64,000 bases of DNA from IMG/VR virus record IMGVR_UViG_3300035034_002381, positions 1-64,000 of that record. One strand, written 5' to 3'. Of the stretch, positions 1 to 64,000 are shown in pieces. This DNA comes from a virus (Duplodnaviria; Heunggongvirae; Uroviricota; Caudoviricetes). Below the pieces are notes generated by a model. The model was not told the DNA's origin. It searched no databases and saw nothing but the letters and a program-made list of their open reading frames with translations. The translations under genes and the position numbers were made by a program. Numbering within the stretch: the stretch's first letter is position 1; every line of letters begins with the position of its first letter.

Positions 1-192
1 AAAAACTTTACAAAAAGTAAAACTTTTTATAAAAATCTGTGTATACTTAAAACTTAAACAAATAATTTCGATGCAACAATCAATTTACATACAAAACTTT
101 TTCAACACTATTTTTAGTGTCCATGGGATTTATGTGGAAAAAGAAGAGGATTGGAGTTAACAAATATACAAGATATTTTAACATAAGAAAAA

Positions 193-225
193 TCCCTTCT
201 ATTAATTTAGAAGGGATTTTTCTAT
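193..225 (+). terminator. Rho-independent terminator-like hairpin (aaaatcccttct...agaagggatttt plus T-run) just before the first tRNA cluster
   Basis: Perfect inverted repeat followed by TTTTCTATTT; read directly. Confidence 0.55.
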
Positions 226-228
226 TTG

Positions 229-302
229 GGGCCTTTAGCTCAGTTGGTCAGAGCAGTGCGCTCATAACGCAAAGGTCACTGGTTCGAGCCCAGTATGGCC
301 CA
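229..302 (+). tRNA. tRNA with CAT anticodon (Met, fMet or Ile2 type)
   Basis: Hand-folded cloverleaf: acceptor gggcctt/atggccc, D-arm tagctcagttggtcagagc, anticodon loop ctcataa, T-arm actggttcgagcccagt. Confidence 0.75.
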
Positions 303-351
303 CAACATATTCAGATAAGGTTCTGGGTTCGAATCCCAGTCTGAATACAGC

Positions 352-434
352 ACAAAGGCGAAACAGGTATTCGTAGCGGATTGTAACCCCGCTGTCTTTT
401 GACATTGTGGGTTCGAGTCCCACTTGTGCTACAA
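352..434 (+). tRNA. Class II (long variable arm) tRNA, anticodon GTA (Tyr)
   Basis: Acceptor agcacaa/ttgtgct, anticodon loop ttgtaac, variable-arm hairpin tgtc-tttt-gaca, T-arm gtgggttcgagtcccac; 83 nt. Confidence 0.65.
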
Positions 435-439
435 ATAGT

Positions 440-510
440 CATATAGCTCAATTGGTTGGAGCATCACGCTGATAACGTGAAGGTTATAGGTTCGAGTCCT
501 ATTATGACTA
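440..510 (+). tRNA. tRNA-Ile (GAT)
   Basis: Acceptor agtcata/tatgact, D-arm tagctcaattggttggagc, anticodon stem tcacg/cgtga with loop ctgataa, T-arm ataggttcgagtcctat. Confidence 0.75.
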
Positions 511-511
511 C

Positions 512-586
512 GACGCGGATAAGGCACAGGTAGTCTTGACAGTCTGTAAAACTGTTATGTTATGGGTTCGAGTCCCATGCGCGTCA
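512..586 (+). tRNA. Class I tRNA whose anticodon loop reads ctgtaaa (GTA, Tyr-like). It duplicates the anticodon of the 352-434 gene, so its identity is uncertain
   Basis: Acceptor gacgcgg/gcgcgtc, anticodon stem acagt/actgt, T-arm atgggttcgagtcccat. Confidence 0.5.
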
Positions 587-587
587 C

Positions 588-673
588 TGAAGTGTACCCG
601 AGCGGTTTGCAGGGACCAGACTGATATTCTGGGAGTATTTTACTCAACGTGGGTTCGAATCCCATCACTTCAA
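588..673 (+). tRNA. Class II tRNA (Ser/Leu-type body: 3-bp D-stem, long variable hairpin gagta-ttt-tactc). Its anticodon loop reads ctgatat, so the anticodon is uncertain
   Basis: Acceptor tgaagtg/cacttca, anticodon stem ccaga/tctgg, T-arm gtgggttcgaatcccat; 86 nt. Confidence 0.5.
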
Positions 674-680
674 CCATATC

Positions 681-752
681 GCGGGGTGCCTGGAGAGGTT
701 CCAGATCGGGCTCATAACTCGAATTAACGTGGGTTCGACTCCCACTCCCGCA
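681..752 (+). tRNA. tRNA with CAT anticodon (second Met/Ile2-type gene)
   Basis: Acceptor gcggggt/ctcccgc, D-arm ctggagaggttccag, anticodon loop ctcataa, T-arm gtgggttcgactcccac. Confidence 0.6.
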
Positions 753-755
753 ACT

Positions 756-828
756 AGGATAGTAGCTTAGTGGCAAAAGCACAACTTTTACATGGTTGAT
801 ATCGTGGGTTCGAGTCCCATCTATCCTA
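756..828 (+). tRNA. tRNA-Val (TAC)
   Basis: Acceptor aggatag/ctatcct, D-arm tagcttagtggcaaaagc, anticodon loop tttacat, T-arm gtgggttcgagtcccat. Confidence 0.75.
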
Positions 829-867
829 CAACATGGGGGAAGACAAAGGTAAATTTATTGAAGATTT

Positions 868-940
868 GGGGCTGTAGCAAAGTTGGTCTATGCGGTGGAT
901 TGAAGATCCATGGATGTCGGTTCGATCCCGACCGGTCTCA
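868..940 (+). tRNA. tRNA-Phe (GAA)
   Basis: Acceptor ggggctg/cggtctc (three G-U pairs), anticodon stem gtgga/tccat with loop ttgaaga, T-arm gtcggttcgatcccgac. Confidence 0.6.
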
Positions 941-1020
941 CAAGATTAAAAAATAGAAATCATGAAAAAAACATTAGATTATCTTTAAAACCTAAAGATA
1001 TGAGCAATGGCATTGAACAT

Positions 1021-1094
1021 GGTGTACATAGCTTAGTGGTAGAGCATCGTCTTGTGGTGGCGAGGGGCGTGAGTTCGAATCTCATTGTACACCC
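1021..1094 (+). tRNA. tRNA-His (GTG) with the extra 5' G(-1) pair
   Basis: 8-bp acceptor ggtgtaca/tgtacacc, anticodon loop ttgtggt, T-arm gtgagttcgaatctcat. Confidence 0.75.
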
Positions 1095-1200
1095 ACTTTG
1101 GTCATTTTTGAATTTTGGATAAAAATTGAAAATAACTAAAACTTTCTACATTTAGTATAATATAACCTTGGAAAATTAATAACTTAATCTAAACAAATCT

Positions 1201-2661
1201 ATGGTATTATTACAAATTATTGGAGTACTTGCAATTATTTTCGGTATTATTATGATGTTTTTACATCCTATTGCCAAACGAAAAGAACAGAAAATAATTG
1301 ACGAAAAACAAGCTGCCGAGGAGGCAAGAGAAAAAGGTCAATCATATAGACCTGATTTAAGATCATTAAGTAAACCTAACGCGTTTTCTTTATTATTTAC
1401 TAAAAGTAAATCCTGGTTAGTAATGGGATTAGGTTTAGTAGCAATACTAATTCAAGGATTATTCTTTTATAATCCTGCAGGGACTGCAACGGCAGTCCAA
1501 TATATTTGGGGTGGGGATGATCCTGTTACAACACAAGGGATCAAATTAAAATTGTATGGTAAAACGATACCCATCTCATTTGAGATAGCCATGCAGGATA
1601 TTATTGGTGAAAGCGAAGAATATGAAGAAGGAATTTATTATCGAAAAGGCCAACGAAGAGAATTTGCTGATGCGATTAAAGCAGATATTGCAGCATCTTT
1701 AATTGTTTCTGTTGATTACGCTAATGATTCTCTATTCTTGGATATGGCTGATAAAAATAGATCCGAGAAAAAATTGGTTTATGCTCGTATTTATCCAGTT
1801 TATGATCAAGCATTAAAGAATACTTGCAAGCTTATGGACGCCCAAGATTATATTTCCGGTGCATCCTCTCAGTTTGACTATTACTTGAAAGATCAAATGG
1901 AGAACGGTATGTATTTAACTGAGGAAGTTTATGAAGATGTTAAAACTATGCCTATGACTTTGGGTGACTCTCTATCAAGAACAGTTGCTGCGGGTGTGAT
2001 TAATGACGATAAACGTGAGAAGAAATATCGTATTCGTAAAGATCATAATGGTGAACCGATACGAGATGCATCTAACTCATTAAAGAGATATGGTTTAACT
2101 GTGCAACAAGCTGCTGTAACGAATATTGATTGGGAAGAATCCTTTGATGCTCGACTGCAACTACAAAAAGAACAAGTTGCACAAACTCAAATTGAGAAAC
2201 AAGAGGCGGAAAAGGAATACTATGCAACACAGAAAACTATTGCAAAGGGTGAAAGAGAAAAGGCTGAAGTGCGAGTAACATTGGAAAAGGCGCAGTTACA
2301 ACAAACGATTGCGGCGGAAACAAAAGCTAAATCTGCAAAATACAAAGAGCAGGAAGAGATTAATTTACTTGCTGCGGCTAAAAAGGAAGCTGAAAGAATT
2401 CGTGTGACTGCTGATGCTGATGCATATGAAATTATGAAAAAAGTTCAGGTAGGTATTACTCCCGAAACTGAGCTACAAATGAGATTGGATGCTGGAATTG
2501 CAGAAAAAGCGGCAATTGCTGGACCCACAGGTCTAAAACTACCTGATAATTTGACAATCATGACTATGCCAGGAAACGGAAAATCATCTGATGCTGGAAT
2601 TCTTGAATCAATTATCGGAGCCGAAATCTTAAAAGGTAACGGAAACATTAAAACAAAGTAA
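1201..2661 (+). CDS. SPFH / band-7 (flotillin-like) membrane protein
   Basis: N-terminal TM helix (LLQIIGVLAIIFGIIMMFL) and a C-terminal A/E/K-rich flotillin-type coiled coil (EKQEAEKEYYATQKTIAKGEREKAEVRVTLEKAQLQQTIAAETKAK...AKKEAERIRVTADADAYEIMKK). Confidence 0.6.
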   Translation: MVLLQIIGVLAIIFGIIMMFLHPIAKRKEQKIIDEKQAAEEAREKGQSYRPDLRSLSKPNAFSLLFTKSKSWLVMGLGLVAILIQGLFFYNPAGTATAVQYIWGGDDPVTTQGIKLKLYGKTIPISFEIAMQDIIGESEEYEEGIYYRKGQRREFADAIKADIAASLIVSVDYANDSLFLDMADKNRSEKKLVYARIYPVYDQALKNTCKLMDAQDYISGASSQFDYYLKDQMENGMYLTEEVYEDVKTMPMTLGDSLSRTVAAGVINDDKREKKYRIRKDHNGEPIRDASNSLKRYGLTVQQAAVTNIDWEESFDARLQLQKEQVAQTQIEKQEAEKEYYATQKTIAKGEREKAEVRVTLEKAQLQQTIAAETKAKSAKYKEQEEINLLAAAKKEAERIRVTADADAYEIMKKVQVGITPETELQMRLDAGIAEKAAIAGPTGLKLPDNLTIMTMPGNGKSSDAGILESIIGAEILKGNGNIKTK

Positions 2662-2714
2662 AACTTTTTACTGTAAAAGGTATATAAATAATCAAATAAC
2701 AAAAACAAACCAAA

Positions 2715-3176
2715 ATGGTAGATTTCAACACAATCACAGAGAAAAACGAATCTGAAGCAAAAGCAAAATTCAGAGAAAATGGTACCGGAGTTAAAATGGG
2801 AACATTTGCTTCTGGTGACGAAAGCAAATGGGAAGATCTAATTAACACAGGTCTTTTCAGTAATCAAGCTATCAAAAACAGAATGCTTGACGTTGCACGC
2901 AGAATTAACACTATGTGTAATGACGAACTTTTAGGTAATCTTGACGTGGCTTTTACTGTTACTGATGCTCGTGATAATAAGGTGGAATTTACCTACATGG
3001 ATATTTATACTTTTTTACGAGCGGCATACCGTTACAGAAGTGAAACTAAGAATTATAGAGAAATGAAAGCTAGAAAAGCTGAACTTGAAAAATTCACTGA
3101 AGAAACTAAGACCGTAAAAGAAAAACGTGCTGAGGCACTCAAGGAACTTAAAGAACTTGAAAAGTCTCTTGCATAA
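2715..3176 (+). CDS. Hypothetical protein with a coiled-coil C-terminus
   Basis: 153-aa ORF with an upstream TAAAACTTT...TATATAA promoter-like motif. Confidence 0.5.
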   Translation: MVDFNTITEKNESEAKAKFRENGTGVKMGTFASGDESKWEDLINTGLFSNQAIKNRMLDVARRINTMCNDELLGNLDVAFTVTDARDNKVEFTYMDIYTFLRAAYRYRSETKNYREMKARKAELEKFTEETKTVKEKRAEALKELKELEKSLA

Positions 3177-3360
3177 AAGTTTCTGTCTCTGGGAGACCTA
3201 ACACTGATGATGACAAGCGTCTTGAAAACCTATTTAATCCATAAACTTGGGAAGAAAATGAGAGTGAGTAACTCGAATGAATCGAATGTATGATTCAAAA
3301 GGTATTGGTAGGTTAATTCTTATCAATACCTCTAAAATTCTTCTTAGAATCCATAAAACT

Positions 3361-3425
3361 TAGCTCATTGGTTGGGCATTTGTATAAGAACAAAAGGAGC
3401 GGTTCAATTCCGTAGACTAGAAGAA
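3361..3425 (+). ncRNA. Degenerate tRNA-like element (D-arm-like tagctcattggttgggc, AT-rich anticodon-like hairpin, T-arm-like gcggttcaattccgt)
   Basis: Hand-folded. It lacks a clean acceptor stem and is preceded by a CTTAGAATCC motif. Confidence 0.3.
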
Positions 3426-3430
3426 TTTAA

Positions 3431-3560
3431 TTGCCGGGTTAGTGTAAGGGTCAACACACGTAAAGTAAACATAGTGAACTTTACGAATCACTTAGAATAA
3501 CTAACTATACAATCCATATGGAGGACGGATAACTGGTTCGAGTCCAGTGCCTGGCACAAA
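3431..3560 (+). ncRNA. tRNA-like module of about 130 nt and a candidate Y-RNA-like RNA. It has acceptor-like ends gccggg/cctggc and a D-arm-like gtgt-aagggtca-acac. A 7-bp stem cgtaaag/ctttacg with a 13-nt loop sits in the anticodon position. A 47-nt insert precedes the T-arm ctggttcgagtccag
   Basis: Hand-folded. It is too long for a tRNA and lies 1 kb upstream of the Ro60 ortholog on the same strand. Confidence 0.4.
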
Positions 3561-3584
3561 TTAAATTGCAGAGTGGTGTAGTGG

Positions 3585-3650
3585 CAGCACACGTAAACGC
3601 CGATTAGTGAAGCATTTACGTTACACTAAAAAATTGGCAAATCTCGTTCA
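3585..3650 (+). ncRNA. Second, related tRNA-like half-module (gcagagt, D-arm-like gtgt-agtggcag-cacac, 7-bp stem acgtaaa/tttacgt with a 17-nt loop). No T-arm follows
   Basis: Shares the D-arm and cgtaaa-stem architecture of the 3431-3560 module. Confidence 0.3.
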
Positions 3651-3789
3651 AAAGAAATTTTCAAATGTAACAACAGAAATTGAAGATGTTGATGAATGGG
3701 TATATTTATATGTAAGAATTTAAAACTTTTTTCAAACTAAAGAATATAAAGAACAATAATACCAATAAAAATTCGACTTAGAATACCTA

Positions 3790-3880
3790 AAACTAAAGTT
3801 TAAATTAGCTCATTGAGCATATTTTTTTTATAAATACGGTCTAGGTTAATCCCTAGAAATTCAAACGTTTAGTCGAATTT
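3790..3880 (+). ncRNA. Degenerate tRNA-like element (acceptor-like gtttaaat/attcaaac, D-arm-like tagctcattgagca, A/T-only anticodon-like hairpin, T-arm-like tctaggttaatccctaga)
   Basis: Hand-folded; preceded by a CTTAGAATACCTAAAAC motif. Confidence 0.3.
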
Positions 3881-3901
3881 TTATTGGTTTTTTAAAATAT
3901 T

Positions 3902-3974
3902 GCGGGGTGGACTGGAGTTGGATCCAGCTTGGTCTCATAAGCCAAATCACGGGAGTTCGAATCTCTCCCCCGCT
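3902..3974 (+). tRNA. tRNA with CAT anticodon (third Met/fMet/Ile2-type gene)
   Basis: Acceptor gcgggg/ccccgc, D-arm ctggagttggatccag, anticodon stem ttggt/gccaa with loop ctcataa, T-arm gggagttcgaatctctc. Confidence 0.65.
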
Positions 3975-4280
3975 ACTTGTTAATAGGCATTTTATCAGTA
4001 ACACTGGAAGTTTTGGCCGAATAAATTAAAAAGTAAAATGTGTGTTCGTGTGTTAGTAAAGAGCTGCACGAATTAAATTTAATAAGTTCTGACTAGTGGT
4101 TTCGGTTTAATAGGGAAAGATACTTACCACTGAAAAAACTAAAATGTATACCCTGTAGATTTTCAATATTTATCTAACTAAATATTGCGTGTTAGAAAGT
4201 TCTAGATTAACTGTGCACAGGTTATTTAGTTCTTATAAATTTTAGAATGCACTTAACAATGTAGCGTTAATCTAAAAAAT

Positions 4281-4353
4281 GCCTCGGTAACTCAGTTGGT
4301 TAGAGTATCTGCTCGACATGCAGAAAGCCACAGGTTCGAATCCTGTTCGGGGT
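4281..4353 (+). tRNA. tRNA-like gene with a G-U-rich acceptor (gcctcgg/tcggggt) and anticodon loop tcgacat (GAC, Val-like; position 33 is C). Its backbone is paralogous to the 10905-10978 gene
   Basis: Canonical D-arm actcagttggttagagt and T-arm acaggttcgaatcctgt. Confidence 0.5.
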
Positions 4354-4528
4354 ACTTATTCTACTTAGAATACTTAAACTTTATAAATTGGTTCGATTCC
4401 AATTTTTATTGGTCTTTTTCTGTCAATTAAGTATCAAATAAATTTTTAATATATTGATTGATTTGAATATATTAAACAACCTCTCTTAGAAAATCTAAGT
4501 TAGAGAAGTTAAATCATCAAAAACAAAA

Positions 4529-6472
4529 ATGATGTCTACAAAAACAAAATCTTTATCAAAAGAAAGAGTTGCCTCTGTTTCAGGAGATAAACCAAGACTC
4601 CCAAGAACTCTTGAAACTCTTCAAGGTTTAAGAACAGCTCAAGGATTATCTGACGCGCAAATTGCGAATATGTTAGATAACGCATTATCAGAAACTTCAA
4701 GTAACCATATTATATATGTTCTTGAAAGATTAATGTTACACATTGGTGATGTGAGTCGACAACACAATATGTTGAAAGAATTGGGAATTAATTCTAAATC
4801 TGGTGGCGCACAAGAACGTGGGGTATTCCGATCTATTTTACGATGGTGGGAAAAAACTTTGCCTGAATCATTTGCAGAAAATCTTCGAGTATTCGCTGAA
4901 TTCTCAGTTTTGGAAAACTTGATGTTTTATGAACTTAAAACTGAAAGAGCAACTGGAAAATTAATTGGAAAGGAAATTTTGTTTCCTATGCCAAGTAAAG
5001 TACATGAATTTCTAGCGAACGAAATTCACAAAAATAGAAATGTGAATCTTATTGCTAAGCATTTACCAAAATATGACACTGGTAAAAGTCGAACCACTAA
5101 GAAAACCATGCATATTAAAGACGGTAAGGATAGTTTCATGTGGAAACTTCCTGAAGGTAAAGCTTGGGTTAAATTAAATGGTGATCTAATCGAAGGAGAA
5201 TCTGTTAAGATTACTCAAGGTGATGTAGTTTCATATCCTCGTGATAAATCTTCACATGTTTTAGAAAAACAAAGATTCGTTAATTCTTGGATTTCTAGTT
5301 TCTGTAAAGTTATGGGATGGTCAATTACTGATTATAACAATTTCCGTAAACAACAAAACACACCGGAACAAAAATTCTCAAGTAAACGTGTTTTAAACAT
5401 GCCGAAATCAGATTTCTGGAAAATGCTTGATGGTTTGACTTCTGGTCAAAGATACAGAGTTTCTAGAATGTTAGATTTCAATGCGGAAAAGTGGGGAGAA
5501 TTACCGAAATGGTATGATTTGTGGGAAGGTAACCAAGAAAAAGTAGCCGATAAACTTCGACAAGCTGCAGCTGATGGTGATACTGAAGCAACAGAAAAAT
5601 TGAAGAAAGAATTCAAGGTTAAATCTACTGGAAAAAACACTGTTGATTTATTGAAAGATATGTTAACAGGTAATCATGACGATAGATTCATTAACAACAC
5701 TTATCAATCTATGATTGAGAATATGGATATTGTTGCGAATGTTTTTCCAGTAATTGATGGTTCCGCATCTATGGATTGCCAAATTGGTGGAGGATGGAGT
5801 CCTCGAAGTTCTCGAAGTTCTACGGATAGACAACTTTCAAATAGAGCTGTCGCATATGCTATGGCAATTGCATTTTCTACTAGAAACCCAGTACCAGGAT
5901 TCCGTAACACGTTCGGATGGTTCTCCAGAAACTTTCACATTGTTGGAAAATCTAAGTATGTGAACAATGCACCTAATCAATACGTTGATTCTGGAAGTTA
6001 TACTAAAAAGGTTAATGAGTTCAATGTTTTATCTGAAACTAATACTTTCACTGAAAACTACTCAAACTTGAGAAAATCTGATCCAGGAGAAATATCATCT
6101 ACAAATATGGGTTCTGTGATTACTCACTTCACAAATTTAGTAGAAACTGGTAAATTTCATGTTGAGGATCTTCCATCTGCGTTACTTTTTATCACAGATA
6201 ATGAAAACAACACAGGAATTAGTCCGAAGGAAGCGTTGGCAATAGCTAACAAAATTGGATGGTCTCCATTGGTTATTTTCTGGGGGTTAACTAAAGTTCC
6301 AAGCAACATGATGAATCAGTATAAGGGAATTCCTAACTGCTTACTTGTTGGAGGATTTAATGAATCAGTACTTTCACAAGTACTTAGGGGTATTAAATCT
6401 GGTTCAGTTGATCCAGAGGATGAAATCTGGAGTATTGTCGAAAATAAAAGATATGCAGTAATTACTGAGTAA
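4529..6472 (+). CDS. rsr: Ro60 (Rsr) ortholog: an N-terminal helical TROVE-like region plus a C-terminal von Willebrand factor A domain with a MIDAS motif
   Basis: MIDAS DGSASM (human Ro60 has DVSASM), followed by NRAVAYAMAIAFSTRN (Ro60 ASTVAAAMCMVVTRTE). Then LLFITDNENNTG (Ro60 FIVFTDNETFAG) and NCLLVGGFNESVLSQVLRGI (Ro60 MLDMCGFDTGALDVIRNF). The 647-aa size is about 400 aa of helical domain plus about 240 aa of vWA. Confidence 0.75.
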   Translation: MMSTKTKSLSKERVASVSGDKPRLPRTLETLQGLRTAQGLSDAQIANMLDNALSETSSNHIIYVLERLMLHIGDVSRQHNMLKELGINSKSGGAQERGVFRSILRWWEKTLPESFAENLRVFAEFSVLENLMFYELKTERATGKLIGKEILFPMPSKVHEFLANEIHKNRNVNLIAKHLPKYDTGKSRTTKKTMHIKDGKDSFMWKLPEGKAWVKLNGDLIEGESVKITQGDVVSYPRDKSSHVLEKQRFVNSWISSFCKVMGWSITDYNNFRKQQNTPEQKFSSKRVLNMPKSDFWKMLDGLTSGQRYRVSRMLDFNAEKWGELPKWYDLWEGNQEKVADKLRQAAADGDTEATEKLKKEFKVKSTGKNTVDLLKDMLTGNHDDRFINNTYQSMIENMDIVANVFPVIDGSASMDCQIGGGWSPRSSRSSTDRQLSNRAVAYAMAIAFSTRNPVPGFRNTFGWFSRNFHIVGKSKYVNNAPNQYVDSGSYTKKVNEFNVLSETNTFTENYSNLRKSDPGEISSTNMGSVITHFTNLVETGKFHVEDLPSALLFITDNENNTGISPKEALAIANKIGWSPLVIFWGLTKVPSNMMNQYKGIPNCLLVGGFNESVLSQVLRGIKSGSVDPEDEIWSIVENKRYAVITE

Positions 6473-6491
6473 TCTTAATTTTCAAATTACT

Positions 6492-6527
6492 AAGGAGAGG
6501 CATTTTTGCCTCTCCTTTTTTTATGTT
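6492..6527 (+). terminator. Rho-independent terminator (aaggagaggca-ttttt-gcctctcctt plus TTTTTTT)
   Basis: Perfect 11-bp stem followed by a T-run, immediately after the Ro60 ORF. Confidence 0.8.
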
Positions 6528-6576
6528 TAAAACTATATCAATCTTAGATATATAATACAAATAAATTAAATTAAAT

Positions 6577-7140
6577 ATGAAAAATGTAAAAAACTTTCGT
6601 GAGTTTCTGAACGAGAATCGAGTCGAAAAGAGATTAGCTAGTCTGGACGCAGAATATACTATTGACAAAAAGTTGTGTAAACAATTAATGGATGTGGGAG
6701 AGCAAATAGATTATATATACAATAATTTAGATTTGCCACACTCTGACTTTGCCACTTCTAATTTTATACCACCCGAAATTGAAAACGATGATAAAACAGC
6801 GAGTGATTGGGTAGAATCTGAGAAGGCTCTTATAAGAAGTGAACTAAAATCTAAAGAATCTGAATATAAAAAAATTCTTAGAAAAATACAATCTAAACAT
6901 TCGTATATTAATGATGTAATTGAATATCTTAATCAAACTAATTTAGGTTTTACTTTAGAAAATACATTTATTGATAAAATAAACAGAAGAAATGATATCA
7001 TAAATACTGTTGTAATAAAAAGTTGGTATGGGTATGCTAAAGCTTCAAGAAAAGAATTAGAAAGATATAAAATAACACCTGAGCAACTTGCAGGTACTAT
7101 ATTATCAATGCGAGCAGTCGCTGATGAACTAACATATTAG
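6577..7140 (+). CDS. Hypothetical protein, member of the MKN-K-F-EF N-terminal paralog family
   Basis: N-terminus MKNVKNFREFLNE; promoter-like motif TTTAAAACTATATCAATCTTAGATATATAA upstream. Confidence 0.5.
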   Translation: MKNVKNFREFLNENRVEKRLASLDAEYTIDKKLCKQLMDVGEQIDYIYNNLDLPHSDFATSNFIPPEIENDDKTASDWVESEKALIRSELKSKESEYKKILRKIQSKHSYINDVIEYLNQTNLGFTLENTFIDKINRRNDIINTVVIKSWYGYAKASRKELERYKITPEQLAGTILSMRAVADELTY

Positions 7141-7224
7141 TAATAAAGTACTAAGTGATATTTGTAAACAATTAAAAAATAAGAATATCGAATGTGGCTT
7201 TGATGATGCATTCGACCCTAGTTA

Positions 7225-7425
7225 ATGGAAAGTTTTAAAAGTATACTCGAATCTAAAGATTCTGATAAACTCGCAAAAGAGATCAATAATGCAATCATTA
7301 AAATTGATGATTCTATGTCATACAAAGATTTTGCAGCTGCAGTTATCAAAATAATGAAAGAAGAATACGGAGAACACCTATATACAGAATTCTTAGGAAT
7401 TTTACAAAAAAATCTAAAGAAATGA
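7225..7425 (+). CDS. Small hypothetical protein, paralog of the 47731-47925 ORF
   Basis: N-terminus MESFKSILESKDSDKL versus MKSFKKVLENKEADKL. Confidence 0.4.
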   Translation: MESFKSILESKDSDKLAKEINNAIIKIDDSMSYKDFAAAVIKIMKEEYGEHLYTEFLGILQKNLKK

Positions 7426-7601
7426 AGACTTTTAAAGAATTTATAAACGAATCGGAATATATGGTGGTGAATGGAAAGAAAACGCCGAGATAACAGCTAG
7501 ACAATTATCTTCTGGGTTGGTTATTAGCATTGAACCTACAAAAATAAAAGTATTAGTTAGTACATCATCAGAACTAGATATCGATGTTTTAATGTCTAAC
7601 A

Positions 7602-7790
7602 ATGATAAAATTGAATATAGAAGTTATAGACGACTCGCCGTATACAAAACCAGGATCTACACAAAGTTTTATTAGAATAAAACTGAATGGAAAAACTATA
7701 TATGAAGATAAAGGAGCTAATTATGCCGACGCACCAAGTGACGAGATTATTAGAGCTTATGAAGAGGTGTATAAAATTAGATCCAAATAG
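7602..7790 (+). CDS. Small hypothetical protein
   Basis: 62-aa ORF from the six-frame track. Confidence 0.3.
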   Translation: MIKLNIEVIDDSPYTKPGSTQSFIRIKLNGKTIYEDKGANYADAPSDEIIRAYEEVYKIRSK

Positions 7791-8028
7791 GGAATACGTT
7801 TGCTTCTATACACAATAATTCAAAATATAAGACTTGAAAATGAAAAGATTTTTTAGAGTTGCTAGTATTACATCATTAATTGTTCTGTGTCTATTCACAT
7901 TTTTAATGCACGCGTTTCCATGGGAATGGTCAACTGATATTAGATTATATTGCATATTCACAATGGTTTCTTCATCGATTGTCGCGTATTTCGTAAGCCG
8001 TTAATAAAATTTAACATATAGATAACAG

Positions 8029-8058
8029 TGGGACTTTTATAGTCCCACTTTTTTTGTT
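8029..8058 (+). terminator. Rho-independent terminator (agtgggact-tttat-agtcccact plus TTTTTTT)
   Basis: Perfect 9-bp hairpin plus T-run. Confidence 0.75.
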
Positions 8059-8273
8059 TATATTTATACTGAATTTAAAAACTCAAAATAAATGTCAAGA
8101 GAAAATATGGATTATATGGGCGATGCAGTCTACGCAGAATACACGGGATGGTCAATTGATTTACGAGTCAATGATCATCGGAATCCTGTCGCTGTCGTTT
8201 TAGAAGAACTAGTCTTACAAAATTTAGTCGATTTTGCTAGACGAAAAGGTCTTAAAATCAAATAAATTATGAA

Positions 8274-8636
8274 ATGAAAGTAATTTATTCTGCAGTTTTT
8301 GTTGATAAGTCTACCCTTATAAAAAAATTTAAACCGGTATTTGATAACATTCATGCTCATCACATGACTATTGAATTTAGACCAGAATCAACAGATAATC
8401 TGGATATTGACAAAAATTACAAATTGAAAATTATCGGTAGATTAATTACAGACAAAGTTGATGTTCTTCTTGTTGATGATGGAGGCATCAGTAAAAATGA
8501 ATTCCCACACATTACAATTTCTATAGCTGATGGTGTTAGGCCTTTCGAAAGTAATACCGAAATCAAAAATAATTATTCCAAAATAACTAAACTTCGTGGA
8601 GAAATAACAGGCAAAATCGGAGTTTTCACCGCATAA
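8274..8636 (+). CDS. Small 2H phosphoesterase superfamily protein (LigT / 2',3'-cyclic phosphodiesterase or Acb1-like)
   Basis: Two H-x-T-x motifs, HHMTIEF and PHITISI, about 70 residues apart in a 120-aa protein. Confidence 0.5.
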   Translation: MKVIYSAVFVDKSTLIKKFKPVFDNIHAHHMTIEFRPESTDNLDIDKNYKLKIIGRLITDKVDVLLVDDGGISKNEFPHITISIADGVRPFESNTEIKNNYSKITKLRGEITGKIGVFTA

Positions 8637-8645
8637 ATCTTAACT

Positions 8646-8870
8646 ATGAAAAAGGTAACATTTCTAATTTTAATATTGTTCAACATTAATTTATGGGCAC
8701 AAGAACAACCAGATACAGTTTATGTTCTGAAAAGTTTTACAGTCAAAGGTGTGAGAGCTGATCCTAAAACACCGATCACACAAAAAACAATAGACAAGAA
8801 ATTTATTGAACGCAATTATTTTGGTCAAGAAATTCCTATTCTTTTAAATACCACACCATCAATAAATTAG
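8646..8870 (+). CDS. Small secreted protein
   Basis: Signal peptide MKKVTFLILILFNINLWAQ. Confidence 0.45.
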   Translation: MKKVTFLILILFNINLWAQEQPDTVYVLKSFTVKGVRADPKTPITQKTIDKKFIERNYFGQEIPILLNTTPSIN

Positions 8871-9116
8871 GTATGGAAAAATCTCAAGACTTTGAACCAA
8901 CCGAACCAGAAGAAATGTATTAAAATAATTGAAAATAACTCTTCCAGATTAAAACTTTTTGATTACTTTTGTATATATACTGTATATTTAAACAAACAAT
9001 AATGAAAACACAAATCAACATAACTACCAGTTATTCTTTAAGAAGCTTATGTACGTCGCTGAGACTATATGAGACAGGGTATCTATGTTGATCAAACATA
9101 TTTTTGATTACAAACT

Positions 9117-9150
9117 AAACCCTGTCTATTTAATTAGACAGGGTTTTTTT
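9117..9150 (+). terminator. Rho-independent terminator (aaccctgtcta-tttaatt-agacagggtt plus TTTTTTT)
   Basis: Hairpin plus T-run preceding the third tRNA cluster. Confidence 0.75.
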
Positions 9151-9155
9151 ATTTG

Positions 9156-9245
9156 GAAGATAAAGCAGCTGCATTGGAGCGGCGACTAGCCTTGAAAACT
9201 AGGTCTCGGAGAAATCTGGGTGGGGTTCGAGTCCTCTGTCTTCCT
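9156..9245 (+). tRNA. Class II tRNA-Ser (TGA)
   Basis: Acceptor ggaagat/gtcttcc, anticodon loop cttgaaa, long variable arm, T-loop ttcgagt; 90 nt. Confidence 0.55.
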
Positions 9246-9276
9246 CAAAGTTTTAGTTCATTGACATATTAATATT

Positions 9277-9362
9277 AGAGGATGCGGTAATGGTGGTTAT
9301 TACAGTATCTTGGAAAGGTACCGATCGTTTATTCGGTCAGGGTTCGACTCCCTCATCCTCTG
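9277..9362 (+). tRNA. Class II tRNA-Ser (GGA)
   Basis: Acceptor agaggatg/catcctct, anticodon stem gtatc/ggtac with loop ttggaaa, variable arm ccgatcgtttattcggtc, T-arm agggttcgactccct. Confidence 0.65.
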
Positions 9363-9493
9363 CTATGTTCTTCTTAGAATAACTAATTTATGTAAATGTG
9401 AGTTCGAATCTCATCAAATGCTTTTAGCATCTGTAGCCAAATGGTTAGGCAATATACTTGAAATATATAACAAACGATTAGAAGAACAACATG

Positions 9494-9566
9494 CTTCCAT
9501 AGTATAAAGGTTCATTATTCCTGTTTTGTAATCAGGCGATATCGGTTCGATTCCGATTGGGAGCTC
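9494..9566 (+). tRNA. tRNA-Thr (TGT)
   Basis: Acceptor gcttcca/tgggagc, anticodon loop tttgtaa, T-arm atcggttcgattccgat. Confidence 0.6.
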
Positions 9567-9714
9567 AATGAATATGATGTTTATTTAGATCCTAAAAATG
9601 ATTATCTTATTGGTATAGATAGTAAAAAAATTGAAAAGGTCGAAGAATTGTATAATGTGCGTAATAATAGACAAGGATAATTTATCTTGGAATGATATTC
9701 AAAATAAAATAAAT

Positions 9715-9795
9715 GTTTCAGTGGTGGAATGGTAGACACGTCGGTCTTAGGAACCGATGCCGAAAGGCGTGAGAGTTCGAGTCTCTCCTGGAATA
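9715..9795 (+). tRNA. Class II tRNA-Leu (TAG), canonical architecture
   Basis: D-arm gtg-gaatggtaga-cac, anticodon stem tcggt/accga with loop cttagga, variable arm gccgaaaggc, T-arm gagagttcgagtctctc. Confidence 0.65.
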
Positions 9796-9796
9796 C

Positions 9797-9876
9797 ACTC
9801 TGGTGGATTAGGTAAATTGGTACAGCTAAACGGCTTAGACCCGTATCCCTTCTGGGTTCGAATCCCAGTCAGAGTA
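9797..9876 (+). tRNA. Atypical 80-nt tRNA-like gene, family member 1. The anticodon-like hairpin is acgg-cttagac-ccgt (TAG). There is no variable arm, and a 7-nt insertion separates the acceptor from the 3-bp D-stem
   Basis: Acceptor actctgg/tcagagt, conserved block tggattaggtaaattggtacagctaa, T-arm ctgggttcgaatcccag. Confidence 0.5.
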
Positions 9877-9881
9877 CAAAT

Positions 9882-9961
9882 GCTCCTGTGGTTTATGTAA
9901 ATTGGCACAGCTAAGCGGCTTAAACCCGCAACCTTTATGGGTTCGAGTCCCATCAGGAGTA
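9882..9961 (+). tRNA. Atypical 80-nt tRNA-like gene, family member 2; anticodon-like hairpin gcgg-cttaaac-ccgc (TAA)
   Basis: Acceptor gctcctg/caggagt, conserved block tggtttatgtaaattggcacagctaa, T-arm atgggttcgagtcccat. Confidence 0.5.
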
Positions 9962-10056
9962 CAAAAGTTTATCAACGTCTTGAGTCAAGTTGGATGATGA
10001 CAAAAAGGCTAACGGCAGAAGTGAATCCATCGCACTGTGTTACATAAACTTTATCT

Positions 10057-10129
10057 GGCCAGGATTCTCAATTGGACGGGACTCTGTCTTCTAAACAGAT
10101 GTTTGTGGGTTCGAATCCCATCTTGGTCT
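10057..10129 (+). tRNA. tRNA-Arg (TCT)
   Basis: Acceptor ggccagg/cttggtc, anticodon stem tctgt/acaga with loop cttctaa, T-arm gtgggttcgaatcccat. Confidence 0.6.
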
Positions 10130-10135
10130 CTAAAC

Positions 10136-10209
10136 GCAGGTATACCTAAGTGGTTTAAAGGAGCGGATTGCAAACCCGTTATTCATTGGTTCGAATCCAA
10201 TTACCTGCT
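10136..10209 (+). tRNA. tRNA-Cys (GCA)
   Basis: Perfect acceptor gcaggta/tacctgc, anticodon loop ttgcaaa, T-arm attggttcgaatccaat. Confidence 0.7.
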
Positions 10210-10214
10210 CACTT

Positions 10215-10297
10215 GGAAGGTAACTTGATGGTGATAGAGGTAGTTTGCTAAACTACTGGCCGTTTACTCGGTCGAGGTTCGATTCCTCTGCCTTCCG
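10215..10297 (+). tRNA. Class II tRNA-Ser (GCT)
   Basis: Acceptor ggaaggt/gccttcc, anticodon stem gtagt/actac with loop ttgctaa, variable arm ggccgtttactcggtc, T-arm gaggttcgattcctc. Confidence 0.7.
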
Positions 10298-10301
10298 CTA
10301 T

Positions 10302-10379
10302 GCTCCTGTGGATTATGTAAAAGCACAGCTAACACCTTGAGGAGGTGATCCTTTGTGGGTTCGAGTCCCGCCAGGAGTA
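10302..10379 (+). tRNA. Atypical tRNA-like gene, family member 3; anticodon-like hairpin cacc-ttgagga-ggtg (GAG)
   Basis: Acceptor gctcctg/caggagt, conserved block tggattatgtaaaagcacagctaa, T-arm gtgggttcgagtcccgc. Confidence 0.5.
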
Positions 10380-10404
10380 CAAAGAAGCAAAGAGTTAGTT
10401 AGGT

Positions 10405-10479
10405 TAGACTGGCTTGTTATGTGGTGAAATTGGTAAACGCGAGCGCTTTGGTGCTTAGTAACCTTAACACTTCTTATTT
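10405..10479 (+). ncRNA. Partial tRNA-like element: a Leu-type D-arm gtg-gtgaaattggtaaac-gc plus a hairpin, with no T-arm. It abuts the next tRNA
   Basis: Shares its D-arm sequence with the 10788-10899 element. Confidence 0.3.
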
Positions 10480-10553
10480 GCTGAGTTAGTATAGTCGGTT
10501 TATTACGATACCCTGGTACGGTATTAACACCAGTTCGATTCTGGTACTCAGCT
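10480..10553 (+). tRNA. tRNA-Thr (GGT)
   Basis: Perfect acceptor gctgagt/actcagc, anticodon stem atacc/ggtat with loop ctggtac, T-arm accagttcgattctggt. Confidence 0.7.
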
Positions 10554-10565
10554 CATGAAAAATAT

Positions 10566-10645
10566 GCCTCTGTGGATTATGTAAATTGGCACAGCTAACG
10601 GTTTCAAACTCCGATCTTTTATGGGTTCGAATCCCATCAGAGGCA
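10566..10645 (+). tRNA. Atypical tRNA-like gene, family member 4; anticodon-like hairpin cgg(t)-ttcaaac-(t)ccg (CAA)
   Basis: Perfect acceptor gcctctg/cagaggc, conserved block tggattatgtaaattggcacagctaa, T-arm atgggttcgaatcccat. Confidence 0.5.
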
Positions 10646-10661
10646 CAAGTAGGAGAAATTT

Positions 10662-10746
10662 AGTCCAGTGGCGAAACAGGTATACGCACAAGATTTAAGC
10701 TCTTGCTTCCATTGAGGAATTGCGGGTTCGATTCCCGCCTGGATTA
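10662..10746 (+). tRNA. Class II tRNA-Leu (TAA), canonical architecture
   Basis: Acceptor agtccag/ctggatt, D-arm gcg-aaacaggtata-cgc, anticodon stem caaga/tcttg with loop tttaagc, variable arm ttccattgaggaa, T-arm gcgggttcgattcccgc. Confidence 0.65.
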
Positions 10747-10787
10747 CTAAGTTAGTACGGGTTCGATCCCCGTCTTGGCTACTAAAT

Positions 10788-10899
10788 TTGACCGTGGTGA
10801 AATTGGTAAACACACCCTTAAATCAGGGAGTATGAGAATATGTACTTGAAGCTGACGCAGAACATCATACATATGTAGGTTCGAATCCTATCGGTCGAA
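10788..10899 (+). ncRNA. 112-nt tRNA-like RNA with a roughly 45-nt extra stem-loop (atatgta...tacatat) inserted before the T-arm
   Basis: Acceptor ttgaccg/cggtcga, Leu-type D-arm gtg-aaattggtaaa-cac, anticodon-like ccc-ttaaatca-ggg, T-arm gtaggttcgaatcctat. Confidence 0.4.
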
Positions 10900-10904
10900 C
10901 AAAT

Positions 10905-10978
<74 letters not shown>

Positions 10979-11325
10979 CTATCTAAAACTTTATTCAATT
11001 TCCATAATATAATGTGTAACTAAACTTTATAGAAATGGAAAAAATACTAATGTCTGAAATTTTGACTTATGACAACTTCGACGACGGTTTACCTGAAGAA
11101 TATGAATTTGTCGATTCTGAACAAACATATTTTGATGGTGAAAAAGGCTTTGTTAATATCGAAGCTATTATCAGAAGAGAATCAGACTCACAATTTTTAA
11201 AGTAAAATACACCGATTATGGAAAAGGTGAAAATGATCTTATGGAAAGTGTGGGCGAACCTGTAACTCAAAAATCCAAAACAATTTTCTACTATGTAACT
11301 CAAAAATCCAAAACAATTTTCTACT

Positions 11326-11598
11326 ATGAATAGTATGACCTTTTTATTAGGCATTACGTATGTTATCGGATACTTTTTAAGTATCATAATCCTAAAAAGA
11401 TTTCACCATATTTTGGATATTCCAGATTATAATTCATATCCAAAATATAATGAATATTCAAGCAATGCACAAGCATACACAATGTGGTCAATTGTATGGC
11501 CGTTATTTTGGGTCTTAAAAATCATAGTTCTTCTTTTCGAAAAACTTATTAATTTAACTAAATATATACTAAATGGAAACTCAAGCTCAAGAAAGTAA
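11326..11598 (+). CDS. Small membrane protein with two hydrophobic segments
   Basis: LLGITYVIGYFLSIIIL and MWSIVWPLFWVLKIIVLLF. Confidence 0.4.
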   Translation: MNSMTFLLGITYVIGYFLSIIILKRFHHILDIPDYNSYPKYNEYSSNAQAYTMWSIVWPLFWVLKIIVLLFEKLINLTKYILNGNSSSRK

Positions 11599-12508
11599 TA
11601 GAATAATCAAAGAAATTCATTCTTCTTTTTATTCAATGGATCAAGAAACTGATACATATCTTCAACGCCAAATTCAAGCTGCGTATGACGAATCTATCAA
11701 AGGCTCTTTAGAGAAGACTATCAAAAAATATGGTTTTAATAATGCCAAAAACTCTGACATTTTTGATAAAGCATTACTTGAAAGTCGGGAAGAATTAAAT
11801 GATGTCTTAAACGAATGTTCAGTGACATATCCAGGTAAAAAGTTTATTACTGATGAACAAATAGCACAGCTTTGTATCAAATATAATTTATTACTAACAA
11901 CACCAGATAGATTTATTGGTGAAATACCAGAACGTAATATCCAAGAGTTGAACGACTTTAATCCAAAAGGTAGCGAAAAAAAGGCGTTTTTTGATCCCAA
12001 AGTTTTTTATAAATTATATAACTTTATAAGAGAATATGAAGAGAAGCATTATTATATGAATAAAAATCTAAAAAAATCTATTGCAATGATTTATCGATCA
12101 TTTATGAATCATAGTAACATGGATTCAATACTTTTTCCAGATAATAATAAATATATTGTTCATGGTGTCAATGAAGATAAATCAATCACCACAACTGAAT
12201 TAGGTATTCAAACAGCAAAGAAAATATCTGAAGAATTATCTAAGAAAGAAAGAAATTCTGTACCTATTTTACCGTTGTTTTCACAAACTATGATAGCAGC
12301 GACATCTGATTTACTTGATATTCCTAAACTAGGATTGATCAAGAATAAAAGAAATGAACTTGTTTTAGGTCTTAATTCAAAACAATTTAAAGAAAATTTT
12401 CTACCTGATCCAATTGTACTACATAAAGTAAAACGTGGTGCTATTATTATAACTGCTTGGGGCTTGGAATCTCAAGATGAACTAGTATTCAATCCTATTA
12501 TTAATTGA
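11573..12508 (+). CDS. Hypothetical protein
   Basis: 311-aa ORF. Confidence 0.45.
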   Translation: METQAQESNRIIKEIHSSFYSMDQETDTYLQRQIQAAYDESIKGSLEKTIKKYGFNNAKNSDIFDKALLESREELNDVLNECSVTYPGKKFITDEQIAQLCIKYNLLLTTPDRFIGEIPERNIQELNDFNPKGSEKKAFFDPKVFYKLYNFIREYEEKHYYMNKNLKKSIAMIYRSFMNHSNMDSILFPDNNKYIVHGVNEDKSITTTELGIQTAKKISEELSKKERNSVPILPLFSQTMIAATSDLLDIPKLGLIKNKRNELVLGLNSKQFKENFLPDPIVLHKVKRGAIIITAWGLESQDELVFNPIIN

Positions 12509-12512
12509 TAAT

Positions 12513-12695
12513 ATGGAATATACGTGTATAAAGGTAGTAACTATTACAGAAGGTAATTTACCCCCTAGGATAGTAGTTGAATTGAAATCTGGAAATATTA
12601 AAATCGAAATAGAAATAAATGAAGACTTTGAAAAGGTCCCTGAAGATCTATTGAAACTTAAACCGGGCGAAACGTATTCGCTTTTAATAAATTAA
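12513..12695 (+). CDS. Small hypothetical protein
   Basis: 60-aa ORF. Confidence 0.3.
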   Translation: MEYTCIKVVTITEGNLPPRIVVELKSGNIKIEIEINEDFEKVPEDLLKLKPGETYSLLIN

Positions 12696-12712
12696 TAAAA
12701 ACAAAACCCCTT

Positions 12713-14710
12713 ATGAAAAAACTATTACTATTATTAATGCTATTTTCTTCTGTGAATTTATTTTCACAAGAAAATTATTTGATCCTTGATACCATTGGTA
12801 TGGATCAATACGAAAAACAAATTTTTGAGGAAAAAGTAAATTCCCCAGAATCTAACGAAGAGATTTCATGTTTAACCTTATTTGCTGGATCCAGACATGA
12901 ATTTAATTCAAAGTTAAAATCAATTAACGAATCAAAAAGCAATGTTGATATTAACGAAACTATTAGAATTCCCGTTGTTTATCATATTATGCACATTACC
13001 AAATTTGGTCTTGGTGGAGTTCCTTTCGAATCAGGACTAATTAGCAAACAACAAGTGTGGTCTGCTTTGGATGATCATATTAAAGGATTCCAAGCATATG
13101 TTGGGACTCGTCAAGAAACGGGATATGATACTAATATAGAATTTTATTTAGCAAACCTGGATGAAGAAGGAAATTTATTTGACGGTGTTATTTATTATGA
13201 TATGGACACAGTCCCCTGGGTAACTACTGAGGAAAGAGAACAATTTTTTAATTTCGGAATGTTTGGTATTGGACTTGATGATTTCTTAATCAAAAATAAC
13301 ATTTCATTAGACCCTGATAGATATCTAAATGTTTACATTACTCCAGAGATTTCTGGTAATGATGGAGGTAATGGGATCCAAGGATATGCATTTTTTCCAG
13401 GTGGTACTCAAGCACTTTGGGGACAAACAAATTTATCAAATATAGTAGGATTACCTTCAGTAAACTATTATGATGCTGATTTTGATGGTATAATGGACGA
13501 AGGAGTGGGGCCTTTACTTAAACCCAGTGCTCAAGAAAATGATACCCATCCACACGAAACCGGACATAATTTCCGTCTTTATCATACATTCCAAGGACAA
13601 AGTTGTGCAATTGAAGGTAATTGTGATACCCAAGGAGATGGAATCTGTGATACGGAGCCAACCCCACGTAATACCCAATGTAATTATAATGGGTGTCCGA
13701 CTCCTACCCCCGTTTCTAATAAGAATTATATGTCATATTCAGAATGCAGGTTTGAATTTACCGAAGACCAAAACCATGAAATGCGATCTTCTTTCACTGA
13801 AGATCTACCATTACTTGTTAGCAGTATTGATTCGGGATTATGTTATATTCCAAGACAAACCCAAGTTGAAATGATCATCCCACAATCAAACGATATAACA
13901 GGATGTCCCGATTCTCCTTTCCTTTCTTTTACTGTAAGAAACCTAGGTCCTGAAGTTGATTCAACAGGAATCCCGGTTATGTTAACAAATCTTGTTATAG
14001 CTTATGGAAATGATTTGTCTAACGTTGACACGTTTGAATTTAATTTAAATTTAGGTCCTTTCCAATATGATGATTTAGTTTTACCTTCTGTAGATAATCA
14101 AAGTTCAAATAGAAAGATCAAATTACTTTCTGTTAACGGATTTCCGGTAGAAGATTCAAGCACTCTTTCTACTAATCTTCCAGTAGGACCTAATGAATTA
14201 ATTGTAGTTTGCCAACCAAACTGTTCATCAATACAAGATAATTATTGGAAAGTTACAAATTTAAATACTGGAACTATTGCATTCCAAAGTGAATATTATC
14301 CTGTTAATTATTCAGGACCTCCTATCGAAACAAGGATCTGTTTACCTGGAGGCAATTATCAATTTTCATTAATTGATGAATCTGAAAATGGTTGGAATGG
14401 TACTTTTTGTAATCCCGATTTTTTCGATGAACCATTTATGGAAGTTTATTACAATGGATCCTTATGTCAATCTATACAAGGTGATGAATTTAATAGTTCT
14501 GAGTGGTCATTTACAAATTGTAACACTAGTACTCAGGGACTGATTGAAAATGAAGAAGAACCTGTTTTAGAATATGAGTACTATACTCAACAAATGGAAA
14601 GAGTAGAATTTGAAGATATTGTTACAAACCAATTCTTTATAATTTATACTTATGAAAAATCTGAAAGTTCTAGAGAGTTGATCGATAGAGATTGGATCAT
14701 AAAACAGTAA
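12713..14710 (+). CDS. Secreted zinc metalloprotease, peptidase family M43 (pappalysin / ulilysin / cytophagalysin-like metzincin)
   Basis: Signal peptide MKKLLLLLMLFSSVNLFSQ. Extended zinc motif HETGHNFRLYHTFQG (HExxHxxxxxH, family M43) followed by the Cys-rich CDTQGDGICDTEPTP (the ulilysin GDxxxDTP signature). Confidence 0.75.
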   Translation: MKKLLLLLMLFSSVNLFSQENYLILDTIGMDQYEKQIFEEKVNSPESNEEISCLTLFAGSRHEFNSKLKSINESKSNVDINETIRIPVVYHIMHITKFGLGGVPFESGLISKQQVWSALDDHIKGFQAYVGTRQETGYDTNIEFYLANLDEEGNLFDGVIYYDMDTVPWVTTEEREQFFNFGMFGIGLDDFLIKNNISLDPDRYLNVYITPEISGNDGGNGIQGYAFFPGGTQALWGQTNLSNIVGLPSVNYYDADFDGIMDEGVGPLLKPSAQENDTHPHETGHNFRLYHTFQGQSCAIEGNCDTQGDGICDTEPTPRNTQCNYNGCPTPTPVSNKNYMSYSECRFEFTEDQNHEMRSSFTEDLPLLVSSIDSGLCYIPRQTQVEMIIPQSNDITGCPDSPFLSFTVRNLGPEVDSTGIPVMLTNLVIAYGNDLSNVDTFEFNLNLGPFQYDDLVLPSVDNQSSNRKIKLLSVNGFPVEDSSTLSTNLPVGPNELIVVCQPNCSSIQDNYWKVTNLNTGTIAFQSEYYPVNYSGPPIETRICLPGGNYQFSLIDESENGWNGTFCNPDFFDEPFMEVYYNGSLCQSIQGDEFNSSEWSFTNCNTSTQGLIENEEEPVLEYEYYTQQMERVEFEDIVTNQFFIIYTYEKSESSRELIDRDWIIKQ

Positions 14711-15599
14711 ACAAACAATGTGGGTGTATAGAAATGTACACTCACATTCTAACTAAATTTTTATGTAGCAGATGATGAAGTAGCTAAGAATCAAAAATTA
14801 CGAAAATGGCTTGTGTTACCCAAATGGTAAACTGACTTTTCGGGGATTTCTTAAATCAAAAATAAAACATGGAAAAAGTAAGAATCGTTCAAGATGAAAG
14901 TAGTCATTGGTACATAATCCCTAATAAAAAATTGGAAGATTTTTATGAAGATTCTGTAAACATTGAAATGTGTGATAATGGGAATTTTGATAGAAAATGG
15001 GCGCAATATGCTACAGGCGGCAGCCCTAATAATATTCAATTATATGCAAATTTAGAAGTTTATTTTTCTATGTGAATTATTTTGATTATATTTAAACAAA
15101 TAAAATTGGTATGGAAAGAAATGAATTTTTAGAACTTGATGGTTTAGCAGCAGAAACTGAAACACATGAATGGTTTTGGGACAAAAGTTCTACACTACTT
15201 GCTCACAAAAAATCTATAACTTCTAACGGTAGAGAAGACGATTCACTCGACGTTAAATGTATGGTTTGTAGGAATAAAGAAACTGGTGAGTATGACAGAG
15301 TTGTATTAAACAACAAAAACGAACCTATTTATGATACTAAAAGTTTAGAAAGTCTAGGTTTTTGGATTGATAAACATAAAGTAATTAAAAGATACCAAGA
15401 TCATGACAAAATTTCAAAGTAATTCAATAGGAACTGTAATGATACCCGACGGTACGTATTTAGGTACAGTCACTGGTTTTAGAGTTAAACTTAAAAGAGG
15501 CGGAACGATTTTAGAGTTTGAAGTCAAAGACAATAGTAATCAAAGTAATCTTCCTGTTAATATCATAGTTAATGGTATGCGGGCAAAAGTAATACAAAC

Positions 15600-16139
15600 A
15601 TGAAAAACTGGAGATCAGTTGCTGATAAAGGTACAAAATTTGATTTAGTTGAATATACCAAAAAATTTCTTGGTGATTATAATCATAGCGATGTACATAT
15701 TTATGTAGGTTGCGATAGTCAAAATATTCGCAAGTCAAAATGGACTGGTTATGTTACTTGTGTAGCATTTCATATAGGTACAATTGACGGCGATGAATTT
15801 TATGGTAGAGGTGTTCACTTGATTTTTCAAACTGAAAAGTACAAAAAAATCAATGATAACTGGACTCGACTTTGGAAAGAAGTTGAAAAATCTATGGAAG
15901 CAGCAGAAACTTTAAGACAAGCTGGTATTTTAATTCACCAAGTAGATCTTGATTTTAACCAGGATGAACTTCATGATTCTAATAGACTAGTTTCGGCAGG
16001 TGTTGGATTATTTGTGGGTTTAGGTTATAAAGTTGCATCAAAACCTGATGAATTAATTGCATCCCGAGCGGCTGATCATATTATTCATCATACTTCTTGG
16101 AAGAATGTAAAAAGTCTAAATGTAAAAAGTCTAAACTAA
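15600..16139 (+). CDS. Hypothetical protein, possibly an RNase H-like fold
   Basis: VHIYVGCDSQ ... KEVEKSMEAAETL ... HQVDLD ... DHIIHH loosely parallels the RNase HI TDGSC / ELMAA / STDS / H..D order; this is weak. Confidence 0.25.
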   Translation: MKNWRSVADKGTKFDLVEYTKKFLGDYNHSDVHIYVGCDSQNIRKSKWTGYVTCVAFHIGTIDGDEFYGRGVHLIFQTEKYKKINDNWTRLWKEVEKSMEAAETLRQAGILIHQVDLDFNQDELHDSNRLVSAGVGLFVGLGYKVASKPDELIASRAADHIIHHTSWKNVKSLNVKSLN

Positions 16140-16355
16140 TGGAGGAAAGAGATATTCGCATTTACATTTATGATCCAGGAAGTTTGAAAAAATTCCACCA
16201 AATCATAAACACAAACATAAAAGTATTGAGTCTGCAGAAGAACTAATAAAAAGGCTACAAGAAAACCCTAAATTTAGATTTGACAGGAGACAATTTGTGA
16301 TTACGGAATACACTGGAGTTTACCAATCATCAATAATCAAAATCATAAATCCTTT

Positions 16356-16688
16356 ATGAAAAAATGGGATGATATAAGAAACTCGATGTCTGGAAATTCA
16401 GATATTATAGAAGTTTGGAAGAAAGTTGTAGATAAACACCAAAATGAAGAAATTGAGTGGATTGAAAACCTTAGAAAACAAGGTTATAAAGCATCTCATC
16501 CTAATGACGGTTGGGTAGACAGAGAAAATAACAAAATACATCTGGTTTATCCACAATTCAACGATGGAATTGGTGTGAATGATAAACTAATGATTGGTAG
16601 TCCAAACAGTGATAATAATCGACCTGTGCGAATAACCGGCATTGATGAATTTGCAATGACATATTATTTATTTGAAGACTTAGAATAA
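16356..16688 (+). CDS. Hypothetical protein
   Basis: 110-aa ORF followed by terminator 16716-16750. Confidence 0.4.
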   Translation: MKKWDDIRNSMSGNSDIIEVWKKVVDKHQNEEIEWIENLRKQGYKASHPNDGWVDRENNKIHLVYPQFNDGIGVNDKLMIGSPNSDNNRPVRITGIDEFAMTYYLFEDLE

Positions 16689-16715
16689 CCATAACATATT
16701 ATCCTTTTCTTAATG

Positions 16716-16750
16716 ACCAAGATTCTAAGAATCTTGGTCATTTTTTATGA
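16716..16750 (+). terminator. Rho-independent terminator (aatgaccaagattc-taa-gaatcttggtcatt plus TTTTTT)
   Basis: Perfect 14-bp hairpin plus T-run. Confidence 0.8.
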
Positions 16751-17058
16751 GAAAAATCTATATATATAAACTAATAATATGTATGGACACAGAATCACAT
16801 AGCTCGTTTAGCGAATCTTTACAAGATAGAAATTACTATCTAGTCAAAGATTACTTACATGAACTAGGATTTTTGCCCTCACAATATTATATTAAAGATT
16901 ATCAGAATTCAATTGAAGTTGATTTTGATGATAATCAAGCCGTCTTTTATATTATAGAAGATATCAAAAAGACAAAATACATAGAGCATTTTGATGTTGA
17001 TTATAAAAAGCCGGCGAATTCAAGAAGACATACTGCAGTGTTTAATTTCACTCAGTAA
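16747..17058 (+). CDS. Hypothetical protein
   Basis: 103-aa ORF. Confidence 0.35.
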   Translation: MRKIYIYKLIICMDTESHSSFSESLQDRNYYLVKDYLHELGFLPSQYYIKDYQNSIEVDFDDNQAVFYIIEDIKKTKYIEHFDVDYKKPANSRRHTAVFNFTQ

Positions 17059-17119
17059 AAAATGAGAATAAAAAAAATCATTTTATCCTTGATATATAAA
17101 AAAACAAATATAGAAAAAG

Positions 17120-19195
17120 ATGAACAAAGATTCTAATGTATTATTAATACTTGAAAGATCTTCATCAAATCTAGATGTTAACAAGGAATCGGGTGATTAT
17201 ATTCTCGAAGGTATTTTTGCTCAATTTGGAGTTGAAAACAATAACAAAAGGATTTATGAGGAAAAAGAGTATTTACCACATCTCGAATACTTAAAAAAGA
17301 AAATTTCAGAAAATCGATTGATGGGAGAACTTGATCACCCAGAAAAATTTGAAATTGCTTTAGACAAAGTATCTCACGTAATTGAGAATATTGAATATGA
17401 TCAAGCAAAACGCCAGATTAAAGGGCGTGTACGTATTTTAGATACGCCATCCGGAAAAATCGCAAAGAGTCTAATCGACTCTAATATTCCTATTAGTATT
17501 TCATCACGAGCTGCTGGTTCTGTGAGTGAAAATAAAACTGTTTCTATTAAGAGAATTTTTACTTATGATTTAGTTGCTGATCCAGGTTTTGAAGATGCAC
17601 AATTATCAAGAATAAATGAATCATTTGGTTTAGACAACGAAAATAATCTACAAATTTTTGATGCTTCTAGATGGGACAACAATTTTTCGTTTGATGAAAA
17701 AGAAAAAGAAAAGCCTGTTGAGGCAATAAAAGAAAATAAAGAAAATACTACAGATATGAAAGAATTTGTGACAATTGAAAGCATGGAACGCTATTCATTA
17801 ATGGTCAAAGAAGAAATTGCTAAAATCAATACACGATTAGAAACTCTGAATGAGAGTAATGCTAATTCTGATGAAACAGCAGAACTTAGAAAAACCGTTG
17901 ATAATTTAGTAGGGTATGTTAATGAAATGGCTACCGAAATTAATCAAAACAGAGAATACATGTCATATACTGCTGAAATGCTTGACGAAAGTATTTCTTG
18001 GTCAGAAAATGAGATCGGTAATCAAGTTACTAAATTAATTGAATATACTGAATCTGAATTGGCTGTTCATCTTGATGGTTTAATTGAACACAATAACTAT
18101 CTTGCAGAAAAATTAAACACGACTATTGGATACGTTAATGAAGAATTGGCTCCAATTTTAGATGAGTCTATTAATCACAATGATTATTTAGTTGAACAAA
18201 TTGCTAATAACCGAAAATATACTGAGTATCTTGCTGAAAATGCTGTAGACTCAACAAATTTTGATTCGTTAGTAGAATATACTGAACATGTATATGAAAA
18301 TGCTGCTGGAAAATTTGAAGGTAAAATTAATGAATCTGCAACTGCTGAGGATGTAATTAAAAAACATAAACTTAAAACACATCACGATGTTGCTAAGTTT
18401 ATAGGAGATTTTTATGATTTACCAGATACAATTAAAGGATCTACCGATAAATTCACATTTAAAGACGTTGAGGACAACGTAATTAAAGTTGATGGTAAAG
18501 CAGGAACAGTAGACGGTAAAAAATTATCTCTGGCGGGATTGGTTGATCTTATGTCAGGTGGTGATTTTGATCTTCTTATTGAAAATCAAGCTAATAAAAT
18601 TAACGAAAATAAAAACGTATCAACAGATATTGAAAATCGATACATGAGTATCAATGAAAAAATTGACGCGGCTCTTGAGCAGATCAAGAAAACAAAGACT
18701 GAAGAAATCACAGAGTCTAAACGTCATCCTTTCACCAAACTACTCAACGAAAGTAATAGAGCTGCTTTCACTGAGTTAGGAAAAACCGAAAAAGAAAAGG
18801 TTTCAAAAGCTCTAAATGAAAACGGTATTTTAAGTACTGTAAAACTTAACGAAAAATTCACTTCATTGTTAGAAGGTAATTTCGAAATTGTTGAAGAGCC
18901 TAAATGGTTATCTGAAGCACCAGACAAGTATAAAGCTATTTTTGAAAGTTTGAATGAGGAAACTCAGGATAAACTTAGAGCTCAAGCTTCATGGTACGAA
19001 GGTAAACTTAAATCTCCTTATCAAATCGAAAATTTCTGGGCAACTAGAGGACTGAACGAAGACGTTGAGTTGAAGAATCTGAAAGACGATGCTGATGTAA
19101 AACTTATTAAAGAAAGTAATGATAGATCTAAAGATCTGGGTTATTCTTCTGATCGAGTTGCTGCAATTAAACAAGGTCTGAAAAGATTCAAATAA
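17120..19195 (+). CDS. Probable prohead protease fused to a scaffolding-type coiled-coil domain
   Basis: Sits immediately upstream of the major capsid gene. The N-terminal roughly 200 aa contain EGIFAQFGVENNNKRIYEEKEY...GELDHPE (T4 gp21 / S77-like). The rest is an acidic, heptad-rich segment typical of scaffold proteins. Confidence 0.5.
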   Translation: MNKDSNVLLILERSSSNLDVNKESGDYILEGIFAQFGVENNNKRIYEEKEYLPHLEYLKKKISENRLMGELDHPEKFEIALDKVSHVIENIEYDQAKRQIKGRVRILDTPSGKIAKSLIDSNIPISISSRAAGSVSENKTVSIKRIFTYDLVADPGFEDAQLSRINESFGLDNENNLQIFDASRWDNNFSFDEKEKEKPVEAIKENKENTTDMKEFVTIESMERYSLMVKEEIAKINTRLETLNESNANSDETAELRKTVDNLVGYVNEMATEINQNREYMSYTAEMLDESISWSENEIGNQVTKLIEYTESELAVHLDGLIEHNNYLAEKLNTTIGYVNEELAPILDESINHNDYLVEQIANNRKYTEYLAENAVDSTNFDSLVEYTEHVYENAAGKFEGKINESATAEDVIKKHKLKTHHDVAKFIGDFYDLPDTIKGSTDKFTFKDVEDNVIKVDGKAGTVDGKKLSLAGLVDLMSGGDFDLLIENQANKINENKNVSTDIENRYMSINEKIDAALEQIKKTKTEEITESKRHPFTKLLNESNRAAFTELGKTEKEKVSKALNENGILSTVKLNEKFTSLLEGNFEIVEEPKWLSEAPDKYKAIFESLNEETQDKLRAQASWYEGKLKSPYQIENFWATRGLNEDVELKNLKDDADVKLIKESNDRSKDLGYSSDRVAAIKQGLKRFK

Positions 19196-19213
19196 AAAAT
19201 AATTTCATAATAA

Positions 19214-21007
19214 ATGAAACTTTTAAACGAACAAAAGATCTATGATGAGTGGGCTCCTATGCTAGAGGAGGAAACTTCAATCAAAGATTCTTCAAAATTG
19301 GGATGGATGACTAAATATTGTCACTACCATTCATTAAATGAAGCATTCACTGCACCTGCAGCTGGATTGCTTAACACGCCAGGTATGGGTAATGTAACTC
19401 CTGCTGGAGCTGCTGCCGGTGGTGCTAATGCATTCTACGGAAGTACTACTACTGGTTCAGGAGATAAATTCCCTTCATTATTGCCACTATCTATTCAGGT
19501 AGCTGCAAGAACTGTAGGATTTGATATCGTTCCTGTTATTCCTATGAACGGACCTTCGGGGGTTCTTACATACATGGATTATGTCTATGCTGGTGGAAAA
19601 GGAGCATTCGGAGCACCTCCAGGTGCTGCAGGTGCTGCAAACCCAGGTCTTAACGCTTACGCTGACAAGCCGTTAGTATTCAAAATCCAACTTGTTGGAG
19701 ATGAGAAAACTGCTTTCGATGCTGCTGCTGCGGGTGATGAATTCTTATTTGCTTCTGGTGCACTTGCTGCAACTGGAAACACACTACGTGTTGCTAAAAT
19801 CGGTCCTTCTAGAATCGACGGTCACTCTATTTTTAGAGTAATTGGAGAATCTGGTGATGCTGATGCGACTGGCGGTGCAGCTGCTGCTGTAGCGACAACT
19901 CTTACATCGCCACAATCTATCACATTGGCTTCTGTATTTACAGGAACTGCTGCGATGATTACTGCGGCTGGTGCTTTAGTTGATGCTGCTGATTCAGTAG
20001 TTAATCGTCCAGAACTTGTTAAAGCTCTTGAAGATCACGTTCAAGGTTTTGCTGGTGCAGGTCCAAACGATGATGAAGCATGGTCAGGAAATGCGACTGA
20101 TGGTACTGTATCTTACGAACCAATGCGAAGAGGTGTAGGTGAAGAGCAGTACTTCAGAACTATGGGACTTCAAGCTTTCACGAAATTCATTGAAGCTGAA
20201 ACTTTCCAAGTTGCTGCTAATGTTACTACAGAACAAATTCAAGATTTACAACGTCAGTATGGAATCGATGTGATTGCAATGATCGAGAACTCATTAGTAA
20301 ATGATATCTCTCAATCTATTAACAAGCACATTCTTTCTAGAGCTTTCGCTCTTGGATGGGGTGCAAACCTTACATTCAGAGATGTTGAAGGTGCAAACCT
20401 TAACCTTGAATTGGTAAACACTGGAACTGGTGTTACTGCAACTCCTGCTTACATTGATAAGACTGGAGTAGGTACTGCATCTGTATATCCTGCTTTCCAA
20501 GAATTTGCTGGAGCTGCTGCTGCTGCATCATTGGAAAACCAAGCAACATTCCAACGAAGAGTATATTCTAAAGTACTTGCTGCTGGAAACGTTGTTACTC
20601 AAAGAGGACGTAGAGGACCTGCAAACTTCATTGTTACTAACCTTCAGTTAGCGACAGCGTTGCAAGATTCTGCACAATTCTCTTGGGCACCAATGGCAAA
20701 CACCATTAACCAAAACAACGGTTCGCTTTACCCAGTGGGTACTGTAGCCGGAATGACTGTTTATGTAGATCCTAACATGGGATTCTCTGATAACAGAATT
20801 CTTGTTGGACGTAAAGGTGCTGATGAAGAACCAGGACTTAAATTCATGCCTTACTTAATGGCTGAATCAATCCAAACAATTGCTGAAGGTACAATGGCTC
20901 CGAAAGTTGCCGTAAAATCACGTTATGCTTTAGTTGAAGCTGGACACCACCCAGAAACAATGTACTTTACTATTGCAGTAAATGTACCTGTAGGTGGATT
21001 AGTATAA
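19214..21007 (+). CDS. Major capsid protein
   Basis: 597-aa Ala/Gly-rich protein directly after the protease/scaffold gene, followed by a strong terminator, with codon usage typical of highly expressed virion genes. Confidence 0.6.
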   Translation: MKLLNEQKIYDEWAPMLEEETSIKDSSKLGWMTKYCHYHSLNEAFTAPAAGLLNTPGMGNVTPAGAAAGGANAFYGSTTTGSGDKFPSLLPLSIQVAARTVGFDIVPVIPMNGPSGVLTYMDYVYAGGKGAFGAPPGAAGAANPGLNAYADKPLVFKIQLVGDEKTAFDAAAAGDEFLFASGALAATGNTLRVAKIGPSRIDGHSIFRVIGESGDADATGGAAAAVATTLTSPQSITLASVFTGTAAMITAAGALVDAADSVVNRPELVKALEDHVQGFAGAGPNDDEAWSGNATDGTVSYEPMRRGVGEEQYFRTMGLQAFTKFIEAETFQVAANVTTEQIQDLQRQYGIDVIAMIENSLVNDISQSINKHILSRAFALGWGANLTFRDVEGANLNLELVNTGTGVTATPAYIDKTGVGTASVYPAFQEFAGAAAAASLENQATFQRRVYSKVLAAGNVVTQRGRRGPANFIVTNLQLATALQDSAQFSWAPMANTINQNNGSLYPVGTVAGMTVYVDPNMGFSDNRILVGRKGADEEPGLKFMPYLMAESIQTIAEGTMAPKVAVKSRYALVEAGHHPETMYFTIAVNVPVGGLV

Positions 21008-21035
21008 GAAATATCTTAAACTATATAAATACCGA

Positions 21036-21068
21036 GAGGGGATCGAAAGATTCCCTCTTTTTTTTTGC
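21036..21068 (+). terminator. Rho-independent terminator (gagagggg-atcgaaagat-tccctct plus T9)
   Basis: Hairpin plus TTTTTTTTT after the capsid gene. Confidence 0.7.
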
Positions 21069-21116
21069 ATAAAACTTTATTCAATATTGTATATATAATA
21101 TACAATTATTAGAGCC

Positions 21117-22802
21117 ATGAACACTTCAGTCAAAGATATTATAAAAAACGTAAAATCCACCAAAGGTTTAGCAGTAAAAATATCAAATTCAGAAAGTCTA
21201 AATAAAGAACTTTTAGAATTAACCAAATACCTACCAACAGACTCTAGTATATCTGAGCGCATTTATAATATCTTAAATAATATTGATGTACAAAGTCTTT
21301 GTATTTGTGGTGACACATTACCATTCATTAAAATTTCCAAAGGTTACAAAACTTCGTGTGGTAATAAAGAATGTAAGTCGCGAACACGGAGTAATATTAA
21401 TAAAGAATCCAGTAAGAAAATAGACTGGGGCGAATCGATCAATAAACAACAAAAAACCAATTTACAAAAATACGGTTATGTTTCTAATCTTGCATCACCT
21501 AAAGAACGAGAAAAACATAAAGTTATTCTTAAAGAATTGACTGGATATGAACACCCATTACAGAATCCTGAATCTAAAAAGAAAAGACATAACACTTGTA
21601 TAAAAAATCATGGTACATTAAATTTCATCCATTCAAATAAATCAATACAAACGTTACAAGCAAAATATAATACCACTGCCACTAATTGTGCTCAAATACC
21701 CGAAATTCAAGATAGATCTGCCAAAACCCAATCTATAAATGCTGATAAAGCTTTATATCAAAAAATTGATAAAATAAATAAAACTATAATAGATCTTAAT
21801 AAAACAAATGCTAATATTGAGTGTGTGGGTTGTGGTCGTATTATGAATATACATCGGCAAGCACTCAATTATTATATTCGAAATTCTATTGACAATTGTT
21901 GGTCTTGCAACCCTGATTTTTCACCATTTGCCAGTAACAAAGAAAAGATGATTGTTACATGGCTCACTGATATAGGTATCACAAATATTGACACAAATCG
22001 CCGGAGATTTGGTGGTAAAGAAATAGATATTTTCTTAAATGATTATAACCTAGGAATTGAATTCAATGGCACATATTGGCATAGTGAATTACACAAAGAA
22101 AAAAATTACCATTTAAATAAAAAAACATATATTGAGAACTTGGGTTTCAAGTTGATTAATGTTTGGGAAGATGATTGGGAAGATGATATAAAACGTAATA
22201 TAATTCAAAGCAGAATTAAAAATTTAATAAACCTAAATCACCGCAAAATATATGGGCGTAAATGTCAGATAGTTCAAATATCTAACAAAGAAGCTAAAGA
22301 ATTTTATACCAATAATCATATTCAAGGTCATGCTATATCAGAAATTAACTACGCATTAGTATATGATAATGAAATTGTTTCAGTCATGAGCTTTTCTAGT
22401 AAAAATAGATTTTTCATTAAGAAAAATAGGGATAATGAAATAGAGTTGACTAGATTTGCAAATTTGATAGGTGTAAGTGTTTTAGGTGGTTTCTCTAAAC
22501 TATTCAAACATTTTTTGAAAAATAATGACCATGATACCATTATTTCATTTGCAGAATTTGATTGGACTGATGAGACTAATAATGTTTATCTTATGAATGG
22601 TTTTAAATTTTTAGGGAATTCTGGACCATCGTATTCATGGGTTGTTAATGGAAAACGGTTTTCTAGATTTAACTTTTCTAAGCAAAAATTAATCAAAGAA
22701 GGTTATGATAAGAATAAAACAGAAGTCGAAATAATGCACGAAAGAAAATATTATCGAGCTTGGAATAGTGGTAACTTAAAATTTATTTATAATAAATTAT
22801 AA
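21117..22802 (+). CDS. Free-standing homing-endonuclease-like protein: two Cys4 zinc fingers, a Vsr/DUF559-type (PD-(D/E)xK-like) nuclease core and a C-terminal putative DNA-binding region
   Basis: CICGDT...CGNKEC and CVGCGR...CWSCNP zinc fingers. The core IDIFLNDYNLGIEFNGTYWHSELH resembles the Vsr FVDGCFWHGH motif. The gene is inserted between the capsid gene and a recoded copy of the capsid gene 3' end. Confidence 0.55.
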   Translation: MNTSVKDIIKNVKSTKGLAVKISNSESLNKELLELTKYLPTDSSISERIYNILNNIDVQSLCICGDTLPFIKISKGYKTSCGNKECKSRTRSNINKESSKKIDWGESINKQQKTNLQKYGYVSNLASPKEREKHKVILKELTGYEHPLQNPESKKKRHNTCIKNHGTLNFIHSNKSIQTLQAKYNTTATNCAQIPEIQDRSAKTQSINADKALYQKIDKINKTIIDLNKTNANIECVGCGRIMNIHRQALNYYIRNSIDNCWSCNPDFSPFASNKEKMIVTWLTDIGITNIDTNRRRFGGKEIDIFLNDYNLGIEFNGTYWHSELHKEKNYHLNKKTYIENLGFKLINVWEDDWEDDIKRNIIQSRIKNLINLNHRKIYGRKCQIVQISNKEAKEFYTNNHIQGHAISEINYALVYDNEIVSVMSFSSKNRFFIKKNRDNEIELTRFANLIGVSVLGGFSKLFKHFLKNNDHDTIISFAEFDWTDETNNVYLMNGFKFLGNSGPSYSWVVNGKRFSRFNFSKQKLIKEGYDKNKTEVEIMHERKYYRAWNSGNLKFIYNKL

Positions 22803-22821
22803 TATATACAACATATATACT

Positions 22822-22852
22822 TGTTGAGGCGGGTCACCACCCAGAAACAATG
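22822..22852 (+). repeat. 31-bp copy of the capsid gene 3' coding sequence (20935-20965) with 3 substitutions, all synonymous third-codon positions
   Basis: gttgaagctggacaccacccagaaacaatgt versus gttgaggcgggtcaccacccagaaacaatgt. Confidence 0.8.
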
Positions 22853-22857
22853 TTCCC

Positions 22858-22895
22858 TCTTTTTATGTTTAAAACTTATATTAATCTTAGATATA
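22858..22895 (+). promoter_or_regulatory. Copy of the terminator-tail/promoter element also found at 6518-6550 (tttttatgtttaaaac(t)tatat(c/t)aatcttagatatataa)
   Basis: Near-identical 38-bp sequence in two places, each followed by an MK(N/T)..F.EF-type ORF. Confidence 0.6.
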
Positions 22896-23235
22896 TAAAC
22901 TACATATAATCAAATAATATGAAGACATTTAATGAATACGAACAAATCAATGAATCTGGTAATTAAAACTGCACAAAAAATTCAAATAGATCTTAAGAAA
23001 TTTCTTGAAGATGTAGTAATACCAGCATCTAATGGATATGTTAGAAATGAAGGTGATGCAGCTTTATTGTTATACGATATACTTGCACAAAAATATGATA
23101 TTACAACATAGACGCTATGAATGACGACGAAAAAATATAGTTTAAGTTCCAAATTATAGATTTAGTTAAGAAAAATCCCAACAATGAAAAACTGGGTGAA
23201 AAGATTAGATCTTTTACTAAAAATATGATATAAAG

Positions 23236-23484
23236 ATGAAAAACATAAAAGATTTTGGTGAGTTTAAATTAAATGAAAAAAGAAATGAGGCACTGAAAAA
23301 GGTTAAAACATCTTCGACTGTGCTAGATAATTTTGTTATGGATGTATTAAAAACTCAAAAGCTTTATCAAAACGAAATTCCTAAGCTACTTGCTAATGAT
23401 AAAGAATTAATAACTGAATTCAAAGAAGGTCGACAAGCATTTAATGATCTTCGAATATTAAATGATATGCTTGCAAAGAAATAA
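23236..23484 (+). CDS. Small hypothetical protein, MKN-K-F-EF family
   Basis: N-terminus MKNIKDFGEF. Confidence 0.4.
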   Translation: MKNIKDFGEFKLNEKRNEALKKVKTSSTVLDNFVMDVLKTQKLYQNEIPKLLANDKELITEFKEGRQAFNDLRILNDMLAKK

Positions 23485-23492
23485 ATAATACA

Positions 23493-23702
23493 ATGAAAAA
23501 CTTAAAAACATTTGAACAGTTTGTAACTGATAAGCTAATGGAAGGTGCAATGTCTGATATACATCTTATGGCTAAAAATTCTAAAACTATAGAAAATTTT
23601 ATAAAAGCTTTTTATAAAAAATACGATAATAAAGTCAAGAAGGGAAAAAGCACTGATGAATGGATAATCAGTCTATATAATGATATGGAATCAAAAACAT
23701 AA
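23493..23702 (+). CDS. Small hypothetical protein, MKN-K-F-EF family
   Basis: N-terminus MKNLKTFEQF. Confidence 0.4.
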   Translation: MKNLKTFEQFVTDKLMEGAMSDIHLMAKNSKTIENFIKAFYKKYDNKVKKGKSTDEWIISLYNDMESKT

Positions 23703-23711
23703 ATACCACTA

Positions 23712-24743
23712 ATGAAAAATTTAAAAACATTTGAACAATTTGAACTAGAAAATCTTAATGAGAAAGTGGGTTATAATCAAATTTCACACAAAAATAAAAG
23801 TTTTGTAGTTTATAATCATAAAGGAATTGAAGATTTATCTAAAAAATATAAAATTGTCAACCTAAAGAATTCTGTAGGACCTGATATAGAATTTCCTGCA
23901 ATAGCAGAATTAGATAATAATAAACCTTTTATTAGAAACATCTATAGACATGAGCTTGATAAATTAGAAAAAGGAATCTTTTTCGAATCCCATAATTTAG
24001 ACAAAGATGCTAAACTTTTTGAATCTGGAGCGATAACTAAAATTTTGACAGATGCAGGATTTATCAGTTTTGAAGACTCTGATGAATATGATTATGATAT
24101 AGGAATAGGTGGAGTAATTAACACTGTTGATCCAGGTATAGCTAAAGATATAGCAGATGAATTAAATGATAATGGTATATCTGCGAAAGCAAAAAGAGAT
24201 ACTGTAATTGTTGAATCTGTGAATGAGGGAATTTACGCTGATAAACTCGCAAAAGGATTATGGGATGGTGACATGGATTTTTCCGATTTAAGTAAAAGTG
24301 AACAAGACTTAATCGACAAGTTCGTCAAAAGAAATCTTGGTATCTTTAAAGACGAAAGATTTGAGATTCCCTTTCCTGATGAAGCTGCTGACACTGGAGA
24401 GTTTTGGGATGAAATTCAAAAAGATAAAGATTACTCAAAATTTGCAAAGGCTGTTAAAAAAGCAAGTTTGGGTGAAATTGAGTTTGTGAACGAATCTATT
24501 AATCAGATTCCTGGAGAAATACAATTTAATGTTGAACCACATACGTTTCTTAAAGATCCTAGAGAACTAGACAAAGCAGTAGCTGAAGTTGATAAATATT
24601 TAGCGGGCGGTAAAGAAAACATTGGCGGATTTATGATAGATCGATATTTAAAAGATTCTTTTGATCTTGATGCGTTTATTGACTCTGTGCATTTACATTA
24701 CCCTAGACCAATGATTCCTGAAATTCAATCCAAGAATCTATGA
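23712..24743 (+). CDS. Hypothetical acidic protein, MKN-K-F-EF family
   Basis: N-terminus MKNLKTFEQF, identical to the preceding ORF for 10 aa. Confidence 0.45.
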   Translation: MKNLKTFEQFELENLNEKVGYNQISHKNKSFVVYNHKGIEDLSKKYKIVNLKNSVGPDIEFPAIAELDNNKPFIRNIYRHELDKLEKGIFFESHNLDKDAKLFESGAITKILTDAGFISFEDSDEYDYDIGIGGVINTVDPGIAKDIADELNDNGISAKAKRDTVIVESVNEGIYADKLAKGLWDGDMDFSDLSKSEQDLIDKFVKRNLGIFKDERFEIPFPDEAADTGEFWDEIQKDKDYSKFAKAVKKASLGEIEFVNESINQIPGEIQFNVEPHTFLKDPRELDKAVAEVDKYLAGGKENIGGFMIDRYLKDSFDLDAFIDSVHLHYPRPMIPEIQSKNL

Positions 24744-24937
24744 ATGAAGCTAGTCATAAAAATGATTTTCTTGATTTTTTCCGAGTTCCTGATTCTAAAA
24801 GGTTAAAATTTGCAATTTATAAATTTGATGGTAATGACGATATGGATGATTTATTTGATGATCTTAAACCTTATGCATCGACAGTTGATGAGGTTAGAAA
24901 CTATTATGAAATAGCAACAAAAACACGCGATAATTAA
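24740..24937 (+). CDS. Small hypothetical protein
   Basis: ATGA overlap with the upstream gene. Confidence 0.35.
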   Translation: MNEASHKNDFLDFFRVPDSKRLKFAIYKFDGNDDMDDLFDDLKPYASTVDEVRNYYEIATKTRDN

Positions 24938-25806
24938 TGAACTTTAAAACATATTCACATCTGAAGGAAATTCTTCATGAAAGTGAAAATTATCAAGAAG
25001 TAATACATGAAGCTTTTGAATGGATTGAGGATGATTCTATTTTTGAGGCATACGCGTGGGCTTTTATTAAAAGCCCTGTTAAAGTGACTAAAATGTTTAC
25101 TAATCAAAATAAGCTTACAAAATCTTTAATTAGTCAGGCTGTTATTGATATTGATCTACAGAATCGTAAAGAAGCTGCTAAAAAAATATCTGACCCACAG
25201 AAAGCCAAAAACCAGAGAGAAAAACTCCAACAAGCTCATGACATAAAGAAAAAGGGTTTATCCGATAAAATCAGTGGTATAAAACAAAGAATTGATGATT
25301 TAGCTGGTAGTGATTCTAAACTTCAAGAATTGGCTTCAAATTTAAAAACTAAATCTGGATTAGCTGCTGCAGAGAAATTAATTAAGGCAGCTGATGGGGC
25401 AGAACAGAAAGAATTACAAATTAAGATTAGAAAAAGTAAAGAAAAACTTTCGAGACAAGAAAACATTTTTAAAGAATATGAGTCTAATCTTTCTACTGAG
25501 GATAAAGCTAAAGGTCAAGAACAAGCTAAAACTGCTAAATCTGAAGACGATGGAAAATCTGATTCTACTAAAAAGGATGCAGAGTCTTCTATTGAGGAAA
25601 AAATCGAGGCGGAAAAGGATGCAATTAACGATTTAGTTAGAGAATTTAATGGGAAGAAAAAGAAAATTGCAGAAGCTAGAAAAAGATCGCATATTACACA
25701 AGCAAAATTTGATGAGTTAATGAAAAATCTCATGAAAGAAGGTCACCAAGAAAAAATTGATGTTCATAAAAAGAACATTATAGATTTAAAAAAGAATAGC
25801 AAATAA
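24937..25806 (+). CDS. Lys/Glu-rich coiled-coil protein
   Basis: 289-aa low-complexity K/E/A-rich sequence. Confidence 0.4.
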   Translation: MNFKTYSHLKEILHESENYQEVIHEAFEWIEDDSIFEAYAWAFIKSPVKVTKMFTNQNKLTKSLISQAVIDIDLQNRKEAAKKISDPQKAKNQREKLQQAHDIKKKGLSDKISGIKQRIDDLAGSDSKLQELASNLKTKSGLAAAEKLIKAADGAEQKELQIKIRKSKEKLSRQENIFKEYESNLSTEDKAKGQEQAKTAKSEDDGKSDSTKKDAESSIEEKIEAEKDAINDLVREFNGKKKKIAEARKRSHITQAKFDELMKNLMKEGHQEKIDVHKKNIIDLKKNSK

Positions 25807-26081
25807 TGAAAAAGGCAAGAACATTTACAGAATTTAATGAGTCTATATCAAACGAAGAAGAACTAAATGAAGCAGTCGATGTATTTATCGCAATTGCTGA
25901 AGCTTTAGACGTAAGTTTAGATGTCGCAAAAATGATAGTAGCTTTGGCAGGAGTCACCGGAACAGTAACTTTCGCAGCAGCAATGACAAAAATCCAAGAT
26001 GTATTGGCAAAGAAAAATCCTAAATTATCTAAGAAATTAGGTGATATTACAAAAGGAGCAAATAACGCGAGAACACAATAG
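25806..26081 (+). CDS. Small hypothetical protein
   Basis: N-terminus MKKARTFTEFNE (MK..F.EF family-like). Confidence 0.35.
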   Translation: MKKARTFTEFNESISNEEELNEAVDVFIAIAEALDVSLDVAKMIVALAGVTGTVTFAAAMTKIQDVLAKKNPKLSKKLGDITKGANNARTQ

Positions 26082-26085
26082 AAAT

Positions 26086-26505
26086 ATGGATGATATTAGC
26101 AATGGAGGTGGAATTCTCCAAAAAACAAAGATACTTACAGTAACAAATAAGATTGGTTATGCCAAGAATTCTGAGGGTGTGACTTCTGTATTTGCTAATA
26201 CTGATATTGGAGCAGGCGATCTTATCGAGGTTGCGACCCTTCTAGAAGTTTCAGATATGGTGATGACAAATAGAGAAATTGCTGATCATGTTTTTACAGT
26301 AAATCCAGAAAGTAAACAATATGCGATCGGTTTAGGATTTGCTTGTTTATATCAACATAACGATAAACCTAACGCCGAGTGGAATATACCTAGCGATAAA
26401 AAGGAAATCAGATTTACTGCTAAAGACGACATAAAAAAATCTGAAGAAATCACAATTTCATACGGAAAGAATTATTTCCTAAGTAGAGAAAAGAAAGAGG
26501 AATAA
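26086..26505 (+). CDS. SET-domain protein (putative protein lysine methyltransferase)
   Basis: GFACLYQHNDKPNAEWN matches the RFINHSCxPN motif, and EEITISYGKNYF matches ELTFDYG. Compact at about 140 aa, like viral vSET. The start was moved to the ATG at 26086 to avoid overlap with the upstream ORF. Confidence 0.6.
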   Translation: MDDISNGGGILQKTKILTVTNKIGYAKNSEGVTSVFANTDIGAGDLIEVATLLEVSDMVMTNREIADHVFTVNPESKQYAIGLGFACLYQHNDKPNAEWNIPSDKKEIRFTAKDDIKKSEEITISYGKNYFLSREKKEE

Positions 26506-26562
26506 ATTTTGGAATAAGCTAAAACATTTGAGGCTTTCATGAATATAAACTAAAAGATATTC

Positions 26563-26973
26563 ATGAAAGCCTTTACTTATGTTATAGATATTGATGACAC
26601 TATCAATATTACCGATAGAGATGAAAATAATATAGGACTGTATTCTCAGTCTCGGCCGATACTTAAAGTTATCAATAAAATTCGAAGACTTAAAAAAGAA
26701 GGCCACAAAATCATACTTTTTACTGCTAGAGGTATGCGTACATTTAATAATGATGTCAAAAAAATCGAAGATTTTCATAGAGAAACACTCGTTAAATGGT
26801 TAAATGACCATGAAGTCCCTTATGACGAACTACAGTTCGGTAAACCATGGGGCCCCCATGTAATATATGTCGATGATCGTGCTGTTACTATTAACCAATT
26901 TGTTTTGGGTGGTCCCGAAAATCACAGAAGTTATACACACATTAACAAAACAGTTATAAATGATGAATTATAA
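26563..26973 (+). CDS. HAD-superfamily phosphatase
   Basis: Motif I VIDIDDTI (DxDxT), motif II ILFTARG, motif IV GKPWGPHVIYVDDRA. Confidence 0.6.
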   Translation: MKAFTYVIDIDDTINITDRDENNIGLYSQSRPILKVINKIRRLKKEGHKIILFTARGMRTFNNDVKKIEDFHRETLVKWLNDHEVPYDELQFGKPWGPHVIYVDDRAVTINQFVLGGPENHRSYTHINKTVINDEL

Positions 26974-28660
26974 AGTAATTATTCCCGCGGCAGGGAAGGC
27001 ATCAAGACTCAAGCCTTTATCTTCTTCAATGTCAAAATCAATGGTGCCAGTAAATGGTAAACCAATAATTTCATATATTCTTGATCAACTGTTTGAACTA
27101 GGAAATCCATTTCAAATAGTTATTGTTGAAAATGAGCTCGGTGATATTCAAGATTTTGTTAAAAACGCATATCCAAATTATTATGAAGAATCCCGTATTC
27201 TTTTTGCAACTCAAAAAGAAAGGTTAGGTCCTTTGCATGCTATTGAAATTGGTGCAAATAGGTTTCCGGAAAATGATAACATGCCAATTATGGTTTGGCT
27301 CGGAGATACAATCTGTTTGGAAATGGGTGAGTTGCCAGTTAATGAATCTTTATTAATTACATCGCCTGTCGCCGATTATAAAAGATGGTGTTTAGTAGAT
27401 AACGAGAATGTCTTCTATGATAAACCAGATAACAAACCAAGCACTAACCAAGCTTTAATAGGTATATATTATTTCCATGATTTTAAGGCCTTCTACGAGG
27501 CCCTAGATAAGGGAATGCAAGCTCCTATGATTAAAGATGAACATCAAATATCGGCTTTATTAGAAGCATATAAAAAACAACATATATTCAAAATCAGAAA
27601 AACTGATGAATGGTTTGATTGTGGTGAGTTACATACATTTTATGAATCTAAAGCAAGACTTCTTGGAAGATCTGCCAGGTCATTTAATAGTCTAGAAGTA
27701 AATACATTCCATAACACAATTACTAAATCTTCATTAACATTCGAAGGTAAACTGAAAATTGAGAATGAAAAAAATTGGTATTTAGGTTTACCTGAGAATA
27801 TTCAGATTCTCACACCTAGAGTATTAAAATCAAATTCAGGTACGCTAGTTATGTCGCAAGAACCTGGAACACCTCTTAATGAAATGTGGCTTTATGAGGA
27901 TTTGACTGATGATACATGGAAAAGAATAATTGATAAAACGTTACTTATACACAATAAAATTTTCTATCAATCTAGATATATTCCTAAATCTTCTAAATTA
28001 GATAGATTTGCTGCAAGAAAGGAAATGTATCTGACTAAAAATATTGACAGATTGACAGAAATTTCATTCCTGCCTTTTGCACAGAAAAATATAAAAATGA
28101 TTCGAGATTTTGTGCGGGTTACTGGTGAATTATTAATTGAAGATGAAGGTCGTTGGTCGCCACATTTTCATGGAGATTCTCACATGGGTAATATTTTATT
28201 TGAACCTTTACAGGGAAGTATGAAATTTTTGGATCCACGTGGAAAGTTTGGAAATATCGTAGGCATTGAGGGCGATATGTATTATGATATGGCTAAAATT
28301 GCGCAAGATTTTCTTTTACGCTATCCTGAAATTTTATCTGGTCATTATCATTTTAGTGGAGATAATTTTGACCAGCTTGAATTTTATAGAAATGACGAGA
28401 GATCTAAAACTATGCTAAAACATTTCAGAAAAAGAATTGGTGAATATGGTTATATTCCTAATCTTGTTTTAATGTTAGCAACTGTGCTTATCATAACTTG
28501 TATACCTTTTCATAAAGACGATCCAGAAAGACAAAAAGCATTTTGGTATATGGCAGTAAATGTTATTAAAGAAAGAGGGTGGAATATCCAACTCGAAGAT
28601 CATCTCAAAAAACAAAAATTACAATTATCAGACAAGATACATAATCTATACAACTTATAA
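26960..28660 (+). CDS. Bifunctional nucleotidyltransferase / APH-fold kinase (LicC-LicA-like). It would activate a phospho-alcohol or sugar-1-phosphate as an NDP derivative
   Basis: N-terminus KVIIPAAGKASRLKP...VPVNGKPIISYILDQL (sugar-phosphate nucleotidyltransferase G-x-G-T-R-L-like motif). C-terminus HFHGDSHMGNILF and FLDPRG (Brenner kinase motif of choline/aminoglycoside kinases). Confidence 0.6.
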   Translation: MMNYKVIIPAAGKASRLKPLSSSMSKSMVPVNGKPIISYILDQLFELGNPFQIVIVENELGDIQDFVKNAYPNYYEESRILFATQKERLGPLHAIEIGANRFPENDNMPIMVWLGDTICLEMGELPVNESLLITSPVADYKRWCLVDNENVFYDKPDNKPSTNQALIGIYYFHDFKAFYEALDKGMQAPMIKDEHQISALLEAYKKQHIFKIRKTDEWFDCGELHTFYESKARLLGRSARSFNSLEVNTFHNTITKSSLTFEGKLKIENEKNWYLGLPENIQILTPRVLKSNSGTLVMSQEPGTPLNEMWLYEDLTDDTWKRIIDKTLLIHNKIFYQSRYIPKSSKLDRFAARKEMYLTKNIDRLTEISFLPFAQKNIKMIRDFVRVTGELLIEDEGRWSPHFHGDSHMGNILFEPLQGSMKFLDPRGKFGNIVGIEGDMYYDMAKIAQDFLLRYPEILSGHYHFSGDNFDQLEFYRNDERSKTMLKHFRKRIGEYGYIPNLVLMLATVLIITCIPFHKDDPERQKAFWYMAVNVIKERGWNIQLEDHLKKQKLQLSDKIHNLYNL

Positions 28661-28670
28661 AAAACATACT

Positions 28671-28949
28671 ATGAGCAAAGATTTAGAAAAAGCTAGTGAG
28701 ACACTAGAAGAAACATTGACAGATATCCAAAAGGTGGCAGCTGCTAATTTTTATGATATTGTACAAATTAGTTTAGCCGATAAAGAAGGTAAAGTAGTTG
28801 GTAAAGCTTCTATGAAATATGAAGATATTTTAGCAATGACTAAGATGCATACACAAGATTCTTCACACGTTGTAGGAATGTTATTTCATGCAGTCGAATC
28901 AGAAACTCGTAACAAATTACGAGAAGAAAAAGAAAATGAAGCCAAATGA
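28671..28949 (+). CDS. Hypothetical protein
   Basis: Start moved to the internal ATG (MSKDLEKASE) to avoid a 100-nt overlap with the upstream gene. Confidence 0.35.
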   Translation: MSKDLEKASETLEETLTDIQKVAAANFYDIVQISLADKEGKVVGKASMKYEDILAMTKMHTQDSSHVVGMLFHAVESETRNKLREEKENEAK

Positions 28950-29134
28950 TTTTTAAAGTAAGAGTAGAAGAAAAGAGCATAGAAGATGTTATAGAACTTA
29001 TTGAAACAGGAGAAGGGAAAAAAGGTCTCCAATTTGATCTATATAATGAAAAACCATATTTTTCACATGTAGAAATTTTCGTTAATACTGATGATTTCTA
29101 CACATTAAAGGATTATTTAAATGAACAAACCTAA
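28946..29134 (+). CDS. Small hypothetical protein
   Basis: 62-aa ORF. Confidence 0.3.
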   Translation: MIFKVRVEEKSIEDVIELIETGEGKKGLQFDLYNEKPYFSHVEIFVNTDDFYTLKDYLNEQT

Positions 29135-31064
29135 GACTATATGTCTTGTTATGATTGTAAAAAATGAGGCAAAAAATTTACCTCGTTGTTTTTCTACGAT
29201 CAAACATATTATTGATTATTGGGTAATTGTTGATACTGGTTCAACTGATAACACACAGGAAGTTATACAGAAAGAGTTAGCCGATATTCCTGGTGTATTA
29301 ATGGAAAGACCGTGGGTCAATTTTGGTCATAATAGATCCGAATCTTTGGCTTTTGCTAAAAACAGAGCAGATTATCTTTTGCTTTGTGATGCTGATGAAC
29401 AAATTATACCTACACACAATTTTGACAAATCTGAGTTGACTCTTGATCAATATCATTTAAGATATAATGGGAGCTTAGATTATATGGTTCCTTATCTTAT
29501 TAAGTCTAATTTGGCTTGGAGATTTGTAGGAGTTACCCATGAATTTTTGACAGCAAGTGACACAAAATCTTCAGGTGAGATTAAAAGCCTTTCAATTAAA
29601 GATTGGGGAGATGGTGGAGCAAAATCTGATAAATTTGAAAGAGACATTAAATTGCTCGAACAAGGTTTGATTGATGAACCGAAGAATGTTAGGTATATGT
29701 TTTATCTAGCAAATTCTTATAAGAATACTAAGGATTTTGATAACGCAATCAAATGGTATAAAAAACGTATCGATGCAGGGGGTTGGATAGAAGAAGTTAC
29801 ATGTTCATATGAATATATGGGAGGATGTTATCAGCAGAAAAATGACCACGGGAATGCGATTAAAACATGGATAGATGGTTATGAATTTAATCCTTCTCGT
29901 GCTGAGTGTTTATATGAGGCAGGTAAATTACTTCGTGAAGAAAATAAGAATAGAATAGCTTACGAATTTTTACAAAAGGCTAAAGAAATTCCATATCCTA
30001 CTAACGATAGATTATTTATCAAAAGAGATGTTTATGAATATTTGATAGATTATGAACTGACTATTTGTGCATATTATGTTAAACCAGAATATGATATGAC
30101 CGAGACATTTAAAAGGCTAATCTTTTGGCCAAGTCATTTACAACAAAACATTATACAAAATTTTAAGTTTTGGGCTAAAGATTTGAATACACTTATAGGT
30201 CAAGAGGAAAGTATGATCTTGGCTAAAGATTTGATTAGTAATGATTTGGTTGAGGGTTTTACACCTAGTTCCCCATCAATTCTTTTTCATAAAAATCGCA
30301 AGTACATAAATGTGCGCCAAGTATCATATAAAATTGACGAAAATGGTAAGTATTTAGATCGTGCAAGTGGAGGTCATTGTAAACATGTGAATACAATTAA
30401 CACAATGTATTGGACTGATGGACCCTCATATGACACGGAAAATTTTAAACCCAATGATATTTCTACTAAACATGTGAATGGTATTGAAGATCTAAAACTA
30501 TATACACACAATGGAGTAATCAAATACACTGGGACAAAATGGTTGGATTATAACAAAATTTCTATAGTTATTGGTGAGTATACTAAAGAAGGTCTAGATA
30601 ATTATGCTATTCTAGAGTCTCCAGAAGGAAGGAATGTTGAAAAAAATTGGGTACCGTTTGGATTAGATAATGAAGAACTTTTTGTATATGATTGGAATCC
30701 AATAAAAATTGGAAGAATCAAAAATAATAAACTAGTAATCAAAAATTTAAAAACTAGTTTTCCTAACTTGCGTGGATCAGCTCCTGGTAAACTTATTGGA
30801 GATCATATCTATTTTTTATGTCATTTTGTAGAATATTCTACACCAAGAATTTACTATCATATCTTCATTAAAATGCATAAAGATAATTGGGAAAAAATCG
30901 AGATTTCTAAACCGTTTGTTTTTGAAAAACCACAAATAGAATATTCAGTAGGATTTGATTATAATATTAAGACTGATGATATACATATTGCATATAGTGT
31001 AAATGATTCGAATGCAAGAATCAAATCTTATTCACAAACACAATTTCAAAAACTTTTTACTTAA
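29121..31064 (+). CDS. Family 2 glycosyltransferase with a central TPR-like region
   Basis: N-terminal GT2 signature ICLVMIVKNEAKNLPRC...VIVDTGSTDNT; TPR-like YLANSYKNTKDFDNAIKWYKKRI. Confidence 0.65.
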   Translation: MNKPKTICLVMIVKNEAKNLPRCFSTIKHIIDYWVIVDTGSTDNTQEVIQKELADIPGVLMERPWVNFGHNRSESLAFAKNRADYLLLCDADEQIIPTHNFDKSELTLDQYHLRYNGSLDYMVPYLIKSNLAWRFVGVTHEFLTASDTKSSGEIKSLSIKDWGDGGAKSDKFERDIKLLEQGLIDEPKNVRYMFYLANSYKNTKDFDNAIKWYKKRIDAGGWIEEVTCSYEYMGGCYQQKNDHGNAIKTWIDGYEFNPSRAECLYEAGKLLREENKNRIAYEFLQKAKEIPYPTNDRLFIKRDVYEYLIDYELTICAYYVKPEYDMTETFKRLIFWPSHLQQNIIQNFKFWAKDLNTLIGQEESMILAKDLISNDLVEGFTPSSPSILFHKNRKYINVRQVSYKIDENGKYLDRASGGHCKHVNTINTMYWTDGPSYDTENFKPNDISTKHVNGIEDLKLYTHNGVIKYTGTKWLDYNKISIVIGEYTKEGLDNYAILESPEGRNVEKNWVPFGLDNEELFVYDWNPIKIGRIKNNKLVIKNLKTSFPNLRGSAPGKLIGDHIYFLCHFVEYSTPRIYYHIFIKMHKDNWEKIEISKPFVFEKPQIEYSVGFDYNIKTDDIHIAYSVNDSNARIKSYSQTQFQKLFT

Positions 31065-32362
31065 TGTACATTATAAAAAACAATAAACTTGAATCTACTG
31101 ATAATATCGATTTATTTTTTAATGAGATAAATGTTGGACAACATATTGCTAAATATGGATATTTCGAAAGTGACCTTATTAATTGGTTAAAGCTTACATA
31201 TAAAAATAATGATAAAATCTTTTTAGATTTAGGAGCGCACATAGGTTCATATTCAATAGAATTAGCAGAAAATTTTCATTCAGTTCATTCATTTGAACCT
31301 AATCCAACAGTCTATAATCATTTATGTGCTAATGTTGCATTAAAGAGATTATCAAATAGGGTATTTCCACACAGAGTTGCATTATCGGATAATAAATCTA
31401 AACAGCCATATTATGAGAGATCCAAAGATGGTGGAGGTAATGGAATTGAAGTTGTAAGAGAGAACGATAAGCACTCATTCTTTGTAGAATCTAAATGTTT
31501 AGATGATTATTCTTTCGATAAAGAAATCGGTTTGATTAAAATTGATATCGAAGGTCATGAGTATAAAGCTATTTTGGGTGCATATGAAACTTTGAAAAAC
31601 TCATATTTCCCACCTATAATTTTCGAATCTTGGGCGCAAAATACACACCCAGAATATTCACAAGAAATACTTTTAGAAATTCGTGATAAAACATTTGATG
31701 TATTAAAGGATTATGGATACACTGTTAAATCCATAAGTGGATATAATGAAATGTTTATTGCTGTTCAAGAGCGTGAAAAATCTCAAGAAGATATTATTGT
31801 TGAAGGTCTTTTGACAGATAAGTTAGACGTATGGCTTAACTCACCTGGAGGGACTCGAAGCAATTATATAGCCGATGTTCTAGAAAAAAGTAATTTAAGA
31901 GTGAGAAACGAATCCTGGTATAAGTATGGTTGTCATTGGACTTCTCCTTTATTTGAAAGGGAATTTAAAACTACAAGATTGTTTTGCTACACTAGCGATA
32001 TCGGACTCGCATTGACAAGTCAGTTAAATGCCAATACTATTGATAAACTGAATTTTGCAGATTTTTATAATGAACCATGGGATTTATATCGATGGATACA
32101 AAATATTAAAAAACAAGTGATTAACTGGTCGGATCCTGGCGTATTCTTTTTAAATACCGACTATTTAAATGATAAAGATATTCAGTCTGAATTTAAAACT
32201 CTTACTGGAGATAGTTTAGACATATCAGATTTCAGACTTGACCGTAAATCTAAAAAATTACATCCTGCATTAATACAATACATGGATGAGATTAATGAGA
32301 TTAATGAGTTATTAGCAAAATTACCTAATGCCGGTTTTGGCGGAGAAGTTGATGAAGGTTAA
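31064..32362 (+). CDS. FkbM-family methyltransferase with a C-terminal extension
   Basis: FLDLGAHIGSYSIELAE matches the FkbM D-x-G-A-x-x-G motif. Confidence 0.55.
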   Translation: MYIIKNNKLESTDNIDLFFNEINVGQHIAKYGYFESDLINWLKLTYKNNDKIFLDLGAHIGSYSIELAENFHSVHSFEPNPTVYNHLCANVALKRLSNRVFPHRVALSDNKSKQPYYERSKDGGGNGIEVVRENDKHSFFVESKCLDDYSFDKEIGLIKIDIEGHEYKAILGAYETLKNSYFPPIIFESWAQNTHPEYSQEILLEIRDKTFDVLKDYGYTVKSISGYNEMFIAVQEREKSQEDIIVEGLLTDKLDVWLNSPGGTRSNYIADVLEKSNLRVRNESWYKYGCHWTSPLFEREFKTTRLFCYTSDIGLALTSQLNANTIDKLNFADFYNEPWDLYRWIQNIKKQVINWSDPGVFFLNTDYLNDKDIQSEFKTLTGDSLDISDFRLDRKSKKLHPALIQYMDEINEINELLAKLPNAGFGGEVDEG

Positions 32363-32816
32363 AAATATGAAATTAGAAATTGATTTTAGTTTGAGCGATT
32401 TAAAAAATAATTGGAAACCAAAAATTAAGATTTGGTTATCATGGGAGTACTAAAGGTGATAAGATAGAATTTGAAATGTATTTTGATGAATATCACAGTG
32501 AATGGACTTCTTTTAAAGATAAAGCGTTTAAAGGATTTGTTCTTAAAAAAATAGATAGAATATTAGACGAAAATTGTTAAAAGTCAAATATTTTGATTAT
32601 ATTTATCCTAAATTAATAACAATGGAATATAAATATAATGAGCTGGAAAAACTTCTTATTCTTATGGGTAAAAAATATCCAAATGACCATGATCTTGGCA
32701 ATCAAGCGCGTAAACTTATTCAAAAGATCAAAGAAAAATAAATTCAATCCAATAGCTGATTGGAGGCCGTTAACTGAGGAAGAATTAAAGTCAAATCTTT
32801 TTAAACCACCCTTTTA

Positions 32817-33455
32817 ATGAACATATTTGTTCTTGACGAAAATGTCAAAAAATGTGCCGAATATCATTGTGATAAACATGTTGTCAAAATGATTACTGAG
32901 CATAATCAAATTTTGGGTTCGATTTCTTATTTACGTAGAGGTATTTCTAAAAAATCGGAAATAACTGATGAATTTATTCAACAACATTTCCAAAATTTTC
33001 CTAGAAAAAAATTAGCAATTGATATGGATTCATTACCCATTGCTGATCATTCGCCACTTATCAAAAAATTATGGAATTTTGTAAAACCCGCAGAATTGTC
33101 TTGGCCGTACGGTATTGGTTATAAAAATCATCCATGTACACAATGGGCTAATGCGTCTAAAGAAAATTATGATTGGCTATGCTCACTCAATCTTGAATTG
33201 TGTAAAGAATATACTAAACGATATAATCGTCGACATGCTGGTGAGGATATTACTCAATGGTATATTGAAAACGCACCATATCTACCGAATTCTGGCATGA
33301 CTCCATTTGTTTTAGCTATGCCTGATGATTGTAAATCTGATGATCCAGTTGAATCTTATCGAATTTACTACATTTATCATAAATATAAATTTGCCAAATG
33401 GAAAACAAAAGTTCCAAATTGGTATATAAACGTTATAAAACATCAAGAAATATGA
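32817..33455 (+). CDS. Hypothetical protein
   Basis: 212-aa ORF with a conserved-looking N-terminus MNIFVLDENVKKCAEYHCDKHVVKM; no family assigned. Confidence 0.4.
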   Translation: MNIFVLDENVKKCAEYHCDKHVVKMITEHNQILGSISYLRRGISKKSEITDEFIQQHFQNFPRKKLAIDMDSLPIADHSPLIKKLWNFVKPAELSWPYGIGYKNHPCTQWANASKENYDWLCSLNLELCKEYTKRYNRRHAGEDITQWYIENAPYLPNSGMTPFVLAMPDDCKSDDPVESYRIYYIYHKYKFAKWKTKVPNWYINVIKHQEI

Positions 33456-34009
33456 CAATCAAACACAGAATAACTGATTCTGAAAATACCCATGTTATGC
33501 TCGACATAGAAACTTTGGGTACTGGTGCTAATGCAATCATTTTACAGATTGCAATGGTCAAATTTGGTCTTAACGATCAAAATGGTGAAACAATGAAAAC
33601 TATAGTTAATGTTTTTCCTTGTATCAAAGAACAACATGATGAAGGTAGAACAATGACTTTCGATACAGTTAACTGGTGGCTTGGTCCAGATCATGTGAGC
33701 ATATTAGCAAATCTGCGGAAACAGGAAACATCCAATTTGGTAGATGTTAGATCTCAAATAGCTAAGCACATGGAAGAATTTAGGAAATCGGGAGTTCATC
33801 TGTGGGCAAGGTCACCCAAATTTGACATCAAGATTTTAGAAGATTTTTTAGGAACAGATGTGCCAGAACATTCCCGAAGGCACCAAAGAGATGTTAGAGA
33901 ATATGAATTTATTTCGGGCGATCGCCCAGGTGCATCCCATGATGCAGAAGATGATTGTATTCAACAAATTATATTAGTCACTAATGTTATTCAAAGACTT
34001 TTTATATGA
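33452..34009 (+). CDS. DnaQ-like (DEDDh) 3'-5' exonuclease
   Basis: Exo I motif MLDIETLG, Exo III motif HDAEDD; ATGA start/stop overlap with the upstream gene. Confidence 0.6.
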   Translation: MTIKHRITDSENTHVMLDIETLGTGANAIILQIAMVKFGLNDQNGETMKTIVNVFPCIKEQHDEGRTMTFDTVNWWLGPDHVSILANLRKQETSNLVDVRSQIAKHMEEFRKSGVHLWARSPKFDIKILEDFLGTDVPEHSRRHQRDVREYEFISGDRPGASHDAEDDCIQQIILVTNVIQRLFI

Positions 34010-34122
34010 TAACCTCGATAGTAGAAATTATTAAAGAATCTCTAATTGGTAAATCAGTTATAGTTGCCGAGTATTACCCGGATAACAATGAGGGAAATTA
34101 CAAATTCTAAAATAAAGTTAAC

Positions 34123-35022
34123 ATGATATCAGAAGAAAAATTTCCCGATGGACAAATTAATTTTAAAGCAAATACAGAGGACATCAAAAGTCTTTTAACA
34201 CCACCATACATTTTATCAAATGATAATGCGATAAATTTTACAATTGATCTAAGTAACTGGGATAAATTTCAAACTTTGTTGGCAGCCAATGCAAAATTTA
34301 GACAAACGCACAAACAAATTAATTTACATATAGGTTATCTTTTTGGTTCAAGAAGTGACCGTAAATTTGAACATGACGGAATTAACTATTTTCGTGATGT
34401 AATTGCTAAAACAATCAATGATCAAAATTTCAACAAAGTTACTGTATTTGATCCACACTCACTTGCAGTAGAAAATGCAATTAATAATTGTGAGAGTATT
34501 CATCCGTTCCCACAAATCAATCACCATTTTTTAAATATGGTTGGAAATTTAGATTTATCTGAATATGAAATTGTTATAGCGTCTCCAGACCTTGGGGCAT
34601 ACAAAAAAGTCTTTGGAATTTTTGCTAAATTTTCCGAAAAATATCCAAACATACATTTTAATTTTATTTCCGCAAATAAAATTCGTAGTCTGTCTGGTGA
34701 TATTTCTATGGTTTTAAATCCACCATATAAAGAATTTGACAAATCAAAAAAACGAATTCTATATTTAATTGATGATATTTGTGATGGCGGGAGGACCTTT
34801 ATAGAATTTGCTAAACTTCTTAACGAAGATTTTGAGAAAAAGTATCTATATGTATCACATGGAATATTTTCTAAAGGTCTTGATCCATTATTAGAACATT
34901 TCGATAAAATTTTTACTACAAACAGTATTTCGAATACTTATATCAAATATCTAACAAACGATAATACCATTCTAAATTCTAACATTCTTTTTACCACATT
35001 TATTTCGCAACGCAATGAATAA
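34123..35022 (+). CDS. Ribose-phosphate pyrophosphokinase (PRPP synthetase)-like enzyme, or alternatively an Adps-type ADP-ribose pyrophosphokinase
   Basis: PRTase-type loop YLIDDICDGGRTF at the position of the Prs DDMIDTGGT, in a 299-aa protein. Confidence 0.55.
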   Translation: MISEEKFPDGQINFKANTEDIKSLLTPPYILSNDNAINFTIDLSNWDKFQTLLAANAKFRQTHKQINLHIGYLFGSRSDRKFEHDGINYFRDVIAKTINDQNFNKVTVFDPHSLAVENAINNCESIHPFPQINHHFLNMVGNLDLSEYEIVIASPDLGAYKKVFGIFAKFSEKYPNIHFNFISANKIRSLSGDISMVLNPPYKEFDKSKKRILYLIDDICDGGRTFIEFAKLLNEDFEKKYLYVSHGIFSKGLDPLLEHFDKIFTTNSISNTYIKYLTNDNTILNSNILFTTFISQRNE

Positions 35023-35989
35023 AAAAGCAACAATTCTTCTTGGACTGCCATTAGCAGGCAAGTCGACTTATATAGGAAACAGAATAGAATATGGTGATTG
35101 GTCAGACACAGGATTAGTTTTAGTATCTGCAGATGATCTTAAAGAAAATCATGAAGATTATGATCCCGACCATGCGTATAAAATTCATGAGTGGTCAGTT
35201 AAAGAGGCCGAAAGGCAAATGAAAGAATACTCAGAATTTGGATCAAAACACATTATCATGGACGGTGGTGGCATTAACAATTCATATACTCGTAGAATTA
35301 TGTCTGATCTACGTTTAAAAGGTTATGAAATTGAACTTATACATATTAAAACGCCGCTCCAAGTTTGTCTTCTTAGAAATGAGAAGCGGGTCCGCAAAGT
35401 TCCAGTGCATGATATTGTAACAAAGGCAGCTCGAGAACGTAAACAATATGAGATACTTAAAGATGTTGTAGATAGTGTTACTATAGTTCCATATTTCACA
35501 AACAAACATATTTTTATAGATATGGATGGAGTTATTGCGGGACAGTCTGTCTTGCCAGAATTTGAAGGAAAAATAGATTTTGTTAATAGCGAAATTTTTA
35601 CTATTTTACCACCTGTTCATCAAGTTATTGATAAACTTAATAGTCTTGATTCTGAAAAACATACACTTTATATTTTATCAGCAACACCGAATTCATATTC
35701 GTATACTGAAAAACATGATTGGTTAGATAAACATTTTAACATACCAAGAGAACGCAGATTTTTTGTAAATGCTGGAAAGCATAAAGCAGAAATGTTAGAA
35801 AATCTAAGAATAAAACTCAAAACTGATAAACGTGATGTCACTCTGATTGAAGATACGCACTCGACACTTAAAGATGTTAGAGACCTTAGAATGAATCCAA
35901 TACATGTATCTGAATTTTTATCAAATGATTTTTTGCGAGATGAAGAATTATATGACTATAAATATTACGAAAACCCAAATAATAAATAA
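35015..35989 (+). CDS. Two-domain P-loop kinase plus HAD phosphatase (T4 Pnkp-like polynucleotide 5'-kinase/3'-phosphatase architecture)
   Basis: Walker A GLPLAGKST at the N-terminus; DxDG motif IFIDMDGVIAG at about residue 168, as in T4 Pnkp. Confidence 0.5.
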   Translation: MNKKATILLGLPLAGKSTYIGNRIEYGDWSDTGLVLVSADDLKENHEDYDPDHAYKIHEWSVKEAERQMKEYSEFGSKHIIMDGGGINNSYTRRIMSDLRLKGYEIELIHIKTPLQVCLLRNEKRVRKVPVHDIVTKAARERKQYEILKDVVDSVTIVPYFTNKHIFIDMDGVIAGQSVLPEFEGKIDFVNSEIFTILPPVHQVIDKLNSLDSEKHTLYILSATPNSYSYTEKHDWLDKHFNIPRERRFFVNAGKHKAEMLENLRIKLKTDKRDVTLIEDTHSTLKDVRDLRMNPIHVSEFLSNDFLRDEELYDYKYYENPNNK

Positions 35990-35995
35990 AAAGAT

Positions 35996-37714
35996 ATGAG
36001 AAAAATGAACGCTTTCTTAGCAACCGATGGTTATAAAACAGGCCATCACATAATGTATCCTGAAGGAACTATTGAGGTATATGATAATTTAACACCCCGC
36101 AGTTTTAAATACGCAATCAACAATGTCGAGTATGTTATTGCTGTGGGTCAAAAAATGGCAGTCACAGAAATCAACGATATGTTTAACGAAACATTTTTTA
36201 GACATGAAGATGTTGAAAGACTTGCCTTTCATTTATTTAGACAAGGATTACCTGAACAAAAAGCTAAAGAAACCGCAAGAAATAAAATTAAAGCCGAAGT
36301 ATGTAGTGAAATCAAAAAGGAGTTTTCGTTATATCTAGATATGAAATATGATGTTTCGCATATTGAAAGACTTTGGGATTTAGGATATCTTCCTGTAAAA
36401 ATAAAAGCTTTACCAGAAGGTGTAAAGGTCCCAATAAAGGTTCCTGTACTTACAATTGTAAATACTTTGCCAGATTTTTTCTGGTTACCTAATTTCTTGG
36501 AGACTATTATTTCTAATTTGTTATGGAAACCTATGACATCTGCAACTATTGCGTACGAGTTCAAGAAAACTTTGACTAAATGGGCAATGAAAACTGATAG
36601 CAAAAATGTTTCTATTGTAGAATTTCAGGCACATGATTTTTCAATGCGAGGAATGGATTCTATTTATGCTGCTGCTTCATCAGGTTTAGGTCATGCATCA
36701 TCATTCCTTGGAAGTGATACAATACCAGTAATTCATGCAGCAAGATATTATTATGGTGATCAAGGTCCTATTATACATTCTGTAAATGCTACAGAACACA
36801 GTGTCATGTGTGCTGGAGAAAAAGATAGTGAAATTGAAACATTCAGACGATTATTGCGTCTTTTCCCGACAGGAATCTTATCAGTAGTTTCTGATACTTG
36901 GGATTTATGGAAAGTGATAGTAAAATATCTTCCTGAATTAAAGGACGAAATTCTAAAAAGAGCAGGAAAACTGGTTATTAGACCTGACTCTGGAAATCCT
37001 GTTGATATTATTTGTGGTTTTGATCATAATAGATTTGATACACACGAAGAAGCAGAAAAATATTATAGAACTTATGGAATAAAAGATCCAAAATACTATG
37101 TAAAAAACGAATTCTTTACTGTAATTTCACATTCAGGCAACAATTTTAAATATGCAGATTTAGAAGAGACTCCTGCTGATAAAGGAGTCGTGCAATTATT
37201 ATGGGAAATCTTTGGAGGGCAAATAAATGAAGATGGATTCAAAGTTTTAAATGAACACATTGGCGCAATTTATGGTGATAGTATTAATTTCGAAAGAGCA
37301 AATCAGATTTGTGAGAGACTAGCCAGCAAAGGATTTGCGACTACAAACGTTGTACTTGGAATAGGATCCTTCACATATCAGTATAACACTCGTGATAACC
37401 ATGGATTTGCCGTTAAAGCTACTCATATAACTATTCAACATCCTGATGGAAAAATGGAAGAAAGAGACATATTCAAAGACCCACTAACATCGGTAGGTAC
37501 AAATAAAACTAGTGCTAAAGGATTTATTCAAGTACTTAAAGAAAATGGAGAGTATATTATGAGAGATCAGGTTAGTAGAGAACAAGAAGAAAATTCTTTA
37601 CTTACAATGATTTATTTAGATGGTAAAGTTCTTTCCGAAGACACACTCAAAAGTATTCGTAGAAATGTGAATAACGAATTGGCTGTTGAATTAGGATTAT
37701 ATGAAGTAGCATAA
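35996..37714 (+). CDS. nadV: Nicotinamide phosphoribosyltransferase (NadV / NAMPT) family enzyme
   Basis: N-terminus NAFLATDGYKTGHHIMYPEGT matches the NAMPT-family TDSYK start; 572 aa. Confidence 0.65.
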   Translation: MRKMNAFLATDGYKTGHHIMYPEGTIEVYDNLTPRSFKYAINNVEYVIAVGQKMAVTEINDMFNETFFRHEDVERLAFHLFRQGLPEQKAKETARNKIKAEVCSEIKKEFSLYLDMKYDVSHIERLWDLGYLPVKIKALPEGVKVPIKVPVLTIVNTLPDFFWLPNFLETIISNLLWKPMTSATIAYEFKKTLTKWAMKTDSKNVSIVEFQAHDFSMRGMDSIYAAASSGLGHASSFLGSDTIPVIHAARYYYGDQGPIIHSVNATEHSVMCAGEKDSEIETFRRLLRLFPTGILSVVSDTWDLWKVIVKYLPELKDEILKRAGKLVIRPDSGNPVDIICGFDHNRFDTHEEAEKYYRTYGIKDPKYYVKNEFFTVISHSGNNFKYADLEETPADKGVVQLLWEIFGGQINEDGFKVLNEHIGAIYGDSINFERANQICERLASKGFATTNVVLGIGSFTYQYNTRDNHGFAVKATHITIQHPDGKMEERDIFKDPLTSVGTNKTSAKGFIQVLKENGEYIMRDQVSREQEENSLLTMIYLDGKVLSEDTLKSIRRNVNNELAVELGLYEVA

Positions 37715-37790
37715 TGGAACAAGTTACATAATTTTCTAAAATAAACTGATTCTATTAAAACTTTTCAAGTCTAGATTAATATAAAATATA

Positions 37791-39107
37791 ATGAAAAGAT
37801 CTGGTATTAAAGTAGCGGTATTTCCCATGGGTTCAATTATCCGATTTAGGAAAGATGGAATCAAAAGATCGTTTGGTCGTTTAGAATATTATAATTTGAT
37901 TTGGGCGTTGGCCAGAAATCCAAGTATTTCGGAAATTTGGCTTTTACAAGTTTCTGATTGGGAACAATTGACTGATGATGAAAAAATTGATTTTGATCCT
38001 AGAAAAGTTATTCGTAACATTTATGCGGAATTTAAAGTAGACAAACCTAATAGTAAAAAACAAGAATCTTACGCTGATCTTTGGAACAAAATTTCTCATC
38101 TTAAGCAACCTGATTTTGCAATTGTATTTTCTACACAAGGTCTTACTAGAATTTCTATACCAAATATTATACCTAAAGTAAAAAATCCTGAAGAAAAAGC
38201 TAAATGTTTAGAAATGACAATACGCTATTGTTCTTCACAAATGTATTATCTAAACAATTCAGAAATTCCATATTTTTTGGTAGTTAATGATGGCAGATTT
38301 TTGTATACTAATACACATACAAAATATCTGGATATGTTTAATTTACCCAAAGAAATCATGGGATTTTACAAAAATGATGATTATATACTTCATCATTATG
38401 ATAAAATGCCGGATGATGGTGGCAAAATGACTACTGATGTTGTTAAGTTATCATACAGTAAAATGATTTGGCTTAATAATATCAGTGAAAAAATCATAGA
38501 CCCTGCCAACATAGAGAAAACTGAAAAGTTTTCTATTGTAGCTATGCAGGCAGCTTATGGTAAAGATAAACATGATCCTAGATATTCTATTCTAAAGGAG
38601 TGGTTTTTAGACGTAGATGGAAATGAAGATGTTTCGATTTATGGTAAATGGGGAGAATCTTATGTTAAAGATTATCAACATTTTAAAGGCTTAAAGCCAC
38701 ATACTGAAATTGATGAAATTTTCAAGAAAACTAGGTACACATTATTGATTCCAACAGAACCTTTATGGGTAACTACGAAAATATGTGAGATGTTGAAATT
38801 GGGTGTTGTCCCGTTTTTGCATCCTAGTTATGATGAAAAAAATCTATCATTTGGAGAGGATTCATTTTTTAGAGTAAAAAATCCGGAAGATTTAAAAAAG
38901 AAGATTTCATTTTTAGAAAAAAATCCAGATAAAAGAATCAAGCTCATACAAAAGGCTCAAGAAAAATATATGGAAGGTGTCACAAACGGAACTTGTGTCG
39001 TCGACGCAATTAATCCATATCTTCAACGGGCTAATATTGATGTAGAATTGCAACATGGATTTAGTGATGAACTAATTCGTAAGCGCAAAGTTAAAAAATT
39101 ATTTTAA
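37791..39107 (+). CDS. Putative GT-B glycosyltransferase with resemblance to phage DNA beta-glucosyltransferase
   Basis: N-terminal KVAVFPMGSIIRF and C-terminal PLWVTTKICEMLKLGVVPFL pattern-match T4 BGT (MKIAIINMGNNVINF ... LRVWETMASDAVMLID) only loosely; recalled from memory. Confidence 0.3.
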   Translation: MKRSGIKVAVFPMGSIIRFRKDGIKRSFGRLEYYNLIWALARNPSISEIWLLQVSDWEQLTDDEKIDFDPRKVIRNIYAEFKVDKPNSKKQESYADLWNKISHLKQPDFAIVFSTQGLTRISIPNIIPKVKNPEEKAKCLEMTIRYCSSQMYYLNNSEIPYFLVVNDGRFLYTNTHTKYLDMFNLPKEIMGFYKNDDYILHHYDKMPDDGGKMTTDVVKLSYSKMIWLNNISEKIIDPANIEKTEKFSIVAMQAAYGKDKHDPRYSILKEWFLDVDGNEDVSIYGKWGESYVKDYQHFKGLKPHTEIDEIFKKTRYTLLIPTEPLWVTTKICEMLKLGVVPFLHPSYDEKNLSFGEDSFFRVKNPEDLKKKISFLEKNPDKRIKLIQKAQEKYMEGVTNGTCVVDAINPYLQRANIDVELQHGFSDELIRKRKVKKLF

Positions 39108-39110
39108 ATT

Positions 39111-40319
39111 ATGAAGAATAAATTTTCTAAGGATGGACATTGGAGATTCGGTACTATAGTTCCATTAATCGGGGGAATGACCATATCCAACCAACAAGCA
39201 ACCGGAGATAATCCGGACTTTTTAATATCTTATCCAGCGTTTGCAGGCAATGATTCTCATTGTGTTAATCATTTTAAAGATACCCCATATTATGTAGTCG
39301 ACCCAGAAACTAATGAATTACCTGAAGACGATACTTTTCAAAATGTAGATTTTGTGTCTGCAGTGTGCCCATGTGCAGGACTTTCTATGTTAAATACTTC
39401 TAAGAAAAGAGGATCTGATGCAGAAATGAATAATTGGATGTATAAATCTGCAGAATTAGTTTTAGAACAAATTAAACCCAAAGTTTTTTGGGGGGAGAAT
39501 GCACCAGGTCTATATACAAAATCTGGTGAAGGTGTAGTCAAAAAATTGAGAGAAATTGCTGAAAAGAATGGTTATGTACTTTCATTAGTCAAAACTAATA
39601 CCTTTTTACATGGTATACCACAACATAGAACTAGAACTTTTTACTTTTTTTGGCAAGGTAAACATGCGCCAATACTGAATTATACCGAGCGGGATGCACC
39701 AACTCTTAAAGAATATCTAGATCAAATTCCTGAAAATGCTTCTATGCAAGATGAAAAATTCGGCTTAGAAAGTATGAATAGTCTTTGGTTTAAATTCTTA
39801 AAAGATCAAAACATAAAAATTTCAGATGTACAAAAAAGTACGTGTAAATCAATTATGGATTATTGTGTAGCCGAAAAATTGATGCCGAAAATGGTTGATT
39901 GGGGTGAAGAAAATGGATATGATAAAATGGTCAGGACTGCTAAGCATATTCTACATAAACAATCTATGGGTAAAGGTTGGTGGGACGCTACACCATTAGT
40001 ACCAACAGATACTATTAATGCGCTGATTAGTAAGAATGCTGGAATTGTCCACCCGAACGGAGAAAGACCAATTAATACCCGAGAAGCTTTATGGTTAATG
40101 GGATTACCACATGATTTTACTATGGTCGATTATGACAATAGAAAAAATAGCAATCACATTTGCCAAAACGTACCGGTAACCACTGCAAAAGACTGGACAT
40201 TCGAAGTGATGAAATTTATCAATAAAGATATTGAAAAAATTGCAACGCCGTTTCTAAAACAAAACAATATCAAACAAAGAATAGATTTACAAGAAAATAA
40301 ATCCAAAGCACTTTTTTAA
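39111..40319 (+). CDS. DNA (cytosine-5)-methyltransferase
   Basis: Motif I PLIGGM, motif IV CPCAGLS (PC...S), motif VI GENAPGL (ENV-type), motif VIII PQHRTRTFYF (QxRxR). Confidence 0.7.
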   Translation: MKNKFSKDGHWRFGTIVPLIGGMTISNQQATGDNPDFLISYPAFAGNDSHCVNHFKDTPYYVVDPETNELPEDDTFQNVDFVSAVCPCAGLSMLNTSKKRGSDAEMNNWMYKSAELVLEQIKPKVFWGENAPGLYTKSGEGVVKKLREIAEKNGYVLSLVKTNTFLHGIPQHRTRTFYFFWQGKHAPILNYTERDAPTLKEYLDQIPENASMQDEKFGLESMNSLWFKFLKDQNIKISDVQKSTCKSIMDYCVAEKLMPKMVDWGEENGYDKMVRTAKHILHKQSMGKGWWDATPLVPTDTINALISKNAGIVHPNGERPINTREALWLMGLPHDFTMVDYDNRKNSNHICQNVPVTTAKDWTFEVMKFINKDIEKIATPFLKQNNIKQRIDLQENKSKALF

Positions 40320-40321
40320 AT

Positions 40322-41761
40322 ATGAAACCTTTATTTGTAATAGAAGACGAAATACAAAATAAGTCTAATATATTCGAACTAATTAATCCACAAAAATTAG
40401 ATCCGAATAAAAAGACTATATTAATAATCACATACAAAAATTTTGCTGGTGATTTTGACTATATTTATGGATTTAATCACAAGATTATTGAATTATTAAA
40501 AGATCAATATAATATTGTATTTGCTGGAAAGGAAATTAAAAAGAATGTCATCGATATAGATAATTTCTATTTAATTGATATGAAAGGTTATACGAGTTTA
40601 AATCAGAATAGATTTAAGCGCAAAAAAGAAGATCCTAACAGTAACCAAATTAACAGAAATATTTTATGGGAAGAATTTGAATCTGCGTTCGGTGATTTAG
40701 AAATTGATTTAATTTTTTATGCGACACCAGAGTATGCGATTTTACCTCATGGTAAATCTTATCATAAAGATTTCAAAGAAATACAAAACGAAATTCATGA
40801 TTATGTAGGCGCAGATACTAAAAAGATTCAGCGTATTAACGAAATTATGTACGATATCTATGAAAATTATGATACCCATGCATCTATTTTAATGTTTTCT
40901 GCCTGGCATAAAAATGTCATGATGAACTTGCCGGTTTTTCTAAAAGAAAGAAATTCGTTTAAAGTCATTGCATTTTCTATTGATCCTGCAAATACTTATC
41001 GATATTTGGAACACCATGGAATAGAATGTACCAATTTTTATTTTGAAGAAGATAAACGTGGTACTCGCAATTTCGAAAAATTTCCAATAGCACATCTTCA
41101 ACATTTAATTTTTGAAAACAACGAAAATCCTACAGAAAAATATAGTTTAGAAAAAACTACAGATTTTTTCTTTATGGGAACGATTATTCAAGAAAAGGGA
41201 AGTAGAATGCAGATGTGGTATGAATTTTTATCAGATTTAAAATTAGACGATAAATCTAATTTTTGGATCCCAATTAAACATAATGGAATTTACCGAACTA
41301 AAAAACAAGAAACTAGTGGTCATACCAAAAAGGGTTTACAGATTATTGATGAAAAATTCACAGACATTAAAAATGCTATCATAAATCATCCCAATTTTTC
41401 TGGACATTTATTACCATCAGAAGTCAAAAAACATATTGTAGCTTATAAATATTCATTAGTATTGCGATGTGTTTCTATTTATGATAGTCTAAATTTTAGA
41501 CCTATTTATTATGTTTATTTAAACATTCTTCCATTTTTAGATCATATGTATGATCCAGATTATTTACAGATTCCTAAGAAATTTCAAGACAAATTAGCAG
41601 TATCTAATTCACGAGATATCGAGGATAGAATCAAATATTATAATCAAAATCCAAAAGAAAGAATTCAGTTATTAAAAGAAATGAGAGAGTTTTTTGAAAT
41701 AGACGAGTTTTTAGAAGATTGGAAAAACATAACACTAAAACATATAGATCATGCTAAATAA
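40322..41761 (+). CDS. Hypothetical protein
   Basis: 479-aa ORF; no family assigned. Confidence 0.4.
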   Translation: MKPLFVIEDEIQNKSNIFELINPQKLDPNKKTILIITYKNFAGDFDYIYGFNHKIIELLKDQYNIVFAGKEIKKNVIDIDNFYLIDMKGYTSLNQNRFKRKKEDPNSNQINRNILWEEFESAFGDLEIDLIFYATPEYAILPHGKSYHKDFKEIQNEIHDYVGADTKKIQRINEIMYDIYENYDTHASILMFSAWHKNVMMNLPVFLKERNSFKVIAFSIDPANTYRYLEHHGIECTNFYFEEDKRGTRNFEKFPIAHLQHLIFENNENPTEKYSLEKTTDFFFMGTIIQEKGSRMQMWYEFLSDLKLDDKSNFWIPIKHNGIYRTKKQETSGHTKKGLQIIDEKFTDIKNAIINHPNFSGHLLPSEVKKHIVAYKYSLVLRCVSIYDSLNFRPIYYVYLNILPFLDHMYDPDYLQIPKKFQDKLAVSNSRDIEDRIKYYNQNPKERIQLLKEMREFFEIDEFLEDWKNITLKHIDHAK

Positions 41762-42398
41762 GATATTTAAAAGTTTGAGTAATTCTGAAAATGAAGCATT
41801 ATGTGTACAAAGAACTAATCTTTTATTCGAAGCATTAGATATTATAGAAAAACATAATGGGAAAGCTTGGTTAGATTGTGGTACTTTGTTAGGTGCGTAT
41901 AGAGATGGTGAATATATTCCATGGGACGTCGATGTAGATTTAGGAATTAATATCGAGGATGTTACTGAGGAAATGCTAAATGATTTCAGAGATAAATATA
42001 ATATACGACACGATAATGGAAACTTAGATCAATACAAATTTTGCTCATTTTATAAGAGAGATGAAAATGGTGATAATTACAAATTTAGAAGATGTAATTT
42101 ATGGATTGATTTACATATGTACTATCCAAATTATGATGGTACAAGAACTATGACAATTACTACAGGAAAAATTAGAGCACCTAAAAAAATCTTTCCAGCA
42201 CCTGCTGAATGTATCGAGAATTTAGAACAAATTGAATGGCAAGGTAGAAAAGTAAATATTCCTAGTAAAACTGTAAAATATTTAGAACAATGGTATGGAT
42301 ATGATTGGGACGTACCTAACGATAAATGGAAAATGTCTCCGAGTTGGTACGATAATCCAACAAATGACAAAATTATTCAAGGTAAAACCCTCTTTTAA
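41751..42398 (+). CDS. licD: LicD-family phosphotransferase (transfers phosphocholine, ribitol phosphate or similar from a CDP/NDP donor)
   Basis: AWLDCGTLLGAYRDGEYIPWDVDVDLGI matches the LicD DxGTLLG...PWDDDxD motif. Confidence 0.65.
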   Translation: MLNKIFKSLSNSENEALCVQRTNLLFEALDIIEKHNGKAWLDCGTLLGAYRDGEYIPWDVDVDLGINIEDVTEEMLNDFRDKYNIRHDNGNLDQYKFCSFYKRDENGDNYKFRRCNLWIDLHMYYPNYDGTRTMTITTGKIRAPKKIFPAPAECIENLEQIEWQGRKVNIPSKTVKYLEQWYGYDWDVPNDKWKMSPSWYDNPTNDKIIQGKTLF

Positions 42399-42416
42399 AC
42401 AAAATAAACAAAACAA

Positions 42417-43178
42417 ATGCATATATTAAATGAATATTTTGACAAGATTTATATTACCAACCTCGACTCGGCCAAAGATAGATATGAAAGATTATCTAAA
42501 GAACTGGATTCATTTGGCGTTGTTTATGAAAGATTCAAAGCATTGACTCCAGATGATGCAAGAAAGGTATTTGCTGAAAAAGGCCTAAAGATTCCTAAAA
42601 GTAATAGTGGAGCTCTTGGTTGCGCAACTTCACATTATATATGCTGTCAACAGGCTGCGAAAAATGGACTTAAAAGAATTTTGATTCTTGAAGATGATGC
42701 AAGAATAACCGATATAGATTTTAATCAAGAGACTCAAAATTTAGTTGAACAAATAAGAAAAACCGACTGGTTTTATCTAAAGCTTGGTTATAATATCACT
42801 AACCAGATGTTAGACGAAAATTTTGAGTTTCATAGAGTTTCAGAAAATTTGTTTAATCTTTCAAAAAGTTCTATGACCACCGCTATAGCTTTCAATATCG
42901 AAAAAATCGTAGAGGATGAGAATGCTTCCACAGTTTTTATTTCTGATCACGCATTAGAAAATAGTAAATTGAATATTCATATTGACCATAGATTGTTTAT
43001 GATGTGTAACGAATTCGGAATTCTACAATGCCATTATTATCCAGCAATATTTACTCAGACTGATGGGTATTCATACATAGGAAAAGAAGAAAGGAAATTC
43101 TCTAATATTGATAAAAGAACAAACAGAATATTCAAAGAGCATATACAATCTTCTAGCTCAACAAAAAAATTATTTTAA
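42417..43178 (+). CDS. Family 25 glycosyltransferase (LPS-biosynthesis-type)
   Basis: N-terminus FDKIYITNLDSAKDRYERL matches the GT25 start (IxVINLxxSxxR). Confidence 0.5.
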   Translation: MHILNEYFDKIYITNLDSAKDRYERLSKELDSFGVVYERFKALTPDDARKVFAEKGLKIPKSNSGALGCATSHYICCQQAAKNGLKRILILEDDARITDIDFNQETQNLVEQIRKTDWFYLKLGYNITNQMLDENFEFHRVSENLFNLSKSSMTTAIAFNIEKIVEDENASTVFISDHALENSKLNIHIDHRLFMMCNEFGILQCHYYPAIFTQTDGYSYIGKEERKFSNIDKRTNRIFKEHIQSSSSTKKLF

Positions 43179-43196
43179 ACAAAGAAAATAGAAAAT

Positions 43197-43976
43197 ATGG
43201 AATTTTTAAATATACTACAATCGGAATTACAATCGGGATTTATTTACATACCTAATAGAGGCAATGCTGGGGATGTTGTCATTCAACAATCTACTATTAA
43301 ATTTTTTGAAAAAAATAATCTAAACTTCGAATTAGGAAAAAACACTACAACTTATGTTGGGGAAAATCTAGTTTATGGTGGGGGTGGAAATTTGATTGGA
43401 AAATACCAACCGGCTAAAAAATTCATAAAATTAAATGCGGAAAAAAATCATATAATGATATTACCGCATACAATTAAGAACAGCGAAAAGTCTTTAAATA
43501 TGCTGAATAAGGATTCTATTGTTTTTTGCAGAGAAAGAATATCTCATGAATATGTTAGTAAATTTATTGAAAAATGTTATTTACATAAAGATATGGCTTT
43601 TCATCTAGATTTAGAATCTTATAAAAAGGAATCTAAATATGAAGTAGGAAATATATTTAGAATGGATGTCGAATCTTCTAATAACGTTAAAAAAATTCCA
43701 TCTAATAATGTGGATATATCCAGTGTTTTTAATCGTAGAAATCAGCATACAAATTTAGAAGTAGCTCAAGCTGTATTTGATGATTTTGTTAATTATATAG
43801 CAGATTTCGAAATTGTAAACACAGATAGATTACATATTGCAATTATTGCTGCAATATTGGGAAAAAATGTTAATCTTTATCCTAACTCATATTATAAAAA
43901 TAAAGCCGTATATGACTATACATTATCGTTAGAATATCCCAACGTCAATTTTATCGATGAAGTAAAATATAGATGA
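43197..43976 (+). CDS. Polysaccharide pyruvyl transferase-like protein
   Basis: YIPNRGNAGDVVIQQ matches the GNxGDxxI motif of the CsaB/WcaK family. Confidence 0.4.
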   Translation: MEFLNILQSELQSGFIYIPNRGNAGDVVIQQSTIKFFEKNNLNFELGKNTTTYVGENLVYGGGGNLIGKYQPAKKFIKLNAEKNHIMILPHTIKNSEKSLNMLNKDSIVFCRERISHEYVSKFIEKCYLHKDMAFHLDLESYKKESKYEVGNIFRMDVESSNNVKKIPSNNVDISSVFNRRNQHTNLEVAQAVFDDFVNYIADFEIVNTDRLHIAIIAAILGKNVNLYPNSYYKNKAVYDYTLSLEYPNVNFIDEVKYR

Positions 43977-44030
43977 TGCATTTTAAAACTTTTTATTAAT
44001 GTATTAATATAAACTTTAATATACTTTTTT

Positions 44031-44603
44031 ATGAAAACAATTATTATTGAAGGATGTGATAGAGTAGGAAAAGATACAGTTTGTAATGGAATAAAACTGA
44101 CTGCGGACTGTTTACTTTATCGACATTGGCTTAAACCTAAAGGTCAAACTAATGATGAAAGAGTTAATTATCAAAAGACAACATTTAAAAAGGAATTTGA
44201 TTTACGTAAATCTTTTTTGGATGATTGGTATCTTAATGATAATGATAAAAATTCTGATTTAATTCTTTGGAACAGAAGTCATATTGGAGAATATGTTTAT
44301 GGAAAACTATATCGAGACTATGATCCAAATTGGATTTATAATCTGGAAAATCTTTATAATTTTTCTGATAATAACATTTATTTGGTAATGTTATATGCAG
44401 ATCCAGATTTTTTGTGTGAGAATGATGATGGACATTCATTCAGTTCTGATATTGAAGGTAAAACGCAAGAAATCAATTTATTCCACGAAGCAGTGGATAA
44501 AAGTCTAATACCAAATAAAATAAAAATAAAAGTAAATGACGGAAAACGTTACCGAGACAGAAAAGAAATTAGAAAAGAAATTTTTGATCGAATCTTCAAT
44601 TAA
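44031..44603 (+). CDS. P-loop (deoxy)nucleoside monophosphate kinase-like protein
   Basis: Walker A IIIEGCDRVGKDT, comparable to T4 gp1 SGVKRSGKDT and Tmk IEGxxGxGKxT. Confidence 0.5.
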   Translation: MKTIIIEGCDRVGKDTVCNGIKLTADCLLYRHWLKPKGQTNDERVNYQKTTFKKEFDLRKSFLDDWYLNDNDKNSDLILWNRSHIGEYVYGKLYRDYDPNWIYNLENLYNFSDNNIYLVMLYADPDFLCENDDGHSFSSDIEGKTQEINLFHEAVDKSLIPNKIKIKVNDGKRYRDRKEIRKEIFDRIFN

Positions 44604-45468
44604 TCAAAGATTCCAAGAACTTATTGAGCAGATTGAGATATCTGCAGAAATGAATGGTACAGTTAATCCACGAGATTTACTGGTTAAAGAATCACTACTT
44701 ACAGGATTTTCTATTGATCCAAGATATCCATGTATAGATTTCGAAGCAAGAAAATTCAACTATAAATATTTTGCTGCTGAGGTTGCATGGTATTTATTAA
44801 AAGATAATACAACAGAATTTATTTCTAAGTTTTCCAATTTCTGGAATAATATTACAAATCCAGATGGAACTATTAATTCTAATTATGGAAAAATTCTATT
44901 AACACAAATAAACAATACTATCACACCAATAGCATGGGTAGTAAATTCTTTAAGAAAAGATAAAAATTCTAGACAAGCAATTGCATATATTGGAAGTAAG
45001 GATTTTCAATATGAAGGAAATAAAGATTTTGTGTGTACTCAATATATTTTGTTTTTTATTCGAAACGATGAACTTCATATGAAAGTTCAAATGAGATCAA
45101 ACGATATTTTTTATGGATTATCTTATGATGCTCCTTGGTTTTCGTTAGTTCATCAAAATACATTTCTTGAACTAAAAGAATTATATCCAGAATTAAAAAT
45201 TGGAAAGTATTTTCATTTTTCTGATAACTCACATTTTTATCAAAGACATTTTAGTAAAGCTCAAGAAGTCTTACAAGAAGAGGTTAAGCTTGGTCCTAAA
45301 ATTGTTCTTGAGAAACCTTTATGGAGAACTTATGAAAATGGTAATTGCGTTATTACTGAAACGGCTAGTAATTATATAGATTTTTTCAATAAAAATTTAG
45401 GTGATTTATCCGAGTATAAAAACGAACAATTTAAAGAAGTTCTCAAAAAAATCGTAAAAATTAACTAA
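44536..45468 (+). CDS. Thymidylate synthase-family pyrimidine C5-transferase with a cytosine-type specificity residue; putative dCMP hydroxymethylase or methylase
   Basis: CTQYILFF matches the ThyA catalytic CHxxxQFY. QMRSNDIFYGLSYDAPWFSLV matches ThyA [21 protein letters not shown], with Asp at the ThyA Asn177 position. GKYFHFSDNSHFYQRH matches GDFVWTGGDTHLYSNH. The start codon is uncertain. Confidence 0.65.
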   Translation: MTENVTETEKKLEKKFLIESSINQRFQELIEQIEISAEMNGTVNPRDLLVKESLLTGFSIDPRYPCIDFEARKFNYKYFAAEVAWYLLKDNTTEFISKFSNFWNNITNPDGTINSNYGKILLTQINNTITPIAWVVNSLRKDKNSRQAIAYIGSKDFQYEGNKDFVCTQYILFFIRNDELHMKVQMRSNDIFYGLSYDAPWFSLVHQNTFLELKELYPELKIGKYFHFSDNSHFYQRHFSKAQEVLQEEVKLGPKIVLEKPLWRTYENGNCVITETASNYIDFFNKNLGDLSEYKNEQFKEVLKKIVKIN

Positions 45469-45532
45469 ACAAAAATTTTATAGTACCAATATTTTTTATT
45501 ATATTTGTACTGTAATTAAAAACAACACATAC

Positions 45533-46681
45533 ATGAATAATCAAAAAACAATCCAGGCGATTGAGGATAAATTCTCCGCCGCAATTGAACCGCTGAAAAA
45601 GCAAACTGTTCGTAAAGAAATTAATTTTAGAGACATTGAAATCAATGATTCTAAATTATATTTTCAAGATACACCACTTTCAAAAATTGCACAAAGAAAA
45701 ATTTTGAATGAGTTGCAAGTCAAAAGTGGATTTATCAATTATTCTGAAAAATTGGAAGATCGTGACTGGGAAATGATTTCTAAAAAACTTAAAGATGCAC
45801 AAGGTGATCGGGTTGTTTATGGAAATTTTGAAACCGACTCAGAAAACAAAGAAATTATCCAAAACGTTTTTGGTAAAAAACAAGACAAACCTGCTGCCGA
45901 TCCTGGAGATTATGATTTTTTCATAAACTCAATTACAGAGTCTTTAGGAAAATCTGAAATTGAATATGATTTGGGATCATTTAATTTTGATCAATACCGA
46001 AGAATTTTTGATTTATCCCTGCTAAACAGAGAATCAAGTATTGATATCTTTAAGGATGGAAAAGATATTTGGGATGGCGGTCATTCATTCACATTCAATA
46101 CTTCACAATTTTCTACTTCACCATTTTTCGAAAGATTGGTTTGTACTAATGGAATGAGAAGTCGCCAAAACATGTTTAGCTCTTCAATTAACCAAAGTAA
46201 ATTCAATGTTAAGAAAATATCCAGATTGATTGAAAAAAATATTTTGGATGGTACGGAATCTTTGAATGAAGCAATCATGATTCAAGCTAATCACTTGATC
46301 AAAAACAACATCTCAATTAATGAATTTGATATTTTCCGCAAGAAATTCATTACATCCGACGAAGAAAAACAACACCTTTTCGAAAAAATTCGTAATCAAT
46401 ATTTTGATGATAAGCCTTTCTATAAAGCTTATGGAGAAAATATTGCGGAAAAATCGAAAAAATGGAGATCAACCGCAAATTCAGGAATCAATGCATATCA
46501 ATTTTTTAATATGCTTACCTGGTTAGGTTCTCACCAAAAAGAAACTGGATTGTCTGACACAGTTTCTAGAGATATCCAACTAAGCGCCTCTAATCTGTTT
46601 TTCAAAGAAAATCTTGATTTGGAAGATGTGGCTGGAAATGTTAACGTGGATTATCCTGTTAATGATATTGCGTTCGCATAA
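45533..46681 (+). CDS. Hypothetical protein
   Basis: 382-aa ORF followed by terminator 46717-46750. Confidence 0.4.
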   Translation: MNNQKTIQAIEDKFSAAIEPLKKQTVRKEINFRDIEINDSKLYFQDTPLSKIAQRKILNELQVKSGFINYSEKLEDRDWEMISKKLKDAQGDRVVYGNFETDSENKEIIQNVFGKKQDKPAADPGDYDFFINSITESLGKSEIEYDLGSFNFDQYRRIFDLSLLNRESSIDIFKDGKDIWDGGHSFTFNTSQFSTSPFFERLVCTNGMRSRQNMFSSSINQSKFNVKKISRLIEKNILDGTESLNEAIMIQANHLIKNNISINEFDIFRKKFITSDEEKQHLFEKIRNQYFDDKPFYKAYGENIAEKSKKWRSTANSGINAYQFFNMLTWLGSHQKETGLSDTVSRDIQLSASNLFFKENLDLEDVAGNVNVDYPVNDIAFA

Positions 46682-46716
46682 GATTTTCTTTTCATAATTA
46701 ATCCATTCTGTGGATT

Positions 46717-46750
46717 AAAGCCCGAGCAAATTAATGCTCGGGCTTTTTTA
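46717..46750 (+). terminator. Rho-independent terminator (aagcccgagca-aatta-atgctcgggctt plus TTTTT)
   Basis: Hairpin plus T-run. Confidence 0.8.
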
Positions 46751-46796
46751 TGTTGTTTAAAAATTGATATATAATCTATAAAGAAAATAACATATA

Positions 46797-47360
46797 ATGA
46801 AAAATTTAAAATCTTACGAAAATTTTGAGAATCAACTTTTAGAAAATGGGTGGAGTGGTGAACATCTCGACGCAAATTTTAAACTTGATGGAAATGAAGT
46901 AATTGTGACTTTTGATAAAGCCATGACTTCAGCAGTCAAAAAAGTTCTTGCTGGAAAGAACGATCCTCTACTTGATACAGTAGAGGATGAGATCAGAATT
47001 CAATTAGGTAGAGAAATTGACTGGGATCAAGATGTTGAACCATCTAAATCAGGTATAGGAATGAGATTTGTGCTTGAACATATTCAACTTTTTGAAGGAA
47101 AAGCTTCGCCTGGTGGTGAAATAGAAATTAAAGAACTACAAGATTTGGTAGATGATTTACCTAAAACTGTAATTACACAAAACGCAGAGTACGACAGATT
47201 CGACAGAAATTTTAATTTTGAATTTACAATTAGTGGTGATAATTGGCAGATATATTATGACAAATTGGCCAAGTCACCATATTTATTAAATCTGGATAGT
47301 GGAACGGATAAAGAAATAGTTAATCCACTGGAATTACAAAAATTACTTAAATCATTTTAA
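46797..47360 (+). CDS. Hypothetical protein, MKN-K-F-EF family
   Basis: N-terminus MKNLKSYENFENQ. Confidence 0.45.
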   Translation: MKNLKSYENFENQLLENGWSGEHLDANFKLDGNEVIVTFDKAMTSAVKKVLAGKNDPLLDTVEDEIRIQLGREIDWDQDVEPSKSGIGMRFVLEHIQLFEGKASPGGEIEIKELQDLVDDLPKTVITQNAEYDRFDRNFNFEFTISGDNWQIYYDKLAKSPYLLNLDSGTDKEIVNPLELQKLLKSF

Positions 47361-47361
47361 A

Positions 47362-47640
47362 ATGGAAAATGTAGACATGGGATTATGGGCAGTGAATGTA
47401 ACTGTTTATCAAGAAGATTCAAAAGGCAAAGAAAAGGGTGTTAGACATCCTTATCTAGTAAATGCAGCAAGCGCAAAGCATGCGATTGAAATTGTTGAAG
47501 AAGATTATAAAGGTTCACCACAAAAATGGAAAATATCAGCAATTAAAAAATCTAATGTTGTTGATGTATTAAACTATTCTGGTGTACAGAACCTCACGAA
47601 AAATACACAGCTTGATACTAGTTTAATGTTAAATGATTAA
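47362..47640 (+). CDS. Small hypothetical protein
   Basis: 92-aa ORF. Confidence 0.35.
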   Translation: MENVDMGLWAVNVTVYQEDSKGKEKGVRHPYLVNAASAKHAIEIVEEDYKGSPQKWKISAIKKSNVVDVLNYSGVQNLTKNTQLDTSLMLND

Positions 47641-47730
47641 TATATATTATATTAACAAGTATAACTGAGGTCATTCTAGGCCATCTAGATTTAACACAGA
47701 AGGTCATAGATATAAAATTTAATACACAAA

Positions 47731-47925
47731 ATGAAAAGTTTCAAAAAAGTCTTAGAAAACAAAGAAGCTGATAAGCTATATACTTTAAAACTGGACTTGA
47801 TCAGTTGGTGGAAAGAAAATTCAAGTAAACCAAATGTTATAAAAAAGAGAAAAAACATTCAAGGTAAAATTGATCAAGTAGTAAAATTATTAGATGAAGT
47901 TGTAGATGAAACTTATGAAAAGTAA
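47731..47925 (+). CDS. Small hypothetical protein, paralog of the 7225-7425 ORF
   Basis: N-terminus MKSFKKVLENKEADKL. Confidence 0.4.
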   Translation: MKSFKKVLENKEADKLYTLKLDLISWWKENSSKPNVIKKRKNIQGKIDQVVKLLDEVVDETYEK

Positions 47926-47930
47926 ATTAA

Positions 47931-48263
47931 ATGGACACACAACAGTTTAACGAAATTGAAGAGATTAATCAGATTAAAGTTATTCCAAATGGTTGGCGAG
48001 AAGTTACAATTGAGTACGGAATTAAAAAGTATGGGACCAGTGCATCACTACTTTTTTGCTGGAGAGTAGAAAATACTAATTTAATTTTCGAGGCGCCATT
48101 AAATCAAGTTTATGAAGATTGTCAAGGTAAGTATGAAGAACATTTTATCAAAGTTTTGGAAGTCTTCTGGAAAGACTTCGTTGAGTGGAAATCACAAGGA
48201 TTCCCAAAACCCTGGATGCGAAAACACAAAGAGCAATTCGGAAAATACATATACACTTATTAA
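47931..48263 (+). CDS. Hypothetical protein
   Basis: 110-aa ORF. Confidence 0.4.
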   Translation: MDTQQFNEIEEINQIKVIPNGWREVTIEYGIKKYGTSASLLFCWRVENTNLIFEAPLNQVYEDCQGKYEEHFIKVLEVFWKDFVEWKSQGFPKPWMRKHKEQFGKYIYTY

Positions 48264-48273
48264 AATTAAACAA

Positions 48274-48876
48274 ATGCAAGGACAATTATACCAATGGCAA
48301 AAAGGTGAATACATTGAACAATATTCTAAAGCTATCGATGTAGAAGAAGAAGGCGAGATGTCATTTCTGATTTTTGAAGATGGTAGAAGAATTAACATCG
48401 AACTTATTGAAGAATTTCTTATACCAGTAAATTCAGAAGACGAAGGTTATATTATCAGAGAAGAAGTTATAGATGATTTAGTAGAAATGAAAGGTAAAGA
48501 CGGTGGGATATATACTGTTCCTGGACCAGATCATGGTAAGCGTCGGATCACGAAAAAACCTAAAACCAAACAAGCCAAACCCATCATCACATCGACACCT
48601 AAACAACAAATTAAAGAGGAACCTAAAAATCTTTATCCTAATGATCCTATAATAGCACTCTTAGAAAAATCAAAAAAGGTCACCAAACCTATTAATATAA
48701 CATTACGTTTAGATATTATTACACAAGGTACATACGATCTGATTATTGACAATTTTGAAGATAGTGAAGAAAGCATTGTTGAATATTTGATTTCTTCTAT
48801 CGATAAAAAGGAATTAGTGGAAAGTATAAAGGTTCAACTTAAAGGTTCGTATTCGAAAACACCAATCACAGTATGA
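48274..48876 (+). CDS. Hypothetical acidic protein
   Basis: Start set to the ATG (MQGQLYQWQ) after the upstream stop; the 48112 start on the track overlaps the previous gene. Confidence 0.4.
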   Translation: MQGQLYQWQKGEYIEQYSKAIDVEEEGEMSFLIFEDGRRINIELIEEFLIPVNSEDEGYIIREEVIDDLVEMKGKDGGIYTVPGPDHGKRRITKKPKTKQAKPIITSTPKQQIKEEPKNLYPNDPIIALLEKSKKVTKPINITLRLDIITQGTYDLIIDNFEDSEESIVEYLISSIDKKELVESIKVQLKGSYSKTPITV

Positions 48877-49403
48877 AAGATAAAAATTTAAAATATGAAT
48901 CGAAGAGATTTAACGTTGTTAAAAAACAGGGTAGAGTTAAAATAGATTATAAAAAAATGACAGTTGGCGTTTTACCATATACTATTAAAGATGGACTCCT
49001 AGACAAAATTGGTATTCTGCATGAATGGAATCCTACAAGACAAGATGATTTTTGTCACACGATAATCACTGGTACTGTAGACCCAGAAGATACTGATTAT
49101 CTTTTTGCGGCAAAAAGAGAATTACTTGAGGAAGGTGGCATTAAAGATACTAATGACGATAATTGGATATTTTTAGGTTCATTTTACGTTTCAAAAGGCA
49201 GTAATGAAATGTGTCACACCTTTGCAGTAGATGTTACAGATCTAGAAATTGGTGAAGCAGTAGGAGATGGTTCTGATGCTGAAGAAAAATCTGAATTTTC
49301 TTTAATGGATTCAGGAAATGCAATTACAATTACTAATGAAAGTTTAGTCTTAGCCTCATTTCTAAGACTGTTTGACTTCTTTTATCAAAAGAATAATGGG
49401 TAA
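48873..49403 (+). CDS. Nudix-like hydrolase
   Basis: LFAAKRELLEEGGI resembles the Nudix box REUxEExGU. Confidence 0.4.
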   Translation: MKDKNLKYESKRFNVVKKQGRVKIDYKKMTVGVLPYTIKDGLLDKIGILHEWNPTRQDDFCHTIITGTVDPEDTDYLFAAKRELLEEGGIKDTNDDNWIFLGSFYVSKGSNEMCHTFAVDVTDLEIGEAVGDGSDAEEKSEFSLMDSGNAITITNESLVLASFLRLFDFFYQKNNG

Positions 49404-49746
49404 TTATATCAATTCATATTTACATGAGAAATTGGATAATAAAATTCAATTAATACATGTTACCACACCTGAAATAGCTAAACAAATAAAAATTGAAGGT
49501 TTTATATCCAGGGGATATATAAATCATAAGTATTATTCAAATTTAGGAAATAACGGAATATATTTTTACGATAATAGAAGACAGGCACAATTTTATGCGG
49601 GACATTTAATGAGTAAAATTAATTCAAAAAAGTGGCACTTATATTTTGTGAAATATTGCGTGGATATACAATGCACAATAGTAAAATTGAAGATGGAATA
49701 TTTATCAAAACTGAAGATTTACCAAAAATTAAAATTAATGGTGTGA
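49372..49746 (+). CDS. Hypothetical protein
   Basis: 124-aa ORF. Confidence 0.3.
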   Translation: MTSFIKRIMGNYINSYLHEKLDNKIQLIHVTTPEIAKQIKIEGFISRGYINHKYYSNLGNNGIYFYDNRRQAQFYAGHLMSKINSKKWHLYFVKYCVDIQCTIVKLKMEYLSKLKIYQKLKLMV

Positions 49747-49796
49747 CCATAGAATCATATAGCGAAATTTATTGATACCAATTAAAACAAAATTAG

Positions 49797-50012
49797 ATGA
49801 ACAGAAAAGATCGTAGAAATGCAGAAAGAAGCATGGGTTTATTAAAAGAGAATAGTAAAAAATCTTGGAGTGCCAGAAAAGAAATCTATGACAGAAAACG
49901 TAAGATTGGTAAAAAAATTCATAATGAGAATGTAGAACGTATCCATAATCAACAATTAGAAGAAGAGGATAGAAAGTACACCCAGCGAATGATTGATAAT
50001 ACAGAAGTCTAA
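49797..50012 (+). CDS. Small basic hypothetical protein
   Basis: 71-aa ORF. Confidence 0.3.
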   Translation: MNRKDRRNAERSMGLLKENSKKSWSARKEIYDRKRKIGKKIHNENVERIHNQQLEEEDRKYTQRMIDNTEV

Positions 50013-50015
50013 AAT

Positions 50016-50456
50016 ATGCAACTTAAAGATAAAAAAATTTATGTAACAACATTAAAAAAATCTAAACTTAGAAATAAATTTCTAAACTTCAGATTTTACT
50101 ATTTCATATCAGTCCCAGATATTATCAAGGAGTTAGGTGAAGACCCAGAAAATCTTACTGATCGAGGTATTTTTCTAGTTAATAATAAGATTGTTGAAGA
50201 TATTCATAATTGTTTAAAAAGAAAAAAGTATATGGCCATCATATATTCGAATCCTGATTTAAATTATGAAGCAATTAAGAATCTACAAGAAAAATACGCT
50301 GAACATGAAAATATTCTCAGCATATCATTCTTAGATTATAAAAATAAACCAGAAAATGTGGATCTTTGGCAATTATTCGAAGAAGTCATATTCTTTCCAG
50401 AAATGACAAAGAAAAAAATCATTGAATGTAAATCTATTCAAATAGAAGATATATAA
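50016..50456 (+). CDS. Hypothetical protein
   Basis: 146-aa ORF. Confidence 0.35.
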   Translation: MQLKDKKIYVTTLKKSKLRNKFLNFRFYYFISVPDIIKELGEDPENLTDRGIFLVNNKIVEDIHNCLKRKKYMAIIYSNPDLNYEAIKNLQEKYAEHENILSISFLDYKNKPENVDLWQLFEEVIFFPEMTKKKIIECKSIQIEDI

Positions 50457-50462
50457 TTCATA

Positions 50463-51734
50463 ATGGCAATAAACTTTCCAATACCTACAGTCGTAGGACA
50501 GATTTATACAAGCGGTGCAAATTCATGGGAGTGGACAGGTCAAGCTTGGAAGGGACTTGGTACTGTTTTACCTGGACCTACAGGCCCTCCTGGGCCTAGC
50601 GAGTACATTCCGCCACCTAGAATTCCTACTATAGAATTAGGAGTTAGAAAGGCTATAAGAGAACTTGGTGAATTTGATAGCATTATGTACAGAATTCCTG
50701 AGATAGATTTTTATACAGAATTTCAAGCTTATAATCCTAAAATATTTCTATTCAGAAAAAACTTTAATAACAAGAGAAAATATGAAACAGATCCAAATGG
50801 TATAGGCACTACTATAAGAACTAATAGAAATGGATCATTCGGACGACCTAAACATATATTTGAATCTAGGAATCCAAATATTGTTAAACAGGCGGCAAAA
50901 AGATTTACTATTTTTGAATGTGATACTAATTTTACTCCATCTTGGGGCGATTCTTTTCCAGAACAAATCCAATTAGTCAATAGTGATTTTACAACGGCAG
51001 TAAATGTTGATGAATGGTTGGTTGATGGTGGAGTACTTGTTACAGGCACTGGAATATTTGTTGATAATAAGGAGACTTTTGAAACACCCGCTATTTCATT
51101 ACCAGCGTACGTAGATAATAACTCTAGAACTAAATTTTCTATACCTATAAAATTTTCAAGTATTCAAGATACAATTGAAATTATAGTTGAAGATGCAAAT
51201 TCTAACGAGATTTCTAGATATCAGATAGTTGAAGTGTTACTAGATACCTTTTATATACCGCTGTTTAATACTGGTGTGAATAATCCTGCCTTTGATATGT
51301 CAGAAATTAAGATTTATCTTAACGCTGATGGTGGATCTTTTGTAATTGAAAAGATTGGTCAACATCCTGATTTTCAAATAGGTAATGTTCCAGATACAAA
51401 TATGTATCAATGGAAAGATATGTTATTATTACCTGAACTAATTCCGTCCGATGCGTTCACTGTATCTAATCCAACATATAATTCAGGAGAACCCTCAAAC
51501 ACACAATTTTTCGATTCAAGCAAAATTGTGTGTGATTGGTATACTAGAGATCCTGGAGTTAGATGGTTATCTACATCAAGTAATGGTTCAAAACAATTTT
51601 TTAAATTTGCGATCGGAATAGAATATCAAAACAAATTATATTATGGACCAAAATCACCAGAGACTCTAGTATGTGAGTATAAAAGAGCTGACGGAATTGA
51701 TGATAATGCTCCTATAGCATTAAATATAAAATAA
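50463..51734 (+). CDS. Tail fiber or baseplate protein with an N-terminal collagen-like segment
   Basis: GLGTVLPGPTGPPGPS near the N-terminus; first gene of the tail/baseplate block. Confidence 0.4.
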   Translation: MAINFPIPTVVGQIYTSGANSWEWTGQAWKGLGTVLPGPTGPPGPSEYIPPPRIPTIELGVRKAIRELGEFDSIMYRIPEIDFYTEFQAYNPKIFLFRKNFNNKRKYETDPNGIGTTIRTNRNGSFGRPKHIFESRNPNIVKQAAKRFTIFECDTNFTPSWGDSFPEQIQLVNSDFTTAVNVDEWLVDGGVLVTGTGIFVDNKETFETPAISLPAYVDNNSRTKFSIPIKFSSIQDTIEIIVEDANSNEISRYQIVEVLLDTFYIPLFNTGVNNPAFDMSEIKIYLNADGGSFVIEKIGQHPDFQIGNVPDTNMYQWKDMLLLPELIPSDAFTVSNPTYNSGEPSNTQFFDSSKIVCDWYTRDPGVRWLSTSSNGSKQFFKFAIGIEYQNKLYYGPKSPETLVCEYKRADGIDDNAPIALNIK

Positions 51735-52052
51735 GAAATTAAAAATATTGGGTGGTTATTATATAGAACAAAAATATTGACCTATTACTATACGAAGCAA
51801 AACTTATTGGTTCGTTATTATACCGCCCAAAACTATTGAATAGTGTCTGTCACTTAAAGACACTTCCAAAATTGGGAAGCTTGAACCGAGTTAATTCTTT
51901 TTTTCCTCGAGAAAATTTCTTTTTAGAAAATTTTAGTCTTTCTTTCTTTTCTTTGCCAGGTTCCATACCCGAACTAAAGGAAGTATCATGTTTTTCTTCT
52001 GGCATATGATTTATGATTAATTTAAGATATATATCTTAAATACACAGATTTA

Positions 52053-53924
52053 ATGGCAAACCCAAATTTTTCAGCCACCAGAAATATAACTAATGAGGTC
52101 GACCTTAATTCTCAAGAAGCACAAAATACTCTTGATAATTCTTCTGACCCAAGTGCACCAAGTTCACTTAATGAATCCAGATTAACCAATGATTCAAATA
52201 TTGGTAAAGGTGGTCCATATTCAAATCCAGGTAGAGCAAGTGGCGGGTGGCCTAATTTCAGAAGACCAGGCGAAGAGCCCGACGATATTGCAGCAATTGG
52301 TGCCGACAGTCTTATCGGAATGCCCTTTCCCGATGATGAAGGTGGTAACGGCTATACCATAACTGCGTTAAAAAGAGGACCAGATTCTACAGGAAACTTG
52401 AACGGTTTCGCCGATCCAAGAACATTTATTGATCGACCAGGTGAACAACCTTGGTATAATACTGATGGTGTAAATGCCAGAGAACCATTAACATCCGAAA
52501 TTATTAAATGGGCTCAAAACGGCCAAGGCAGTAGTGAAGGTGGCGGTCGGAACAAAAGGCCATATAAATACACTGATTTTGTTTTCGCGAAATATTGGAA
52601 CAAAATTCCAAATAACTATATGATGACTTTACGTAGGTTTCCATATCCTGTATTTGATAATTTGCAATTTCCTGGAGAGAATGGTGGTGAAGATGTATCT
52701 CCACAAAAATACTACGCGCCTATAGCACAGGCTATAACTTATATGGGAGATGAAACTGAAAACAAACTTTCGAATATAGTTTCGTTTGATGCGGGATTAC
52801 CTCATAGCGAATTAAAGGCGGAAGTCCATGAGATAACTGGTCAAAATCCAGGGGCTGGGTCTGGTCCAGGAGGCGGATTAGCTAGGGTTTTAGGAATACT
52901 TTCTGGTGAAGCAAATGCACAGACAATCATTCGAAATGGAGAAGCAGTAGATCCTTATACAAATGGACCATATATGAATAGAGTACAAGGTCCATTAAAT
53001 AGAATAGATTCAGTTAATCGAAGAGATCCAGGCCTAACGTTTGATCAAAAATTTGAATTAAAGTTTCATTATGTAGCTAGACCGATTGGTGGATCTAATA
53101 CCAAGGCAGTAATGTTAGATATATTGGCTAATTTACTTACGTTAACATATGCTGAAGCCTCATTTTGGGGAGGATCACATAGATTTACAGGCGGAAGGCC
53201 TGCTTATCCGTTTTTAGGTGGTGCTGCTGGAACAAACGCTTTATTCCAAGGTGATATGGGCGGGTTTTATGATGCACTAACAAATCAAATTGCTGACGCG
53301 GGAGCAAATATTTCCAGTATATTCGATTCATTATTGTCTGGAGATCCAATCGAAGGTCTTAAAAATTTAGCTGCTGGTGGTGCCAAATTAGGAATTTCTG
53401 CTCTAATGGCAGGTAAAAGGCCGATGGCTTGGCAATTACCTGCTTTACTTACGGGTAATCCAGTGGGAGAATGGCATCTGACTGTGGGTAATCCATTAAA
53501 TCCAATTATGGAAATTGGTAATTTGGTATGTACAAATATTAAAATAGAGTTTGGTGATGAGATGGGTCCTGATGACTTTCCACTTGAAATGACCGCTACA
53601 ATTTCACTTGATCATGGAATGCCTAGAGATAAAGCTTCGATTGAATCTATGTTTAACCGCGGAGGTGGGAAAATTTATTATGTACCGGATGAATACCAGT
53701 TTGGTACTGGGAAAAATAGTCTTAATGGTACTTCTGTGGATGCGGCCTCATCTCGAGATGCTACAGAACAAGGACAAACTGTTCATCAACGAACTTCTTC
53801 ACAGAGAAATGTAGAAGAAATCGATAGATTAATTACTAACGGAAAAAGAGATGTATCAGCAGTCTCTAAAAATTTATTAGAAACAGCCAAAATGGTTACT
53901 GGTTATGGGACTAATCAAGTCTAA
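52053..53924 (+). CDS. Virion structural protein (tail/baseplate module)
   Basis: 623-aa Gly/Pro/Asn-rich protein in the structural block. Confidence 0.35.
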   Translation: MANPNFSATRNITNEVDLNSQEAQNTLDNSSDPSAPSSLNESRLTNDSNIGKGGPYSNPGRASGGWPNFRRPGEEPDDIAAIGADSLIGMPFPDDEGGNGYTITALKRGPDSTGNLNGFADPRTFIDRPGEQPWYNTDGVNAREPLTSEIIKWAQNGQGSSEGGGRNKRPYKYTDFVFAKYWNKIPNNYMMTLRRFPYPVFDNLQFPGENGGEDVSPQKYYAPIAQAITYMGDETENKLSNIVSFDAGLPHSELKAEVHEITGQNPGAGSGPGGGLARVLGILSGEANAQTIIRNGEAVDPYTNGPYMNRVQGPLNRIDSVNRRDPGLTFDQKFELKFHYVARPIGGSNTKAVMLDILANLLTLTYAEASFWGGSHRFTGGRPAYPFLGGAAGTNALFQGDMGGFYDALTNQIADAGANISSIFDSLLSGDPIEGLKNLAAGGAKLGISALMAGKRPMAWQLPALLTGNPVGEWHLTVGNPLNPIMEIGNLVCTNIKIEFGDEMGPDDFPLEMTATISLDHGMPRDKASIESMFNRGGGKIYYVPDEYQFGTGKNSLNGTSVDAASSRDATEQGQTVHQRTSSQRNVEEIDRLITNGKRDVSAVSKNLLETAKMVTGYGTNQV

Positions 53925-54637
53925 TGAAATTAGAAAAAACTATAGATAATAAGAGGGTTTTTGAAAAACCTAATGGCGATCAAGTAATTGATTTGACTCA
54001 ACAAAATTATAATCCGGCGAATTTTACAAAAATCATAGATTATATCATAGTAAGTCAAGATTTGGCTATGCGCCCGGATTTAATTTCTATTGCAGCTTAT
54101 CGAGATATATCCGCGACTGATCTTATAATGAAACAGAATGCCATATCTAATCCTTTTTCGATTGATGAAGGTGAAATAATTTTTATTCAAGAAAGGAGAG
54201 AAATAAATCGCCAGTTTAAAGATGTTGGTCGAATAGCAGATAAAAATAGAGTACGTACACAATATATTGATTCTGATAAAGCACCTGGAATCGATGACAA
54301 TTTAGAAAAATTCAATATTAGACAAAAACCTAAACCTGGCATCAATAAACCAGTAGCTTTACCACCTAATTTTGCTAATTTTGGAGATGAAGAAATTAAA
54401 TTTAGAGGTGGAAAAGTCGTATTTGGAGAAGATATTACAGACAATAAAGAAGTTTGTGAGGAAGAAACATTATCAAAATCAGAGTTTTTGAAAAGACTTT
54501 CCAAAAATAGAATGACGAATACAAATAGAAGATCGATTGAGACTGCACAATCAACTTTTAGAACAGATCAGAACAATATTGATAACCCACCAAATAATGG
54601 AAATTTTAGAAATGGTGGTACTGAAGGAGGTAGATAA
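53924..54637 (+). CDS. Virion structural protein, hypothetical
   Basis: ATGA-coupled to the upstream gene. Confidence 0.3.
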   Translation: MKLEKTIDNKRVFEKPNGDQVIDLTQQNYNPANFTKIIDYIIVSQDLAMRPDLISIAAYRDISATDLIMKQNAISNPFSIDEGEIIFIQERREINRQFKDVGRIADKNRVRTQYIDSDKAPGIDDNLEKFNIRQKPKPGINKPVALPPNFANFGDEEIKFRGGKVVFGEDITDNKEVCEEETLSKSEFLKRLSKNRMTNTNRRSIETAQSTFRTDQNNIDNPPNNGNFRNGGTEGGR

Positions 54638-56094
54638 TGGCACAAGAAGAAAAAAGTATAATACGTTCATTATTAGAACCAACAATTGCTTTAGATGAAC
54701 TTTCATTTGCGGATGTCGAAGAAGGTACAAATTCGGGTAATTTTAGAGGAGATAAAGTCCAAAAAACAATAGGTAATTTATTTCCTATGATAGTTATTAA
54801 CGACTATATTATTTCTGAGGAAGAGCTTGAAAGAATGACAATCGACACTACTGGATTTATTCCATTAATTACGATAAAAATGGTTTTGTCTCAAACGTCA
54901 ACATTTGTATCCAAAGCAATGCCCAAAGATGGTGATTTAATGAATGTCTTTGTACGAGCAAGATCAAACGAATTTAAACCTATACGCAATGATTATCTAA
55001 TCACAAACGTTTCAACATCTAAAAGTGTAACTCCTGACGGACATGGAATGTCTATTATTATAGGAGGCGAATTATTTATACCCAATTTATATGATGAAAG
55101 AATAGTTGCTAAGAATGGTTCTTCGTATGAGGCTATAAAAGAAATTGCGCAAGACTTAGGTTTAGGATTTGCGTCAAACGAATCTTTTACAGCTGACGAA
55201 CAAACATGGTTATGTGGTAACAATTCATATTATAATTTTATCCATCATATTACAGATTCTTCTTGGAAAAATGAAAATTCTTTTTTCCAATGCTTTATTG
55301 ATATCTATTATCATTTAAATTTTGTGAATGTGAACAATCAATTCAGTGATCAAGTTAGAATAGATGACGCGCTGGTCGATACGTTATTTTCACAAGATAC
55401 ATTAGAAGGAGAAGAAATAGCATTGACTATTGACCGTAAAGTATTCACAAATATTACTGATAAACAGGGAACACCCATGTGGATTAAGAAATATGCTATG
55501 ATTAACCAATCATCTGATTTGGCCAAAAAATATGGTTATAAAATGCATTGTGAGTTTTTTGAACAAAATACATTAGAGAAATGGGATATTTTTTCAGAAC
55601 CATTAATTGTAGAAAGTTCAGAAAATAACAAAATTCTATTAAAAGGTAGACCTAATGAGGATTTTTATAAAACTCAGATTAAAAAGAGATGGGCAGGTCT
55701 GCAATATTCATTACCCGAACATAATGTACATGATAAATATTTGTATGCACAAATTAATAATCTTATGAACAATACTGAGCTGAAAAAATTACAGCTCAAA
55801 ATTGAAGTACCTAGAGCAAATTTCAATATTTATCGGGGAGAGCGGGTGCCTTGTGTACTTATTTCAGTTGGTGATCCTAGGAAAACTCCGTATTTACAAG
55901 GAGAACAAGAATTGTCCGAAGGCGGAGATTTGTCATCACCGACTGCACCTGTTCTTGATAAATTTTTAAGCGGATACTATATGATTCAGGGTATGGTATT
56001 TTCTTACAAAACAAGAAATCCTGATTTACCGGAAGATCGAGCATTTTTCTCGGAGGATATTATACTTTCTAGAAGGGTTTGGCCTGTACCGTGA
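54637..56094 (+). CDS. Virion structural protein, hypothetical
   Basis: ATGA-coupled; 485 aa. Confidence 0.3.
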   Translation: MAQEEKSIIRSLLEPTIALDELSFADVEEGTNSGNFRGDKVQKTIGNLFPMIVINDYIISEEELERMTIDTTGFIPLITIKMVLSQTSTFVSKAMPKDGDLMNVFVRARSNEFKPIRNDYLITNVSTSKSVTPDGHGMSIIIGGELFIPNLYDERIVAKNGSSYEAIKEIAQDLGLGFASNESFTADEQTWLCGNNSYYNFIHHITDSSWKNENSFFQCFIDIYYHLNFVNVNNQFSDQVRIDDALVDTLFSQDTLEGEEIALTIDRKVFTNITDKQGTPMWIKKYAMINQSSDLAKKYGYKMHCEFFEQNTLEKWDIFSEPLIVESSENNKILLKGRPNEDFYKTQIKKRWAGLQYSLPEHNVHDKYLYAQINNLMNNTELKKLQLKIEVPRANFNIYRGERVPCVLISVGDPRKTPYLQGEQELSEGGDLSSPTAPVLDKFLSGYYMIQGMVFSYKTRNPDLPEDRAFFSEDIILSRRVWPVP

Positions 56095-56104
56095 TATATA
56101 ACTT

Positions 56105-59023
56105 ATGTCAGCAAATACTAAATATCTAAAAAGAAAGCATGTTTCTAAATTTTTGCAATCTGCACAATTTTTAGGAAAAAGAGGTGTCCTACATAATGAT
56201 TATGACGAACCTACATACGTTGGGTTCTGGGTAGAATTTGATTTTGTTGGCCCTTCATTAGATGATCCTGCGCTGATTAATTATAATCGGATGCCTAATG
56301 GACTTTTAGGTACTGAAAATGGTACATATTCGGCTGAAAAATATCTTAGAAGCATCAACGAGGATCGTAAGGCTGATATGATTAATGCGTTTAATAAACT
56401 TCTTCGAGATATTTCTAAAGAAACTCCGGATGCAATAGCATCAATATCGGGTTTGGATTCTCTGTATAAATTAGATCCGACAAAAAGTTGGAGAGCATCA
56501 GAAGCTGAAATTACATTGAATTTTGAAGAATCTATAGATAATCGCATCAACGCACTGTTTGATCTTTATCGCCAGGGTGCATTCGATGCGTCATTTATGC
56601 GTTGGGCATTACCGGATATTCATAGGTTTTTTAAAATGAATATTTATGTTACAGAGTTTAGAGCTTTCCATGTACCAAGAGGTAATAACGAAAGAGCAAC
56701 ACTAGAAGAAAATGAAGACTTTATAGATATAGGAGATCAAAATAGATCAGGTAAAAGTTTTTTGAATCAACAAGTTGATGGATACAAAACACAATTCAAT
56801 AATATCAGTGATTCAATTAATGAAAGAACTGCTACAGGACCTGATGGTAAAAGTCGTCTAGCAAGTGAAGTGAGTTCAGGATCATTTTTCAGTGCACAAA
56901 CGTCTGATGATATTTCAACTAACGATTATTTTTTGAAGGTTCTCGATAAGAATCTCACGATATTAAAATTTGAACTTGGTGACTGTGAAATTGTTTTACC
57001 TGAACTTGCACCTTCGTGGACACAAGAAATATCAAATCAAATTCATGGAGAATCTTTAACAGCAGCAATGAAGATAAAAATTGGTAATATTTGTGAGGTT
57101 AATGAATATTCAGCTTTAGGTGCTAGCTTATTTCAAGGTTTAGATAATTTAAGTGATTACGTTTTATCCTGTAAATTCAAAACACAGAAAACTGATATTG
57201 ATAAATATTTCGAAATTTTAGGTGATAGTTCTAAATCTACTGCGGACAGTGTCTATTCTGACGTTAATTATCCTTATGGTAAAGGACATTTAACAAACAG
57301 TGATAATGAAATTTTTAAAGGCATAGGCGAAAGATTGTTAGAAAATTCATTTACATTATTAGAATCTACTATACAAAATGCAGTGAGTGAAGAAGTTAAT
57401 GGTGTGTTTTTAGGAAATGTTTATAATTTTTCTGCTGCAAGTGCATTCAGAAGCTTATCAGCTGATCCAAGAGCAATTGGTGCATCACTTTCACAGATTA
57501 TTAATAACGCAAATGGGTCTGAGAATGGTGGAGAAATTCTAAACAACATTAACCTAGAAATCACAAGGGCACCAGACTTAATCAAAAATAATCCTAAACT
57601 TGAATTAAATTTTTCAGAAACTAGAGATCAGAATCCTGGAAGCGCAGATATTGAATCTGTTGACCCACAGGAACAAGACCCGGGAAATTCTGGCTTGACA
57701 CAAGTCGAAATTAATGAGTCTTCACCAGGTAACATTGGATTATTAAGCACACCCACCAATCCAGGTAATCCAGGATCAATAGATTTAAGAATACCAGAAA
57801 AAGCTCAGGCAAATCAAGAAAATGTAGATTTAAATTCTCCAGATTCTCCACAAGCCTCTCCACAAAACGCAGATCTAAATTTTACAGAGCCTCAGAATCA
57901 GAGTACAGGAAATATAGAATTAACACAAGTACCAAACTCTGAAGCTGACACGGGTAACATCGGATTATCCGATGTTCCAGTAAATGACATAAGTGAGCTT
58001 GGAAATCAAGATCTAAACTTTAGAGAGACTACAGACGAAAATCCAGGTAATGTTGATTTAGACGAAATTAGTATATCAGAAGGAAATTTAAGTAATGTTG
58101 GTTTAGACATTAATGAAGTGCAATCAGATACAGAAGATAATGTTGATTTAAATTATCCACCAATAAATGATGCTGATCAAAATAATGTACAACTCACACA
58201 AGTCGAGTCCTCTAATGATCAACCTAATAATGTTGGAATAGATTTTTCTGAATCTACTGATACAAATTTAGATAATCTCGAATTGAATTATCCATCAAAA
58301 TCTACAACCAAAGAAGAAAACGTGGGTTTAGATAATGTAGAAATAAAATCAGACAGACCTACAAATGTTGGTTTGGAAATTGATGAAAACATTAATGAAA
58401 CTGACAAAAACGTAGATCTCAATTATGTTAATAACAAATCTAGTGTTGACGAAAATATCAATTTATCTGAGGTCGAATTAAAATCAAAAAGACCACAATC
58501 TGTTGATTTAAAATTTAATACTAATCCTGAAGCTGAAAATGATAACGTAGACTTAGATTATCCTAAGAAGATTAATAAGGAAAATGAACCAGTTGAAAAT
58601 ATTTCATTATCCGAAGTTAATGATCCTAAAAATACTGTAAATAACGTTGACATTAATTATATAGAACAAAAGAAAAAGGAAAGACCTACAAAAATAGAAA
58701 TAGATGGTGATTATCTTAGAAAGGAAGCGCTAGGTAAAATTGAATTAAAAGGACAAGAATCAACAGGAAAAATTGACACGAAAGTAAATGTCAGTTATCC
58801 ACAAAAAGATAAGAATGAGCCTGGCAATTCCGGTATTGAATATGAATACACAACCGAGAAGGATGTTATAGGAAATACACAAGAAGAATCACCAGAAAAT
58901 GAGACTAATTTAGATAACAAAAACGCAGGTTTAAAATATAGAGATCATAAAACTTTTCCAAAAGAAGGAACAGAAATTCAGTCAACAAAACCTATTAAAA
59001 AGCCTAAGCGCAAAAACGAATAA
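56105..59023 (+). CDS. Large tail/baseplate protein (tape-measure or hub-associated) whose C-terminal half is a degenerate roughly 20-22-aa tandem repeat
   Basis: At least 15 repeats of the pattern xNVDLNYPxxxxxxxxNVGLDxxE between residues 500 and 900; sits immediately upstream of the gp5-like spike. Confidence 0.4.
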   Translation: MSANTKYLKRKHVSKFLQSAQFLGKRGVLHNDYDEPTYVGFWVEFDFVGPSLDDPALINYNRMPNGLLGTENGTYSAEKYLRSINEDRKADMINAFNKLLRDISKETPDAIASISGLDSLYKLDPTKSWRASEAEITLNFEESIDNRINALFDLYRQGAFDASFMRWALPDIHRFFKMNIYVTEFRAFHVPRGNNERATLEENEDFIDIGDQNRSGKSFLNQQVDGYKTQFNNISDSINERTATGPDGKSRLASEVSSGSFFSAQTSDDISTNDYFLKVLDKNLTILKFELGDCEIVLPELAPSWTQEISNQIHGESLTAAMKIKIGNICEVNEYSALGASLFQGLDNLSDYVLSCKFKTQKTDIDKYFEILGDSSKSTADSVYSDVNYPYGKGHLTNSDNEIFKGIGERLLENSFTLLESTIQNAVSEEVNGVFLGNVYNFSAASAFRSLSADPRAIGASLSQIINNANGSENGGEILNNINLEITRAPDLIKNNPKLELNFSETRDQNPGSADIESVDPQEQDPGNSGLTQVEINESSPGNIGLLSTPTNPGNPGSIDLRIPEKAQANQENVDLNSPDSPQASPQNADLNFTEPQNQSTGNIELTQVPNSEADTGNIGLSDVPVNDISELGNQDLNFRETTDENPGNVDLDEISISEGNLSNVGLDINEVQSDTEDNVDLNYPPINDADQNNVQLTQVESSNDQPNNVGIDFSESTDTNLDNLELNYPSKSTTKEENVGLDNVEIKSDRPTNVGLEIDENINETDKNVDLNYVNNKSSVDENINLSEVELKSKRPQSVDLKFNTNPEAENDNVDLDYPKKINKENEPVENISLSEVNDPKNTVNNVDINYIEQKKKERPTKIEIDGDYLRKEALGKIELKGQESTGKIDTKVNVSYPQKDKNEPGNSGIEYEYTTEKDVIGNTQEESPENETNLDNKNAGLKYRDHKTFPKEGTEIQSTKPIKKPKRKNE

Positions 59024-59025
59024 AT

Positions 59026-59817
59026 ATGAGTACTAAAAACCAAGAAAAAAGATTATTATCCCAAGATCTTAAAGAGAAAAATTGGATTGGTGAAGTAGTA
59101 GAAAACGATGATCCCGAAATAGAATTCAGATGTAAAATAAAAGTCTTTGGACTATTTGATGATTTAGAAACAGATTCTATTCCCTGGGCATTTCCTGCTA
59201 ATCAAGGAATTTTTGCGTCTGAAGCGGGTGGTGCAGGTAGTGGTTCAGTTCCAAAAATCGGTACTTTACTCAAGGTGACTTTTGAAAATGGAGATATATA
59301 TTCTCCTATGTATCATGCAATACAAAATATTAACCCAGCACTTAAAGAAGAGATTAGAGATGATTATCTTGGATCACATGTGATTGCATATGATGAAGAT
59401 GCAGATTTAAAGATTTTATACCAACCTGATACCGGAATAAAAATCCATCTCAGAGATTCCCATGTTACAATTAATCCTGATGAAAGCATTACAATAGAAC
59501 ATAGGGATTCTTTAAGTATCATAGAACTTGTAGGCGATACAGTGAATGTAGTTACACAGAATAGAATAGAAATGACAGCAGATACGGATATTATTGCGAC
59601 TGCACCACAAGCTACTATTAATGGTACACAAAGAACTACGTTAGGTCCATTAGGTAATTTTGGTGCAGTAGGTTCTGAACCTTTATGGGCATTTCTAAAA
59701 AGTTTAGCAGCCGTAGTTGATGCTAAATGGCCTCCAACACCAGGTATTAATGCTGCAGCTGCAGCGGCAGGAGAAGTAGCAAGTACATCACTCAACAATA
59801 AAGTCTCAGTTCCGTAA
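59026..59817 (+). CDS. Baseplate central spike protein (gp5 / VgrG-type N-terminal OB-fold domain; no lysozyme domain)
   Basis: NWIGEVVENDDPEIEFRCKIKVFGLFDD...IPWAFP parallels the T4 gp5 N-terminus (FVGVVEDVMDPELRGRVRVRVHGLHD...LPWA). Confidence 0.5.
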   Translation: MSTKNQEKRLLSQDLKEKNWIGEVVENDDPEIEFRCKIKVFGLFDDLETDSIPWAFPANQGIFASEAGGAGSGSVPKIGTLLKVTFENGDIYSPMYHAIQNINPALKEEIRDDYLGSHVIAYDEDADLKILYQPDTGIKIHLRDSHVTINPDESITIEHRDSLSIIELVGDTVNVVTQNRIEMTADTDIIATAPQATINGTQRTTLGPLGNFGAVGSEPLWAFLKSLAAVVDAKWPPTPGINAAAAAAGEVASTSLNNKVSVP

Positions 59818-59827
59818 AAAATAAAAA

Positions 59828-62587
59828 ATGTCATTAGAACAAGCAACTTCAGAACTCAACAGATTATTAAACACTATACCAAATAGATCGGAAGAGATTC
59901 AAAATTTTATTGAGTTACAAAAAGAATCTTTCAGAAACATTGATGGTGAATTATTTCCTAAGACAGGATTTGAAGAATTATCTTCCGCTGAGTTATTAAA
60001 TATTATAGATCAAACTTATCCTGGGTTCAAAGAAAACTTTCAAGAAATATTCGATACAATTGTACCTGTCACAATTAACGAATTTGACTCTGATGTCTAT
60101 AGCGAAAAGGAAATTCTTGAAGTAATTGAAGATTGGAAGAAAGAATGTGCTATTAGATCGTTAGGTCAAGAAAATTTTTCTAAAGAAGAGATTATAGACT
60201 CTGTTAAAGAGTGTCGGCAACAAGTAGAAAATCCTATCATTCCGTTCACAAGACAAGAAATTATTAAGGCTGCATGTGAAAAAATTATAGAAGAATCGGA
60301 AGTAAATCCAGAAGCAGTCATTCCAGGAAACCCCGATATTGAAGATGTTATTGGTGTCGACACAATAGAACCTGAACTAGGAGTCCAAGAATTAGACAAT
60401 TTACTAGAAGCAATCAAGGATCCGACTGATGTGATAATTATCGGAAATACTTTAGACACAATCCTAGAAATTTTAGTAAAAGTTGGTGATCAAATCTCAT
60501 GTGCCACACCGTTATTTAGAACAGAATCTGGAATAATACCCGGAGGATTTGACTCAGGAGTTGTAAAAGAAATATTTGTGACTGTCGGAGATTCAATACA
60601 AAACACAGAATTAATTCACATAAATGTTCTTTCAAAAAGTAAGTTAGAAAAATCTTTTGCTGAATCTAAAGAACAGATATCAGAAATTCAACAAGCTGTG
60701 GCTCTAAAGGAACAACAATATCAAGCTGAAAAGAAATGGTATTTTTTAAGATTAGAAGAAGCTTGGTTATCAGGTCGCTATGAATCATATGAATATTATT
60801 TTTCTGGTTTTACTGAAGCATTACAAAGAAGAGATACAGAAAATCAAAGATTACAGGATTTAACACAAGAAATTACTGATATCGAAGATCAAATCAATAC
60901 ATTATTTCAGGGTTATGAAACTACATTTGGAACTGGATCATTACCATTAGCAACAAGACAAAATTTAAGAAGTTTAATAGATCTTAGAAATGTTATTTAT
61001 ATTCAGATTCAGGGTGCCGTTTCCATTATAAACCAAGCGAATGGTGAAATCTTACAATTAAGAAATGAACAATACATTTTTGCTGCTACTGAGGCTGATA
61101 TTAATGCGGAAATCACGTCCGAAACTTCTATTATTGACGATTCTATTTTTTCTGTAGATATTCAAGGTAATCCAGCACCGAATGGAAATTTTATTGTTAA
61201 TCCAATTTTTGATGGTGGTACCCAAGTTCAATTCTTTATTCCTTCACAAGAAACAGTGAATGCGTATCCATCATCAAGAACTTTGGCAAAAGGAGTTCAA
61301 CAAAGAATCGAAGAATTCACAAATGAATTAGGAATCAATAATACTATTTCTAGATATATGGACGATGACGATTATTCGTTTAGTTATAATTTATCGTTTA
61401 CACGATTCCCTATAGATATTGATGGAGATGACGATGACGCATGGATCGAAGCTGAAATTATATCTAGAGATAATAGGCGAGATAGATTGTCGGGACCCTT
61501 TCATAATTTACGAGTAGGATTTTATTTGTTTGTTACAGAATCTAGTGATACATTAAAATCTACACCAGCATGGAATATTGAAGTTAAGGAAAAGGAAAAC
61601 TTATTAAGACTAAATATTGATAGTGCTATTAATAATGCTGAAAATAGAATTCGAGATTATTCTAAACAATATGGCCACATTGCTATAAAACTTCAGGACG
61701 CGTTTTTAGAAATACCTGGCACTAGTACTTTAGATTCATTTAGAATTTCTCTAGAAAATAAAGGGGCTGAACGACAAGCAGCCGAAGAATTAGTCTCAAC
61801 TATTAGAGGTGGATTAGAATCAGCAGAAGAAAAAATTCAACAATTAGAAGAAACTCTGAATTCAATAGATAATAAGACTTGCGAATATTATAAGATTTAT
61901 TCCACAGAACTCAGAAATGATATTAATTTTAAATTATGTATTTGGCCACAAGCTACATCTTTAAACGGTAATGGTGGTAGTGAAAATGGAGTACCATTAG
62001 TAAATGAGGAAATTAATTATAGATCTAATCCAAGATCATTAGAAGAATCTCCACCAATAACTGATCTAGAATGGTGGAAAAAATTCTGTAATTTAGCAAC
62101 AATATTTAATTTAGTACCCATTTATTGGCCTATTGGATTATTAATTCCTAATCCTAGTGGTATACTCAAAATTCCTTTACCAGTTATTTGGAGACCTATA
62201 TTTGTATTACAGACTCCATTAGCATTGATTGTAATTGGAATTGCACAAGCCGGAGTATTACCTGGACCATTTGTTTTTGTACTAAATCCTAATGCGTTTA
62301 GTTTGGGGCCAGTAAGTTTAAATTCTTGTTGGTTTACTGGTGCAGTCAGACCATTCAAAAAAATTAAAAATAAACCAGGATCTCAAATTTTACCTATTGC
62401 ACCAATTATACAAATAGGATTGAACAAAATTGACATAAATCCGAGTGCTACTTCTTTGATTCCATTTATTAAGGATGATCTGCCACCATACGAAAGACTT
62501 TCTTTAAATAACATTCTATTTTTGTTATTCTTGAATAGTTGGTGTAGTGCTGGCAAGAAAAGCCAAGGATTTTTTACTAACCCCTAA
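59828..62587 (+). CDS. Large baseplate/tail structural protein with a hydrophobic Pro/Gly-rich C-terminal region
   Basis: 919 aa; C-terminus LIPNPSGILKIPLPVIWRPIFVLQTPLALIVIGIAQAGVLPGPFVFVLNPNAF. Confidence 0.3.
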   Translation: MSLEQATSELNRLLNTIPNRSEEIQNFIELQKESFRNIDGELFPKTGFEELSSAELLNIIDQTYPGFKENFQEIFDTIVPVTINEFDSDVYSEKEILEVIEDWKKECAIRSLGQENFSKEEIIDSVKECRQQVENPIIPFTRQEIIKAACEKIIEESEVNPEAVIPGNPDIEDVIGVDTIEPELGVQELDNLLEAIKDPTDVIIIGNTLDTILEILVKVGDQISCATPLFRTESGIIPGGFDSGVVKEIFVTVGDSIQNTELIHINVLSKSKLEKSFAESKEQISEIQQAVALKEQQYQAEKKWYFLRLEEAWLSGRYESYEYYFSGFTEALQRRDTENQRLQDLTQEITDIEDQINTLFQGYETTFGTGSLPLATRQNLRSLIDLRNVIYIQIQGAVSIINQANGEILQLRNEQYIFAATEADINAEITSETSIIDDSIFSVDIQGNPAPNGNFIVNPIFDGGTQVQFFIPSQETVNAYPSSRTLAKGVQQRIEEFTNELGINNTISRYMDDDDYSFSYNLSFTRFPIDIDGDDDDAWIEAEIISRDNRRDRLSGPFHNLRVGFYLFVTESSDTLKSTPAWNIEVKEKENLLRLNIDSAINNAENRIRDYSKQYGHIAIKLQDAFLEIPGTSTLDSFRISLENKGAERQAAEELVSTIRGGLESAEEKIQQLEETLNSIDNKTCEYYKIYSTELRNDINFKLCIWPQATSLNGNGGSENGVPLVNEEINYRSNPRSLEESPPITDLEWWKKFCNLATIFNLVPIYWPIGLLIPNPSGILKIPLPVIWRPIFVLQTPLALIVIGIAQAGVLPGPFVFVLNPNAFSLGPVSLNSCWFTGAVRPFKKIKNKPGSQILPIAPIIQIGLNKIDINPSATSLIPFIKDDLPPYERLSLNNILFLLFLNSWCSAGKKSQGFFTNP

Positions 62588-62634
62588 TTGATATATACTA
62601 AATAAACAATTATCAATTTTTTAAAAATAACAAA

Positions 62635-63840
62635 ATGAATAACATTACTGAACAAGGAGATCCAGATTTTGACTGGGCAACATATGAATCGGAAGATTTT
62701 AAAGGTTATAACAAGGATATCCAAAAAATCTATCCAGAGTCTAGAGTTTTATGTAGAAAAGACTATGCTTTAGATTTATACGAGTTAATGCTGGATTATC
62801 CAGTCAAAATTAAAGATGTCCAAGATGGAGATATAGTACAAATAACCTCTATTGAACCTGTCGAGGAATACACAGTATTAGTTACGACATATAATGGATT
62901 ATCTTTACGAGTAGATTTAACTAAAGAAAAAAGGTTCTGCGGGTTTTACGATTTAACACCCGAAGATTTATGGGAAGTTTTACAATCACCAGAAAATCAA
63001 ACAGAAATATTGGAGTCTGAACCAGTGTATATCGAAATTAAGAATACATCACAAGGGATAATTGGAAGCTTATCTAAAGCTCGAGATCATAAAGTTCAAC
63101 ATGATTTTCTTGAAGAAATTAAAAGCCCTTCTAGTGCATATCAAGCAAAGGTTGTTGGATTAAATAAGGGTGGATTTTTTGTAAAGGTTCAAGGTATTGA
63201 CGCATTTCTACCAGGTGGATTAGCTGCGGCAAATAAAATTACGAATTTTGAATCTTATTTAGGTAAAGAAATACCTGTAATGATTGAAGATTACTTGAAG
63301 GATAATGATACATTCATTGTTAGTAACAAAAAATATTTAGATCATATTTTACCAGGTAAAATTGCAAATTTATCCTTAGATAAGGAATATAAAGGTACAG
63401 TTACTGGTACTGCAAAGTTTGGTATTTTTATTGAATTTGATGAAATTTTTACTGGACTGATCCATGTTTCTAAAATGATTAAAGAAACCAAAGAACTTTT
63501 TAAGAACAGGGAAATTAAAGCAGGAGATGAAATGTATTTCTGGATCAAAGAAATCACTGATACTAACAAGATTATTTTGTCTGAAGAAAATCCTATGCTT
63601 AAAAAGATTGCGTTTGATCAATTCAAAGAAAGTAGTGTAGGAATGATTAAAGAAGGTAAAGTTATCTCAAACAAACCCTTTGGGACATTAGTCAAAATGG
63701 AAAAAGATATCATAGGATTAATTTCTAAAAAGGAATTAAAAACAAAAAATATTTTTCCTGAAGTAGGTGGAACTATTATGGTGACTGTGGATGATATCAA
63801 GAAAAATAAAATTTATCTTTCATTACCTAATGAAGCCTAA
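62635..63840 (+). CDS. rpsA: Ribosomal protein bS1 homolog (three to four S1 RNA-binding domains)
   Basis: Domain 2 VVGLNKGGFFVKVQGIDAFLPGGLAA matches E. coli S1 [26 protein letters not shown]. Domain 3 AKFGIFIEFDEIFTGLIHVSKM matches the S1 FGAFV...GLLHISE. Domain 1 has GDIVQITSIEPVEEYTVLV. Shorter (401 aa) than cellular S1. Confidence 0.7.
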   Translation: MNNITEQGDPDFDWATYESEDFKGYNKDIQKIYPESRVLCRKDYALDLYELMLDYPVKIKDVQDGDIVQITSIEPVEEYTVLVTTYNGLSLRVDLTKEKRFCGFYDLTPEDLWEVLQSPENQTEILESEPVYIEIKNTSQGIIGSLSKARDHKVQHDFLEEIKSPSSAYQAKVVGLNKGGFFVKVQGIDAFLPGGLAAANKITNFESYLGKEIPVMIEDYLKDNDTFIVSNKKYLDHILPGKIANLSLDKEYKGTVTGTAKFGIFIEFDEIFTGLIHVSKMIKETKELFKNREIKAGDEMYFWIKEITDTNKIILSEENPMLKKIAFDQFKESSVGMIKEGKVISNKPFGTLVKMEKDIIGLISKKELKTKNIFPEVGGTIMVTVDDIKKNKIYLSLPNEA

Positions 63841-64000
63841 ACATTATACACAGAATGAAATTTTAGAAGGTTCTAGAATAGGAATCGAGTTTGAGTTTTA
63901 TACCAAAATTTCACCAAATAAAGTAGGAAAAATGCTTTCTGAAAAATTAGGTAAAAACGTGGTAGTACCAAAATCTATTACCGAACTTGAGAAAAAAGAA

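Follow-up and report, generated by a model that had tools for sequence, protein, structure and literature searches.

The 310-aa open reading frame (ORF) at 44536–45468 on the + strand of the window, that is, the whole stretch of DNA analysed (64 kb of a partial contig of 64,373 nt), probably encodes a folate-dependent dCMP hydroxymethylase (5hm-dCMP synthase) of the T4 gp42 type, which, together with a kinase partner and a phage sugar module, would lead to glycosylated hydroxymethylcytosine in DNA. The ThyA-like gene and its kinase neighbor stand at the downstream end of a module shared with two contigs of jumbo phages and with Pseudoalteromonas phage XG4. A preliminary description had proposed from the letters alone that a C5-modified base takes the place of cytosine, possibly with further glycosylation, and such a replacement, with glycosylation probable, is the best-supported reading. 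Modified cytosines allow phages to escape restriction enzymes and CRISPR nucleases, and the enzymes involved have been turned into tools for epigenome sequencing. The hypermodified-cytosine strategy itself is already known; the gene family and gene combination described here are uncharacterised.

A ThyA-fold enzyme and its signature residues

The ORF matches Pfam Thymidylat_synt (E = 6.3e-18) and the PHROG family 'thymidylate synthase' (E = 1.2e-34), and its top sequence match among solved structures is T4 dCMP hydroxymethylase (dCH; 1b49, E = 1.4e-14), with MilA and E. coli thymidylate synthase (TS) behind. The nearest folds to its structural model (pLDDT 93.4) are MilA, the best structural neighbor in Foldseek (E = 1e-18, TM 0.72), and T4 dCH (1b5d, TM 0.81 normalised to the target). 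The protein is no canonical TS: it scores 58.6 bits against an NCBIfam TS equivalog with a cut-off of 327 and carries Asp at both positions 177 and 143. At E ≤ 1e-5, there are 1041 homologs, whose identity to any phage of the searched collection is 42% at most, and they constitute a large, purely metagenomic set of predicted dCMP hydroxymethylases. When 20 kb of the window was compared by megablast with 50,697 phage records, nothing matched, and hence there is no close sequenced relative. The database gene call starts at an alternative TTG (44584), giving 294 aa, instead of ATG 44536. The ATG is kept in the related contigs L003 and L008, but it lies inside conserved codons of the kinase (KVN-D/N-G), so its conservation may reflect the kinase.

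Both residues on which the preliminary description relied, the catalytic Cys and an Asp at the position of E. coli Asn177, are in the expected columns. HMMER places 'vCtqy' of the ORF on T4 Cys148 and 'glsyDa' on T4 'gfrnDy' (Asp179), and MAFFT alignments with T4 gp42, RB69 gp48, and E. coli ThyA put the Asp in the Asn177 column, the stretch from Arg166 to 177 being gapless; the two residues occupy these columns in all 120 of the best database homologs. In query numbering, the signature residues are E82, S115/Y117, R146, D164, C167, S188, D190, D198, and H233/Y235, all invariant in a 44-sequence family alignment, with key columns also checked in the 120 best homologs. Among them, Cys167 and Glu82 are the equivalents of T4 C148 and of E60, the general acid/base Glu, and D198, which corresponds to T4 D179 and to the E. 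coli N177 position of cytosine specificity, is Asp in 120/120.

The Asp at 177 had been taken as the mark of hydroxymethylases and methylases, but alone it does not fix the product, as it is common to hydroxymethylases, putative dCMP methylases, MilA, and flavin-dependent 5-hydroxy-dCMP synthases (PMC13326640, 2025-26). Three further positions are informative. The substrate water is activated by an acidic residue, Asp or Glu, at position −3 from the Cys (T4 D145; E. coli L143; PMC6400193, PMC13326640); Asp there is regarded as a hydroxymethylase signature, and the T4 dCH mutant D145N is inactive (PMC6400193). The query has 'KDFVC' where T4 has 'SDFMC', and this Asp is present in each of the 120 best homologs. 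'INSNYG', which includes the pair that holds the water (T4 Ser94-x-Tyr96), is the same as in T4, with S115, N116, and Y117 invariant in the family. 'MRSND', including Asp169, is likewise shared with T4 and kept in 120/120, whereas RB69 gp48 has 'MRSQN', and D169N is diagnostic of 5-hydroxy-dCMP synthases (PMC13326640). By these motifs, a hydroxymethyl product is favored over both methyl and hydroxyl, although it should be noted that the product rules for positions 143, 169, and 177 are empirical and drawn from few characterised enzymes.

The substrate is predicted to be a deoxyribonucleotide, given that Ser188 and Arg146, both invariant in the family, are the equivalents of Ser167 and Arg126', which are deoxyribose determinants (PMC5175136). 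MilA of Streptomyces (PDB 5b6d, 5jp9) resembles the query in having Asp at the 177 equivalent and an acidic residue at 143, and the structural alignment spans most of the query; in contrast, it has Ala176 and Lys133', which confer ribo-CMP preference, where the query has Ser and Arg as in deoxyribonucleotide enzymes. A MilA/BcmA-like CMP hydroxymethylase, with Ala at S167 and Lys at R126', is therefore rejected.

With T4 gp42 (PDB 1b49, 1b5d, 6a9a), the query has in common the TS fold, the catalytic Cys, Asp179, and Glu60, the Asp145–Cys spacing, Ser94-x-Tyr96, and 'MRSND', as well as a Thr after the Cys instead of His147. In contrast, it is only 27% identical, keeps one of the paired Arg126'/127' ('SRQ' vs 'SRR' in T4), and is approximately 60 residues longer at the C-terminus. 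This extension is confidently folded in the model, is missing from T4 gp42, and is largely spanned by the Foldseek alignment to the 318-residue MilA (275–305 of 310 columns). It may alter solvent access to the active site, which is a point against the product prediction.

The kinase partner and a predicted pathway

Immediately upstream, overlapping the ThyA-like gene by 68 nt (20 nt with the TTG start), lies a 190-aa P-loop nucleotide kinase of the thymidylate kinase fold (44031–44603, + strand), with the P-loop EGCDRVGKDT. Both genes thus lie where the preliminary description had placed them, on the + strand. In sequence, the kinase matches thymidylate kinase only weakly (Pfam E = 0.008, below the cut-off; PHROG 761, E = 1.5e-8), and a search against PDB returned no match. 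Its AlphaFold model (pLDDT 93.9) finds 2axp/3kb2 (YorR) and thymidylate kinases as the best PDB matches in Foldseek, with 4s35 among the matches; of these, 3kb2 and 4s35 are the ones reported for DLP3 gp78 (PMC13326640). Together with hhalign against RB69 gp45 (95% probability, E = 4e-8), this identifies the protein as a member of the thymidylate-kinase-like family of RB69 gp45. The earlier suggestion of a P-loop dNMP-kinase-like gene holds, now with a thymidylate kinase fold. The T4 gp1 type is rejected because the gp1 entries 1dek/1del are not among the 50 best Foldseek PDB matches and no PDB sequence matched. That the protein phosphorylates hydroxymethyl groups in DNA, as the 5-HMU DNA kinase does, was also dropped as the leading reading in view of the closed thymidylate-kinase-type fold and the homology to RB69 gp45. 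A homolog of this kinase is found beside or near the ThyA-like gene in every context examined: the window, L003, L008, a contig of ERZ1426828, LR756500, XG4, and RsoM2USA. The substrate would be 5hm-dCMP; the RB69 kinase shown to act on a modified dNMP is of the gp1 type, not the gp45 type (PMC13326640).

On the model of the T4 structure and mutants, Cys167 would attack C6 of dCMP while Asp198 reads and protonates the N3/N4 edge of the cytosine, and methylene-tetrahydrofolate would be added at C5. Water activated by Asp164 would then add to the exocyclic methylene, giving 5-hydroxymethyl-dCMP and not the methyl product. The overlapping thymidylate-kinase-fold enzyme would most likely convert 5hm-dCMP to the diphosphate, by which the modified base could reach the triphosphate pool and, at replication, the phage DNA. 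A phage-specific NDP-sugar may be supplied by the HAD phosphatase and the nucleotidyltransferase/kinase described below, from which two related GT-B-type enzymes, a GT25 enzyme, and possibly a GT2 enzyme would place sugars onto the hydroxymethyl group in DNA; the glycan could perhaps be tailored by LicD, pyruvyl-transferase, and FkbM genes. Read from homology, the signature residues, and the conserved gene order, a dCMP hydroxymethylase with a kinase for the modified nucleotide is the best reading of the pair.

Sugar-activation and glycosyltransferase genes

The putative sugar-activation pair consists of a HAD phosphatase (26563–26973, +; Pfam HAD_PNKP), a homolog of RB69 gp51 (AfhF-type sugar-bisphosphate phosphatase; 29% identity, E = 1.3e-7) that is 49% identical to an XG4 module gene, and a sugar nucleotidyltransferase (26960–28660, +) predicted to make an NDP-sugar. 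The latter matches Pfam NTP_transferase over residues 5–233 (6.2e-17) and is 46% identical to a gene of the L008 module; its N-terminal half matches RB69 gp53 (5e-6) and its C-terminal half, corresponding to the kinase part of RB69 gp53/gp52 (AfhE-type), matches gp52 (4.6e-9). These are followed by a GT2 glycosyltransferase with TPR repeats (29121–31064, +; Pfam Glycos_transf_2, 3.7e-11), possibly a member of an extended module, which shares 39% identity with a GT2 gene that L008 carries about 3 kb downstream of its ThyA-like gene, and by an FkbM-family methyltransferase (31064–32362, +; Pfam Methyltransf_21, 1.3e-15), a candidate for sugar O-methylation whose family is also present in the L008 module. 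A block of NAD-salvage and repair genes splits the cluster at 32817–37714.

Beyond this block, a 438-aa GT-B-type protein (37791–39107, +; Pfam Glyco_trans_1_2, E = 2.7e-6) is a candidate DNA glycosyltransferase, 44% identical to an L008 module gene and 27% to an XG4 module gene. The preliminary description had called it BGT-like; the GT-B type stands, but the likeness to BGT is weak, with 68% probability against T4 beta-GT in hhalign (tiny alignments). Neither T4 beta-GT nor RB69 gp46:47 was matched by the GT-B-type proteins in BLAST, and hhalign (tiny alignments) against gp47:46 gave nothing. A second, divergent GT-B-like protein (40322–41761, +; weak Glyco_trans_1_2 match) is related to the first in its C-terminal part (hhalign with the 438-aa family, 96% probability over ~110 columns) and is 35% identical to a 470-aa gene of the L008 module. 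The other transferases of the cluster that had been noticed earlier are a LicD-family phosphotransferase (41751–42398, +; Pfam LicD, 9.8e-17; NCBIfam cholinephosphotransferase Mf1, 4.3e-20, below its cut-off), a GT25-family (GT-A) glycosyltransferase (42417–43178, +; Pfam Glyco_transf_25, 1.9e-17), and a polysaccharide pyruvyl-transferase-family protein (43197–43976, +; Pfam PS_pyruv_trans, 3.6e-13); the LicD and pyruvyl-transferase proteins may serve in glycan tailoring. The GT25 gene, also present in the L008 and ERZ1426828 modules, has a weak match to TET-associated glycosyltransferases (E = 8.4e-4; 19.8 bits, below the 27.5 cut-off). The cluster glycosyltransferases may also act on an acceptor other than DNA.

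The arrangement resembles the arabosyl-5-hydroxycytosine clusters of RB69, DLP3, and HY126 (PMC13326640), in which an Asp177 ThyA homolog adjoins a thymidylate-kinase-like 'nucleotide kinase' and is accompanied by GT-B-type transferases, a HAD phosphatase (gp51, AfhF-type), and a nucleotidyltransferase/kinase (gp52:53, AfhE-type). Homology to RB69 was detected for the kinase, the HAD phosphatase, and both halves of the nucleotidyltransferase/kinase. In contrast to those clusters, the ThyA homolog of the window keeps Asp169 and is of the hydroxymethyl type instead of a flavin hydroxylase, GT25, GT2, LicD, pyruvyl-transferase, and FkbM genes are added, and a C5-methyltransferase, which PMC13326640 does not mention for those clusters, is conserved. 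Arabinose-5-phosphate isomerase (RB69 gp55) is also missing: with gp55 as the query, tblastn gave no hit at E ≤ 1 for the window and none at E ≤ 1e-3 for L008 and XG4. The sugar may therefore differ from arabinose, or host KdsD could substitute for the isomerase.

The methyltransferase homolog and the extent of replacement

The C5-cytosine DNA methyltransferase homolog noticed earlier lies at 39111–40319 (+; Pfam DNA_methylase, 8.5e-24) and is a conserved member of the module, with homologs inside it in L003, L008, the ERZ1426828 contig, and XG4. Motifs IV (PC), VI (ENV), VIII (RxR), and X are present, with PCAGLS, GENAPGL, QHRTRTF, and QNVP conserved in the clade. In contrast, motif I is atypical: the F-x-G-x-G of the AdoMet-binding loop is not matched by the clade consensus V-P-L-I-G-G, in which at least 90% of sequences have Leu where the first Gly would be, with M.HhaI as the reference for this comparison. 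In phmmer against PDB, only residues 73–183 align. The methyltransferase does not always accompany a ThyA-like gene: in the contig L014, it occurs with a dCTPase homolog, and no ThyA lies within 21 kb. Its conservation fits poorly with a total replacement of cytosine.

The preliminary description had suggested looking for a gp56-like dCTPase; the window yielded no such match, as a small HMM built from T4 gp56 and its XG4 and L014 homologs had no significant hit among all six-frame ORFs, which likewise gave no significant match to dCMP deaminase. With no dCTPase in the 64 kb of this partial contig, the replacement of cytosine may be complete or only partial. Pfam scans of + strand ORFs of at least 90 aa found no TET/JBP dioxygenase, DHFR, or second ThyA/ThyX domain.

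The module in other phages

The module genes stay together in distant phages, the kinases being only 31–47% identical. In the two jumbo-phage contigs, the order is similar: HAD, NTP-transferase, two large GT-like proteins, GT25, methyltransferase, kinase, and ThyA-like gene. XG4 (vB_Psh_XG4, PP712099), an unannotated 158-kb isolate, shares with the window the kinase, an Asp177 ThyA homolog, the HAD phosphatase, the nucleotidyltransferase/kinase, the GT-B gene, and a C5-methyltransferase of the same clade. It differs in that the gene order is permuted, a T4 gp56-like dCTPase follows the methyltransferase, and its ThyA homolog falls within the T4 gp42 clade proper, with 50% identity to T4 gp42 and 31% to the query. 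In support of the hydroxymethylase reading, the ThyA-like gene of the closest cultured relative (RsoM2USA gp10, 38% identity) is near a kinase homolog and a homolog of T4 beta-glucosyltransferase (E = 3.6e-38); in T4, the neighbor of gp42 is beta-GT, in contrast to the thymidylate-kinase-like neighbor of the query. In further support, a 262-kb contig carries a canonical TS and a query-type enzyme together, as T4 has td and gene 42.

Alternative products and acceptors

The likeness to the RB69 and DLP3 clusters, with their ThyA homolog, thymidylate-kinase-like kinase, GT-B, HAD, and nucleotidyltransferase/kinase genes, raises the question of whether the ThyA-like enzyme is instead a flavin-dependent 5-hydroxy-dCMP synthase (RB69 gp48/DLP3 gp80 type), with sugars ether-linked to 5-hydroxycytosine as in the arabinosylating phages. 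Asp177 and an acidic position 143 are found in RB69 gp48 as well, and the top fold match, MilA, is the one reported for gp48 and gp80. This assignment is nevertheless improbable because Asp169 is retained in the query and in all 120 best homologs; moreover, the query is nearer to T4 gp42 (E = 2e-15) than to RB69 gp48 (E = 9e-6), and XG4 pairs the same sugar-activation module with a true gp42 homolog, so the module is not tied to the 5-hydroxy type. Even less probable is that the enzyme acts as a dCMP methylase of the kind known from Xanthomonas phage XP-12 and yields 5-methyl-dCMP, in which case the DNA would contain 5mC, possibly with a contribution from the C5-methyltransferase. Asp177 is general to cytosine-specific enzymes, the C5-methyltransferase lies within the module, and in S-TIM5-like cyanophages a methyltransferase of this clade goes together with an Asp177 ThyA of methylase-like look (a search of the literature on S-TIM5 DNA modification found nothing relevant). 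Against it, position 143 is Asp where a methylase would have a bulky hydrophobic side chain, and the Ser-x-Tyr pair is kept, both marks of water addition; the C-terminus, although it has its own folded extension, does not end in the TS-like motif of E. coli ThyA and S-TIM54 ThyA and is unlike the TS tail, which closes the active site for hydride transfer; and 5mC would offer no hydroxyl to the co-encoded glycosyltransferases.

The ThyA-like enzyme and the kinase could also make 5hm-dCTP as predicted while the glycosyltransferase and sugar genes act on the host envelope, on the virion, or on some small molecule, leaving plain or simply modified hmC in the DNA. In a large survey, about 65% of the viral contigs with a GT lack a base-modification neighbor, LicD, pyruvyl-transferase, FkbM, and GT2-TPR genes are typical of cell-surface polysaccharide synthesis, and the NAD-salvage/repair block divides the cluster. 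Such a division of labor is unlikely, since the HAD, nucleotidyltransferase/kinase, GT-B, GT25, methyltransferase, kinase, and ThyA-like genes are kept together across the divergence noted above, the sugar-activation pair is homologous to RB69 genes assigned to DNA arabinosylation, whose HY126 counterparts are biochemically characterised, and RsoM2USA joins the ThyA-like clade with a T4 beta-GT homolog. A more speculative and rather doubtful proposal concerns the methyltransferase homolog with its divergent motif I: it may not be an ordinary AdoMet-dependent methylase, and may instead use covalent C6 attack on a C5-substituted cytosine (5hmC or a derivative) in DNA, which, in a module with the kinase, a phage NDP-sugar, four glycosyltransferases, and LicD, pyruvyl, and methyl tailoring, would amount to an undescribed cytosine hypermodification of a tailored oligosaccharide type.

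Implications

The predicted hydroxymethylase clade travels with phage sugar-activation genes and several glycosyltransferases. The prediction for the module is directly testable, because the cultured phage XG4 carries the same module. If it is correct, phages known mostly from metagenomes, jumbo phages included, would make glycosylated hydroxymethylcytosine with sugars other than glucose, the sugar used by T4, and RB69-type sugar-activation genes would be used with hydroxymethylcytosine as well as with 5-hydroxycytosine, widening the known range of DNA glycosylation.

Identity of the ThyA-like enzyme

The ORF at 44536-45468 encodes a 310-aa protein with the thymidylate synthase (TS) fold (Pfam E = 6.3e-18; PHROG E = 1.2e-34) and scores far under the cut-offs of the NCBIfam thymidylate-synthase equivalogs. 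In sequence comparisons with solved structures, T4 deoxycytidylate hydroxymethylase (dCH) comes first (E = 1.4e-14), followed by the CMP hydroxymethylase MilA and then by E. coli TS. A structural model (pLDDT 93.4) is nearest to MilA (TM 0.72, query-normalised) and T4 dCH (TM 0.81, target-normalised), the main structural difference from the latter being a C-terminal extension of ~60 residues that is missing in T4 and unlike the TS tail. The preliminary description had proposed a ThyA-family enzyme with Asp in place of Asn177 (E. coli ThyA numbering), and this is borne out far beyond chance: in the HMMER alignment, T4 Cys148 coincides with the Cys of the query and T4 Asp179 with the Asp in its 'LSYDA', and in alignments including E. 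coli ThyA the Asp falls in the Asn177 column, gap-free from Arg166 to position 177.

Asp177 alone, however, no longer decides the chemistry, because it is also present in the ThyA homologs RB69 gp48, DLP3 gp80, and that of RL38J1, which are flavin-linked 5-hydroxy-dCMP synthases (Lee et al., NAR 2026, PMC13326640). According to the diagnostic proposed in the same work (E. coli numbering), N177D indicates dCMP as substrate, L143D/E a product other than methyl, and D169N the 5-hydroxy type. The T4 hydroxymethylase signature comprises Asp/Glu at -3 from the Cys together with Ser-x-Tyr, and the D145N substitution abolishes the activity of T4 dCH (Park et al., PMC6400193), while Ser167 and Arg126' favour deoxyribo substrates, MilA having Ala and Lys there (Zhao et al., PMC5175136). 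The query reads 'KDFVC' against T4 'SDFMC', shares 'INSNYG' and 'MRSND' with T4, the latter being 'MRSQN' in RB69, and also carries 'SYD' and 'NSRQ'; from these motifs, it bears the hydroxymethylase and deoxyribose signatures and lacks the 5-hydroxy one. The signature positions are invariant in the best 120 of 1041 database homologs. The original interpretation of cytosine modification is supported and can be sharpened: the residues favour a hydroxymethyl product over both a methyl one and the hydroxyl product of the route discovered recently. The enzyme is predicted to be a previously uncharacterised member of the dCMP hydroxymethylases.

Related loci show further arrangements. A 262-kb phage contig (L006) has genes for a canonical TS, with Asn177 and the TS tail, and for an Asp177 enzyme of the query type, ~3 kb apart (5924-6838 and 10001-10864), beside ClpB-like and ClpP genes. 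At another locus (L004 10001-11572), from a relative, the ThyA-like protein is 55% identical to the query, with a dCMP-deaminase-family gene two genes downstream and a dUTPase_2 (gp56-family) gene ~10 kb away; a kinase homolog was not detected at this locus.

The adjoining kinase

A P-loop dNMP-kinase-like gene does lie immediately upstream, as the preliminary description held. The 190-aa product of the ORF at 44031-44603 contains a P-loop and matches thymidylate kinase only weakly in sequence, and its AlphaFold model, which is confident (pLDDT 93.9), has a thymidylate-kinase-like fold, with YorR and thymidylate kinases as top PDB neighbours. The family counts 48 database members, and in every context with visible surroundings the kinase has an Asp177 ThyA homolog beside it or within a few genes: in the window, in L003 (a relative sharing 71% identity with the query in its ThyA-like protein), on a 317-kb and a 243-kb contig, in the uncultured 462-kb phage LR756500, in Ralstonia phage RsoM2USA, and in Pseudoalteromonas phage XG4. 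Profile comparison also relates it to RB69 gp45 (95% probability, E = 4e-8), which is termed a 'nucleotide kinase' in the arabinosylation cluster of RB69 and for which the reported fold matches are likewise thymidylate kinases. The most economical prediction for the window enzyme is that it phosphorylates 5hm-dCMP; in RB69, the modified dNMP was shown to be phosphorylated by the gp1-type kinase (PMC13326640).

The kinase and ThyA-like genes overlap (44536-44603) by 68 nt if translation of the latter starts at ATG 44536 and by 20 nt if at TTG 44584, and translational coupling is possible. L003 and the jumbo-phage contig L008 keep ATG 44536 and the open frame, but this ATG lies inside conserved kinase codons (KVN-D/N-G) and may be kept for the sake of the kinase.

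The sugar module

On two jumbo-phage contigs, with kinases ~47% identical to that of the window, a matching gene set runs in the order HAD phosphatase, 520-aa NTP-transferase, 470-aa protein, 463-aa Glyco_trans_1_2 protein, GT25, C5 DNA methylase, variable transferases, kinase, and ThyA-like gene. The window has homologs for all of these, its module being split by an inserted repair and NAD-salvage block (32817-37714). Its HAD protein (26563-26973) is homologous to RB69 gp51 (E = 1e-7) and its NTP-transferase (26960-28660) to RB69 gp53/gp52 (E = 5e-6 and 5e-9), counterparts of AfhF and AfhE, the makers of UDP-arabinose for DNA arabinosylation (PMC13326640); a tblastn search with RB69 gp55 found no arabinose-5-phosphate isomerase homolog in the window at E <= 1, nor any in L008 or XG4 at E <= 1e-3. 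By profile comparison, the 438-aa (37791-39107) and 479-aa (40322-41761) proteins are related across their C-terminal parts (96% probability), and the 438-aa one shows a weak relationship with T4 beta-GT (68% probability). Judged by homology, the module mixes putative T4-type base chemistry with putative RB69-type sugar activation. Clusters of this kind are already known at survey level, since a preprint catalogues viral contigs by the thousand that have a thymidylate-synthase homolog next to GT-A or GT-B genes; methyltransferases, phosphotransferases of the APH type, and additional sugar enzymes are often present as well.

The NAD-salvage set within the cluster (34123-37714) comprises a PRPP-synthetase-like protein, a zeta/AAA_33 and NT5C protein, and a nicotinamide phosphoribosyltransferase (NAMPT), with a Nudix hydrolase further downstream (48873-49403); in RsoM2USA, a NAMPT homolog is also near the ThyA-like gene. 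A homolog of T4 beta-GT accompanies the ThyA-like clade in RsoM2USA. In XG4, a cultured, unannotated 158-kb isolate, one block contains the kinase, HAD, NTP-transferase/kinase, GT-B, and the same methyltransferase clade, along with a homolog of T4 gp42 (50% identity) and a T4 gp56-like dCTPase. This block spans the record ends (L012 1-7549 and L013 17646-18122; PP712099).

The C5-methyltransferase

The C5-methyltransferase clade (2597 homologs at E <= 1e-10) has members in the window (39111-40319), L003 (270-1565), L008 (5979-7190), XG4 (L012 5432-6568), and cyanophage S-TIM54 (L010 11983-13200). Motifs IV, VI, VIII, and X are kept, V-P-L-I-G-G replaces the F-x-G-x-G AdoMet loop, and PCA stands where PCQ is usual; alignment of the window protein with solved methyltransferases is limited to motifs IV-VIII. 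Its conservation is puzzling, being hard to square with a genome expected to be without unmodified C. A dCTPase and a dCMP deaminase were both looked for in the window and neither was found; related phages encode gp56-like proteins. In S-TIM5-type cyanophages and Bacillus phage G, clade-related methyltransferases likewise occur together with Asp177 ThyA homologs and thymidylate-kinase-like proteins. The clade itself is found next to such genes in several unrelated phage lineages, of which XG4 has a dCTPase as well. In S-TIM54, the 'ThyA' (L010 9111-9953, minus strand), two genes from the clade member, has Asp at Asn177, Cys at L143, and a TS-like C-terminal tail, a pattern suggestive of a dCMP methylase, not of a TS or a hydroxymethylase.

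The source phage

The window covers almost entirely the metagenomic contig ENA ERZ27315366 k141_21517 (64,373 nt), from a tailed, low-GC (about 31%) phage with T4-like head genes, including a Gp23-type capsid protein (19214-21007) and a prohead protease (17120-19195). All substantial ORFs are on the plus strand, and a DNA-level search against sequenced phages found no close relative. Replication genes are absent from the window, and thus the genome is partial. Its 21 tRNA genes form three groups (229-1094, 3901-4355, and 9277-10979), with those for Tyr, Ile, Val, Ser, Thr, and Arg duplicated, three tRNA-Met, and three tRNA-Leu of differing anticodons. Just 5' of the HAD phosphatase lies a SET-domain protein (26041-26505; Pfam E = 5e-11), a domain unusual in phage. 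Directly 3' of the major capsid gene, a 561-aa protein (21117-22802) with weak REase_MTES_1575 and DUF7487 matches may be a mobile nuclease; a DUF7487 protein is also found immediately upstream of the kinase on the 243-kb contig (ERZ1426828).

Proposed pathway and implications

From homology, signature residues, and gene order, on which all the chemistry is inferred, a pathway can be proposed. dCMP would be hydroxymethylated, the product converted to the triphosphate by the phage kinase and host NDP kinase, and the modified nucleotide built into DNA by the phage polymerase. Glycosyltransferases would then move an NDP-sugar, supplied by the HAD and nucleotidyltransferase/kinase pair, onto the hydroxymethyl group, and the GT25, GT2, LicD, pyruvyl-transferase, and FkbM enzymes may extend and tailor the glycan. 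The principle is already established; the clade is large, and XG4, being cultured, offers a ready experimental model in which the module can be tested.

Follow-up and report, generated by a model that had tools for sequence, protein, structure and literature searches.

Ribosomal protein S1 homologues in phages predate this analysis as an idea: huge phages that rarely have Shine-Dalgarno (SD) sequences were reported to carry "possible rpS1s", a true rpS1 being "difficult to confirm" in a study that offers no domain-level analysis (Al-Shayeb et al., 2020, Nature 578:425, PMC7162821). A survey of virus-encoded bS21, bL12 and others purposely left S1-domain proteins out as ambiguous (Mizuno et al., 2019, PMC6375957), and the bS1 of cyanophage PhiMa05 groups with Vampirovibrio bS1 (PMC13157829). 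In E. coli, the N-terminal segment of bS1 anchors the protein to uS2 (PMC4288201, PMC10123108), and F120 and F130 form the mRNA-exit pocket (PMC10123108). Bacteria that ignore SD sequences, such as Bacteroidota, are believed to recruit mRNA mainly through bS1, and the Bacteroidota ribosome structure is without bS1 and uS2 (PMC7797042).

The gene described here lies in a 64,000-nucleotide stretch of a tailed-phage record (the window; positions 1 to 64,000 of IMG/VR record IMGVR_UViG_3300035034_002381). The gene and the parts of its product, which we call mini-bS1, are as follows.

62635..63840, + strand: S1-like gene (mini-bS1), 401 aa, ATG start; four OB domains, bS1 homologue
62665..62688, + strand: N-terminal motif DFDWATYE, aa 11-18; helix predicted for aa 14-21; candidate anchor to uS2
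62815..63069, + strand: OB1, aa ~61-145; OB fold, divergent; in the AF2 model, three helices (aa 99-128) are inserted between strands 3 and 4
63070..63123, + strand: OB1-OB2 linker helix, aa 146-163, in the AF2 model
63124..63339, + strand: OB2, aa ~164-235; bS1-domain-2 signature NKGGFFVKVQGIDAFLPGGLAAAN
63370..63585, + strand: OB3, aa ~246-317; canonical S1 RNA-binding domain, strongest Pfam S1 stretch 249-316
63637..63825, + strand: OB4, aa ~335-397; partly degenerate S1 domain, aligns to M. smegmatis bS1 D4

An earlier, sequence-only reading of the window had the extent of this ORF and the presence of S1 domains right (Pfam S1, PF00575, 76.4 bits in 3 stretches), and its call of a phage-encoded S1 homologue is borne out by database and fold comparisons. 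The top significant NCBIfam matches of the 401-aa protein are all rpsA models, at scores about 7-fold below the rpsA equivalog cut-off (TIGR00717, 83.8 bits vs 577 required; best model, NF004952, 85.8 bits vs a cut-off of 524). AF2 folds the protein into four OB domains (pLDDT 89.2), and in Foldseek the full-length, 30S-bound bS1 chain 9gut_B ranks first (E 4.7e-21 over 381 columns), with bS1 chains comprising only D1-D2 also matching at target-normalised TM scores of 0.66-0.70. As a single sequence, mini-bS1 is collinear with D2-D4 of M. smegmatis bS1; as a family profile, it reaches bS1 chains at E values of 1e-33 to 1e-34, the scores for 9zcd_A (122 bits) and E. coli bS1 (119 bits) being too close to discriminate the donor phylum of OB2-OB4. 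A homologue search with a 63-aa fragment of bS1 D1 returned only fragments of <=111 aa, which gave N-termini and are too short for a full-length phylogeny. Neither Pfam nor NCBIfam detects a catalytic or accessory domain in mini-bS1, a PHROGs search places the protein in no family, and a nucleotide search of positions 60000-64000 against 50,697 phage records gives no match. Together, these comparisons indicate that the ORF at 62635..63840 is, by its sequence, a genuine bS1 derivative and not a generic S1-domain protein. The sequence-only reading had named a generic S1 nuclease as the outcome to be feared; the comparison now made favours the rpsA family, with top sequence and fold matches that are all bS1, and a nuclease-type S1 protein is effectively refuted, as Pfam and NCBIfam find no other domain.

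OB2 aligns to bS1 D2 alone (E. coli 105-175; 137-249 of the Flavobacterium-type chain 9zcd_A) and carries the D2 signature K-GGF-V-x-G-x-x-AFLPGS, which holds the K117/F120/F130 pocket of E. coli. The block KGGFFVKVQGIDAFLPGGL (aa 178-196) had been described as almost identical to bacterial S1 domain 2; the match is indeed specific to that domain, and the degree of identity was overstated, 13/19 positions agreeing with E. coli bS1 D2 and 12/19 with 9zcd_A. Among the 70 family members in which residue conservation was counted, G179, G180, F181, F191, P193, G194 and L196 are invariant in OB2, position 176 is K or R in 64 and N177 is kept in 69; the E. coli counterparts of F181 and F191 are F120 and F130. 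Upstream of OB2, the modelled linker helix is equivalent to the one that joins D1 and D2 of bS1 (PMC10123108). Downstream of it, OB3 keeps the residues expected to bind RNA in a canonical S1 domain, and G254, T257, G258, K261, G263, F265, E267, H277 and M281 are invariant in the same 70 members. In OB4, G350 and G361 are invariant, F349 is present in 63/70 and the canonical His is replaced by S364.

The N-terminal motif DFDWATYE fits the pattern [DN]F[DN]W..[FY]E carried by the N-termini of Bacteroidota bS1 fragments. Of the members in which the N-terminal segment exists, 63/63 have W14 and 44 have F12; approximately 10% of family members are without the motif. The aromatic spacing is F-x-W-x2-Y in mini-bS1 vs F-x3-F in E. 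coli bS1, and both forms occur in the family, F-x3-F in LR756500 and FxW in the Bacteroidota-type members. By analogy with E. coli, DFDWATYE may act as an anchor to Bacteroidota uS2. Profile-profile comparison with hhalign aligns phage aa 4-96 to bS1 aa 5-76 (P 2.2e-5; reversed and shuffled controls 0.12-0.78), an alignment that takes in OB1 strands 1-3. A HMMER profile of aa 1-165 run against 1.84 billion representatives retrieves no bacterial bS1; what it does retrieve is this phage family again, fragments, and a single spurious repeat protein (P0385). Because this search reached the phage family only, the N-terminal homology rests on profile-profile alignment, motif and collinearity. In Foldseek, the N-terminal module alone has no match at E <= 1e-3; the best matches are generic OB/S1 folds (E >= 8.8e-3), and bS1 chain 8wi7_b is found at a TM score of 0.40 and E 0.026. 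OB1, which stands in the place of the ribosome-contacting domain of bS1, is the most diverged domain of mini-bS1. In E. coli, Lys43 of bS1 D1 inserts into the zinc pocket of uS2. Its equivalent is absent from the β2-β3 loop of OB1, in which columns 86-90 are S/E, G/N, G/F/M, I/L and D; Bacteroidota bS1 has G-x-KSEG at the Lys43 loop position.

The mini-bS1 family comprises at least 467 IMG/VR loci, on contigs of up to 482 kb, and its cellular occurrence is limited to 5 misbinned MAG contigs among 185,579 genomes. The family is thus confined to phages, and it is under purifying selection. Its relatives include the Lak megaphages and the LR7565xx huge phages, and the window itself carries 21 tRNAs together with tail and baseplate genes, in agreement with the phage context assumed earlier. 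The carriers are a large huge-phage lineage related to Lak and LR7565xx, with mini-bS1 as a fixed component, and their hosts are most likely Bacteroidota. The description of the gene as truncated to 401 aa does not hold: 115 of the 120 best homologues reach full length, ~385-410 aa (40-71% identity), and the four-domain layout is conserved at this length. This conserved length rules out a truncated pseudogene. The same gene is present, identical, on two independent assemblies, and host contamination is ruled out by the phage-only distribution and the conserved synteny. An alternative genetic code is ruled out as well, since none of the 21 tRNAs is a suppressor and the ORFs are long and uninterrupted.

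SD-independent initiation, which the sequence-only reading had brought in as a trait of Bacteroidota, is confirmed for the genome in the window and for the whole lineage. An SD core precedes 2/47 genes in the window vs a background of 9.7%, upstream regions are 45-66% A, and the leader of the S1-like gene has an anti-SD duplex energy of +1.7 kcal/mol. Across 62 related loci, the median SD frequency is 1.5% vs a background of 10%.

The S1-like gene sits within a co-directional tail/baseplate/neck module, in which the following features flank it.

62588..62634, + strand: leader of the S1-like gene, 47 nt, A/T-rich and SD-less, with AATTTTTTAAAAATAACAAA directly before the ATG
59026..59817, + strand: upstream baseplate hub-like gene (gp5/gp27-type; phrog_37871 4.9e-12, phrog_430 3.2e-10)
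63830..64000, + strand: 5' end of the downstream gene, which leaves the window; 466 aa when complete (L002:4139-5539), Amidoligase_2 followed by a C-terminal pentapeptide-repeat β-helix

The hub-like gene is kept upstream of the S1-like gene in 43 loci, a count limited by the available flanks, and in LR756500. The amidoligase-pentapeptide gene overlaps the S1-like stop by 11 nt and lies directly downstream in 78/85 related loci, with a gp13-like adaptor next; PF12224 is found in 22/45 of its members and PF13599 in 25/45, and its PDB match is MfpA (E 3.2e-6). The gene had been taken for the last one of the baseplate operon. This placement falls, because co-directional genes go on downstream in the longer source contig (70.7 kb), where the overlapping ORF is followed by the gp13-like adaptor and then by gp25- and gp6-like baseplate wedge genes. 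The position between hub and adaptor/wedge genes is kept even in phages whose proteins are only 30-40% identical. Over positions 59000-64000, a scan for σ70 promoters and intrinsic terminators scores no better than shuffled sequence and finds no terminator near the S1-like gene, Bacteroidota-type promoters being outside the coverage of the tool. Translation factors are not usually encoded among structural genes, and this position speaks against docking on the ribosome, as do the low rpsA scores, the divergence of OB1, the absence of a Lys43 equivalent, the different aromatic spacing and the members without the N-terminal motif.

On balance, we consider it probable that mini-bS1 is a phage-adapted, four-domain bS1 derivative that docks on the host ribosome and favours phage messages. 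The DFDWxxYE helix would bind uS2 of the host on that side of the 30S platform where the mRNA exits, and OB2 would line the exit channel. A-rich, SD-less phage leaders would then be captured by OB3 and, more weakly, by OB4. The ribosome has one bS1 site, which is only weakly held; by taking it, mini-bS1 would compete with host bS1 and supplement or replace it, and initiation on phage transcripts would be raised or biased. Presumably, the protein is made together with the surrounding late structural genes; the late expression and ribosome biasing suggested earlier are plausible. Since the motif and the OB2 signature are strongly conserved, W14, F12, F181 and F191 are residues that could be mutated in docking tests.

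The same features could also be accommodated by a role away from the ribosome, and we regard it as possible, if unlikely, that mini-bS1 is a bS1-derived RNA-binding chaperone or regulator, free in the cytoplasm, with A/U-rich transcripts of the phage or the host as its ligands. It might shield late mRNAs, unfold RNA, control specific messages in either direction, or assist a phage RNA enzyme, as host S1 assists T4 RegB and Qβ replicase. The full retention of RNA-binding residues in OB3, together with the divergence of OB1 and the absence of a Lys43 equivalent, speaks for such a protein, and S1 is on record as a partner of phage enzymes outside the ribosome (reviewed in PMC13157829). Indeed, Qβ replicase, a non-ribosomal partner, is held by the same S1 N-terminal helix and D1-D2 (PMC4288201). 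However, a pure RNA binder needs just OB3/OB4-type domains, and this explanation leaves the Bacteroidota-type N-terminal motif and the invariance of the non-RNA-binding OB2 signature unexplained.

The genomic position lends itself to a further explanation, in which mini-bS1 is a virion-associated or assembly-linked protein that is packaged or modified there, injected along with the DNA for immediate ribosome takeover, or a substrate or partner of the amidoligase. We think this rather improbable. The conserved placement between hub and adaptor/wedge genes in phages of such low protein identity points in this direction, as do the stop/start overlap with the amidoligase-pentapeptide gene and the linkage of the pair in 78 of 85 loci; furthermore, jumbo phages are known to target ribosomes immediately on infection (PMC10914614). 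However, the protein shows no feature of a structural role, its Lak homologue is not syntenic, and non-structural genes often break up the structural modules of huge phages. As a related and equally doubtful suggestion, mini-bS1 and the amidoligase-pentapeptide protein might form one functional unit, in which the amidoligase covalently modifies either mini-bS1 or one of the host's ribosomal proteins, or both proteins are packaged and enter with the virion for immediate ribosome takeover, and the N-terminal anchor might co-evolve with host uS2. If this were true, the N-terminal anchor variant could predict the host phylum of uncultured huge phages.

Finally, membership in another S1 family (PNPase, RNase E/R, Tex, NusA, CvfD/GSP13-like), or an origin as a host rpsA fragment that is a mere passenger or contaminant and has no function in the phage, can be dismissed as highly improbable: scores lie under the rpsA cut-offs and PNPase, RNase R and GSP13-type matches appear lower in the lists, but each of these covers one S1 domain (aa ~243-317, E 1e-6 to 1e-11, under their own cut-offs), whereas mini-bS1 has four tandem OB domains collinear with bS1, a D2-specific signature and no catalytic or accessory domain, and its hundreds of full-length phage homologues show conserved synteny and are absent from cellular genomes, and the gene itself occurs in identical form on two independent assemblies.

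The obstacle noted in the literature, that in phages a true rpS1 is indistinguishable from generic S1-domain proteins (PMC7162821), is partly removed for the mini-bS1 family by the strong conservation of an N-terminal motif specific to the host phylum and of an OB2 signature peculiar to bS1. The family now amounts to a well-supported annotation of a gene class flagged earlier, and to no new mechanism. If the preferred reading of ribosome docking is confirmed, mini-bS1 would represent a naturally occurring minimal bS1, with four domains, that reprograms initiation independent of SD sites, useful for the study of Bacteroidota translation and of huge-phage takeover of gut and environmental hosts.

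Among cellular proteins, Bacteroidota bS1 (9zcd_A, Flavobacterium-type, 591 aa) and E. coli bS1 resemble mini-bS1 in having an aromatic/acidic helix at the N-terminus and, behind it, tandem OB domains in matching order, with a common OB2 signature (GGF...G..AFLPGS) and a common canonical RNA-binding OB3; Bacteroidota bS1 has the same N-terminal motif as well. Gram-negative bS1 has six OB domains, whereas mini-bS1 has four and is without OB5-OB6. Its OB1, unlike that of bS1, is preceded by ~16 extra residues, contains the three-helix insert and has no counterpart of Lys43, and the gene is encoded on phage genomes only. The best single-sequence PDB match, M. smegmatis bS1 (8wi7_b, 479 aa; aa 136-397 vs 93-362), has four domains too. 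However, the four-domain bS1 proteins of Actinobacteria and Firmicutes are cellular, with a canonical D1 and an N-terminus without the FxW motif.

Among phages, the possible rpS1s of Al-Shayeb et al. (2020) are of the same kind, multi-S1-domain proteins on SD-less genomes of >200 kb. LR756500 from that study holds a syntenic orthologue of 389 aa (L004:11614-12783), and its supplement labels a protein with the family N-terminus, on ALT_09252017_20_scaffold_111, as "30S ribosomal protein S1". The phage S1 gene class is therefore already flagged in huge phages, and the mini-bS1 family is a further member of it; that study appears not to describe the N-terminal motif of Bacteroidota type, the pocket residues that are invariant in OB2, or the conserved placement beside the amidoligase-pentapeptide gene within the baseplate/neck module. 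The Lak megaphages have Prevotella, a member of Bacteroidota, as host (PMC6784885), in a paper that does not discuss their S1-like homologue. The Lak-C1 protein (L003:19959-21068) is 32% identical over aa 6-317, covering the motif (SFNWTPYEDG), OB1, OB2 and OB3; unlike the four-domain mini-bS1, it is 369 aa long, with three OB domains and an acidic tail, and in Lak-C1 the S1-like gene alone is matched, in a different neighbourhood. The bS1 of PhiMa05 belongs to another phage/host system than the mini-bS1 family. Together with virus-encoded bS21 and bL12, it follows the same logic, in which a phage carries its own copy of a peripheral, exchangeable ribosomal protein linked to initiation.

The open reading frame at 62635..63840 (+) starts with ATG and encodes 401 aa, exactly where the sequence-only reading had placed it, and the S1 domains reported there are matched by PF00575 over three stretches (76.4 bits; Pfam). 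Of the 12 best NCBIfam matches, the first eleven are models of 30S ribosomal protein S1 and the twelfth is the single-domain CvfD/Ygs/GSP13 family; TIGR00717 profile positions 54-340 align with phage aa 121-395. The HMM check proposed to separate the rpsA family from generic S1 nucleases (PF00575, TIGR00717) places rpsA models on top, with every rpsA model scoring far below its curated equivalog cut-off in NCBIfam (e.g., 83.8 vs 577 bits). PHROGs holds no family for the protein. The block KGGFFVKVQGIDAFLPGGL indeed aligns specifically with domain 2 of bS1, but the description "almost identical" is too strong (13/19 with E. coli, 12/19 with the Flavobacterium-type chain 9zcd_A). The protein very probably derives from bS1, and we refer to it as mini-bS1.

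A confident AlphaFold2 (AF2) model of the full protein, built on 70 homologues (pLDDT 89.2), contains four OB/S1 domains (OB1-OB4), compared below with domains D1-D4 of bacterial bS1.

Domain arrangement of mini-bS1 in the AF2 model
aa 14-21, 27-32 and 45-52: short N-terminal helices
aa ~67-145: OB1, with a three-helix insert at 99-128
aa 146-163: linker helix
aa 169-230: OB2
aa 251-316: OB3
aa 338-396: OB4

Foldseek against the PDB places ribosome-bound bS1 on top (9gut_B; E 4.7e-21, 381 aligned columns), and the D1-D2-only chains seen on the 30S subunit give a target-normalised TM of 0.66-0.70. The family profile matches bS1 chains at 1e-33 to 1e-34, assigning OB2 uniquely to D2, and OB3 and OB4 to the RNA-binding domains; mini-bS1 as a single sequence aligns collinearly with D2-D4 of M. 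smegmatis bS1. Across 70 aligned members, G179, G180, F181, F191, P193, G194 and L196 of OB2 are invariant, as are the canonical S1 residues K261, F265 and H277 of OB3, and column statistics show OB4 to be partly degenerate. The E. coli equivalents of F181 and F191 are F120 and F130, located at the mRNA exit pocket by D'Urso et al. (PMC10123108).

The primary ribosome anchor of E. coli bS1 is a short N-terminal helix whose Phe5 and Phe9 stack on uS2 Phe32; S1(19-106) does not bind, and a salt bridge from Lys43, in the D1 β2-β3 loop, into the zinc pocket of uS2 contributes further (PMC4288201; PMC10123108). The motif [DN]F[DN]W..[FY]E occurs close to the N-terminus in every N-terminal fragment of Bacteroidota bS1 retrieved (source-named Flavobacterium, Chryseobacterium, Chitinophagaceae and Bacteroidales), e.g., TDFDWEAYESG and QNFDWDAYEKE, and phage aa 10-20 read PDFDWATYESE. 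W14 is present in 63/63 aligned members having the N-terminal segment and F12 in 44. When a profile of the first 165 phage aa is compared with one of Bacteroidota bS1 N-termini, aa 4-96 align with 5-76, covering the motif and OB1 strands 1-3 (P 2.2e-5, probability 76%; reversed control P 0.19, 20 column-shuffled controls 0.12-0.78). Collinearity, the motif and this score are the grounds for the putative equivalence of OB1 to D1. An HMMER profile of aa 1-165, run against 1.84 billion representatives, did not reach bacterial bS1, its 155 clusters all being S1-like family members or fragments; aa 1-165 modelled on their own with AF2 (pLDDT 87) gave only weak, generic OB/S1 fold matches (best E 8.8e-3; TM 0.40 to M. 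smegmatis bS1, 8wi7_b); a Lys43 equivalent is absent from the columns of aligned phage members; and the N-terminal segment is missing from roughly one member in ten. OB1 has therefore diverged strongly.

The anchor also varies among subfamilies, in proteins including P0322, P0365 and P0374. Some members have YW; the orthologue in LR756500 (L004:11614-12783) reads PFEEEFVELE in place of FxW, its F-x3-F spacing being that of E. coli; a Lak-like subgroup places a ~45-aa Lys-rich extension ahead of EFDWDAYE, and its 501-aa P0322 has a Lys/Glu-rich C-terminal tail too. Such variation might track host uS2.

The window represents part of a huge-phage genome, organised as one long co-directional gene array that includes 21 tRNA genes, a gene for thymidylate synthase, and genes of the tail and baseplate; its 60000-64000 stretch has no nucleotide-level match among 50,697 phage records.

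Other features of the window
229-10979: tRNA cluster, 21 genes in three blocks
53924-54637: weak sheath-like match
54617-54636: perfect extended Shine-Dalgarno (SD) GAAGGAGG, upstream of ORF 54637-56094, duplex energy -13 kcal/mol
59026-59817: baseplate hub-like gene

The duplicated tRNAs include Met(cat), Tyr(gta), Ile(gat) and Arg(tct), and a tRNA-Ile at 588-676 is, with its 89 nt, unusually long. An SD core within -20..-3 precedes 2/47 window genes vs 9.7% of random positions, and the median SD frequency in 62 related loci is 1.5% vs a 10% background, bearing out the proposed SD-independent translation. Upstream regions of window genes contain 45-66% A and 2-11% G. This SD-poor, A-rich pattern is of the Bacteroidota SD-independent type (cf. 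PMC7797042), and the SD scarcity reproduces the huge-phage correlation with possible rpS1 (PMC7162821). ORF 54637-56094 is one of the two genes with an SD core and the sole one of nine after 50000; its GAAGGAGG site sits in the 3' end of the preceding gene. Isolated strong SDs in Bacteroidota are regulatory (rpsU, rpsR). The one seen here may be due to chance.

We lean towards a phage-adapted mini-bS1 in which the Bacteroidota-type N-terminal helix would dock on host uS2, OB2 would be placed at the mRNA exit, and OB3 and OB4 would capture A-rich phage leaders, so that loosely bound host bS1 would be supplemented or displaced during late gene expression. Ribosome binding, competition with host bS1, mRNA preference and timing are what we infer. 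A role off the ribosome, as an RNA chaperone, regulator or enzyme cofactor, is distinctly less probable: the divergence of OB1 and the missing Lys43 equivalent would suit it, whereas the invariance of the anchor motif and of the OB2 signature argues against it.

The identical protein is encoded on a 70.7-kb JGI contig and a 39.7-kb ENA contig, both reaching past the window, and on these (L002 coordinates below) the array goes on 3' of the S1-like gene.

Genes downstream of the S1-like gene
63830-64000, continuing at L002:4139-5539: 466-aa ORF, start overlapping the S1 stop by 11 nt
thereafter: two ORFs without assigned function
next: gp13-like head-tail adaptor (PF26809 / phrog_211)
L002:7777-8127: DUF5661/IF2_N protein, 116 aa, between the gp13-like adaptor and the wedge genes
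L002:8378-9370: ATP-grasp protein, 330 aa, about 5.4 kb downstream of the S1-like gene, past the window end
then: gp25-like and gp6-like baseplate wedge proteins
last: 1774-aa protein

With adaptor and wedge genes following, the S1-like gene is therefore embedded in a baseplate/neck module and does not end a baseplate operon, as had been suggested; neither a terminator nor an excess of promoters could be detected in its surroundings. By tblastn, the 466-aa gene lies downstream in 78/85 loci, mostly directly adjoining, followed by the gp13-like (76/85), gp25-like (67/85) and gp6-like (65/85) genes, and the hub-like gene lies upstream in 43/85, a count limited by available flank. The 466-aa protein combines an N-terminal Amidoligase_2 domain (PF12224) with a C-terminal MfpA-like pentapeptide-repeat β-helix. 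A virion-associated or amidoligase-coupled role, to which gene position is the sole pointer, appears improbable. The 116-aa protein matches DUF5661 (E 5.5e-16) and, at the borderline, IF2_N (25.4 bits, cut-off 25.3). The ATP-grasp protein weakly resembles RimK-type "ribosomal protein S6 glutaminyl transferase" (phrog_2599, E 8e-11) and Dala_Dala_lig_C (E 7e-5), with homologues detected in only 4/85 loci; bS6 is among the proteins sequestering the anti-SD in Bacteroidota.

A search of 5.8 billion proteins found 329 relatives, and 115 of the best 120 of these are full-length at about 385-410 aa (40-71% identity). The length therefore reflects a conserved architecture, and the protein is not "truncated to 401 aa"; apart from this and the operon detail, the earlier finding is real and its identity essentially right. 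At least 467 IMG/VR loci encode relatives, on contigs up to 482 kb. Among prokaryotes (one genome per species, 185,579 species), only five MAG contigs match, two of them in Bacteroidota bins (Saprospirales, "Bacteroidetes"). A third of the five, the 425,361-bp JBBACR010000001.1, was deposited within a "Candidatus Pacearchaeota archaeon" MAG and is identical to the IMG/VR viral genome IMGVR_UViG_3300035208_004923; it contains the S1-like gene and full syntenic module, and probably represents a huge phage that was misbinned. By far the least credible explanation, that of a generic S1-domain protein or contaminant, is effectively excluded.

Among phages, mini-bS1 has its closest relatives in the Prevotella Lak megaphages (~540 kb; 32% identity over aa 6-317) and in LR745206 and LR756500-LR756504, huge phages of 460-735 kb. 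LR756500 (462 kb) shares the window's gene order, although protein identity is only 30-37%. The Lak-C1 homologue (L003:19959-21068; 369 aa) has three OB domains and an acidic tail after OB3, whereas mini-bS1 has four; it carries the N-terminal motif as SFNWTPYEDG, and it is not syntenic, being without the window's tail/baseplate genes as flanks. Lak phages recode stop codons, whereas none of the window's 21 tRNAs is a suppressor and the window thus gives no sign of recoding. S1 was counted among huge-phage ribosomal proteins, proteins with up to six S1 domains were noted, and possible rpS1s were tied to SD absence, a true rpS1 being hard to confirm and a role possible on or off the ribosome (Al-Shayeb et al., 2020, PMC7162821). 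The supplement of that study includes a protein with the N-terminus of the S1-like family (MNFDSLENFEWDLP...KIYCHEPYAEELAEL), annotated 30S ribosomal protein S1, and LR756500, one of its phages, carries the syntenic orthologue. S1-domain proteins were left out as ambiguous by Mizuno et al. (2019, PMC6375957), the Lak paper does not mention S1 (PMC6784885), and a bS1 of cyanophage PhiMa05 was reported in 2026 (PMC13157829). The concept of phage rpS1 in huge phages is already published and, with PhiMa05, phage bS1 homologues are therefore a known kind. What appears to be added here is that the four-domain architecture is conserved, that the N-terminal motif is of the host-phylum type, that the OB2 pocket residues do not vary, and that pairing with an amidoligase-pentapeptide gene is conserved within a structural module.
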